A stretch of DNA of 60,252 nucleotides, counting the filler, from Nemertoderma westbladi (taxonomy: Eukaryota; Animalia; Xenacoelomorpha): the NCBI GenBank assembly GCA_032718475.1. It is 3 parts of 3 records of this genome, joined end to end, with 100 filler letters (N's around TTAATTAATTAA, not from the genome) between each part and the next. Parts side by side here need not be neighbours in the genome. Positions count along the whole stretch, not along the records: positions 1 to 23,894 come from JAUCBJ010005329.1; 2 more parts are not named here. One strand, 5' to 3'. Below, piece by piece: positions 1 through 60,252 of the stretch (position 1 is its first letter; every line of letters starts with the position of its first letter). A program made the position numbers and the translations under genes. The notes beneath the pieces are model-generated. The model saw nothing but the letters and a program-made list of their open reading frames with translations. It ran no database searches and was not told the origin of the DNA.

Positions 1-132
1 CAGAAAGTACAAACTATCAATTTCATTGTGTTATGGTACGGTACCAGTAGTATACAATAAGTACTGAAGTAAGTAGTAAGTAAGTGCAATAATAGATAGG
101 CGTTGCAGGCCATGCAGGGGTGGGCAGTTTAA

Positions 133-2154
133 CCCTTTCCGGCCGACTGTATATTTTTGTATACACTGAATTTATTTCACTACGAATTGCATAATTTTAA
201 CTAATTATAGTTGGTTTCATCCAATTGTGGCACTATCACACTTCCTTTACTTATAAATTACCGATTCGGATTGGATAATTGTAGTAGAAGGCTTCAATGA
301 ACGATTTTAGATGCCGTGTTTTCAGGTATTGACATGATGACTACCTGGTATAGGAAAGATGGTTATTTAAACGCTTTGGTAAAGCGATATTGAGAATTTT
401 GATAGGGTATTCCAAAGATGGATTGTCCAATGAGATAATAATACTTCCAGGATAAACTTTACAGTACATGTAGGCTGGTAGTGTTATTGATAAATCACTG
501 TATACATTTGTCTACGTTAGGTTTATAAAGTTGGGGAATAGAAGTGGTGCAGCCACAGTTGTGGAGTAGATGTGGTGCAGCACAGTTGGGGAGTAGATGT
601 GATTCAGCCACCGTTTGTGTGATGTGGTGCATCCACCATTGGGGTGTAGGCCTAGATGTGGTGCAGCCACCATTTGGGGTGTAGGCCTAGATGTGGTGCA
701 GCCACCATAGGGGAGTCGATGTTGACCATTGGGGTGTAGATGTGGCGCAGCCACCATGGGGAGTAGATGTTGACCATAGGGTAGTAGAGGTGATGCAGCC
801 ACCATTGTGGATAGATGTGGTGCAGTCACCATTGTGGAGTAGATGTGGCGTAGAACCATAGGGGAGTAGATGTTGACCATTGGGCCTTGGGAGTAGAAGT
901 GATGCAGCCACTATTGGGGAGTAGATGTGGCGCAGTCACTATTGGGCCTTGGGAGTAGATGTAATGCAGCCACAATGGGGAGTAGATGTGGCGCAGTCAC
1001 CACTGGGGAGTATATCTAGCACACCCACCATTAGGGAGTAGATGTGATGCAGCCACTATTTGATGAGTAGATGTGGCGCAGTCACCATTGGGCCTTGGGA
1101 GTAGATCTGATGCAGCCACTAATGGGGAGTAGATGTGTCGCAGTCACCATTATTGGGGAGTAAATCTGGCGCACCCACCATTGATAAGTAGATGTGGTGC
1201 AGCCACCATTGGGGAGTAGATGCTAACCATTGATGAGTAGATGTGGTGCAGCCTCCTTAGTGGAGTAGATGCTGACCATTGATGAGTAGATGTGGTGCAG
1301 CCACCATTGGGGAGTAGATGCTAACCATTGATGAGTAGATGTGGTGCAGCCTCCTTAGTGGAGTAGATGCTGACCATTGATGAGTAGATGTGGTGTAGCG
1401 ACCAATGGAGTAAATGTTGACCATTGGGGAGTAGATGTGGTGTAGCCACCATATGGAGTAGATGTTTACCATTGGGCCTTGGGAGTAGATATGATTCAGC
1501 CACCATTGGGAGTAGATGTGATTCAGCCACCATTGGGGAGTAGATGTGGTGCAGCCACCGTTGGGGAGTATATGTTGTACACCCACAGTATACAGGCAGG
1601 GCAGATAGACATACAAACAATTGAAAAAAGTCAGTCAATACTGTTTTTTTCAAGCTTGAACAAAACTGACAGAAAAAAACCTTCACTGTATAATTCTTCA
1701 TTTTAAGTTTTTTGTCCCACTGTGTTACTTTTAAACAACGTGTGTTGTGAAAACACACAAAATTATAAAATTTTGGCATTTTGGCAAATTTCACAGTATT
1801 GACAGCTTTTTATTACCAAAAAACATAATTTAAATTTTTATAATTAAAATTGCCTGCTCGTTGCATGCTTTGTTTATTCTACATATATATATATATAGAG
1901 AGAGAGAGAGAATATACTTACTATACGATTTATGTATGTAAGTACTTACAATCTAGAGTTCGTATACAAAAGTATACATTGGGAACATGTTTCATATACC
2001 TAACGTATACTTTTGTATACAATAAAAAAAACAACATTGGAAATAATTTTTTGAAAATTTTTTCATCGAAAATTATTATTTGGTGTATAATTAACCCATT
2101 AACAAGACCAACCAATTTTTTTTCCTAAATTAAATTAATTCAGGCCGGAAAGGG
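133..2154. mobile_element. Non-autonomous piggyBac-like element
   Basis: Perfect 12-bp TIRs CCCTTTCCGGCC (133-144) and GGCCGGAAAGGG (2143-2154), flanked on both sides by TTAA (129-132, 2155-2158). CCC termini with a TTAA TSD are diagnostic of piggyBac. No transposase ORF seen. Confidence 0.85.
535..1575. repeat. Degenerate ~27-28 bp minisatellite (GGGAGTAGATGTGGTGCAGCCACCATT) inside the piggyBac-like element
   Basis: Unit and truncated variants repeated in tandem; accounts for the repetitive ORFs at 512-1794. Confidence 0.9.
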
Positions 2155-3021
2155 TTAACAATACTTACATGATTTGGACCTATTATAGTTTACAGTACAA
2201 TCGTCCAGCTAAGTTCTAACTGCTTTGATGCGAGGTATGTTGACTGGTGAGCTCAGCAGTGGATTCGGGTATTTATTCTACTGTGGGGCGAGCCACGAAG
2301 TGAGTGAGCCTTAGCGTAGTGGTACCATTAATCAACCTGTGGGGCGAGCCACGAAGTGAGTGAGCCTTAGCGTAGTGGTACCATTAATCAACCTGTCGTT
2401 CTGTCGTTCTGTCGTTCTGTCGTTCTGTCGTTCTGTCGTTCTGTCGCGTTTTTTTTCAGTATTTTATTTTAAACGTTAATAACTCGGCCAATCCTTGATG
2501 AAATCTATCCAAACTTGGTACACATGTTGTTTGGCAAAAGTTTGAAAATTTTCCAAGTAGAATTTGCGTGGGGCCTTCGTGCAGCATCAGTGTAACTGTT
2601 ATTGCAGTTATAATAAATTTATTTATCCAAATTTAAAATGCGTTAAATTATTATTACTGTAGGATAAATCAGCTGGTTTTCTGACAAATTTTGCAATTCT
2701 GCATGTACCATGTGTACCGGTACTGTCAGGCTGTACTCAATCCCTGAATCGAGAATCCTGCTAGGGTGCATTTATAGTCAGATGCCGTCCGATCCGATCC
2801 GATCCGATGCATTTCGGCAATTATTGTAGCTACAACTGTCAGACTGCAGACTGTACAAGCCTAGCTGCTTAGGCTAGGCCTACTTCTGTTTTGCCTAACA
2901 CTGAACGCAGTCTGGTTGTATGACTATTGCTGTATTGGCCTATTGCATTAGGCTATTGTATATGGCTGTATGGCATGGCAGTACTGCAGTATGCAGGTAT
3001 GGCAGTACTGCAGTACACAGT

Positions 3022-3895
3022 ATGGGATCATTCGTAGCTCTGTAGCTGACTGTGGTGTTCAGAAGGAAATCGGACGCGCGTTGGACTGTTGGATGTCCTG
3101 GAATGGAGTCTACCGACCAACTTGCAGGGTGAGGCTGTCCCTCTGCAGCTCTGATCCTGGGCGGTGGAGACTGTGCTGATGGCGGCGGAAGCGGGAAGAC
3201 CGGGGCATTCTGTATCCCGATACTACAGCTGGTCCATGAAACTCTACGGTACAAACTCCGAGATGGAAAACTCGATGGGAAATCGGGGGGAAGAACTAGG
3301 CCTACGAAATTTCAGTTGAACTCATTCGATAGAGCGATAGAGGTGACCAGTTGGCCATCTCCCCGGACGGTTGCTGTGTCATGCGCGTGGCCAGAGGAGT
3401 TGGCACGGTACCCGGACGACTAAAGGAATAGTCGGATCCGGTCGTTTCGTTACTATTCAGCTATTACGAGGCGACGGTAAAGGACGAGGTGCGAGGGCCC
3501 ATGCCGGGTTAGTTGGAGCACCGGAAGCGCGACACTCGATATCGGGACTGATAAAAATAGTTTTGGCTTCGGAGGAAACGGTAAGAAGTGTTTCGGGCGG
3601 CATTTTGACGACTATGGACAACCATATGGACTAGGCGACGTGATCGGTTATCGGATCGATCTGGATGTGGGCACAATTGGGTACCGGTACAGTAAAAACG
3701 GAAGTGATCTCGGGAAAGCTTTCGACAGTTCGAGATTCCCGCTAATTTACGCAAACTCCCGTTATTCCTGTATTCCCGCAGTCTGTGGTCTGTCGGTATC
3801 TTTAAAGAATGCTGAAATTATGTTTATTTTCGCCGAATTTATCCGTTTATCTGCGCATCTTCTTTCCGGGTACACCATTGTATCCCGGGCGCCGT
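3022..3895 (+). pseudogene. DDX1: Frameshifted 5' fragment of DEAD-box helicase DDX1 (Q motif, motif I and SPRY insertion)
   Basis: Translation across frameshifts gives MGSF..DCGVQKEIGRALDVLEWSLPTNLQGEAVPLILGGGD-VLMAAE..GKTGAFCIPILQLVHETL. It continues WHGTRTTKG..YYYEATVKDEGPCRVSWSTGSATLDIGTDKNSFGFGGNGKKCFGRHFDDYG..SKNGSDLGKAFEIP..LKNAEIMF. This matches the DDX1-specific N-terminus plus SPRY domain. Many small indels. Confidence 0.9.
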
Positions 3896-4072
3896 TTTGT
3901 ACCTACAATGTACCAAGTTGTGTAACTTTTGTACCCATTGTACCAAGTTGTGTACCTTTTGTACTTATTATGTACCAAGTTGTGTACCTTTTACACCTAC
4001 TATGTACCAAGTTGCGTACATTTTGTACCTATTATGTAACAGTTGTGTATGGTCTTGTACCTATTTATGTTT
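3895..4072. repeat. Short ~30-bp tandem repeat (TGTACCAAGTTGTGTACCTTTTGTACC...) at the end of the DDX1 fragment
   Basis: About 5 degenerate copies visible. Confidence 0.75.
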
Positions 4073-6384
4073 CCTAAAGTAAAGATGTGTAATCTGATTA
4101 TTATTATGATTGCTACATAACATGGTATAGAGACTATCTTATCTTATAACCGTTATCAACAGTGTTGTAGTCATAATTTGCAACGTTTCATTGAAATAAT
4201 CACTTGAAATATTCGAATACATTCTACCCATAATAATTAATACTAATTATTGTAAAACTATTTTTCTATGCGGAAATCCAGACTGAAAGTCTCTCTCTTG
4301 ATATCTGTTGTTCCTTTGCGTCAATATAATTAGAGTGTATTTAACAAATTTATTGTATCCGTTGAAATGTATTTGTAAACAATAATTTAGTTGTCATGAT
4401 TTTTAAGTAAGATTAGGTTAATTAAATAAAGCCTTTATAAAATGTATTGTTTATTGTAAACGTTTATAAACGCCAGCTTTAAATCGTTCAACAAAAACAT
4501 TCCTAACAACAACTTTGTCTAAACCCGTCTATGTCTAATTATCTAATTATTTAGTTAATGGAAGGGTCGCAGCCGTCAGCTGGTGGTAACCCGTATCGTT
4601 CCAAAGATGTGGAGGAGAGACGCGACGTGTGTGGCACTCCTTTCCATTAATTTGTAATGATATCGTTTATTGTTTTGGTTAGTTAGGTTTCGGTATGGAG
4701 ATGGTGTTCTGCGCAATAAAATAATTATCTTATATTTAATTATTTAAGAGGCAATAAATATACTTTAGTATTTTAGCCGCACAAACTTTCATAACATGTG
4801 TGGTAGTGGAAAATATTGAAGTAATTAAATGACTATTTTAAGACTATTTTAATTGCAAAATTATATTATATTAAGAAATTTACTGCTTAAATTTACTTGC
4901 ACATGCCTTAAACCACAAAGCCACTGAACTTACCAATGGAGATATTTCCAGTGACCATACCATGGACCAATCGCAGGAGACATCTACCTTCTCACCTGTG
5001 ACACCTTCACATGTGCAATGTGGGCAGTGCTGAAAGGCTATGCAACCAATACAGAACCAAACTACTATGTTTGTATGTTGGATGGGCTAAATGTCTAGCA
5101 TCAATAAGCTAAACTTGGAACCACCATTATACTATCAGCTGGCTATGATGCCACTACTGCTCAAATTTTGGCGCCCCTTGGAAGGTGCCCCCCCCCCCCC
5201 CCCCTTCTGCACGCCACTGCACGTTTCGGAAACAAGCTACAGTTCGAAGAAGAAAACTTTGAAGAAAATTTCCCGATTTTTTCCCGAATTCCCAAAGTTC
5301 CAGAATTTTACAAAAATATCAGAGTGTTTTATAATGGATATCTCCGGGTAGTAACTAAATTTTGAAAAAAAATAGAAGTCTTTTCCCAGAGAGGTCTGTT
5401 TTCGAGCAAGTCGGTACCCACTGGTACGGATTTACCACATTACCTTTCGCTAGGGAGGGGGCAAGCCCCCCCCCCCCCAAGATACCTGCGGAGGGGCAGA
5501 TGCCCCCTTGCCCCCCCCCCCCCCCCTAGAACCGCCACTGTCTACCGAGCATCACCATCCTGTCCCATAATAACTTCGTAGCGGCTTTGTGTCGACGGTC
5601 GAAAAATGACCATACAGTAGTGCTTTTTTTCTGACCTTCGTCCTGGAACCCTACGCAGCCGGGTACTATATAGCTATACACCGGCTTTCATTGCAGTAAA
5701 GAAAAGTGTAGGCGCCGTATAACCGCGGTATAATCAGTTTTCAGATCTAGCTCCTCTACTAATTTATTATGCCCTATATTAATTAAATAAAACACCGCAA
5801 AGATAGGTGGAATATTCTGATATTCAATTAAAGGGATATTGCGTTAGAGAAACTGTGATAGGCAAAACAGAAGTAGGCCTAAGCAGCTAGGCTTGTACAG
5901 TCTGCAGTCTGACAGTTGTAGCTAGAATAATTGCTGAATTGCATCGGATCGGATCGGATTGGACGGCATCTGACATATAATTCTACCTCGAATCCTGCAA
6001 TCAGTCAATACTGCAATACTGGTCAGCCGGTACCATACACTGCAGACATGCCATATCATGTAATCTAATTAAACATGGCCCCGGAACCCTTGCGGTGATT
6101 ATAGTTTAGGCCTAATTAGCCCAGTACCGGCACCGGTAATAATAATATAATAGTTTAGATAGTTACCGCTAATCATTCAGTCATTGGCACGGTACACCGT
6201 ATTGCTGTACTGCCGTTGTAGTGCGCACCGTAGGTACCACCCATGGCCTACTACACACAGGCCATGACAAGGACTTTGCTGTGAAATTAGCGTAGGCTGA
6301 CTGTGCTGATTATGGTACTGTCAGACTGTGGTACCTAAGCTATATACTGTTAGGTATATTGCTGTATTGGGGTGGGGTTAGGAA

Positions 6385-6845
6385 TACACTCAGACACTGG
6401 GAATACGGCGGTCGGTCAGATCGTAATGCGGGCCACTGCCAAGTTCCTCATGCCTCACTCCGGTCACCCACCTTGGAGTGCGGTGGGAAGAGTCCCACTT
6501 ACTGACTTACGTCGACGACTGGACGAATCGACGAGGATTGCGATCTGGGTTTAGCGGCGGCCCGGATCCTGGTATCGCCTGGGGGAAATGGTTGAACGCC
6601 GGGCATACTTGTATCGCACTGGATTACGTTCTCTGCGACGTGAAAGTGTGAAGCGAATTCGTTGTCGAATTGGGTCGAAAGCTGCGGGAATTCTACTGTT
6701 CTACGGGAGTAAACCGCAGCGGTCCGGTGACTACGGACGGATACTACTGGGATAAGCAGGTATTTCGATCGAGTTTCTCGTATTCTCGATGCTCGACAGC
6801 TCGAGGCGGATAGAGAGTTGGTTGTGTTGGGCGGTGTTGTTCAAT
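6385..6845 (+). pseudogene. Frameshifted internal fragment of a class-3 aldehyde dehydrogenase (ALDH3-like)
   Basis: Translation across indels gives [84 protein letters not shown]..FDRV. This follows ALDH3 motifs (YTGxTxVG, LELGGKSP, WGKxxNxGQTCIAPDY, DYGRI). An in-frame TGA and several insertions are present. Confidence 0.85.
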
Positions 6846-6989
6846 TCTATCAAACGTATTAAATAATTGGTAAAATAATAAAAACACACCAGATAAAGAT
6901 ACTGAGCTTATGGTAAAGAGATAGGCCGAACTTACAATTTCCAAATAGATTGTTCATATAATAAATATATTTTTGGTATTTGATTTCAA

Positions 6990-7165
6990 GATAGGGGGGG
7001 GGGGGGGACTGGACGCAATAAAAATTAATCCCTCTCCAGGGGAAATTGGACGCAAATAACAACAGCTGATTACTCTCAAAAATAAAACTGTAACCTGTTC
7101 TATTGTGTTTACTTTATTGTTTTGGTTAAAATAACGTGCCACTGTAACCTGCTCCTTTCCCAAGC
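6990..7165 (+). mobile_element. Truncated copy of the MITE family seen at 15463-15705
   Basis: Near-identical AATAAAAATTAATCCCTCTCCAGGGGAAATT...CTGTAACCTGCTCCTTTCCC segment. Confidence 0.7.
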
Positions 7166-7563
7166 TGCATCCCTAGGTATTATTATTATAAAGAGCGTCA
7201 GCCTGCGTTTAATAAATATATTTTAATACAAAACAGGTCGAACACAAAGAGGCTTATAATGAAGACGAGTACTGCATTGATTATATTCCTATAAACCACC
7301 TGGCTTTGCATATTGAACGTGTGTTTGGAAATAAGTTCGTGCTACCCTTCCGTGGGTGGTAGATGTCGCGGTTATGTATTGGTGGGTGGGGGGAGGGGGG
7401 GGGGGGGTGCAGATTAAAAGGGGTGAACACGTACTTTCCCCCTTTCTTTGATTAATTGGTGGTGTGGGTTAATCTCTCATAACCTGATTTTGTGATACAG
7501 TCGCACAATTTTAATTTGTATCTCATAACTGGGCCTCGTGCTGCGCGAAGGCCCCACGAACGT

Positions 7564-9055
7564 GTCGTTCTGTCGTGTTCAATTTTAAACGTTAATAACT
7601 CGGCCAATCTTTGATGAAATCTATCCAAACTTGGTACACATGTTGTTTGGCAAAAGTTTAGAAATTTTCCAAGTAGAATTTCCGTGTGGCCTTCGAGAAG
7701 CTAAGATAATAGCAGTTAATTAGTTAATTAAGTTGATTGCGGTGAAAACGCCATTTTCAACCTGCCTTTTAAAGGAAATTAATTGTTTTACAGTATAAGA
7801 TTTAAATAATTATACTTAAAAATTATACAGATATAATCCCCATACGCCATTCTATTATAGTTTTTAATTAGTTTAAGTGATTTGCTTTAATAAATGTGTC
7901 TTTAATTGATCTAAACGTAATTAAACCGCACAATTATTGAGTACAAATTTAATCCTTCCCATTATTGGTCAAGTCTCTGCTGGTGTGGAGCTAGCTGCTG
8001 GGAGTTGTGGCGCTGTAGACTAACCTGAGAGGAATTGTAATAGAGGCAACCAGTATTGCTATTCCAGCCCAATCACTGAATTGTGTTTATTATAGGCTGG
8101 ACGGGCCGCATAACCGTTCGACTATTACTACTATTGCTATCTCAGTTAAATGACAGATATAATAACATAAATACAATCCATGGCATGGCTGTTGTAGGCT
8201 TCTGAAATAGTTTATTCCACAATGTATATGTCTGGTTATTTTTTAATTGAATTTTTGCAAAGTAGTAAAATTAATGTTCTTAAAAATAATATTATTATTT
8301 TATATGTAACCTAGGAAATTAGCTACATTTTTTCGCTGCAGCTTTAAGAGTGTACATTGATTTAATATTATTTCAATACCCATATTACTACATCGGCATA
8401 AGATGCGTTGGCGTTGTATCACACATCTCCACATATCACACATCTCCACATAGATGTATCAACAGTTACTCGCACAGTTTCGAAACTTCGCATAGTTATA
8501 ACTGTATAAAGATCGTCAGTCTGCGTTTAGGAAAAATATTTTATGACAAAACAGGACAAGCGACGAGCGCAACGAGGCATATAATGAAGACGAGTACTGC
8601 GTTGATTAAATTATTATATAAACCACCTGGCTTCACATATTGATCGCATCCCTAGTTATTATTATTATAAAGATCGTCCTAGCCTGCGTTTAAGAAATAT
8701 ATTTAAATACAAAACAGGACGAACGCAAAGAGGCTTATAATGAAAACGAGTACTGCGTTTATTATTTTCCTATAAACCACCTGGCTTTGCATATTTAACG
8801 TGCGATTGGAAATAAGTTCGTGCTACCCTTCCGTGGGTGGTAGATGTCGCGGTTATGTATTGGTGGTTGGGAAGGGTGGGGGGGGGGGGGGGGGGGGAGA
8901 TTAAAAGGGGTGAACACGTACTGTCCACCTTTCTTTGATTGATTGGTGGTGTGGGTAAATTTCTCAAAACCTGATTTTGTGATACAGTCGCTGCATTTTA
9001 ATTTGTATATAATAACTAGGCCTCGTGCTGCGCGAAGTCCCCACGAACGTGTTGT
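7564..9055 (+). mobile_element. Second head-to-tail copy of the Helentron-like element
   Basis: The core at 7585-7695 repeats 2468-2580, and the ~390-bp 3' block at 8649-9050 repeats 7170-7560, ending in CTCGTGCTGCGCGAAG(T/G)CCCCACGAACGTG. Confidence 0.6.
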
Positions 9056-9583
9056 ACTGCACAGTAGAGTACCGTATACTATTTTAAATAATCGGAGAGG
9101 CATTACGATGGGAAAGGGAAAGTTTAATCAAGAACGTTTCAAGTGCAATTAATTGCGTATAAAGTGCAATTAATTACTCTAATCAATAAATTTTTCAATT
9201 AATTGGACATCGCCCAATCAATTATTAAATTATCAAAAAGTGAGCAATCAATTAATTGGGATCAATTAATTGCAATTAATTGCAGCCCAATTAATTTTTG
9301 ACAACCCTTGCCTGTACATTAGATATAAATAAGTGCTTTAAAACACTTCATAAGGAAAAATTAATAAAATAAATATTATTTATAAATAAAACGAGTTAAA
9401 ACATGTGATATTCTTCACATGGGCGGGAAATAAAGATAAATTTACGAGAATCAAAACATCGCATAACTTATAATAACAAACTTTTTAAACATTGGTAAAT
9501 CCCGTTTGGGTAGCACAGACCTGAACAACACAACAACGTAAGATAAACTTCTTATTCGCAAAAGAAATACCAAAGTTGGTAAA

Positions 9584-10084
9584 TCAATTCGATCCATTCA
9601 ACGATTTTAAACCCTTTATTGGCCCAAAGCGATGGAATGGGTAGACCCTAAACACGACCTTAGCAACCAGTAAATTATAAGGTACAGAACCATAGTTACG
9701 GGAGTCCAATGAATCATCATGATAGCCTAGCAACCAAACATGTCCCTTTGGGACGTAGGATCTGAAAAAGCAAGTGTTCTGATTGGACGAATCGAGTTTA
9801 ATGTGGTCCCCTTCTTGGGCCACCAACTCTTTACATATATAACTATTGATCCCGGGATGTTCCGCAAGTGGATTTTTACATTTAACTACGTCACCGTTGT
9901 CCAGGCAACACTTAGTAACAGGCCGAGTACTAACACAAACAATATCGCCATTATACAGCAGAGGTTCCATTGATATTCCTTCGATTTCTAAGAGTTTCGC
10001 ATTCTTACTGTAAATTAAATAATAAATTGCGAATCCCGACAGTGAAGCATTCCATAACCAGTTAGAGAGACGGGGGAATAACAT
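9584..10084 (-). CDS. IMMP1L: Mitochondrial inner membrane protease subunit 1-like (S26 signal peptidase family), intronless, 166 aa
   Basis: EGISMEP (catalytic Ser box), ICK (catalytic Lys), VPKGHVWL and SLDSRNYGSVP motifs; length typical of IMP1. Confidence 0.85.
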   Translation of the reverse strand: MLFPRLSNWLWNASLSGFAIYYLIYSKNAKLLEIEGISMEPLLYNGDIVCVSTRPVTKCCLDNGDVVKCKNPLAEHPGINSYICKELVAQEGDHIKLDSSNQNTCFFRSYVPKGHVWLLGYHDDSLDSRNYGSVPYNLLVAKVVFRVYPFHRFGPIKGLKSLNGSN

Positions 10085-10424
10085 GGCGGGAACAACGGTA
10101 CATTACCAAATGTTACCTCGTTTGGCTATTAATCGCCCATCGTTAATGTTGTGATGTTTGTTAGCGCTATACTGATATATATATAACGATGTGGTATATC
10201 TGTTGCTCCATTTATTGTAATAAAATAAATTAAATGTAATTAATAAATAGTTAAGACTTTAACAATAATTAACCGAACAAGATACAAACCACATTAAATA
10301 AAAACAATTTCGGTATGTTACCGGTACAATTGCGTATTGGACATTAGTGTTTATCTGGCTTTGGGTGAAGAAACTACACAGTAGTCCTAGTTATTGTATA
10401 AAAAAAAATATTATGTACCGGTGT

Positions 10425-11030
10425 AGCAGAGAATTTCCACCCCCCTAAAAATTCACCCCCCGGTTAAAATTTCCTAGTGTATTTTCACCCCCCGGTTAGA
10501 ATTCACTGGTGTATTTTCACCGCCCGGTTAGAATTCACTAGTGTATTTTCACCACCCCCCCCCCCCCCCCCCCCCCTCCCGATTAGAATTCACTAGGGGA
10601 TTTTAACCGGTGGTGGAACTACTCTGGGTTATTTTTTAGTGAGATTTCACCTCCCTCAGTGTAATCTTACCCCCATGATATTTTAAATTTCAATATAATT
10701 TAAATTAAATATAAACCTACATACAGTATAAGCGAACAGACAAACGCAGATACCTTTAGTACACAGACAAACACACGTCTGCACGTTGGAGATTTATATA
10801 TAATAAAGTACTGTAGAAGATACAAAAAATACACAGGGAGTGAGAATACACTATGGAAATTTAACCGGGGAGGGATTTGCACAGAGTGAAAATTGATAAA
10901 TGCAGGGTGAGTTTTCACTGGAGGGGGTTAAAATACAGTAGGGAAATTACACCCCGGGAGTGACGAGTGACAATACACTCGGGAAATTAAACGGCGGAGT
11001 GATTTTGCATGAGGAGCAAAAATTCGCTGT
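10425..11030. mobile_element. MITE/foldback-like element with inverted subterminal repeats
   Basis: Ends CAGAGAATTT and AAATTCGCTG. Left TTTTCACCCCCCGGTTAGAATTCACTAG repeats are mirrored by right GGAAATTTAACCGGGG-type repeats. No TSD resolved. Confidence 0.5.
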
Positions 11031-11754
11031 GAACTGTTGTCCTGCAGTTGCCTTACAATGGGCCTACAACAGTTGAACAGTAGGCCTACTACTGTACGAC
11101 TGTACCTCGATCTATAATAATACTTAACGAAATAAATTTAAATGAAATCATCTATAAACTGTGTCTATACAGTCAAGACTGAAGGTGCGTAAAGCAGATT
11201 GATTACCTACTGTGTCACCATTAAATGGCAAACATACAGCAGTAGATACATGATACAGCACAGCCCAGTCCTGCAGTCTGCCAGTCACACGCTGACAGTT
11301 TAAAAACAAACAAGGAAACAAAGTTGCAAGTTTGAATTACCCGCGCATTAGCAATAGGGTGTTTCACGCTTGGGGGTTCCTGTTAGAGTAGTTACACAAA
11401 AAAAATATGCTCAAAGTTCCAATTCCACCACCATTAGGCCTAAACTGTTAATGTTATGTCTCCCTCCCTTTATTTTTAAAATCACAGACTGTGTTATATT
11501 GAGAGTCAACGATGCCCAGGGATGTACAGCCTTCTCCTTCTTTTTCAAAATAAATTTGACTACAATATGGTAGAAACTTACAGTACGTACTATTCAATAT
11601 TCACTGAAACATAATTAATAACAACATAACGCACAGTACATATGTTAGAAAATTTCGTTTGCTACCGCCAAACAGTAGGCCGGCATAGTGTATCAACGAA
11701 CACATGTTAATATGGGGTGACCGGCCGTTAATAATTTTTGTTATTGTCTAACAG

Positions 11755-11958
11755 GTTTGTAAGAAGATACTGACACGTCTCTACCGTGTATTCGCACACG
11801 TCTACGTTCATCACTTTGATATGATCGTGTCTATTGGCGCCGAGGCTCATATTAATTCGTGTTACAAACACTTCTATTACTTTGTTGATGAATTCAATCT
11901 GGTTGACCATAAAGAATTTGAGCCTCTCAAAGATATGACCTCAAAGTTATGCCGATGA
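11755..11958 (+). CDS. MOB3: Terminal coding exon of a MOB kinase activator 3-like gene (upstream exons not in window)
   Basis: Acceptor ttgtctaacAG, then [67 protein letters not shown], which is a MOB3-type C-terminus. AATAAA at ~12067. Not in the ORF track. Confidence 0.88.
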
Positions 11959-13155
11959 TGAATATTGATTAGGCAAATCATTATCCTAAAGCGTATCTCC
12001 ATTATGCGATTGTTAGGCATATATGTACAGTATATATAATATTTGAACTATCTATATATTCTATTTAATAAAGCTTCACCGTATATTTACACAAGCGAGC
12101 GAAGCGAGTGAGTTAAATGTTATGAAACGAGAGTCTAGGTGAAGTATTTTTACTTAAATGGAATATGTCGTTTTATTTTCAAGTATGGCCGTGGCTTCTT
12201 TAGTGCCGTAATCTTTGTGACACACTGACAGGTGCAGTTAGTGTCTACCGGCTCACCTACCGTAACATAACCAAAACATATATTTCATATTATTATTAGA
12301 ATTAACGATACTTAGGAAACAATGCATTACTTATACTTACTACATGAGTATAATACAGTGTACTACTGTAGTGTAATACTGTACCTGTATAATACGGTGC
12401 CACCTAGACCTAATATTGAATGATAAATGGTACTTTATTACACGGCGTTAAATCTAGTACCGGTACTCCGTATTCAAGAATATATAGTTTATTTTATTTA
12501 ACGCCATATTTCACGCCAACTTGAAAATAAAGCTGATCCTACATTATACCAACTAATCGTATAATAAAGACAAAATGTTAATAAACTTTAATCTCCATTC
12601 TATCTTATTTTTTTCTTTATCTTCTTATCTTTTCTGATTAAATATTACATTATTGAGACACATCTCACTGTTTACTTTATTTTGAATCGTTGCATCGTAC
12701 ATCGTTGAATTGATTAAAACAATTGTCATTGCATTCATTTCTAAAATGAATATAATTATTGAATTTCTTGCAATTTTATCCTATACCATGAATTGTTAAT
12801 TTGAATTCGGGGTATCTAGCTCTCTCTCGAATTACATACAATCTCATAAAGGTGAGTTTAAAAATCGCAATAATTTTTATTGTCCGTTTAAATCCTATTT
12901 TTGTCCTTTTTTTTTATTTTTTATGTCCTCCAAAAATCTAATGTTAGGTTCCATGCTACCGGTTTCTATACTGCTGTTCTCTCAGGCTATCAGTACCGGT
13001 ATTAGTATATATAGCACTATTTTGCTGTATTGTATGTACAGATGTAGGTATAAAGCAGGCATTTCTGTATTTTAGTACCGGTACCGGCACTGCTGTAGGC
13101 CTACTGTGTAGCCTACCATTTAAATACGGTAATGGTAGACCAACCGGCAGACCGG

Positions 13156-13770
13156 TTGTTTTGGTTAGAAAATCTCGCCTCATCTGTAACCTGATCCTTT
13201 GCCTGATTTGGTAAAGTGACCGCTTATTGTTTTGGTTAGAAAGGCCCGCCTCTGTAACCTGCTCCTTTCCTTCATTTTGTAAAGTGACTGTTTATTGTTT
13301 TGGTTAGAAAATCCCGCCTCTGTAACCTGCCCCTTTCCCTCAATTAATTAAGTGATCGTTTATTGTTTTGGTTAGGAAATCACGCCTCTGTAACCTGCTC
13401 CTTTCTCCCAATTGGTAATGTCATCGTTTATTGTTTTGGTTAGAAAATCCCGTCTCTGTAACCTGCTCCTTTCCCTGATTTTGTAAAGTGACTGTTTATT
13501 GTTTTGGTTAGAAAATCCCGCCTCTGTAACCTGCTCCTTTCTCTCAATTGGTAATGTTATCGTTTATTGTTTTGGTTAGAAAATCCCGTCTCTGTAACCT
13601 GCTCCTTTCCATAAATTAGTTAAATGATCGTTTATTGTTTTGGTTAGAAAATCCCGCCTCTGTAACCTGCTCCTTTCCCTGATTTGGTAAAGTGACTGTT
13701 TATTGTTTTGGTTAGAAAATCCGGTCTTAACCTGCTCCTTTCCATCAATTGGTAATTGTTTTTGGCTATA
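13156..13770. repeat. 68-bp tandem repeat, ~9 copies
   Basis: Unit TTGTTTTGGTTAGAAAATCCCGCCTCTGTAACCTGCTCCTTTCCCTGATTTGGTAAAGTGACTGTTTA; related to the internal segment of the MITE at 15463. Confidence 0.9.
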
Positions 13771-14929
13771 AAATGAGTGTTTTGCTACGTCATGTGGTAA
13801 TCGATTATCGACAACAACCACAAACTATTAAATTTAGAGTCTTTTACCACAGGCGCATATGGAATTCTATCTCATAGTCTATAAATCATGGAATCATGGA
13901 ATGTTTTGGCACAGGCATAGTGAAACCAACTGTCCGATAGAGACCAGAAATCAACAAATTTTGAATGTTTTGGCATAGGCATGTTGAAATCAACTGTCTG
14001 ACAGTCCAGAAATCAGCAGTCTGACAGTTTGAAGAAATACATACATAAAAAGTCATTAAAAGGACAACAAAAGTTATTAAAAGGACAACAAAAGTCATTA
14101 TGCACAATTCGTAAAAAAAGGAGTACAAAATAAGTCAAATAAAAGGACATAAAAAATCACTGCCTTTAAAAATTGGGAGGGTGGGCAGGGGTTGGTGATG
14201 TTAATGAATTAAGACAAGCTATATAATTCAGGCCATATTATGGTGTAAATATAAAATAACATTAAATGCATTCGTTTCCATAGAGACTGTACAGTAGCAC
14301 AGTAAGTAAGAAACTGTTGTAATCAAGACGTTTTATAATTTATAGATCTAACCTCCTTGGTTCCGGTAGTGGGTTAGGCCTACTCATCGGGGTTATATAC
14401 ACCAGGCCATCATCACGTCGGGATTCTGTAGCTACAGTATTTATGGGTGGAAATTACATAGAAAATACACTGGGAACTTCTTGGTCTTGCAAATGTACTG
14501 TACTCGGGAATATGGTAGCTAGTGTATCGGTACTTGTTAAAATAATATTTTGGTACAAATGTTTTTTATCCTAGAACATTAAAAGAAATCGATTGTGCCA
14601 TACTGAAATCAGTTAGGCCTACACTATCTCCCCCTAATCCTACAACCGTTTCTAGCAAGTCGCTTCTGCCAGCAGCAGTATTAAAAGTTGTCGAACTATA
14701 CCAAATGTCGTAGCATATTATTAAAATTTTAAAAAAATTCGGGGGGCGGGCGCGGGGGGCCGACTTGCTAAAAATGGTTGTTGTATTTAAGGGAGATGGT
14801 GTATAAACCAAACTAACAAAATTAAAGAAAAACGATTTTAAGTTCATTATCTTCCATGAAAATTACAGTATTTAAACTGTACAGTAATTAATGATGTTTA
14901 GCACTAATCAACAGCATAATTTAATATCG

Positions 14930-16140
14930 CCACTAATTGAATGCCACCCCAAATTAGATGATTTGACACCAAAATAAATTATTTTTCACCAAATATATTT
15001 TTTTTGTAGCACCAATTCGCATCCCCCAATATTGAATATCCCTCTCACCAAAAACAATTATTCATCCCCAAAAAACAATTATTCATCCCCCAAAAACAAT
15101 TATTCATCCCCCAAAATCAATTATTCTTCAACCAAAAACAAATTATTCACCCCCAAAACAATTATTCTACCCCCAAAAACAATTATTCTACCCCAAAAAA
15201 CAATTATTCATCCCCAAAAATAATTACTTATCAACCTAAAAAACAAGCACCAAATATTTTATATTAACTACGCTTTGCATGGTTGCATGCTTCAGTTACA
15301 CCTACAGTACGGTATTCGTACGGATAGGCCTATTGCCTTCAGAACAAAGTATTCTGTTATTATTCGTATTCTATTAATGCCTATCTACTGGTCTATTCTT
15401 GCCTATGGCCTATTACTTATTCTGTTATTAGGTTTCAGTAATACGGCAGTACTGAAGTTCTCAGACAGGGAGGGGGGAAACTAGACTCAATAAAAATTAA
15501 TCCCTCTCCAGGGGAAATTCGGCGCAAATAACAGCTGACTATTCTCAAAAATAAAACTGTAACCTGTTCTATTGTCCTTAGTTTATTGTTTTGGTTAAAA
15601 TAACGTGCCACTGTAACCTGCTCCTTTCCCTAAATTGAGAATTTAACATTGAGGCGGGATATTAATTCGCCAAGGCGGGTTTTGCGTCCAGTTTTCCCCC
15701 TGTCTCGATGTTTTAGTCTAACTTCCAGTAAGGCTAGGCCTATTGCTGCAGTACAGTAGTATTTATTTTGGGGTTTATGTATGTATTTTGGGCGAAAATG
15801 TATTTGTTTTAGGGGAACATGAATTCTTATTTTGGGGTTTATGTATTTATTTTGGGCGAAAATGTATTTGTTTTAGGGGAACATGAATTCTTATTTTGGG
15901 GGAAAATGTATTTGTTTTGGGGGAAAATGTATTTGTTTTAGGGGAACATGAATTCTTATTTTGGGCGAAAATGTATTTCTTTTGTGCGAAAGTGTATTTG
16001 TTTTGGGGGAAAATGTATTTGTTTTGGGAAAATTGGTAATTGTTTTGGGGGTTTTGTCATTTACTTTGGTGCTAATAATTGGTTTTGGGGAGCATTTATT
16101 TATTTTGGTATTGAGTAATTGTTTTGGGTCACATTATTTA
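14930..16140. repeat. Foldback-like pair of inverted ~21-bp tandem arrays
   Basis: CCCCAAAAACAATTATTCAT array (~15040-15240) faces a TTTTGGGGGAAAATGTATTTG array (~15765-16140) in inverted orientation. Confidence 0.55.
15463..15705. mobile_element. ~240-bp MITE
   Basis: Termini AGACAGGG...AAACT and AGTTTT...CCCTGTCT. Partial copies at 6990-7165 and, inverted, at ~33965-34085. Confidence 0.65.
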
Positions 16141-16199
16141 AGTTGGTGTAATAACTATTTACATCATTGTGTGCAAAGTAGCACTTACTAGTACTAAGA

Positions 16200-16760
16200 G
16201 GGGCGGATTTGGTCGCGCGGGGGGTCTGGGCGAACCAGAGAGTGGCGTCGTTTGATATTGCGGAAATTAACGCTGACGCCACCTCTTACGCCCAGACCAA
16301 CCGCTCGACCGAGTCCCTCCTGGAGCAGCGGTGCCGGTTAAAGAAGATGCATTACCGGACCGTCTGTGAAGACCGGAGGATGTCGTTCACTCCTCTGGTG
16401 GGCACCACCAATGGTGTCTGGAGCGCCGAGGCCCAGATCCTCATCCGCCACCTCGCCGAGACACTCGTGGCCCGGCGGGATGGAATGCGAGAGAGGGGCC
16501 TCGCGTGTGTCATGGGGGGTGTTCGACGGCGGCTGCAGTTCGCGCTCCTCCGGTCCAGCTCCCTCTGCCTCCGGGGCGGCCGACGGTCGTGGCGAGGCTT
16601 GGGTTTCGGGGACGGGGCCGGTCTGCGAGGTGCGGGGCTGGCAGACCAGTTCTGAGTCGCTTTGTGTGGTGATGGGTATTTGTATTTGTAATTTTAATTT
16701 GTGTAATGGTCTAATATTAAGGTTTTTATTCATTATATTAATAATAATAAAAACTGGGGT
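16200..16760 (+). mobile_element. 5'-truncated CRE-clade non-LTR retrotransposon (C-terminal restriction-like endonuclease)
   Basis: ORF 16209-16655 reads DLVARGVW..FDIAEINADATSY..KKMHY..SFTPLV..RLQFALLRSSSLCLRG, typical of the CRE endonuclease C-terminus. GC-rich island with an AT-rich tail; 12-bp flanking duplication GTGCAAAGTAGC (16171-16182, 16766-16777). Confidence 0.75.
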
Positions 16761-17706
16761 CACTAGTGCAAAGTAGCTTAAAGTTACGACCCGAGTTTAT
16801 TTATGTACCGAGCGAGCGCAGCGAGGGAGGTTTACATAAATAAACAAGAGTCTTTAACGCTGAAAAGGGACCTTTGCAAGCAATGATGTATGTAATTTTG
16901 TTACATTATGTCAACTTAATCAGCGTTCGGTATGTGAAGAAAGGATTTTATGGATACTCATTTATACATTTTAATCATGTACTATATCGAATATAAGTTA
17001 AAATTTTAATAACAGGTACACAGTATTACATAATTATACATTTAAATCTAATTAAAGTTTATTGGAAGTTACTGTATCTCCTGCATAGATGTGATAAATC
17101 ATTAATCCATCTTCACTATTGTCGAGTCTGTGTCCGTTCGGTTTTACTGAACACTGTCGCTATTTTCTTTGGTCATTTTAGTGTCTTCTATTGGACGTTT
17201 CGCCATAACGGAATACAGTACACGTTAAACAATTATTTATATACAGTAGCTAGGCTTACTGTAGTCCCGTCACTGCAAACTGGATAATGAAGCAGCGCTC
17301 ATTAATATAAATGGAAATAATACATTCTGGAATACGGTAATATAAGTTGTTTCCATGTCATTGATTACTTTGCAGCGTTACGAGTAATTCACCAGAACGC
17401 TGTTAAGTTAACATAATGTAACAAAATACTTTTTTTGGTGAAATTTTTATCAATTTTGGGATGACCTTAATTGGTATCCATTTGGTATCATAATTTAACT
17501 TTATTGATATAATTACAGTAGGCCTACTAGTACAGTAACTTAGTAATTTGCAGTTGGGTTTTATGGCGCTATTCAAGAAAATTTAATAGTATAGCTAGGC
17601 TACTACAGTATAGGTATAGATAGGCCTACTAGTATTTTTGGAGTTTTCGGCATTCACGGAACTAGAACACAAAACCTCCAACTCCGACATTAGTGTCGTG
17701 GTTTAA

Positions 17707-18614
17707 GGGGGGGGGGGGGGGGGGGGGGGGTATACCCCCCCATGAACCTTTTTTTAAAGTGGCTGTCAATTAGTGTTAAATAATAATATTGCTATTTTGT
17801 CATGTTCAACCACTGCATGGAAGGCCAAATAGCCTTTATAGTAAAATTTGAAAATTTGTAGCCTCCCCCTAGCGGCTGGCTGTGGAATTCAAGATTTCAC
17901 TAAAATTGCTACTAGTCCCTCAATTTTGGTCCAAATTTCTTGAAACCAACTTTTTTGGACTCAGCGTGATCGACTCTACAAAAGTTATCTTATATAATTT
18001 TTAATTTTTAATTAATTAATTTAATTAATTAATTATCATATTTTTAATTAAAAATGGCAAATTAGAAAAAATCTTAATATTTATCAAAATTCCATAAGAT
18101 AACTTTTAAAGAGCTTCCAAAGCTCGTTCGAATGAGCCATAAACGAAGAAAATTGGTTCAAAAATTTGAAAATAAGTAATAAGTAGTAATTTGAAAATGA
18201 AAAATGTCATTCCGAGAAAATGCCCTTCAAAGTTTAAACCGTCCCGCCAAAATATGTAGGCTGTCTGTGGTCTGTTTGGTTAATTATTTCTGGCACGAAG
18301 GATGCACACCAATGAGCTAAAATGTACTAGCTAAAATTACGGGGGTTTTCGGGGTCGCTGATTTCATTTCCGATGTCAGTTTTAATTTTTGATGGAATCT
18401 AGTCTATCTGTCTGTCTGTCGGTCTTCTGTCTTTCTTACAATTTGACGGACAGACCGTCATACGGAAAAACAGTGATAACTCGAGAACTGAAATATATCT
18501 CACTAAGCGGTTTTCAGATTTGTAATTCTCATTAAATTCTGATCTAGGTGAAATAAAGAAACAATAATTTGAAAATTTTACCTGAGGGGGGGTATACCCC
18601 CCCCCCCCCCCCCC
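17707..18614. mobile_element. Kolobok-like non-autonomous element
   Basis: TTAA on both flanks (17703-17706, 18615-18618); TIR poly-G-TATACCCCCC with purine start; internal modules recur at ~27490-29700. Confidence 0.6.
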
Positions 18615-19416
18615 TTAATCATTTACATTTAATCCGCATATGTGGCTGCAGACTACAGAGGACGTGGGTTCGAACCCGGGGAGGGGGTGACTGTGGACGC
18701 CATCAAAATTAATCAAAATGCATATCATTCCAGGTGGTAACGGGTCGTTTTTACTTGGAAACCCCACCGTATAAAAATTTCTTTGTTTACAATCAAAATC
18801 GGCCCCAGTCAGTTGTAGGCAAAATCCCATGTGCCAAAATATTTTTGGCAATAACAACAAACGACTTATTGTATCATTCAAAACTCACGCTGGCTGGGTG
18901 TGATAATATCGTGTGTTCAACGTCATTCAACCCTCTATTAACGTTACTTCATATTGCCAAAATAACTCAACTCAAGTGTATCATAGTTCCTAGAATTTAG
19001 TTCCCCTTACGTCATTACAAGTCGTACCACTACAGTAGTACTACAGGATAAACGTACAATAAACAATGAACGTTCAATAAGTATAGCTATTTCACTAACC
19101 TCGATTTCGGCATAATATCTGTGAACGAATTATTTACAAACAGTGATCTGCCTGCAGTGCAAATTTACCGCAAGTTAAATTGAGTTTCGTTTATTGATTT
19201 GGCACCGCTACTGTAACCTATTCCTTTCCCTTAATGTTCTAATTTAAATTAATTTTTTAAACCATCGAAACACATTTGTTTGCGGCCATTTTGCGCTATT
19301 TATTAGGTTGTTATCTGATATTGTATTTTGAACCTGGAATACTGCAGGCCTTCTTCAATTCTACTGCATTCATACAATTTATTACTCAGATAATAAATTT
19401 AAAATTAAAAATAAAA

Positions 19417-20726
19417 ATGGCGAGTTTGTTAAACATCACAAAAACTATGAAGATTTACCAAGGAGGATCGCGATTCTACAGCAAACAGGTTCCATCACCT
19501 AGCAACGATCAATACACGTTGTATTCCGCTCGTTCCGATATCGGAGTTAAAACTTCGAGTTCTTCCGAGAAAGTCGAGAGAAGTTGGTACGGATTGACGC
19601 CAGTCATTGAAGGAATGAAAAGGAGGAGCACGCAAGGACACAATATTAATCTACCACAACCGCAAGAAGTAAGATTACATAGTTTTATTATAAATAACAA
19701 TGTTTAGTAGCAGTAGTGAATGAATGACTGACTGCTTAATCCATTTATTTAAAACATTTATATCCATTTTTCCTGCTTCTCTCTAGTATGAGAACGTTAA
19801 GTAGTCAAATTTACTATTAGAGGCGGTAAAACTTGTAATCGTCCTTTGCAATGCGTATTTAGACACTGACGTGCTGCGCGATTCTGTCTTGGTAGCATTT
19901 ATAACAAATCCAATAACCTCCTTTGTTCAGTACAAGTTGTGAATCTGCTAGCGCATTCGGCCTACATTATAAAGCAGGGCACTACAACTGTCATCGGTGA
20001 CTGTGGCCAACTTGCGGGATGTCTGAGCTGCTTATGCGTTGTTGTAGTGTGAACAACCCAAGATCGTGATCAGTTTGTGGCTGTCATCATTGCATATCCC
20101 AATACAATTATTATGAATATGCCTAGTCAGTGTGTCGCTTTGCAGTGCATCAGGTCCTAGGATTAAGAAGAATTTAATTTCACCATCCGGTGAGAGTACC
20201 TCATCTTCTTTGTCACAATTTAACATTCAATTTCCAGTTAAATTCCAGTCCGCCATGATACAATAAGCGTTGCTGGGCGCAACAATTTTGGGAGATACTG
20301 TGTTTAATATAGTAATTTATATTATTAGGATTTGTTAAATATTATAATAGAGCTTGGAGATGTTTTTTTTTAGTTTTTTAATAAACGAACCTTTTGATTT
20401 GCATTTTTTAAATTTTACTATTAATTAATTAATAATGAATTAATTTTCAATACATTCCAAAATGTTTACTGTATTATGTATTAAACATTCGTAATTAATT
20501 AATTAATTAATTAATTCCTTTCCACTTGTAGGTGAATTACAACGAGACAACCATCAGCTGCACTAGCACGGGTTACACCGAACCGTACATCGAATCTGAA
20601 GAGATGAAAATAGACCTGGAATCAGTACAGGAGCAGTACCAGAACAGCCCAATGCAACCACACTCATACATGAGTCACACCTACGCGAGAAACAGACTTC
20701 ATAATCTACTCAATGACAATAAGTAA
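19417..20726 (+). CDS. Putative 2-exon gene of unknown function, 148 aa (exons 19417-19668 and 20532-20726)
   Basis: AAAATGG start context, GAA|GTAAG donor, ttccacttgtAG acceptor, phase-0 join in frame to TAA. Both exons are GC-richer than the flanks. Confidence 0.6.
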
Positions 20727-22082
20727 TAAGGAGCGAACAACCTCCCCCCAATATTCTTCGGTTATGGTCGACATTTTGCGAAAAGAACAGTCAGTACCTT
20801 TCTAACAAAAATGATGACTATGAAATATCAAATTGAATGGTAACGCATTATTTGCAGTCGTTTAGTGTTGTGAGAAAAGTTACAATCCAAAATACATAAC
20901 AAGAGTAATAAAATAATAAGGCATGGCCTCGTAACTATAGGCTAAGCGCCAATCACTTTTTTATGTTAATGATTTGTGAATTATTTGCCTTCATTAGTAC
21001 TGCTAAATCTAATTAATATTTTGAGTCTCTTGGCACTGGGTAATTCGATAGAATTTAACACTAAAATCGCGGTAGCCACTTAGTAGGTATCGTTTATTTT
21101 CATATGATTTTGATATAACATATTTAAGGTAATATAAAGTTTTGTTGTATTATTTATATTTTTAAGACCTATGTTGTGCTTTCCAAGTAACATTTGAAGT
21201 TGCAAATAATACGCAAAAACATTTTTGCATTCAGTAAATTTATTCAGGTAATTTAAATACATTAAAGAAAATAATGTGTACGTAGTGTTGATAGATATAG
21301 ACTGTGCTGTTAAAATGAGGTAGGAGATCCACCTTATCGAAGAACTATTTTTACCTCGAGAACCAAAATAAGAACATTGGTGATTTCGGTTCCTATTTAA
21401 CAAGTGCAGTTTGTTATCTTCAGCTAATCAATTATATTTATCTCTCTTAAATTAATTAATACAGTATGATATGATAATAACGTTATGCGTGTAGTATAAT
21501 AAATTAGATTTAGATTACGGCAAACATAAAATGCTGTTTCCTCTGATATAATAATTAACCGCGATGTTTTTCTGTTAATCACAAGCAATATTTCAGACTT
21601 ATTTGAATATAAAGTGTTTTAAAGGCTGCAATATTAATGATATTAATGCGGAATCTTTCATGATCGAGGAGCGGGATATTCTACTTTACTTAAAGGCGAA
21701 CCCTTCACCAGAAATATGTTATACTTCTAGGGGGGCCAGGACCACGGCATTTTTTGCAGGAAGTCTGGCAGTTAACCAACATGAGGCTGGATTCACAATG
21801 CATTTGCGGCCCAGACAGCATAGTTCGGGTGGAAATCATCATCTTCAACGCAAACTGAAACAAAAGTTATTTGATGATGATTATCGAAATAAATTATTAT
21901 GTTGTATTTCCTACAACTCCAGAAACTAAAGTAGATGAAGACGTATAACTGATTTATCGCAAGAATTCTGGCAGTAGACATTCAATCACCAATAGCTGCA
22001 GCTACACCTGGGTAATTTATTATCGTCATCTCAACCAACTCAAGGTAATAGGTCTGACAGATATAATTAATTTAAATAAGTT

Positions 22083-22225
22083 TTACGAACTTCCTCCATC
22101 GCCATCGCCGCAGTAGTCGCAGGACGTCTGACAGTAGTTGAACATGTACGTTGGGTTTATCCCACATTCTGCAGCAGCAGCCCACCCTTGGCAGTTATCA
22201 TCAAGGTCATCTCGATCCACACAGT
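22083..22225 (-). CDS. ShKT-domain exon (probable terminal exon)
   Basis: Phase-1 acceptor tttcAG, then DCVDRDDLDDNCQGWAAAAECGINPTYMFNYCQTSCDYCGDGDGGSS*, a six-cysteine ShKT pattern. Confidence 0.88.
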
Positions 22226-23135
22226 CTGAAATTAGGGAGTAAAACAATGTTAATTCTTCCGATTAGACTACAGAAAAAATATACCATCTATTATTATTAT
22301 TATTTTCGTACATGAACAATCAGAAAAAACAATTGCACAGTAGGCGTACAGATGTACATAAGGATATGAAAAAAAACTATTTAAGTGATGCAGATAAATG
22401 TAAAATATTAGAAAGGCTATAGAAAAACAAATAAACACGCTAGTAAGTTGATACGTAATCTTGCATGGTTTTTAACTTTTCAAATGAAAACCCAGGAACT
22501 TCAAGTACCTCGTTCCCTCGTCCTAAAAGTACTACATAATTCTCTACACAAATTTATAGGCTACCCTGAGTTATTAGGTGGTATTGCATAATGCTTGTTA
22601 GAAACAATAGTAGGAAGTAACTGCAATTCGGAAATATTAAACAACCATTGCTCATAGGTCTTAGATTCTTTCCACTGACTGTATTACAATCAAACATGAC
22701 AAGCGAGGCCAGAAACCTCACACATAATCTGTCAGATGAAAAAGCACACTATTTGAAATATTTAGGAAACGTTTACATGTGTATGGGATCCCAAACATTA
22801 CTATGCAATAAAGTTTCTGTATACGAATACAGTAAGCATTCCAGGAGTTACAAATGAAAATTAAAGTACAAACAAACTAAAATACAACGCAGTCAGGCAG
22901 TACAGCAAGGTTGCAAAGTCAAAGTTAGTAGACGCTTAATAGGATACAGTAATATTTTACAGACAATAATAGTAGGATATATATTTTAGGATATATATAT
23001 ATATATAGGATAATATGATTAATAGGATACAGTAATACTTTTTCTACACATCGTCAGACCTTTACCTACAAGGACTCACAAGTTACCATTCAATGATAAA
23101 ATCAATGTCATTTTAAGAATAATAAATTTAATTAC

Positions 23136-23249
23136 CGGATTGACAATTTCCACACGATTTTTCACAATTTACGAACATGTAATCCGGGTTTGCTTCACAT
23201 TCACCAGCCATTGTCCAGCCTGGGCAGTCGAAATCGTTGTCAACACAAT
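23136..23249 (-). CDS. ShKT-domain exon (phase 1-1 module)
   Basis: AG/GT-bounded 114-nt exon encoding DCVDNDFDCPGWTMAGECEANPDYMFVNCEKSCGNCQS; splices in frame to the 22083-22225 exon. Confidence 0.9.
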
Positions 23250-23377
23250 CTATATAAAATAAAAATATATAATAATTATAGTTCTGTAGAGATTAAGAGA
23301 TCGGCTATACAGGGTATGTACCTACTGAAATTAAAGTACTGTAGTTAAGTCCAGTATCACAAACTTCTATCCGCTAC

Positions 23378-23745
23378 CAGGGTCGTAGCCAGGAATTTGT
23401 GTGGGGGGTGGATGGAGATACAAAAATATAATATAATCTTATAATATAAGTATTGTGTTAGGGGGGGGGGGGGGGGGTGGGGGGATCTGGGGGCGAAGCC
23501 CCGAATGTACAGTAAGTACAGGGGCGTATTTAAACTATTATAATGTGAAATTGACCTTACACTTGAACACTGTCTTACAACATCACACTTACTTATTACA
23601 ACTACCTTGTAGCACTTGGGGGCACCTCCTCCTACACAAACTGTATTTTTTAATCTTATAAGTTTACTTCAGTACTTAGCATAAGTTCCAAAATTTTCGC
23701 TGGGCTGGATGCATACCAGTATCCACCCCCATGCCTACGCCCCTG
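23378..23745. mobile_element. hAT-family MITE
   Basis: TIRs CAGGGTCGTAG and CTACGCCCCTG with a perfect 8-bp TSD TCCGCTAC (23370-23377, 23746-23753). Confidence 0.85.
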
Positions 23746-23894
23746 TCCGCTACTTCCAGGATGGCCTCCCAGAAAATAAGATTACATTGTGGCTCGGATG
23801 ATTAAGGTATAGAGAAAGATACAGTATTTACTATTTATCGGGGTGCAGTCACTTACTCAATATACCACTCGATTTAGTTATTTTTGTTCGCGCT

Positions 23895-23994
23895 NNNNNN
23901 NNNNNNNNNNNNNNNNNNNNNNNNNNNNNNNNNNNNNNTTAATTAATTAANNNNNNNNNNNNNNNNNNNNNNNNNNNNNNNNNNNNNNNNNNNN
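23895..23994. other. Assembly gap linker
   Basis: N44-TTAATTAATTAA-N44, a six-frame stop linker. Confidence 0.97.
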
Positions 23995-24215
23995 AGGATA
24001 TATTATTCATATTATATTATCATATCAATTTATATTATTCATATTATACATATTTGGGATTAAATTCTAGTTAGAGCTAATTTTTGAGCTGTTATTTAGT
24101 TTTTAGAATTTTCATTTTAATTTCTGACTAGTTGAGTTTTATTATTAGCAAAAAACAACCATTCTTTGTCACGTTGCCCACTTAGTCGCATTAAATTAAT
24201 GAATTCAGCATCTAA

Positions 24216-24420
24216 TGTGGGGCGAACCACGAAGTGAGTGCAGTCTTAACATATGGGTGCCATTAACGAGTTGTCTGTCTATCTGTGTTGTCTGTCTGTG
24301 TTTGATCGCTAATAACTCAGTCATTCCTTGATGAAATTAAACGAAACTTGGTACGTATCTAGTCCGTCAAAAGTTTAGAAAGAATCTGAAGTTTGGTAAA
24401 AAATGAACGAACGCAACGAG
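24216..24420 (+). mobile_element. 5' fragment of a Helentron-like element
   Basis: TGTGGGGCGAACCACGAAGTGAGTG..., (TCTG)n and the AATAACTC...TTGATGAAAT...AAACTTGGTAC core shared with the copy at 2281. Confidence 0.55.
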
Positions 24421-25286
24421 TTTACAATGGATACGAGTATCTATCTACCATTCATCAGCAGTTACTCTCACAGCTTTTTTACAACTAGTTTATCGCAAAC
24501 TGATAGCATCGCCTTCACTCATATTTATTTTGGGAAAGACGGTGGTGGAAAGGGTTAAAGGCCGGTTTACACGTGGCAACTTTAAGAGCAACTTTCTCGG
24601 CAACTTGTAGAGCCCAGGTTGCCGATCAAGTTACTCCGTATATACACGTAAGTTACCGTAAAAGTTGCTCAACTTTTACGGCAACTTGAAGGAATTTGCG
24701 TTGGCGAATTGAAGCGGAACAATCCAATTATATTACAGTATTTAATATATGACCCAGTTTCTAAAGAGACCACTATTTTACAGTCATACTAGCCAAGTTG
24801 CTCTAAAAGTTGCCGGCCAAGTTGCTGGTAAACTGTAACTCGACTGTAACAGTAACACTGTAAATGTAAACTCGACTGTATTTGTAACTAAATATTGTAC
24901 ATAATAATGTTTACAATTTTATTAGTATTGATAAGAATAGTTTTAATTCGTAATTGGCCAGAATATGGTGTGATTCTTACCGTTGAAACGTAATATTAAT
25001 TGGGATTTGGATTTGGGGGAAAATGGGATTTGGTTGATTTTTTTGTTTAATTTGTAGTTGAAAACTGAGACAAAACTTATGACTTTTTCTAAGTGGTGCT
25101 TATATCTATTCATAGATATATAAACAAAATATTAGACTATGAATGCATATATAATATATGCATTCATAGTCTAATATTTTGTTTATAGGTTATCTTCTGA
25201 TCTTTTAATCTAATAATTATTTATTATTTTATAAATACTTTTTATTTTATTAATAGCATACCGGTATGTTGCCCCCCCCCCCCCAG

Positions 25287-25561
25287 GTCGGTGTCCCAGA
25301 GTTCGTTGCCAGGACGATGACTTACCCGAGTAAGGTAACTCCCTTTAATCGCGCCCTACTCGCTAGGCTCGTTGTCGCCGGCGTGGACGAATGGCCCGGG
25401 GCCAACTACGTGGTGTCGCGGCGGGCCGGGGGAACCAAAAAGTTCCTCAAGTACGGGAACCGGAAGAGAATAGCGAGAGAACTCGAAAACGGGGATATTG
25501 TGGAACGGCATATGTTGGACGGGGATATAGTTCTGTTTAATCGGCAGCCTTCGCTACACAG
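25287..25561 (+). CDS. POLR3A: RNA polymerase III largest subunit, penultimate exon
   Basis: cccAG acceptor; VGVPEFVARTMTYP..WPGANY..GDIVERHMLDGDIVLFNRQPSLH; phase-2 donor AG|GT joins in frame to 30894. Confidence 0.93.
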
Positions 25562-26129
25562 GTAGTTCTAGAACAGTTAAATATTATAACTTAATAAATA
25601 AGTTTCTTGTGGGGCGAGACACGTATGGCGAGCCATCAGCGAACTGATATAATTATACTATGGCCGTTTTTCAAAAGTCTGTGTGTGACGTGTGTGTGTG
25701 TGTGTGTGTCGGTAGCCATAAATGTCGGAAGCCATAATCGAAGTTAATATCTTCAGCTAAATTGTATGGTTGAGTCATTTTGAACGGTCTCTCCATGGAA
25801 ATTAATTGTTTAGCACCATACGATTAAAGTTATTTTGCACTGAAATTAGATATCTGGAATCCATGTACCCCATCCCATTATAGTTTTTTATTTTTTCAAG
25901 TGATTTGCGTTAATAAATGTATTTTTAATTGATTTAAACATAATTAACATTGTAAATTCATACGCTGATTCCATTCTCCCCCATAGAGCCTAAGGCATGG
26001 CAAGGGCAGCCGTGCCCAATAATATTTCTTGAAGTTTTACAGTTGGCAAGCTAAGTCTTTGACCAAGCCAGTGCCTAGGCTAGTACACAAGGACATATTA
26101 GTCCAGTACAAGGAATAGTGCTCCTTCAA

Positions 26130-27285
26130 TATATCTCAACAGACATCAATTCATTTGATGAATTTCTATTTTTTACAAATAAAAAAGAAACAAAACACAA
26201 TAACATAAAAATACGTAATCAACCAATTAAAAATGTAAATGAAACAAAATTTTTAGGAATTTGGATAGACAGAAAATTATCTTGGAAAAATCATTGTGCT
26301 TATGTTTTGAAGAAAATCTCAAAATCGGCTGGTATATTTTTTAAACTCCGACACACTCTACCACTACGTATATTAATATTACTTTACTGTTCACTGATAC
26401 AACCTTACATTAATTACATTTATGTAATGATACATTTATAGTGATCTGGGGTAACGCTCAATCTACACATACGAAACCTCAAACCTATTAAAATTAAAAT
26501 AAATAAACTAGTCAGAGCTATTACCTTCAGTCACTACAGGGTCTACAAACAATTAAATATACTACCGATTGAAAAACTGCATTTTCTTGAAACAGCTAAA
26601 CTAATGTGGGAAATCCACAATAACAAAAAACAAAATTTTATCACTTCGTTGTTTCAACAAACATCTACTGTACATACTTACAACACAAGATCAACAACAA
26701 AAAAAAGCTAACACTATGTACCACGGACCCGACTACTACAAGGACAGAAATCATTAAAATTAAAATATAACGGTGTCATTGTCTGGAACACGCTATAATA
26801 GATGTAGATATGAAACAAAGTAAATCGAAAAAATCATTAGGAAGAAAATTAAAAAATAAACTAATAAATGAGCTACAGTAAGATAAAATACGAGAAAATT
26901 AAATACAAAAAATACAAAATATTGCGATTTTATCCAGTTTCAAATCCTAAAAATACAAATTAAATTAATTGAATAAAAAGTAAAATAAATATACAGTACT
27001 TTGTGGGAAAAACGAAAAAATGGAAATCGCCTGAGCTGTTGCTGGTTGGATAGGCTAGTACCACCCCCCCCCCCCCCCCCCCCCCCCGAACTGGTCGTTG
27101 ATAGCAGTTGACAAAACTAGCTTCGGCTACTGCCAACTACTATCAGTGCACTATTATTATCAACATTCAAAATTATTAAATTGTTAAATGCTTACCCTGC
27201 GAATTAAAAATAATGCAATTATTGTTATAATTATTGTGTACGACCACTCGGTATAAATAAAAATAAATAAATCTCAAATCTCAAA
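26130..27285 (+). mobile_element. 5'-truncated, decayed L2/CR1-group LINE
   Basis: TKFLGIWIDRKLSWKNH..KKISKSAGIFFKLR..LYCSLIQPYINY, continuing through frameshifts to HTYNTRS; 3' UTR hairpin (~27100-27148) and an A-rich tail. Confidence 0.8.
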
Positions 27286-27852
27286 TTTGCCTGTGCCTAC
27301 CAAAGCGTGCTCCATAACATAACATATATTCTTGATTTCCATCACCTCTCACCACAATTATTATTAGTAATTAAAAGTTTCAATTCGATTTGTCTTTCCG
27401 TTATCTGGTTATTCAGTTATTGCATTATTAATAAATAAATGTTTTAAAATATATCTTACGAAATATGGTTAATATTTAAAACTTGTCGCTAACATTCTCG
27501 CTATGGGGGTTATAAGGAGTGCTGATTACATTTCTGATGTCAGTTTTCACGTTTACATAAATCTAGTCTGTCTGTCTGTCGGTCATTCTGTCAGTCAGTC
27601 TGTCAAAACTTAAAAGATAATTCAAATTAACTAACATTCTCGCTATGGGGGTTTTAAGGGGTGCTGATTTCATTTCTGATGTCAGTTTTCAGGTTTACAT
27701 AAATCTAGTCTGTCTGTTTGTCGGTCGGTCTTTCTGTCAGTCAGTCAGTCTGTCAAAACTTACAAAATAATACAAACTAACTAACATTCTCGTTATGGGG
27801 GTTTTAATGGGTGCTGATTTTATTTTAGACGTCATAGGCTCTAAGGGGTTAA

Positions 27853-28226
27853 GCAACACGGTCCCTACTTCGCCCTGTCGACACCCCAGCCATTTTCCAC
27901 CAATCCTTTTTTAGAGTTTATTAATATTTTTGGTATTGGTGAAAGTTCTACAACATTAGTAGATATGTTTTTTATGATAGCTAGTGTTTTTTTGCTAGCT
28001 AGCATTTTTTGAAATTATAAAAAATGTGAAAGTCCATGATATTTCAGGTTAAACTGTTGAAGAATATATTAATGACCAAAATAATTTCCAAAAATTACTA
28101 GCTAGTAAAAAATACTAGCTATATACCATAAAAAATCTACTAAGGTTCTAGAACATTTACTAATATAAAAAAGCAATCAAAATCACAAAAAATAAAGGTT
28201 AAAAAACTCATTCGGGACTCTTTTGC
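27853..28226. mobile_element. TTAA-flanked MITE
   Basis: TTAA at 27849-27852 and 28227-28230; imperfect TIRs GCAACACGGTCCC and GGGACTCTTTTGC. Confidence 0.55.
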
Positions 28227-29737
28227 TTAAGGAGTCAAAATTGTAGAACAAATTCCCGAAGTTTGCGACGTTTGCGAAATTCGCGAAGAATTCGTCAGTT
28301 TCTGTGCCCTAATGGTTTCGTGACGAAACAATCAAATCTTACACACTTAACACACACGAACTAATTTAATGTGGGTATTAGTATGCCTGAATGATTAAAT
28401 AGATTAAATAAATTAAATTCATTGAACATTTGAACACGTGCTGCTCGAAGACCCCACAACGTGTTCTACCAGTTATTTTAGGGGGGGCTGGCTAGGAGTT
28501 CAACATTTTGTTGGTATTAATGTTTCAAAAAAAATTCTTTATTGACGCCCCTTAGCGGCCTGAGCTAGAATTTACATTTTTGACTTAAAATACTTCGTTA
28601 TTATTTATTTTCAGAAGTTGTAACCTTTTTTTTTAATCAGCGGGATCGATTACGTAAAAAATTCGTGCAGAATTTTTTTTCGTACTTTTCAGGAGAATGC
28701 CGCTATTTTTTAAAATAAATTTCAAATCTTCAAATTTAAAGCACGTAAAAAAAGCACGTAAAAAAAGCACGTAAAAAAAGCGCGTAAAAAATGTTATAAC
28801 ATATGAACAATTGCAAAACTAAAAAAATTAAAATTAAAATTAAAAAAAATAATAAAAATTAAAAAAATTAAAAAAATTTATTTTTTGTTTTTTGTTTTTT
28901 TTTACGGATAAAAAAACTGTTTTTTTTTAAAACAAAAACTGCTTAAATAATGAGCTATAAATGCATGGTATACCTATAATTCACACCACTGCACTACTCC
29001 CATTTACTATGTAGTAATACAGTAATAGGCTTAAGCTTTCAGTTGAGCGGGTGAACTGAACAGCCGCCAGCTCTTCATGCAATCCAAGGCACGGAACCGG
29101 CTCGTCGCTCATGCACTGCAGCACTGCTTCTGAGTGACCAAGAGCAGTGATGTCGCGGTGGTTCCTGAACATATTGTGTAGTCTGAGGACAGTGTTAAGA
29201 TTGACGAGGATGGGAGTGACAGTGACTGGACTCGGACTGATTGTGATTATGTTTCTGTGCAGTTTGATATAACTGTCAGTACGGTAGTGTGAATGTTGCT
29301 GTTGGTGTCAGAGTGGGTCATTGTACAATAAATTGTATATTAAAATATTAAATATCATTTTAACACTCATAATATAAATATTAAATATTGTATAACAATT
29401 ATTTAATAGGCCTCCTGTAGGCCTTAAAAATACCAGATACTGAATTGAAGCAACAGCTTAAAAAAACATAAAAAACATAAAAAAAAACAAAAAAACGTTT
29501 TAAACAAATTGGTTTTTGAAAATCGTGTTTTTTTAAAAACCCTATTGCGCACAAGCTTTTAATTGATACAAAAAACTTACAAATTGGTTGAAAAATTGCG
29601 GAGGAGTACTGTTTTAAAATTGAAAATATACTATTCCGAGATAATTGCCTTTACAATTTGAACCTTCCCGCGCAAAACCTGTCTGTTAATATGTGGGAAT
29701 ATCTGTCAATATATTATCTAGCAACAAGAAAGCACAT

Positions 29738-30170
29738 CTAGAACAGTAGCTTTACTTTAATAAATAGGTTACATGTTCTAGAACAGTAAATATTATTTTA
29801 ATAAATAGGTTACATGCTCTATAGAACAGTAAATATTATTTTAATAAATAGGTTACATGTTCTAGAACAGTAAATATTATTTTAATAAATAGGTTACATG
29901 TTCTATAGAACAGTAAATATTATTTTAATAAATAGGTTACATGTTCTAGAACAGTAAATATTATTTTAATAAATAGGTTACATGTTCTATAGAACAGTAA
30001 ATATTATTTTAATAAATAGGTTACATGTTCTAGAACAGTAATTTAATTTGCTAAGGTTACTTCTTTTAGAACATTAATATTAATTTAATAAATAGTTTAC
30101 GTGTTCTAGAACAGTAATTTTAATTTGATAAATAAGTTACATGCTCTAGAACAGTAATAGCCTATTAATT
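29738..30170. repeat. 41-43 bp tandem repeat, ~10 copies, in the POLR3A intron
   Basis: Unit GGTTACATGTTCTAGAACAGTAAATATTATTTTAATAAATA. Confidence 0.9.
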
Positions 30171-30893
30171 TCAACATGTTTTGGAACATTGAAAAATGTT
30201 CAAAAAGACGTGGAAAAATCTAACTGGTATAAAAATAACTGTACTCATACAACATTTAATGAAATTATATAACTTGTGTATCAGATGTATTAGGGATGGG
30301 TGTCGGGAAACAATTATAGTGCTTATTATTCTTATTCCAGGAATTCATTTAAATACTTTAAACCAGTGTTGTCTTGTATTTACTTGAGTTTGTTGAATTC
30401 TTTTATAAAACGTCGATGGCCAATTCAACTTGTTGTTTTATCTTTCATATTATAATTATTTATACTCTATTTGAGAAGCGCGTCTGTAAGCTGCTACGTG
30501 TAGTTGTTGTCTCTATTCTATTTGTTGATTATATTTTTTTTTCAATTTTTTTGCTGTGATCGATGTATCGAAATTTATGAAATATATAAACTCAACTTTT
30601 ATTCTCGTCAATATAAAACAACAACAACAACATATAACAGTAACACACAATGCTACGAAATGTATAAACTGAGTAAAGAAATACTAATAAATATGCCAGT
30701 TTATTTGACTTGTGACTTCTCGATAAAAAGTTCGAGATTAATAAATTATATTCATTAATAACTAATATGAATAGAAAGTTTTAATAATTTAATTATTACA
30801 TTCTGAATAGAAAATAATGTATCACATTATTATAATAAGATGAGAATGAAAATTATTTATCGTCCTGTTAATTATTTATTTGTTGTTTAATAG

Positions 30894-33618
30894 AATCTCT
30901 ATAATGTCTCACTTCGCGAGGGTGATGCCTGGTAAGACCCTCCGATTCAACGAGTGCGTCTGCAACCCGTACAACGCAGACTTCGACGGGGACGAAATGA
31001 ACATCCACCTGCCGCAGACAGAGGAAGCCCGCGCGGAGGCCGCTGTGCTGATGGGCACCAAGGCCAACATCTGCACGCCCCGCAACGGGGAGCCCTTGAT
31101 CGCGGCCATACAGGACTTCATCACCGGGGCCTACCTGCTCACCTCCAAGGACGTCTTCATGAACTACTCCGCAGTCGTCCAGGTCGTATCTTCCTTCTTG
31201 GTGGGTCGAGATCGGAGATTGAGGGTCGATATTCCCAACCCCGCGATAATGAAACCCTGTCGTTTATGGACTGGGAAGCAAATATTCTCTGTTATAATCC
31301 GACCAAATAAGGATTCTAGAATACTCGCGAATCTGCGAACTAAAGGTAAGAATTATTCTAAGAACGAAGATCTTTGCATCAACGATTCTTACGTCGTTTT
31401 CTTTAACTCGCAGTTGGTTTGCGGTGCTATCGATAAGGCGACTATAGGAGGCAGCAAGAAAAGTATATTCTACACGTTGCTGCGCGATTACGGGTCTGTT
31501 GTTGCCTCGACGACGATGTACAGACTGACTCGAGTCGCTTCCTACTACCTCAGCAACCGGGGGTTCAGTATCGGGATCGGGGACGTAACCCCCGGGGTCC
31601 GGCTGATCGCCGCGAAGGAGAAACTCGTCAGCGACGGCTACGCCAAGTGCGAGTCGCACATCGGAGACCTCAGGGAGGGGAGGCTGGTCGCGCAGCCCGG
31701 CTGCTCCCAGACGGAGAGTCTGGAGGCGGTGATCCTGCGGGAACTCTCCGGGATACGGGACGCCGCCGGGAACGCCTGTCTCCGCGAACTCTACCCCTCG
31801 AACAGCCCGTTGAACATGGCGCTCTGCGGCTCCAAGGGCTCCTTCATCAACATCTCCCAGATGATCTCCTGCGTGGGCCAACAGGCGATCAACGGGAAAC
31901 GCGTTCCCAACGGGTTCCACGCTCGTTCCCTCCCGCACTACGCGCTCGCGCGGTCGTTGACCCCCGCCGCCAAGGGTTTCGTCGCGAACAGTTTCTACAC
32001 GGGGTTGACGCCCTCCGAGTTCTTCTTCCACACGATGGGCGGTCGGGAAGGGCTGGTCGACACCGCGGTTAAAACCGCCGAGACGGGTTACATGCAGAGG
32101 CGTTTGATGAAGACGTTGGAAGACTTGATGGTCCGTTACGACGATGTTGTCTACACCTCCACCAACGATATTGTGCAGTTCACTTTCGGGGGCGATTCGT
32201 TGGACCCACTGGAGATGGAAGGTAAAGACAAACCGGTGGACTTTGAGAAAGTTCTCAACCATGTTCGGTGTTCTACATTATGTAAGGAAGAACTTTCGCT
32301 GCGTGGCAAAGAAATTCGATCGCTTTCTAAAGAAATTATCAATTCTGAGTTTTCCGAAGTTCACGAGGATTTTATTTCGGATTTAAGTGGTTTCTTAAAG
32401 GAGTTGAGTTTGCGTGTCGAGGAATGTCGCGAGAAGGACTCTCGGAACGCGCCAATCAGTCTCCAGGTGGAGCGGTTCACGCGCGGACAGCTGGTGGAGT
32501 TCCTGCGTTCCTGTCGCGCCAAATACGTCCGTTCCGTGATCGAGCCGGGGACCGCGGTGGGCGCGTTGGCGGCCCAGAGTATCGGCGAGCCCGGCACTCA
32601 GATGACCTTGAAAACGTTTCACTTCGCGGGCGTCGCCTCAATGAACATCACGCAGGGCGTGCCGCGGATCAAAGAGATAATCAACGCGTCAAAATCAATC
32701 AGCACCCCGATCACGACGGCGACCTTGGTCAACGATCAAGACCCGGAGTTCGCTAGGACCGTGAAAGGTCGCATCGAGAAAACCTGTCTCGGCGAGATCA
32801 CGCAGTACATCGAGAGCGTCTACCTCCCCGACTCTATGTTTCTTCTCGTTCGATTAGATTCCGATCGTATTCGACTACTTAAACTTGCGGTTAACTCGTA
32901 CACCATCAAGTACTCGCTACTCTCGTCCCGTCTACGGCTCGGACTCCGCGCCCCGAACATAGTTACCCACGGGCCGGCTCTTCTACAGATCTTCCCTCCA
33001 GACGAGGACTCCTCCAAACTAACCCCCTTCTACATCCTCCATCGTCTCGTTAAAGCTCTTCCCCACGTTGTCGTCGTCGGTCTCCCGACCGTCTCCCGGG
33101 CCGTCATCAACATCGTCGAGAAGTCCTCCAAGACCACCTACAAACTCCTCGTCGAGGGGCAGAACTTCCAGGAGATTATGGCTACCCCCGGGGTGGACGG
33201 GAGATTCACGTCCTCTAACAACACCATCGAGGTCTTTAAAGCCTTGGGAATCGAAGCAGCGCGAGCGACGATCATCAAGGAAATCATCTACACGATGGAG
33301 AACCACGGGATGAGCATCGATAAACGGCACGTTATGCTCCTCGCTGACACCATGTGCTACAAGGGCGAGGTCCTGGGAATCACTCGGTTCGGCTTGTCCA
33401 AGATGAAAGAGAGCGTTCTAATGTTGGCCTCCTTCGAGAAAACTCAGGATCATTTGTTCGACGCTGCTCTTCACGGAAGGACTGACGACATCGCCGGGGT
33501 TAGCGAGTCCATTATAATGGGAAACCCGATGCCTCTGGGAACCGGAATGTTTAAACTACTCCGTCAACCGGCGGCCTTCCATCTCGTCTTACCGAAATCG
33601 TTGGTGTTCGACAGCTAG
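30894..33618 (+). CDS. POLR3A: RNA polymerase III largest subunit, terminal 2.7-kb exon
   Basis: Catalytic NADFDGD in the RPC1-type context [20 protein letters not shown]; [17 protein letters not shown]; [15 protein letters not shown]; [27 protein letters not shown]; no CTD heptads. Acceptor tttaatAG at 30892-30893. Confidence 0.96.
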
Positions 33619-34188
33619 CGTCTCGTTTAGCTCTGTGATTTATTAACTGTGCTGGTCTCTCTTAGGCCTCGATTAATTATGCAATAAAAGGCAGTTCTTT
33701 TTTAGTAGGATTTAGTGTCAAGGTTCTCATTATTATGTAGTAAATTGATGTGCCAAATAATTATTTTCTTATTTTTACTTAATTAATATAGTTAACTGAA
33801 CTCGAATACAGCCGGATTCTTAAATTATTTCACCATCATCATTGTAGTTAGAGTAACGCAATCTTCTAAAAAAGATCACGACGCAGGAGATACGGTTTCT
33901 ATCGTATATGTCTCTTATCACAGGAGTAACTTATGTTGGGGGCTTACGGGGTAGTCTAAAATGCGGGGGGGGGGGGGGGGGGGGGCGTAAATCCTCTTGG
34001 CGAATTAATATCTCGCCTCAAAGATAAAATCAGCTGTCATTTGCTTCGAATTTCCCCTGGAATGGGATTAATATTTATTGCGTTTTTAATTTATGAGATA
34101 TTTTTTGTGGCTTATATTATTGATTTAGTTTATCCTTTGGCACGTAATTTATATTTTTACTCCATTACTAAGACCTTGTTTGACTAAA

Positions 34189-37100
34189 TCATTAACATTA
34201 ATGTGCCAGTTTCATTAACATTAATGTGCCAGTTTCATTAACATTAATGTGCCAGTTTCATTAACATTAATGTGCCAGTTTCATTAACATTAATGTGCCA
34301 GTTTCATTAACATTAATGTGCCAGTTTCATTAACATTAATGTGCCAGTTTCATTAACATTAATGTGCCAGTTTCATTAACATTAATGTGCCAGTTTCATT
34401 AACATTAATGTGCCAGTTTCATTAACATTAATGTGCCAGTTTCATTAACATTAATGTGCCAGTTTCATTAACATTAATGTGCCAGTTTCATTAACATTAA
34501 TGTGCCAGTTTCATTAACATTAATGTGCCAGTTTCATTAACATTAATGTGCCAGTTTCATTAACATTAATGTGCCAGTTTCATTAACATTAATGTGCCAG
34601 TTTCATTAACATTAATGTGCCAGTTTCATTAACATTAATGTGCCAGTTTCATTAACATTAATGTGCCAGTTTCATTAACATTAATGTGCCAGTTTCATTA
34701 ACATTAATGTGCCAGTTTCATTAACATTAATGTGCCAGTTTCATTAACATTAATGTGCCAGTTTCATTAACATTAATGTGCCAGTTTCATTAACATTAAT
34801 GTGCCAGTTTCATTAACATTAATGTGCCAGTTTCATTAACATTAATGTGCCAGTTTCATTAACATTAATGTGCCAGTTTCATTAACATTAATGTGCCAGT
34901 TTCATTAACATTAATGTGCCAGTTTCATTAACATTAATGTGCCAGTTTCATTAACATTAATGTGCCAGTTTCATTAACATTAATGTGCCAGTTTCATTAA
35001 CATTAATGTGCCAGTTTCATTAACATTAATGTGCCAGTTTCATTAACATTAATGTGCCAGTTTCATTAACATTAATGTGCCAGTTTCATTAACATTAATG
35101 TGCCAGTTTCATTAACATTAATGTGCCAGTTTCATTAACATTAATGTGCCAGTTTCATTAACATTAATGTGCCAGTTTCATTAACATTAATGTGCCAGTT
35201 TCATTAACATTAATGTGCCAGTTTCATTAACATTAATGTGCCAGTTTCATTAACATTAATGTGCCAGTTTCATTAACATTAATGTGCCAGTTTCATTAAC
35301 ATTAATGTGCCAGTTTCATTAACATTAATGTGCCAGTTTCATTAACATTAATGTGCCAGTTTCATTAACATTAATGTGCCAGTTTCATTAACATTAATGT
35401 GCCAGTTTCATTAACATTAATGTGCCAGTTTCATTAACATTAATGTGCCAGTTTCATTAACATTAATGTGCCAGTTTCATTAACATTAATGTGCCAGTTT
35501 CATTAACATTAATGTGCCAGTTTCATTAACATTAATGTGCCAGTTTCATTAACATTAATGTGCCAGTTTCATTAACATTAATGTGCCAGTTTCATTAACA
35601 TTAATGTGCCAGTTTCATTAACATTAATGTGCCAGTTTCATTAACATTAATGTGCCAGTTTCATTAACATTAATGTGCCAGTTTCATTAACATTAATGTG
35701 CCAGTTTCATTAACATTAATGTGCCAGTTTCATTAACATTAATGTGCCAGTTTCATTAACATTAATGTGCCAGTTTCATTAACATTAATGTGCCAGTTTC
35801 ATTAACATTAATGTGCCAGTTTCATTAACATTAATGTGCCAGTTTCATTAACATTAATGTGCCAGTTTCATTAACATTAATGTGCCAGTTTCATTAACAT
35901 TAATGTGCCAGTTTCATTAACATTAATGTGCCAGTTTCATTAACATTAATGTGCCAGTTTCATTAACATTAATGTGCCAGTTTCATTAACATTAATGTGC
36001 CAGTTTCATTAACATTAATGTGCCAGTTTCATTAACATTAATGTGCCAGTTTCATTAACATTAATGTGCCAGTTTCATTAACATTAATGTGCCAGTTTCA
36101 TTAACATTAATGTGCCAGTTTCATTAACATTAATGTGCCAGTTTCATTAACATTAATGTGCCAGTTTCATTAACATTAATGTGCCAGTTTCATTAACATT
36201 AATGTGCCAGTTTCATTAACATTAATGTGCCAGTTTCATTAACATTAATGTGCCAGTTTCATTAACATTAATGTGCCAGTTTCATTAACATTAATGTGCC
36301 AGTTTCATTAACATTAATGTGCCAGTTTCATTAACATTAATGTGCCAGTTTCATTAACATTAATGTGCCAGTTTCATTAACATTAATGTGCCAGTTTCAT
36401 TAACATTAATGTGCCAGTTTCATTAACATTAATGTGCCAGTTTCATTAACATTAATGTGCCAGTTTCATTAACATTAATGTGCCAGTTTCATTAACATTA
36501 ATGTGCCAGTTTCATTAACATTAATGTGCCAGTTTCATTAACATTAATGTGCCAGTTTCATTAACATTAATGTGCCAGTTTCATTAACATTAATGTGCCA
36601 GTTTCATTAACATTAATGTGCCAGTTTCATTAACATTAATGTGCCAGTTTCATTAACATTAATGTGCCAGTTTCATTAACATTAATGTGCCAGTTTCATT
36701 AACATTAATGTGCCAGTTTCATTAACATTAATGTGCCAGTTTCATTAACATTAATGTGCCAGTTTCATTAACATTAATGTGCCAGTTTCATTAACATTAA
36801 TGTGCCAGTTTCATTAACATTAATGTGCCAGTTTCATTAACATTAATGTGCCAGTTTCATTAACATTAATGTGCCAGTTTCATTAACATTAATGTGCCAG
36901 TTTCATTAACATTAATGTGCCAGTTTCATTAACATTAATGTGCCAGTTTCATTAACATTAATGTGCCAGTTTCATTAACATTAATGTGCCAGTTTCATTA
37001 ACATTAATGTGCCAGTTTCATTAACATTAATGTGCCAGTTTCATTAACATTAATGTGCCAGTTTCATTAACATTAATGTGCCAGTTTCATTAACATTAAT

Positions 37101-40100
37101 GTGCCAGTTTCATTAACATTAATGTGCCAGTTTCATTAACATTAATGTGCCAGTTTCATTAACATTAATGTGCCAGTTTCATTAACATTAATGTGCCAGT
37201 TTCATTAACATTAATGTGCCAGTTTCATTAACATTAATGTGCCAGTTTCATTAACATTAATGTGCCAGTTTCATTAACATTAATGTGCCAGTTTCATTAA
37301 CATTAATGTGCCAGTTTCATTAACATTAATGTGCCAGTTTCATTAACATTAATGTGCCAGTTTCATTAACATTAATGTGCCAGTTTCATTAACATTAATG
37401 TGCCAGTTTCATTAACATTAATGTGCCAGTTTCATTAACATTAATGTGCCAGTTTCATTAACATTAATGTGCCAGTTTCATTAACATTAATGTGCCAGTT
37501 TCATTAACATTAATGTGCCAGTTTCATTAACATTAATGTGCCAGTTTCATTAACATTAATGTGCCAGTTTCATTAACATTAATGTGCCAGTTTCATTAAC
37601 ATTAATGTGCCAGTTTCATTAACATTAATGTGCCAGTTTCATTAACATTAATGTGCCAGTTTCATTAACATTAATGTGCCAGTTTCATTAACATTAATGT
37701 GCCAGTTTCATTAACATTAATGTGCCAGTTTCATTAACATTAATGTGCCAGTTTCATTAACATTAATGTGCCAGTTTCATTAACATTAATGTGCCAGTTT
37801 CATTAACATTAATGTGCCAGTTTCATTAACATTAATGTGCCAGTTTCATTAACATTAATGTGCCAGTTTCATTAACATTAATGTGCCAGTTTCATTAACA
37901 TTAATGTGCCAGTTTCATTAACATTAATGTGCCAGTTTCATTAACATTAATGTGCCAGTTTCATTAACATTAATGTGCCAGTTTCATTAACATTAATGTG
38001 CCAGTTTCATTAACATTAATGTGCCAGTTTCATTAACATTAATGTGCCAGTTTCATTAACATTAATGTGCCAGTTTCATTAACATTAATGTGCCAGTTTC
38101 ATTAACATTAATGTGCCAGTTTCATTAACATTAATGTGCCAGTTTCATTAACATTAATGTGCCAGTTTCATTAACATTAATGTGCCAGTTTCATTAACAT
38201 TAATGTGCCAGTTTCATTAACATTAATGTGCCAGTTTCATTAACATTAATGTGCCAGTTTCATTAACATTAATGTGCCAGTTTCATTAACATTAATGTGC
38301 CAGTTTCATTAACATTAATGTGCCAGTTTCATTAACATTAATGTGCCAGTTTCATTAACATTAATGTGCCAGTTTCATTAACATTAATGTGCCAGTTTCA
38401 TTAACATTAATGTGCCAGTTTCATTAACATTAATGTGCCAGTTTCATTAACATTAATGTGCCAGTTTCATTAACATTAATGTGCCAGTTTCATTAACATT
38501 AATGTGCCAGTTTCATTAACATTAATGTGCCAGTTTCATTAACATTAATGTGCCAGTTTCATTAACATTAATGTGCCAGTTTCATTAACATTAATGTGCC
38601 AGTTTCATTAACATTAATGTGCCAGTTTCATTAACATTAATGTGCCAGTTTCATTAACATTAATGTGCCAGTTTCATTAACATTAATGTGCCAGTTTCAT
38701 TAACATTAATGTGCCAGTTTCATTAACATTAATGTGCCAGTTTCATTAACATTAATGTGCCAGTTTCATTAACATTAATGTGCCAGTTTCATTAACATTA
38801 ATGTGCCAGTTTCATTAACATTAATGTGCCAGTTTCATTAACATTAATGTGCCAGTTTCATTAACATTAATGTGCCAGTTTCATTAACATTAATGTGCCA
38901 GTTTCATTAACATTAATGTGCCAGTTTCATTAACATTAATGTGCCAGTTTCATTAACATTAATGTGCCAGTTTCATTAACATTAATGTGCCAGTTTCATT
39001 AACATTAATGTGCCAGTTTCATTAACATTAATGTGCCAGTTTCATTAACATTAATGTGCCAGTTTCATTAACATTAATGTGCCAGTTTCATTAACATTAA
39101 TGTGCCAGTTTCATTAACATTAATGTGCCAGTTTCATTAACATTAATGTGCCAGTTTCATTAACATTAATGTGCCAGTTTCATTAACATTAATGTGCCAG
39201 TTTCATTAACATTAATGTGCCAGTTTCATTAACATTAATGTGCCAGTTTCATTAACATTAATGTGCCAGTTTCATTAACATTAATGTGCCAGTTTCATTA
39301 ACATTAATGTGCCAGTTTCATTAACATTAATGTGCCAGTTTCATTAACATTAATGTGCCAGTTTCATTAACATTAATGTGCCAGTTTCATTAACATTAAT
39401 GTGCCAGTTTCATTAACATTAATGTGCCAGTTTCATTAACATTAATGTGCCAGTTTCATTAACATTAATGTGCCAGTTTCATTAACATTAATGTGCCAGT
39501 TTCATTAACATTAATGTGCCAGTTTCATTAACATTAATGTGCCAGTTTCATTAACATTAATGTGCCAGTTTCATTAACATTAATGTGCCAGTTTCATTAA
39601 CATTAATGTGCCAGTTTCATTAACATTAATGTGCCAGTTTCATTAACATTAATGTGCCAGTTTCATTAACATTAATGTGCCAGTTTCATTAACATTAATG
39701 TGCCAGTTTCATTAACATTAATGTGCCAGTTTCATTAACATTAATGTGCCAGTTTCATTAACATTAATGTGCCAGTTTCATTAACATTAATGTGCCAGTT
39801 TCATTAACATTAATGTGCCAGTTTCATTAACATTAATGTGCCAGTTTCATTAACATTAATGTGCCAGTTTCATTAACATTAATGTGCCAGTTTCATTAAC
39901 ATTAATGTGCCAGTTTCATTAACATTAATGTGCCAGTTTCATTAACATTAATGTGCCAGTTTCATTAACATTAATGTGCCAGTTTCATTAACATTAATGT
40001 GCCAGTTTCATTAACATTAATGTGCCAGTTTCATTAACATTAATGTGCCAGTTTCATTAACATTAATGTGCCAGTTTCATTAACATTAATGTGCCAGTTT

Positions 40101-43100
40101 CATTAACATTAATGTGCCAGTTTCATTAACATTAATGTGCCAGTTTCATTAACATTAATGTGCCAGTTTCATTAACATTAATGTGCCAGTTTCATTAACA
40201 TTAATGTGCCAGTTTCATTAACATTAATGTGCCAGTTTCATTAACATTAATGTGCCAGTTTCATTAACATTAATGTGCCAGTTTCATTAACATTAATGTG
40301 CCAGTTTCATTAACATTAATGTGCCAGTTTCATTAACATTAATGTGCCAGTTTCATTAACATTAATGTGCCAGTTTCATTAACATTAATGTGCCAGTTTC
40401 ATTAACATTAATGTGCCAGTTTCATTAACATTAATGTGCCAGTTTCATTAACATTAATGTGCCAGTTTCATTAACATTAATGTGCCAGTTTCATTAACAT
40501 TAATGTGCCAGTTTCATTAACATTAATGTGCCAGTTTCATTAACATTAATGTGCCAGTTTCATTAACATTAATGTGCCAGTTTCATTAACATTAATGTGC
40601 CAGTTTCATTAACATTAATGTGCCAGTTTCATTAACATTAATGTGCCAGTTTCATTAACATTAATGTGCCAGTTTCATTAACATTAATGTGCCAGTTTCA
40701 TTAACATTAATGTGCCAGTTTCATTAACATTAATGTGCCAGTTTCATTAACATTAATGTGCCAGTTTCATTAACATTAATGTGCCAGTTTCATTAACATT
40801 AATGTGCCAGTTTCATTAACATTAATGTGCCAGTTTCATTAACATTAATGTGCCAGTTTCATTAACATTAATGTGCCAGTTTCATTAACATTAATGTGCC
40901 AGTTTCATTAACATTAATGTGCCAGTTTCATTAACATTAATGTGCCAGTTTCATTAACATTAATGTGCCAGTTTCATTAACATTAATGTGCCAGTTTCAT
41001 TAACATTAATGTGCCAGTTTCATTAACATTAATGTGCCAGTTTCATTAACATTAATGTGCCAGTTTCATTAACATTAATGTGCCAGTTTCATTAACATTA
41101 ATGTGCCAGTTTCATTAACATTAATGTGCCAGTTTCATTAACATTAATGTGCCAGTTTCATTAACATTAATGTGCCAGTTTCATTAACATTAATGTGCCA
41201 GTTTCATTAACATTAATGTGCCAGTTTCATTAACATTAATGTGCCAGTTTCATTAACATTAATGTGCCAGTTTCATTAACATTAATGTGCCAGTTTCATT
41301 AACATTAATGTGCCAGTTTCATTAACATTAATGTGCCAGTTTCATTAACATTAATGTGCCAGTTTCATTAACATTAATGTGCCAGTTTCATTAACATTAA
41401 TGTGCCAGTTTCATTAACATTAATGTGCCAGTTTCATTAACATTAATGTGCCAGTTTCATTAACATTAATGTGCCAGTTTCATTAACATTAATGTGCCAG
41501 TTTCATTAACATTAATGTGCCAGTTTCATTAACATTAATGTGCCAGTTTCATTAACATTAATGTGCCAGTTTCATTAACATTAATGTGCCAGTTTCATTA
41601 ACATTAATGTGCCAGTTTCATTAACATTAATGTGCCAGTTTCATTAACATTAATGTGCCAGTTTCATTAACATTAATGTGCCAGTTTCATTAACATTAAT
41701 GTGCCAGTTTCATTAACATTAATGTGCCAGTTTCATTAACATTAATGTGCCAGTTTCATTAACATTAATGTGCCAGTTTCATTAACATTAATGTGCCAGT
41801 TTCATTAACATTAATGTGCCAGTTTCATTAACATTAATGTGCCAGTTTCATTAACATTAATGTGCCAGTTTCATTAACATTAATGTGCCAGTTTCATTAA
41901 CATTAATGTGCCAGTTTCATTAACATTAATGTGCCAGTTTCATTAACATTAATGTGCCAGTTTCATTAACATTAATGTGCCAGTTTCATTAACATTAATG
42001 TGCCAGTTTCATTAACATTAATGTGCCAGTTTCATTAACATTAATGTGCCAGTTTCATTAACATTAATGTGCCAGTTTCATTAACATTAATGTGCCAGTT
42101 TCATTAACATTAATGTGCCAGTTTCATTAACATTAATGTGCCAGTTTCATTAACATTAATGTGCCAGTTTCATTAACATTAATGTGCCAGTTTCATTAAC
42201 ATTAATGTGCCAGTTTCATTAACATTAATGTGCCAGTTTCATTAACATTAATGTGCCAGTTTCATTAACATTAATGTGCCAGTTTCATTAACATTAATGT
42301 GCCAGTTTCATTAACATTAATGTGCCAGTTTCATTAACATTAATGTGCCAGTTTCATTAACATTAATGTGCCAGTTTCATTAACATTAATGTGCCAGTTT
42401 CATTAACATTAATGTGCCAGTTTCATTAACATTAATGTGCCAGTTTCATTAACATTAATGTGCCAGTTTCATTAACATTAATGTGCCAGTTTCATTAACA
42501 TTAATGTGCCAGTTTCATTAACATTAATGTGCCAGTTTCATTAACATTAATGTGCCAGTTTCATTAACATTAATGTGCCAGTTTCATTAACATTAATGTG
42601 CCAGTTTCATTAACATTAATGTGCCAGTTTCATTAACATTAATGTGCCAGTTTCATTAACATTAATGTGCCAGTTTCATTAACATTAATGTGCCAGTTTC
42701 ATTAACATTAATGTGCCAGTTTCATTAACATTAATGTGCCAGTTTCATTAACATTAATGTGCCAGTTTCATTAACATTAATGTGCCAGTTTCATTAACAT
42801 TAATGTGCCAGTTTCATTAACATTAATGTGCCAGTTTCATTAACATTAATGTGCCAGTTTCATTAACATTAATGTGCCAGTTTCATTAACATTAATGTGC
42901 CAGTTTCATTAACATTAATGTGCCAGTTTCATTAACATTAATGTGCCAGTTTCATTAACATTAATGTGCCAGTTTCATTAACATTAATGTGCCAGTTTCA
43001 TTAACATTAATGTGCCAGTTTCATTAACATTAATGTGCCAGTTTCATTAACATTAATGTGCCAGTTTCATTAACATTAATGTGCCAGTTTCATTAACATT

Positions 43101-43584
43101 AATGTGCCAGTTTCATTAACATTAATGTGCCAGTTTCATTAACATTAATGTGCCAGTTTCATTAACATTAATGTGCCAGTTTCATTAACATTAATGTGCC
43201 AGTTTCATTAACATTAATGTGCCAGTTTCATTAACATTAATGTGCCAGTTTCATTAACATTAATGTGCCAGTTTCATTAACATTAATGTGCCAGTTTCAT
43301 TAACATTAATGTGCCAGTTTCATTAACATTAATGTGCCAGTTTCATTAACATTAATGTGCCAGTTTCATTAACATTAATGTGCCAGTTTCATTAACATTA
43401 ATGTGCCAGTTTCATTAACATTAATGTGCCAGTTTCATTAACATTAATGTGCCAGTTTCATTAACATTAATGTGCCAGTTTCATTAACATTAATGTGCCA
43501 GTTTCATTAACATTAATGTGCCAGTTTCATTAACATTAATGTGCCAGTTTCATTAACATTAATGTGCCAGTTTCATTAACATTA
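34189..43584. repeat. Homogeneous 23-bp satellite (ATGTGCCAGTTTCATTAACATTA), ~408 copies, running into the gap
   Basis: Exact 23-bp periodicity (printed lines recur every 1380 bp); no variant unit noticed. Confidence 0.98.
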
Positions 43585-43684
43585 NNNNNNNNNNNNNNNN
43601 NNNNNNNNNNNNNNNNNNNNNNNNNNNNTTAATTAATTAANNNNNNNNNNNNNNNNNNNNNNNNNNNNNNNNNNNNNNNNNNNN
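43585..43684. other. Assembly gap linker
   Basis: N44-TTAATTAATTAA-N44. Confidence 0.97.
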
Positions 43685-43734
43685 ATTTCCTCCACTTGTA
43701 GTATTCTCACACCCCCCCCCCCCCCCCCCCTAAC

Positions 43735-44243
43735 CTTAGATTTCCTCCAATTGTAGTATTCTTGTAGACTCATATTAACCAGTTCCCCGTCTGGTTTAGC
43801 TAAATACTGCTGCACAACGCTTCCTACTGCCGCCCTAAACCTGCTAGCACTAGCGTCGACATCGTCGGTATCTAAACTGTGTTTGCTATAAAACAAAACA
43901 TTTTCATACAAAATAAATAAAACTTACTGAACTTACAAGTATCATTCAACCAATTGGGTTGTATATTTTTCTGTTCAGATGGCCATGACAGTTAGACTAT
44001 ATACTTCCATTATCTACTACAGTTAGTAGGTACACTTATTCTGGAATGCATTTTAGTAAAAATTATGTTAAATAAATATTCTAGAACTCACTTGTACAGA
44101 TCAATAAGAATTCCTCCACCAGTAAGATTTACGAGATGGTAGACAGGGTTGTCTTTTAGTTCACGGTTCTGTGCCAGCCAGCTGTCTTTGTCTGACAGCG
44201 GTTTCGGCATAGAAACCCCTTTGGTCACTACAGAAATACCCAT
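43735..44243 (-). CDS. Possible 5' part of an unknown spliced gene or pseudogene (exons 44092-44243 and 43735-43885; optional 104-nt middle exon 43937-44040)
   Basis: ATG at 44243, donor AA|GTGAGT and acceptor ttttatAG. Exon 1 plus exon 3 join in frame (..GGGILIDLYN-KHSLDTDD..). The middle segment has good splice sites but contains stops. No recognisable domain. Confidence 0.35.
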
Positions 44244-45629
44244 CGTGTTTATTATAACATAATTAATTGTTATTATATACTATTTATATTTAATTAAGTA
44301 TTTTTGAAGCATTTAAAGTTATTCATAATAATTGTAATTGGTACATGCATAAAGCCGGATATACAAATGAAGATAAGTTTGCCTGTAAAAAGTCTTTGTA
44401 GTTTTCAATAGACAAAAATATACAGAATCAACGTTAATTTACACTACACTTTCAGCTCACATCCATTTTACTGAGGCATAATTATTCTATAAATTGATTA
44501 AGATTGTACTGATTATTTAATTGCATAATTATTGTTGTGTAGCTGTAAAGCTATAATTGTCCCAATTATTATAGTTTACTGTACAGAATACCTGTCAGTG
44601 GCCCATATTACCTTATCCCGTTACACCCAGAATATTTACTGTAACTAACTTATATTTCCTGCTTACTGCTTACTTTCTAAATAGTTAATACTTTATACTT
44701 ATTTAATAATCTTTTTGTACAATTCACGAACTGTTTAAATGCCCTTCTAATTAATGACACTAACTAACCAATACCAACAGTAATAGCGTGATGGTTGCTA
44801 GGCAACGTTTCTACCTGCCAATAATGCAATATAAATAATCAGGGATATATGATTGTATAATAATGTATACTGAGATGTAATAATATAAGTCACGAAAACG
44901 TTTGTTTTGGTTTTTTTAATTATAAAAATACAATTAATATTTTTAGGGTCGTCTCTTAGCTGCAACTTGTTGCAGTAAATTATTGTGGCTGATCTCATTA
45001 TTTGGGTCAATTTGTTGATTTTGTTTTGAGAAATGTTGCTAAACGAAATAACTTGCTAACCGCAACAAAAGTTGTAGCGAGTGGCGGGACTTGCGATACT
45101 GTGCAACGACGGCCACAACGCATCGGCCACAATGCATCGGCCAAAATGCGTCGGCCACAAAATTCGAAAAATACTTCGATTTTTTATCTCACTTCGGATC
45201 TCTAAATGTCAACACTAGTTTCTATGGCGAATTAGATAGGGCCTAATTAAAAGGCCGTAATTTTCAGCGCTAATTTTATTAAGTCCATGTTTTTTTCAAC
45301 AATATATTAATTTTTGATTACCGTTTTGCCCATCATAGTCACTTTTCTCACACAGGGTAACCAAATTTCTATAAGTAAATATGGGTTTCTAAAATTAAAT
45401 TAAACCTCTAGAAATGGCAACGACCAATCACTTTCACTTCATCTATAGTCAATAATCAATATAATATTGAAATATCAAAGTCATCTTAGTAAATTAACGT
45501 CATCTTAATGGCTCTGGGCACATTGCGAAAAAGAAACACTTAATTCTGAAACTGAAAGAAAATGTCGATTCCTACCGCGTTGGTAACTAGTAATCGAAGA
45601 GGTGCCTTATTAGTAAGCGTTGATAACTA

Positions 45630-46830
45630 AGTTTAAGTTTAAGTTTTAAGTTTAAGTTTAAGTTTTAAGTTTAAGTTTAAGTTTAATGTTTCCTCAGAAC
45701 AAGCACCCAAAATACAAAAAAAACAAAAATGTTATAACAAAGGAACATGGTTTGGCTATAGCAAAGCTAGTGTAGCCTTACCATATTCCTATAAGAGGAG
45801 GAAACGCGGAGAACAGGTGAGATACGGGTGATGCAGGCGTATGGAGTACGATATAGCTGGGATTAAACTATTAGTGATTGTCATGATAAATTTCTAACTG
45901 AAAGAATCCTTTATGGTTTTTCCCAGATCCAAATTTTGCATAATTGCAAATGCACTGAGATATATATCTTATGGGATACTGAATACTCAAGAGATTAAGA
46001 GCGGAAAACATTATAGAAGTGAGATATTATAAAAGATGAATGCAAAATTAAATAATTTTTCAACCTTTGCATTATAAGAAATTTCCAGATTCAAAAATTT
46101 TCTTGCAAAAAATTGGTTAAAAAGAAAAAGATAGAAAATAGTTATTATTATCACGACCCAGAAAGAAGATTGATTTTTACTTGTTTTTTGAAATGCACCT
46201 TATTACTGCTATCGCGGATATCTCTCGAGAGGGAATTCCAGAGAAGAGGGCCCTGCATTGAAAGGGACTGATGCCGGACTTCCGTGTGCGTACTGGGTAA
46301 ATGAAAAAGACCAGCGGAGGCAGAGCGAGTATTGTATGTGTGAACAGATGATGCTTTAGTGAATAAGTGAGAAAGAGGATGAGGAGGATTGTGGTAAATT
46401 TCATACATTAGTAAGAGGACCTGGTATTTATACAGACGATCTAATGGTAAAATGCGTAGCTGCTGATAAATAGAAAAAGATGAGGACTGATAGTGGCTGA
46501 AGGTAATACATCGGACAATTTTATTGAGTTTGGTTTTGAGGGGACGAGTAATAGATTTGAATGTATTCCCCCATACTATCAACCCGTAAAAAATATAGGG
46601 GTAAACAAACGTATAGAATAGAGTTCGCATTATATGAGCTGGGACAATATGGCGTAGTTTATAGAATAATCCTCCACTCTTGGATATTTTTTTCAAGATA
46701 TGGCTGATGTGTTCCCTATATGATAAATTAAAATTGGAATCTATTAATATACCTAGATATTTAGATGTTGTTGTGGATCTAATTGTTTTGTTATTAATGA
46801 TTATAGGTGGTGGCGGTATTTCTGACTTTG
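45630..46830 (-). mobile_element. 5'-truncated L2/CR1-group LINE with a (TTAAAC)n tail
   Basis: ORF 46151-46864 reads SKYLGILIDSNF..LFYTFVYPYIFYGLIVWG..HTYNTRS..GPLLWNSL. A hairpin at ~45740-45790 and the microsatellite at 45630-45686 mark the 3' end. Confidence 0.82.
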
Positions 46831-47344
46831 ATTTGACTAACAGAAATAACCAATAATACTGCAAGAATTATTGGCCCAGGCCCAGGGTATAATTTTTGTG
46901 TTGGTTGCGCATAGTAATGTAAGTCCAGGTTCGACCCCACCCCACTACCTCCATATACCCGCGCCAAAAACACTGAATTATCGCACAACAGTTTAATACC
47001 AATATTGGCGATTATGAAATAAGAAATAAACTAAAATCAATGTTTTATGTACTTAACTATTTATTCAGTAAATTAACACTGAGTTTGGAATTTATTTATC
47101 TCCCGGGAAATATAAACCAAATCCAAACATGTAGACCCCATCCTCTAGCGACGGTATCCCATCGCAACGCGTACAGATGTTCCACTAAGGATTGCATCCA
47201 CGCCACAGCTTGGAGCGATGTTTATATTATGTTATCCGTATCATTACCAACCCCCACCCACCCTAATTACTCGGCTCCAGGTTCCCCTTAATCGCCCCGT
47301 TGTACTCGCTTCCGAAAAAGCAAGTCGCAATCACTTCCCCGCTG

Positions 47345-48212
47345 CCCCCCCCCCCCCCCCCCAGTACTAGCCCCCTAGTTCCCCCCCAGTACTAGCCCCC
47401 TAGTTTCCCCCCATTACTCGCCCCTAGTTTCCCCCCAGTACTAGCCCCCTAGTTTCCCCCCAGTATTCGTTCCCTAGTTTCCCCCCAGTACTTGCCCCCT
47501 AGTTCCCCCCAGTACTCGCCCCCTCGTCTCCTTTGTACTCGCCTCCTAGTCTCCCCCAGTACTCGCCTCCAAGTTTTTCCCCCCAGTACTCGCCCCCTAG
47601 TTCCTCCCAGAACTCGCCCCGTAGGTTCCCCCCAATACTAGCACCCTAGTCTCCCTTGCACTCGCCCCCTAGTTTCCCCCCAGTACTTGCCCCCTAGTTC
47701 CCCCCAGTACTCGCCCCTTAGTCTCCCTTACACTCGCCCCTAGTTCCCCACTAACTTTCCCCCCCAGTACTCGCCCCCTAGTCTCCCTTACACTCGCCCC
47801 CTAGTTCCCCCCAGTACTCGCCCCCTAGTCTCCCTTACACTCGCCCCCTAGTTCCCCCCAGTACTCGCCCCCTAGTCTCCCTTACACTCGCCCCCTAGTT
47901 CCCCCCAGTACTCGCCCCCTAGTCTCCCTTACACTCGCCCCCTAGTTTCCCCCAGTACTCGCCCCCTAGTTTCCCCCCAGTACTTGCCCCCTAGTTCCCC
48001 CCGGTACTCGCCCCCTAGTTCCCCCCAGTACTCGCCCCCTAGTCTCCCTTACACTCGCCCCCTAGTTCCCCACTAACTTTCCCCCCCAGTACTCGCCCCC
48101 TAGTTTCCCCCAGTACTCGCCCCCTAGTTCCCCCCAGTACTCGCCCCCTAGTCTCCCTTACACTCGCCCCCTAGTTCCCCACTAACTTTCCCCCCCAGTA
48201 CTAGCCCCCTCC
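47345..48212. repeat. C-rich (+) / G-rich (-) ~21-bp minisatellite overlapping the eIF2-alpha stop codon and 3' UTR
   Basis: Units CCCCCAGTACTCGCCCCCTAGTT and variants; the terminal unit encodes the last codons (GASTGGES*). Confidence 0.92.
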
Positions 48213-51200
48213 TCATCCTCCTCTCCATCATCATCCCCCCCAACCTCCCTATTCTCCATCCCGGCCTGCTCCATCTGCTGCTCCAGATCTACTTCCTCTA
48301 TATCCGTCATTACTTTCGGCTCCATCCCGATCTTAAAGGTCCCCTTTAGTTTGAGTATCTCCTCCCGTACTGCCTCCAAGGCGTCGTTTAACGCCTTTAT
48401 CCCTCTCTCGCGTTCCACGGTCACCGTCGTCATTACGTACTTGGGCGGCGCTATCAGGTTGATCTTTATCGCCATCTCCTCCGTGGAACACGCGAGTCCG
48501 GCTCGCAACGCCGATTTGATCGCGTCGATCCCCTCGTAAGCGTAGCAGGACACTTCGATATCCGATCGGATCTTAACGCTAGATGGCATCAGTCGTCGGA
48601 ATATCACCTGAAGGTAGTTAATTTATCGGTAGTTTGAGATTAAATTCATAATTATTTGTATATCCAAAGCCGGCAAAATAAATGACTATTGACACGCCCT
48701 TCAATGCTCGCTACGCTCGTTCACCCAACTCACCTTAAGCAACGCATCCCGCGTCTTCCCGTCCAGCTCGCTCGCTACATTCGTTCACCCAACTCACCTT
48801 CAGCAACGCATCCCGTGTCTTTCCGTCCAGCTCGCTCGCTACACTCTTTCACCCAACTCACCTTCAGCAACGCATCCCGTGTCTTTCCGTCCAGCTCGCT
48901 CGCTACACTCGTTCACCCAATCACCTTCAGCAACGCATCCCGTGTCTTCCCGCCCAGCTCGCTCGCTACACTCGTTCACCCAACTCACCTTCAGCAACGC
49001 ATCCCGTGTCTTCCCGTCCAGCTCGCTCGCTACACTCGTTCACCCAACTCACCTTCAGCAACGCATCCCGTGTCTTCACGTCCACCTCGCTCGCTACACT
49101 CGTTCACCCAACTCACCTTCAGCAACGCATACCGTGTCTTCCCGTCCAGCTCGCTCGCTACACTCGTTCACCCAACTCACCTTCAGCAACGCATCCCGTG
49201 TCTTTCCGTCCAGCTCGCTCGCTACACTCGTTCACCCAATCACCTTCAGCAACGCATCCCGTGTCTTCCCGTCCAGCTCGCTCGCTACACTCGTTCACCC
49301 AACTCACCTTCAGCAACGCATCCCGTGTCTTCCCGTCCAGCTCGCTCGCTACACTCGTTCACCCAACTCACCTTCAGCAACGCATCCCGTGTCTTCACGT
49401 CCACCTCGCTCGCTACACTCGTTCACCCAACTCACCTTCAACAACGCATCCCGTGTCTTCCCGTCCAGCTCGCTCGCTACACTCGTTCACCCAACTCACC
49501 TTCAGCAACGCATCCCGTGTCTTCCCGTCCAGGGGGATCGCTACACTCGTTCACCCAACTCACCTTCAGCAACGCATCCCGTGTCTTCCCGTCCAGCTCG
49601 CTCGCTACACTCGTTCACCCAACTCACCTTCAGCAACGCATCCCGTGTCTTCACGTCCAGCTCGCTCGCTACACTCTTTCACCCAACTCACCTTCAGCAA
49701 CGCATCCCGTGTCTTTCCGTCCAGCTCGCTCGCTACACTCGTTCACCCAACTCACCTTCAGCAACGCATCCCGTGTCTTCCCGTCCAGCTCGCTCGCTAC
49801 ACTCGTTCACCCAACTCACCTTCAGCAACGCATCCCGTGTCTTCCCGTCCAGCTCGCTCGCTACACTCGTTCACCCAACTCACCTTCAGCAACGCATCCC
49901 GTGTCTTCACGTCCAGCTCGCTCGCTACACTCTTTCACCCAACTCACCTTCAGCAACGCATCCCGTGTCTTTCCGCCCAGCTCGCTCGCTACACTCGTTC
50001 ACCCAATCACCTTCAGCAACGCATCCCGTGTCTTCCCGTCCAGCTCGCTCGCTACACTCGTTCACCCAACTCACCTTCAGCAACGCATCCCGTGTCTTCC
50101 CGTCCAGCTCGCTCGCTACACTCGTTCACCCAACTCACCTTCAGCAACGCATCCCGTGTCTTCACGTCCACCTCGCTCGCTACACTCGTTCACCCAACTC
50201 ACCTTCAGCAACGCATCCCGTGTCTTCCCGTCCAGCTCGCTCGCTACACTCGTTCACCCAACTCACCTTCAGCAACGCATCCCGTGTCTTCCCGTCCAGA
50301 TCGCTCGCTACACTCGTTCACCCAACTCACCTTCAGCTACGCATCCCGTGTCTTCACGTCCACCTCGCTCGCTACACTCGTTCACCCAACTCACCTTCAG
50401 CAACGCATCCCGTGTCTTCCCGTCCAGCTCGCTCGCTACACTCGTTCACCCAACTCACCTTCAGCAACGCATCCCGTGTCTTCCCGTCCAGCTCGCTCGC
50501 TACACTCTTTCACCCAACTCACCTTCAGCAACGCATCCCGTCTTTCCGTCCAGCTCGCTCGCTACGCTCGTTCACCCAACTCACCTTCAGCAACGCGTCC
50601 CGTGTCTTCCCGTCCAGCTCGCAGGGGTCCAACACCGACGGTTCCTGAACCGCCTGTCGGAAGAAATCGTAAGACGCGGCGTCCTTCTTCATGCGGGCGT
50701 CGAAGAACCAGGCGGTGCGCTGGTACAACGCGAGGAACTCCTCGTTGTCCATCTCCAATAACTCCGCTGTGTGTCGGAGGATCTGGTTGACCGCCTTACC
50801 ACGATGGAATCGCTCCTCGCAAACCCGCTGTTCTTCAGCAGAGGCGCGACGTTTAGACAGATCGATGTAACCCTGAAATAAAAATAATATAAATTTATTA
50901 AAAATAATTGAAATATGTAAGCCGCAGCGTTGAAGTACCGGTACTCTAAGAAGCTGCCCATACAAAATTGTTTAGAACTCTAACAAGCACAGCATTTATG
51001 TATTATGTTTATGTATACACCGGCTCAGCATCTGAGCATTTACCATACGAAGCGAAACTTGTACCCCTTCTTTAGTTAGATTTAATTATTATTTTTTCAA
51101 ACTAAGCCCCCACGCGAGGAAATTTGTATCAATTTTATTAAGTTAAATAAATTTAAATCAATTTAAATCATTTGTTGCTGAATAAACATGTGTACATATT

Positions 51201-51733
51201 AAAATATAAAGTTGATATATTAAAACATTAATATAATACAACATGGGCGCTAATTATTAGATTTAATTATGAAACATTATAAGTTTCAAAATAATAAATA
51301 AAAAAAAAACAAAAAAAGGTAAAGCACGATGTTTTGTTAAAACTAAACTGATTCTGTAAGCACTGGTTCCGGTAGTACCGTTACCGATAGTCTGACAGTA
51401 GCGGTATCTAACCTTCTCGCGATCTACACGGATTACGATGACGATCTCGTTACGACCGACGCGGATCAGTTTATTTACGGATCGAATCCGCCGTCGACTC
51501 AGTTCACTTAGGAGTATCATCCCTTCTATGTTGTCGTACTCCAGTAATTGCACGTAGGCGCCCATGTCTTGTATGGCGCGGACATTGACCATGACGGGGT
51601 CCTCCAGGGAGGGGAAATTCTCCCGGTAGTAGCGGCAATGCAAACGGGATTTGGTGAGGAGGACCGAGTCCTCCATTAGGAGAGTGTCGGACGCCTCCGA
51701 AACCGGGGCAACCGGAGGCGCAACTTCTACCAT
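48182..51733 (-). CDS. EIF2S1: Eukaryotic translation initiation factor 2 alpha, 3 exons (51413-51733, 50585-50872, 48182-48607), 344 aa
   Basis: [38 protein letters not shown] (Ser51 loop), RVDREK|[37 protein letters not shown]; all GT-AG phase-0 junctions. Confidence 0.96.
48703..50621. repeat. 64-bp tandem repeat, ~30 copies, filling eIF2-alpha intron 2
   Basis: Minus-strand unit GAGCTGGACGGGAAGACACGGGATGCGTTGCTGAAG|GTGAGTTGGGTGAACGAGTGTAGCGAGC, equal to the last 36 nt of exon 2 plus the first 28 nt of the intron. Confidence 0.95.
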
Positions 51734-52594
51734 CGTAAATGTACCGTTACTTAATTAATAAGAATCAATAAACTGAAACAATTACAGAATTAAGTAATTA
51801 GATAAGATAAATAAGGAACCTATAACTGTAACCTGGTAACCTAACAAGTTGTGATTTTTACGTTGTGCAGAAATCTTAATTCCGCTTTCCGGCAGTCCGG
51901 TTTTATGTTGCGGTACCCGGGTACGGTACGGGTACCGTAGTCTGAACTAATAAATTAGCATATTTCTGCATTTATATTTAACAGGGAAATAAACAATAAT
52001 TCTGAATTCCTATTAATTGTTATTCCAAGTGATGTAGTAGGCCTATCTACAGAGCGAGAACGAAACCTGGAAACTTTTAAAACAGGTTAATAAAGCCTGA
52101 AAGTAGCCTAGTAGGCTACTGTAGTAACACAAGTAGGCCTACCGGCCTACCGCATACCGCAATGCCGTATCCACGGGACTGTCTGACTGTCGGTCTTTTG
52201 AATTTTTTTTAAATAGATAGATACGCCCCCCAATAATCGGGGAAACATGTGTGAAACATCGGGGAAACATAGTTAGGTAAAAAATTAAGTAAAATAGGTT
52301 ACCAGTGTTAAGGTGCTTCTGCTACATAGTTCTGTAGTTTTAATTATGATATTTTATACAGCAGTTTGGCAGTATGCACTACTGAACTATAGGAAAAGAT
52401 TGGCGTAACAGTACTGCAGTATGCTAGTCAGAGTCAGAGTCAGTCGAAGTTTTGAATTTCCCTCCTTAGTCCTTAGTATATGCTTTTAATTGTTGTTGTG
52501 GTTGTGTTTAAGCTAATTCTAGAATATTACAACCTATTCGCCATAACTAGATGCTTCGGCATATAACAGTATAAAGGGATTTTGTAATAGTTCA

Positions 52595-52873
52595 GGTTCC
52601 ACCTTGGTGTAGTGGTTGCATTGAATTCACATCTCCTGTAGGTCGTGGGTTCGATCCTCACATGGGCCAGGGCAGTTTTCGTTTCGGCACGAATGCTTTA
52701 AAGGAACCAGCCAGGGCGCATCTCTGCCTTGCATCCTTAAGTGGTAGCTAAATGAGTACTGGAGTTTCCTCTGGGGAGTAAAGTTCTGGGGGGACCGCAC
52801 TGGAAATAAGTCGTCAGACTTTGTGCGTAATCCCTGGCCTAGCGGCCGAAGAAAATTTACTTTACTTTACTTT
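52595..52873 (+). mobile_element. tRNA-derived SINE with a Nin/Deu-like central domain
   Basis: A box TGGTGTAGTGG (52605), B box GGTTCGATCC (52648), central GCCTTGCATCCTTAAGTGGTAGCTAAATGAGTAC resembling the Nin/Deu domain, and a (TTTAC)n tail. Confidence 0.75.
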
Positions 52874-53182
52874 AGTTATAAACATGATAAACCAATGTAG
52901 CTGCTTGTGAGTTGTATTAAAGCCAATGATTGCTTTTCCAGCCGACCGCAGTATCTGTGTCAATAACTCATAAACGTCACAGTCGACAAATCTACACATA
53001 TTAATTCTATATATACACATATATACATATTAATTCTATATACACACATATTAATTATATATACACAGATATACACATATTTTATTAATTCTATATAACA
53101 AATATATAAATATTAATTATATATAAAAAAAATAAATTATATATACACATTATATATATATTATTGTACATCTTAATTCTAT

Positions 53183-55316
53183 ACTAGAAAGCCAGCAAGC
53201 TGGCTTTAACGAACCTGCCCCTCAAACCAGTATGCCTACCCTGAGTGAGCGAAAATGAAAACACGAAAACGATACGATCAACTCAACGATAGAAACACCA
53301 GCTGCTGGTACTCATGAGGACCTAGTAAGCTACTACTATTGATTGATTGGATAGGCCAAAACTGCACATAAGTATATAGGATTTATGCATATATGTAGGA
53401 TAATGAAACATTACTACTACATTGGTATGATATACTTGAGATTCTCTGGTCACACCGATTGCAAAGGATTCCCAACCAACATTGGATTGAAACAAGGGTC
53501 CCTACTAGGGCCTCCTTTATTCAACTTTTACATCCGTGACATCCACACTGTTATACCTCAGGGTCTATCTAACGGATTGCTGACTTCAATAGCACTAGAG
53601 TGTTATACATTTTCCTATGCGGATGATATAATGATACTCAGTCCATTTCATTCAGCTATCGAAAAGGAAGCATGTAGAATCCAAGATAGACTTCATGGAG
53701 TTGGCTTGGAGGTGGATGTTGCCAAAACTGCTTGGGTGATGCTAAGAGGCCGAGGATCCTTTAACATTACAAAGCCTTTCCTGGAGATTGCTGGACAAAA
53801 GATAGCACAGTCTGCCACTCACCTGAATTTTTTGGGGTACAAAATCTCAGGATCCAACACCTTCATTTTAAACGAATGCTTGCGACTCATCGCGCCAGTC
53901 GCGGAAGGCTTCTTGTCAATGGGATGGTCAGCGTCTGCTAAGTGGATTCCAGTGGATACACTAGCCACATTGTGGAAATCATATGCATTACCTGTCTTTC
54001 GCTACAATTTTGTTTTCTATGCTGGAGCGCTCGCTGCTAAACAACTCGATGTCATAGAAATCCAGTACAGAAAGGCTCTACGAAGGCTGCTTCATCTGGA
54101 ATACTCCCGCATCCCGTCAAACGTACTATACCAGTTGTTCGACTTGAATTATATCATACATGATACATTTCAATGCTCGGTTCGTCTTATACAACGATGC
54201 AGGAAGGTGCCCAACATACTGATCAACTCTATAACCCACACAGCGGGGTCACTTAACACTGCAAACCATTACATTGGTCCATTCGCCACGTACAGAAAGT
54301 GCCTTGAAAAATTTGGCGTTCCAGATCTAACTTTAATAATGAGGCATGATTATGCAATTAAAAATTTACTCAGTGAAATAGTAATTTGTAAACCGTCAAT
54401 CTGTGAACAGGGCCACATCAGCTTTATTCGTAATGTATACGGGTCGAGTATCACTTTTTCCACGAAAATCCAGCGTGTTAAAGATTATCTAGACGCCATA
54501 GCCCGCATTTAGACTTGATTGAGCTATTTGATAGTACACCACATTTTTATAGTATATTTGAGTATAGTATATTTAATATATTAATATATATATATATATA
54601 GTATATTTGAGTAGATACACTTTGGCGGACTTTGATTCACGCTATATGGGGTAATAATTTTAGTAATTTGGTGCTTAATTGGTTTGATTCGGTGAACACC
54701 TATCCACATAATGTCAAATGTTTTGTCTCTTTTATTTGTTTTTAATGCCCTAATCTTATTTTTTATTTATTGATTCTTGCGTGTTTGACCTTAGATTGTT
54801 TCATATAACTGTTCTTTGCACGACCTTTTACTAATTAAAGCCTTCCGGGGCATAATCCGTGCTGAATGTTATGTAATGTTATGTATATTACTTGCTAAAA
54901 TTATAACTTTTTCACTTTATCCCAGACAGTAATTAAACATCAACGGTTAGTTTGTATAATGTATTACCCCGACAGCTGAATAGCTCTTCCCAGTGAATCC
55001 TATGGGAATATCTATAAGGTTACTACTACTCACTGATATGATCTTAGATTCTTTATTTTCACAATGTGAAAGTATTGTTTAAAATGAACATTAGAAATAA
55101 AATATAACTGAAAGCAGCACAAAAGTAAAAATGCACTGAGACGGAGCAGTGATTTGACTCACTGCTATGTTAGGTGGGAGGCCAGCTGATTGAATTGTAA
55201 GCACTGGGCCGTTTAAATGGTTTATAGGTTGATGATAATGAATGATGAGGGACCCAACTAACACTATGTTTGTCTATATACGGTCTCCTTAGAGCCAGCT
55301 TGCTGGCTTTTCTAGT
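53183..55316. mobile_element. TIR-bounded element containing a LINE reverse transcriptase fragment
   Basis: ACTAGAAAGCCAGCAAGCTGGCT at 53183 and AGCCAGCTTGCTGGCTTTTCTAGT at ~55293-55316 are inverted repeats. Confidence 0.55.
53440..54512 (+). mobile_element. 5'-truncated non-LTR retrotransposon reverse transcriptase (open frame)
   Basis: GLKQGSLLGPPLFNFY, YADD and LNFLGY RT motifs in ORF 53385-54512. Confidence 0.85.
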
Positions 55317-55808
55317 TGAATCATATTATTCTGCAACCAATAATTTACTCTTTTAGACGAATTTGTGCGTTTTTTTGCCGGACTAACAAAACAATTTTTG
55401 GCGCGTTCTGTGCGAGATTGGCGATATTTTAAAAGATTCTGAGGCTCAAATATGTTGCTCAAATGACTGAATAGCCCAAATAAAAAAGTTGGTGCATACT
55501 CGACGAGTTGAAATCGGTGAAATTCGACTTTAAATTTTCCAAACCGCTATTTTTCAGTGACCCCGTGATCGAAACGCCACAATAAATGTGCGCAACCAAA
55601 ATGTATGTAGAGTTTGTCATTAAAATTATTTTTGCCTACCTGCTTGAGTTTTTGAGATATTGGATGCAGTGGCGTGGTGGGAACAAGTGAGGGGCCCGGG
55701 AAATCCCAAAATAAGGGCCCATTTATAAATGCCAGACCAGCTATAATTTTGACCACCCCACCCCCCCCCCCCCCCCCATCATCATGTAAAAAATATTTCT
55801 TGAATAAT

Positions 55809-57160
55809 GATTATATGCAGCTATTATATGCAGCTTAGTAAACGTCACCTGTTACAATATTATATGCAGCTTAGTAAACGTCACCTGTTACAATATTATA
55901 TGCAGCTTAGTAAACGTCACCTGTTACAAGATTATATGCAGCTTAGTAAACAATACGTGTTGCAAGATTATATGCACCTTAGTAAACAATACATGTTACA
56001 AGATTATATGCAGCTTAGTAAACAATAAGAGTTACAAGATTATATGCAGCTTAGTAAACAATACGAGTTACAGGATTATATGCAGCTTAGTAAACAATAC
56101 GTGTTACAAGATTATATGCACCTTAGTAAACAATACGTGTTACAAGATTATATGCAGCTAGGTAAACGTCTCGTGTTAAAGATTATATGCAGCTTAGTTA
56201 AAAACACGTGTTACAAGATAATATGCAGCTTAATAAACAACACGTGTTACAAGATTATATGCAGCTAGGTAAACGTCACGTGTTAAAGACTATATGCAGC
56301 TTAGTAAACAATAGAGTGTTACAAGATCATATGCACCTTAGTAAACAACACGTGTTACAAGATTATATGCAGCTTAATAAACAACACGTGTTACAAGATT
56401 ATATGCAGCTAGGTAAACGTCACGTGTTAAAGACTATATGCAGCTTAGTAAACAATAGAGTGTTACAAGATCATATGCACCTTAGTAAACAACACGTGTT
56501 ACAAGATTATATGCAGCTTAGTAAACAACACGTGTTACAATATTATATGCAGCTAGGTAAACGTCATGTGTTAAAGATTATATGCAGCTTAGTAAACAAT
56601 AGAGTGTTACAAGATTATATGCACCTTAGTAAACAACACGTGTTACAAGATTATATGCAGCTTAGTAAACAACACGTGTTACAATATTATATGCAGCTTA
56701 GTAAACAATACGAGTTACAAGATTATATGCAGCTTAGTAAACAATACGAGTTACAAGATTATATGCACCTTAGTAAACAATACGTGTTACAAGATTATAT
56801 TCAGCTAGGTAAACGTCACGTGTTAAAGACTATATGCAGCTTAGTAAACAATAGAGTGTTACAAGATTATATGCACCTTAGTAAACAACACGTGTTACAA
56901 GATTATATGCAGCTTAGTAAACAACACGTGTTACAATATTATATGCAGCTCAGTAAACAATACGAGTTACAAGATTATATGCAGCTTAGTAAACAATACG
57001 AGTTACAAGATTATATGCACCTTAGTAAACAATACGTGTTACAAGATTATATTCAGCTAGGTAAACGTCTCATGTTAAAGATTATATGCAGCAAATCAAT
57101 GCAGTAAAAAGCCACGTGTTACAAGAGTATATGCAGCTTTGTAAACGTCGTGTTACAATA
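55809..57160. repeat. 36-bp subterminal tandem repeat, ~37 copies
   Basis: Unit GATTATATGCAGCTTAGTAAACAACACGTGTTACAA, with some higher-order block duplication. Confidence 0.93.
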
Positions 57161-57195
57161 TTATTTACACTTTTTAACGCGGAGTTTCGATTTAG

Positions 57196-60100
57196 TTATA
57201 ATTGTAGCAAGGCTTTAAGTGTGGTGCTTCCTTCGCAAAGTTTTTCAATTATAACCGATGATTCAATTCCCTCAGTCCAACACCTGTTTAATTTCATCAG
57301 GAGAAATGCCTCCAAATGTTCCTGAGTCAAAGTACTGCGTAGACGAGTTAAAATAAGTTTCAACTGAGAGAAGACTCGTTCACAGCAAACCTGATAAAAT
57401 AAAATTTAGTTATTACAATTAATAAAATTACCTACAAAAGAATACAGGTAATAATTATGTAGGCTACTCAACTTATCTTCAGTAATTAGTTTCAGTTTCA
57501 ATATTTTATAACAAACTCTATTTTTCTATAATTCTATTTGTAAATTTTACATAATGTATTTATTATTATTATTGGTGAATTATATTAAGACAAATGATGA
57601 ATATATTTATCTGTCTCACATTACCTGGGTCATGGGTAGAGTTAGAACTGTTCTGTAAACCATGCAGAGAGTCTCATATGCCGAGGAGAAACAATTATAT
57701 TCGACCATAACCTTTAAACAACCGACGAGGCAGTCGCCAAGGCATTTCCCAGGATGTTCCACACATATATCGTCTTCACATTCATCGACATCAGTTATTG
57801 GTTTGTATGGAATCGTAGGTTGTTTGAGTAGGGACCATTCATTGGCAAATTGGGAAAGTTCACTTCTAAATCTGTTCAAATCAAGATCAGGAAGGATGGT
57901 GAGAAATCCTTCTAAGTGTTCTACTCTCAATAGTTCATTATTTGAAGATATTTTTCCAAAATTCTTTGGATCTAAGAGTTCTAAGCTCTGATACAATTTT
58001 CCATGTTCGGAAAAGCGATTAACAATTTGATTAATAGCCGTATCTATAACAACATTGTAGACCCTTGCTTTGAACTCATCCTTTGGATCTTTAAAAGGTT
58101 CATCGCTTGCCATTTCGCCAGGCATTTTTTTCTTTTTTCGGCAACGTTTCTCTAGAAAAGTACTGCTAACGATAACATCAGAGTTCAAATCTTCTAGTTT
58201 CGAGTTCATCTGTGAGACAAATTGATTGGCAGTGTCCTCAAGTGTCACGAAATCTCTTGAAATTGACTGTAATTGATTCTTTACAGTTGAAACTTGGCGC
58301 CAGGCTTGGGCATAATCCATACCACTCGATTGAAGGTAATCAGATAATGGTGTCGTGAACATGAAAATCCTGAGAAAGAGAAACGCCACCATAACAGTCT
58401 CATATTTAAGCAAGTTTTCACACAAAGATTTCGCTTCTGATCGGTGAATGGCTTTAAAATGATCAGATTTTGAAATTTCGTCTAAACATAATACTAGTAC
58501 AGGATACAAGCATGTACTACTTTGATCACCAGCAGAGTGATAAGTACCAAAAATCTTCACTGTGGCATTGTTTTTGGCTCGCCAGCGGGTTTTTCCAAGA
58601 TTTGTTAATCGTTGCATGCATCCTTCTCCCAACTGTTGCTCCAAGGTTTTCTCCCAAACTGCCATACGCTTGTAACTATCAGCGAAGAACACATAGACTG
58701 CTTGCAACAACCCAAAGAATGAAACACATTCCAAAGAAGAACAGCTGTCGGTGATCACGAGGTTCAACACATGTGAATAGCACCATGTGTGGATGTGGTT
58801 TGGAGATACATCTTTCAGTTTAGCTTGTAGCCCATTGTACTCGGCACTCATATTGGAGGCACCATCAAAAGCATCTGCAATGCATTGGCTCAAGGGAATT
58901 TGAAACTTCTCACAAACCTGATTAAGTGCATTAAAGAGGCCTTGTGAAGAGGTGTCAGAGCTCGTATTAACCAGAGCCAACATTTTCTCATAAACAGTAG
59001 AACCTACCACATACCTTACTGCAATACAGCACTGATCTTTAGTTGTAATGTCCTGAGTACTGTCAATCATCAATCCATATATACCAGCCTCCTTGATATC
59101 AGTAACAATTTTCTGCCGTAAAAGATCACCTATGATATTCACTATGGCTGTAAACGTATCTGAACTGAGAAACGAAACAAATGAACCCCGCCCTTTTACT
59201 GTATGTTCAGAGCCACCCTTTCTTGCTTTGTCCGTCGAATACTTGACACACTTGTCAACATGGCGCTTTAGAATATCGTTGTGTTTAGCCAACTCTTTTA
59301 TGAGTTCAAGAAAGTTGCCATGGTTAATATCATTATTCAATGAATGTAAACCTTCCCCCCTGTGTGATCTAGATGGAAGACCTTGCTTACCAATAAACTT
59401 TACAGCATCTATGATTACAGAAACAACAGCTCTTCTTTCTACAACTTGTCGGTTCCTTAAATCCCAACACTCTGTTGTTAGCAATTGAGGCAATGTCATT
59501 TTAGCTTTAAAAGCAAAGAATTGTGATGCTGATCTGTGATGATATTGTGAACTTTCATGTTCACTTATACGTTGATATGTATGACTCCAATCAGAAAAAC
59601 CATCAATGGAAACAAAGGGTGACTCACTGTTTACTTCTCCAAATGCTAGACAAACAGAACAGTACATAGCTTGCTGATCTACAGAGTAAGAAAGCCAAGA
59701 CCGTTGAAGGACATTAGGATTATTGTTCTTACACTGTCTATTGTAAGCTTTAGAAACAGAAAATGGTAGGCCAGGTAAAACAGGATGTATTGGATGTTTC
59801 TCCATAAACTCAAGTCTCAAAGAAGCCCCAGGTCGTCGAAAACAGTGAATATGTTCAGTAGAATTAATAAATCCACTGATAGGCTGTTCTTCAGGCACAA
59901 CACCACTAAGAGGAAGAGCAGCATCTCTAAAGCTAACCACAATAGCGCTGGTACTGGTACATACTCTGTCATCTCCTTGGTCATGATCATCCAACGAACT
60001 GATGTGATCCAGTGATGTTTGATTCTGACCAATTGCAATGTTATCATGGTCATCAAGCCTACAAGGCTGACTATTTGGCATGCTCGTCCTGGTAGCTGCA

Positions 60101-60213
60101 GATCCACCTACAGGATTCCAAAGTTGAGTTAGTTTGGCACACTTTACCGCTTGTATCGATCTTTCTTTTTCGCTTTTTTCTTTTCTCTTCCTGGAACCAC
60201 TTTTACATGACAT
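57196..60213 (-). CDS. hAT transposase (ZMYM1-like: TTF-type zinc finger, DUF4371-like region, hAT dimerisation domain), 2 exons (57625-60213, 57196-57390), 927 aa
   Basis: WLSYS..MYCSVCLAF..HESSQYH zinc finger, GNFLEL, IDSTQD, FDGASNM, WCYSH and TRW. The CAG|GTAATG..atcAG intron joins PMTQ to VCCERVFSQLKLILTRLRSTL, which supplies the catalytic Glu. Confidence 0.92.
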
Positions 60214-60252
60214 TGTTATTATTTGAATTAAATTAAATTGGCAGATATCCAA

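Follow-up and report, generated by a model that had tools for sequence, protein, structure and literature searches.

Eight-base insertions around CAG or CTG, probable excision footprints of a cut-and-paste transposon in Nemertoderma westbladi

Two captured gene fragments in the genome of Nemertoderma westbladi (assembly GCA_032718475.1) are interrupted repeatedly by one kind of unit, in which the same five bases stand on both sides of CAG or CTG (N5-C(A/T)G-N5). The question raised by this locus is which process adds these eight bases. The window, that is, the whole stretch of DNA analysed, has 60,252 nucleotides, filler included, and consists of 3 parts of 3 records joined end to end, the first of which (positions 1 to 23,894) comes from JAUCBJ010005329.1. 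The eight-base insertions were probably left behind by the excision of a cut-and-paste DNA transposon that would start with CAG, end with CTG and duplicate five bases of its target.

Abundance and form of the signature

The first-pass annotation of this DNA spelled out 13 sites (11 full and 2 trimmed), and every letter of them has been confirmed, as has the pattern at 2925, 2961, 2979 and 3003. Its figure of about 15 sites in 4 kb was right as to enrichment and too low as a count: 2925-6804 holds 22 matches, whereas 500 local dinucleotide shuffles average 0.124 and never exceed 2. In the repeat-masked window (41,978 bases), the CAG/CTG spacer at duplication length 5 occurs 42 times versus 1.5 expected (20 shuffles), and the next-ranked spacers at this length are GCA (10 observed, 1.4 expected) and TCA (12 and 1.8). 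When the duplication length of N(k)-CWG-N(k) is varied from k=2 to 9, the counts are 113, 32, 10, 43, 1, 0, 0 and 0, and the peak of the CWG spacer is confined to length 5. The comparison of spacers and lengths proposed in that annotation supports the pattern within the window. Totals of 40, 42 and 43 sites for N5-CWG-N5 represent filter differences only, and the five-mers at the 40 masked sites include 35 different ones among the top counts listed, or fewer than three repeats each. A few raw matches are microsatellite edges.

The pattern had been tied to the two gene fragments, where it does occur, but it is not confined to them. Scars are found at about one per kilobase in the window, and outside 2600-7000, i.e. 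beyond both multi-copy elements, there are 23 versus 1.2 expected in 37,769 bases. A cluster of eight scars (51780..52574) lies upstream of the eIF2-alpha gene, whose first exon is intact (start codon 51676, minus strand). An intact polymerase exon and a hAT frame contain no scars, where the mean rate predicts about 2.6 apiece. The CpG ratio near scars (0.89) does not differ from the background (0.94). Trimmed variants with a CA or TG spacer had been reported at 3485 and 6785 and are present at both sites; as a class they are weakly enriched, with 10 matches or 2.0 per 1000 dinucleotides; five other spacer pairs range from 0.7 to 1.25, and CG reaches 2.7 (4 matches). Other footprint-like words also accumulate in the DNA of the window, and the TA form is enriched there (TACAGTA, 45 versus 12.6 expected). 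Scans of metagenome contigs with the exact pattern gave 0 matches.

Gene fragments, carriers and comparison among copies

The DDX1 piece is carried by a Pack-MULE-like element (2762..5989) with terminal inverted repeats of about 140 bp, a 9-bp target duplication at 2753-2761 and 5990-5998, and empty-site joints in other copies. Pack-MULEs, as described in the available part of PMC5225508, share with it inverted repeats longer than 100 bp, the 9-bp duplication (within the 8-10-bp range) and a captured host gene piece; no MULE transposase was seen in the window. This carrier is a substrate of the scars and not their maker. Two of them (5812 and 5929) lie at or within its right inverted repeat (5812..5941), and the one at 5929 is mirrored, in decayed form, near 2810-2822 in the left repeat.

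The DDX1 remnant itself (3022..3830, plus strand) is an intron-less, frameshifted 5' fragment that includes DEAD motif I and SPRY. Directly upstream of its start codon, five overlapping or nested N5-CWG-N5 units (2925, 2961, 2979, 2989 and 3003) occupy 2925..3015; to judge from their letters, those at 2979 and 3003 may be one scar duplicated locally, and hence not independent. CTG scars at 3035..3047 and 3081..3093 each shift the frame of the remnant by 2. At the CAG scar at 3141..3153 the match to human DDX1 (8tbx) changes frame, passing from residues 18-37 to 36-78, and another CAG scar (3453..3465) shifts the frame of the SPRY-coding part by 2. It is followed by a trimmed scar with a TG spacer (3485..3496), which adds 7 bases and shifts the frame by 1, by a CAG scar (3721..3733) where the match to the SPRY domain of DDX1 (4xw3) in this frame stops, and by a CTG scar (3763..3775) close to the end of the remnant. 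The ALDH3 fragment (6380..6840, plus strand) is frameshifted as well, with scars at 6386, 6497, 6514, 6691 and 6792 and trimmed ones at 6446 and 6785; four scars (6006, 6173, 6317 and 6357) lie in 6006..6369, a non-coding stretch of the high-depth repeat in which this piece is embedded. The pieces flanking the scars match DDX1 and ALDH3 in the PDB, with frame shifts by 2 at the scars. Searches for homologs with DDX1 pieces found none, and PDB searches with 3729-3809 and 6658-6759 returned nothing relevant. When the ALDH3 piece was aligned to a bacterial ALDH, 6503-6526 came out as a 24-nt insertion, and the 8-nt units at 6386, 6691 and 6792 were not recovered.

The eight-base units are true insertions, as had been claimed: frames shift by 8, and in other copies one unit is missing and another has been gained. 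In the indels between copies, taken from the 12 rows listed of 183, eight letters are absent behind 6791, which corresponds to the 6792 unit (five contigs of run X1, one each of X3 and X6, none of X4), and TAGTTCAG is present behind 6159, before TAGTT (one contig each of X1 and X4), this insertion being a new unit of the N5-CWG-N5 kind. The parental comparison that had been recommended was possible for DDX1 in terms of length. A diverged, low-depth DDX1 contig (run X1, record 1) has 229 letters versus 256 in the window, with 16 gap letters across 3101-3256; the shortfall of 27 letters is the amount predicted from the frame shifts, an agreement between lengths in which two terms (+2 and +2) come from frame phase. 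This contig is parent-like, and we infer that it represents the parent gene.

Copies of both multi-copy elements have many scars in common, and part of the scar load was therefore fixed before amplification. The idea that the DDX1 and ALDH3 loci were hit repeatedly is only partly retained, and the density in 2925-6804 partly reflects unselected gene fragments in the Pack-MULE-like element and in the second repeat. Contig depth is no guide to copy number (run X1, 855-1174 in perfect contigs versus 19.9 in the diverged contig; run X4, 671-804 versus 354).

Target, spacer and origin of the scars

Statistics on target and spacer refer to n=40 sites in a single window. The duplicated five-mer has A at position 2 in 19 sites (p=0.0085) and T at position 4 in 23 (p=1.7e-4); a G in second or a C in fourth place is seen in 3 of 80 cases (p=1e-5), and positions 1 and 5 are A or T in 27/40 and 30/40. 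The target had been described as non-specific; instead it has a weak two-fold symmetric W-A-N-T-W bias, whose axis remains base 3 once all scars are oriented to CAG. The spacer reads CAG in 16 sites and CTG in 24 (p=0.27), its first C is complementary to the final base of the duplication in only 6, and it is independent of the flanks.

The case for excision is built on the observed pattern, its fixed size, the polarity of the insertions, the symmetry of the target, the flank-independent spacer and the presence or absence of units in copies. In the proposed mechanism, a transposase dimer with a weak preference for symmetric W-A-N-T-W sites would join the element ends to the two target strands five bases apart, and gap filling would produce the five-base duplication. 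At excision, the non-transferred strand would be cut 3 nt inside each end of the element, so that each flank would retain a 3' CAG overhang. End joining would then pair CAG with CAG, leaving a central A:A mismatch whose repair would yield CAG and CTG about equally often, with a net gain of 8 bases. Scars would persist where a frameshift costs nothing, as in captured gene fragments and gene-upstream DNA, and their clustering might be due to open chromatin. The Tc1-like staggered excision suggested earlier is, apart from its non-specific duplication, the best fit to the fixed size and the flank-independent spacer.

A terminal-inverted-repeat element starting with CAG and flanked by 5-bp duplications had been expected, together with its transposase, and neither was found in the window. 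No resident donor was seen there among inverted-repeat pairs with 4-10-base duplications, among CAG-start pairs with an exact 5-bp duplication (8/10 end match, up to 20 kb) or among relaxed pairs, nor were CAG...CTG spacers of 4-60 bases between duplicates; nor did any element of this kind, with CAG...CTG ends and a 5-bp duplication, appear among the 24 loose ends listed of 763. The sole CAG-ended element seen in the window (23378-23745) has an 8-bp duplication, and the sole transposase, a DUF4371 hAT of ZMYM1-like type, is not linked to the scars. As neither element nor transposase was found, the mechanism is one that we infer from the scars.

It is improbable that the scars come from a known 5-bp or 8-bp family excising through flank hairpins (hAT5, Transib or ordinary hAT), with palindromic filler or an offset cut. 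hAT5 makes 5-bp duplications like those of the scars (Kapitonov and Jurka 2007, as cited in the part of PMC12730594 available; excerpts of PMC9004415), and since the third base of hAT ends is G (PMC1131882, in part), CAG ends are possible for it. The tested hAT elements, as far as those excerpts go, excise through flank hairpins with palindromic filler and leave no element-end bases, and hairpin scars vary in length and depend on the flank (excerpts of PMC5873905), whereas the spacer here is constant and flank-independent; the flank-dependent filler expected from Ac is not seen, and flank-hairpin scars of hAT or Transib fit poorly. The net gain of 8 recalls the 8-bp families, and the window does contain a CAG-ended element with an 8-bp duplication and a hAT transposase, but an offset 8-bp target would displace the symmetry axis; an offset-cut ordinary 8-bp hAT was rejected, the axis of the oriented five-mers being base 3. 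Transib and RAG-like elements, according to parts of PMC1131882 and PMC10462144, have CAC ends, GC-rich targets and nick-hairpin cleavage. They share the 5-bp length, and two Transib families (cCASTGg and cCAWTGc) favour A at 2 and T at 4, whereas the scars mostly have A or T at the target ends and only 5 CAC/GTG spacers versus 42 CAG/CTG. A hAT5 or Transib lineage that had switched to cutting inside its ends would be the preferred explanation under another name.

A host process independent of transposons, in which a nuclease leaves 5-base overhangs that are filled in with capture of a fixed trinucleotide, appears slightly less probable still. It would suit the lack of a donor element in the window, and clustering near a gene start would agree with a chromatin-linked source of breaks. 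Nevertheless, we know of no repair pathway that inserts a constant, self-complementary C(A/T)G, and other footprint-like words are concentrated in the same window. Such a spacer is also the exact product expected of two CAG overhangs (cf. PMC6943129, in part). Marginally weaker again is the proposal that ordinary TA-targeting Tc1-like elements left CAG or CTG and that templated repair synthesis copied three more flank bases. The TA form is enriched in the same DNA, and 16/40 five-mers start or end in TA (hand count), so that some scars may have a Tc1-linked origin; yet 18/40 lack TA altogether (hand count), and with templated repair the lengths should be spread out, whereas the counts are 10 at k=4 (4.5 expected), 42-43 at k=5 and 1 at k=6. 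Hardly any credence can be given to chance, to slippage, to errors of assembly or to a few repeats having merely been amplified. Two scar clusters do sit in multi-copy elements and some raw matches at microsatellite edges, but 40 distinct sites remain after masking. These explanations are refuted by the shuffles, by contigs of three other runs, which hold the same letters as the window, and by the counts outside the repeats.

Comparison with described systems and significance

The closest footprint is that of Sleeping Beauty and Tc1-mariner excision, TA-C(A/T)G-TA (PMC6943129, in part). As in the scars, CAG or CTG stands between target copies, both forms are about equally common and the length is fixed; unlike it, the scars duplicate not TA but five bases, which vary and have a W-A-N-T-W bias, and they gain 8 bases, not 5. 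Their constant CAG or CTG may represent the 2-4 terminal element bases that Tc1/mariner excision leaves between the duplicates; no DD34-41D/E transposase with matching inverted repeats was seen in the window. This kind of scar is known from Sleeping Beauty; no report of a 5-bp-duplication CWG scar was found in the literature searched, Repbase and Dfam being outside that search, and the text of PMC6004678 gave no matches. In NuwaI, Pangu and NuwaII (PHIS; PMC4482050, in part), CWG and ANT also occur as target words, but there they are the 3-bp duplication itself, whereas the scars contain CWG only once, as new sequence that the empty site lacks.

Cut-and-paste transposons are classified by the length of their target duplication and by their cleavage chemistry, and the 5-bp families in the descriptions available (Transib and RAG-like, hAT5 by kinship) are linked to flank hairpins. 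Clean duplication of five bases around the end bases of an element would mean that the two features can be uncoupled. More tentatively, the scars could point to a candidate undescribed and recently active eukaryotic DDE lineage combining a 5-bp, Transib-like nAnTn attack with a Tc1-like hydrolytic cut 3 nt inside CAG ends, either as a new superfamily or as a hAT5/Transib branch without the flank hairpin; they would then be a dominant source of 8-base insertions in the genome and a fossil map of landings. The scar offers an easy way to search for a transposase perhaps never assayed, and its 13-letter signature lends itself to counting in any assembly, which makes species range and the record of landing sites directly testable.

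Ac-type hairpin scars, taken as an internal control, were not enriched (6/83 at length 6, 9/162 at length 5). One clean hairpin-type scar, at 6775, is a single and anecdotal case.

Abundance and distribution of the CWG scar

The scar consists of a five-base duplication flanking CAG or CTG (N5-CWG-N5, a net gain of eight bases, or seven in its trimmed form). The 13 sites spelled out in the first-pass annotation, which had described it in fragments of DDX1 and ALDH3, all match the window sequence, and the pattern is also present at the four further positions listed there. The pattern is real: positions 2925-6804 contain 22 matches versus 0.124 expected (maximum 2 in 500 local shuffles). When tandem repeats were masked (41,978 bases remaining) and low-complexity matches dropped, CAG or CTG was found between five-base duplicates 42 times in the window versus 1.5 expected, and the next-ranking spacers reached only 10-13 matches. 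Duplication lengths of 3, 4, 5, 6 and 7 gave 32, 10, 43, 1 and 0 CWG matches, respectively; the proposed comparison of spacers and lengths thus yields an excess for CAG/CTG that is restricted to length five. Two of the 13 spelled-out sites are trimmed forms; the trimmed class is in weak excess only.

Outside 2600-7000 there are 23 scars versus 1.2 expected. Scar density is 7.5 per kb in the DDX1 piece, 10.5 in the ALDH3 repeat and 8.9 upstream of eIF2-alpha (three regions chosen after data inspection), the mean being 0.95, and the two intact long frames have none. The window is eukaryotic DNA, as shown by the first exon of eIF2-alpha, an RNA polymerase large-subunit exon and the DUF4371 hAT transposase frame described below. 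In the 64-bp tandem array at 48720-50620, each unit takes in the end of an eIF2-alpha exon together with its splice donor.

Carrier repeats and polarity of the units

The DDX1 piece lies in a 3.2 kb element (2762-5989) with inverted repeats of about 140 bp and a 9-bp duplication, which is bridged by contigs joining 2752 to 5990 and 2761 to 6000 and looks like a Pack-MULE as described in the excerpt of PMC5225508. Besides the DDX1 5' fragment it holds other low-copy-derived pieces, and contigs match 4100-4430 with divergence. The element is nested in a second repeat of much higher, indeed very high, depth (about 2600-2761 and 5990-6900), which bears the ALDH3 fragment.

The claim that the units are true insertions is well supported by reading phase and by presence or absence among contigs. 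Using landmarks chosen partly from known motifs, each 8-base unit is found to move the phase by 2 and the 7-base unit to move it by 1; at scar 3141 the match to human DDX1 switches frame, from residues 18-37 to 36-78. Among the indel rows listed (12 of 183), the 6792 unit is missing from contigs of three of the four coded runs (X1, X3 and X6), and TAGTTCAG is inserted behind 6159, before TAGTT, in contigs of X1 and X4, forming a new N5-CWG-N5 unit. Over the DDX1 start, three contigs are shorter in overall length by net 8, 8 and 16 letters. A diverged low-depth contig, probably the DDX1 parent gene, covers in 229 letters a stretch that takes up 256 in the window; the frame shifts predict 8+2+2+8+7=27, an agreement of length and not of alignment. 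Other, high-depth contigs are identical to the window over 3121-3508 and 3593-3786, which means that the scars there are common to most copies. A crude alignment with a bacterial ALDH placed a 24-nt insertion at 6503-6526 and did not recover the remaining ALDH3 units.

Further +8 events are seen in these remnants: a perfect 8-base tandem duplication (3327-3342), one Ac-type hairpin scar (6775-6790) and, at 6514-6534, the 6514 five-mer appearing a third time next to another spacer, which suggests that this site was hit more than once. At 3168-3174 in DDX1, ACGT has become ACTGT by a one-base gain; the resulting word GACTGTG, which recurs at 3047 and 6298, may be another small scar type.

Target site, spacer and possible mechanism

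The target was analysed at 40 masked and filtered sites. The five-base length of the duplication held, but not its supposed lack of specificity, since A is at position 2 in 19/40 five-mers and T at position 4 in 23/40, while G at position 2 and C at position 4 together account for only 3/80. When all scars are oriented to CAG the bias is still symmetric about base 3 (A2 19, T4 23), the pattern expected of a dimer that attacks the two strands at points five bases from each other; one-sided trimming of an 8-bp target is disfavoured by this symmetry. The spacer is constant (16 CAG, 24 CTG) and its choice is independent of the flanks at these 40 sites. By hand count, 16 of the 40 five-mers begin or end in TA and 18 contain no TA.

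According to the excerpt of PMC6943129, Tc1/mariner enzymes cleave within the element on the non-transferred strand, generating 3' overhangs, and the Sleeping Beauty footprint is TACAGTA or TACTGTA; with TA swapped for a five-base duplication, this is exactly the unit found here. From the target symmetry, the constant flank-independent spacer and this likeness, we infer that a cut-and-paste element with CAG...CTG ends would leave the scars, inserting with a 5-bp stagger and being excised by a cut 3 nt inside its ends. The Tc1 footprint works alike, but the duplication here is not the TA that marks membership of that group. The sequence outcome would be the same if, instead of plain hydrolysis, a nick within the end led to a hairpin whose loop is CAG. 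The hairpin families as such leave palindromic filler that depends on the flank (PMC5873905, excerpt), whereas the present spacer does not, which argues against them as makers of the scar.

Other families share single traits, as described in the excerpts of their sources: 5-bp duplications occur in Transib and RAG-like transposons, which have CAC ends and use a hairpin (PMC1131882, PMC10462144), in hAT5 (PMC12730594, PMC9004415) and in TDD/Ginger2 (TGT ends; PMC2836005), and in PHIS groups the duplication itself is CWG or ANT (PMC4482050). None of these descriptions gives an N5-CWG-N5 scar, and the excerpts of PMC3517528, PMC9587614, PMC4455052 and PMC4298943 hold nothing decisive on it. No report was found in the literature searched; a non-autonomous family with CAG...CTG ends may nevertheless be catalogued, for instance in Repbase or Dfam. 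The unit is most likely a transposon footprint, in a form for which we found no description, and it would matter more if the transposase belonged to a new lineage or to a hairpin family with changed chemistry.

Donor search and other features of the window

A donor element was found neither in the window nor among the 24 loose ends listed of 763, nor in the metagenome contigs searched. The sole CAG-ended element seen (23378-23745, 368 bp, CAGGG ends) is hAT-like and has an exact 8-bp duplication, not a 5-bp one. Ac-type scars, taken as a control, are not enriched in the window. Over the whole window, TACAGTA/TACTGTA occurs 45 times versus 12.6 expected, TAGGCCTA 14 versus 0.4 and TACCGGTA 8 versus 0.6; these words resemble the footprints that TA-targeting families would leave if they ended in CAG, GG and CC, and their excess means that footprint-like words seem to persist generally in window DNA.

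An open DUF4371/ZMYM1-like hAT transposase frame of at least 878 codons occupies 57616-60252 on the minus strand, with a possible end near 55667; apparently it has its last exon near 57300-57400 and a 36-bp satellite preceding a CAGTGGCG end. We take DUF4371 hATs to be members of the Tip100 group. Repeats that contain short paired motifs as well as CTGT-type microsatellites (2280-2600, 7500-7700, 24216-24400 and 25608-25720) presumably resemble Helentron-associated elements. A nearly perfect 23-bp satellite extends over 9.4 kb (34190-43585), and the assembly gaps at 23894-23996 and 43585-43685 contain identical TTAATTAATTAA filler.
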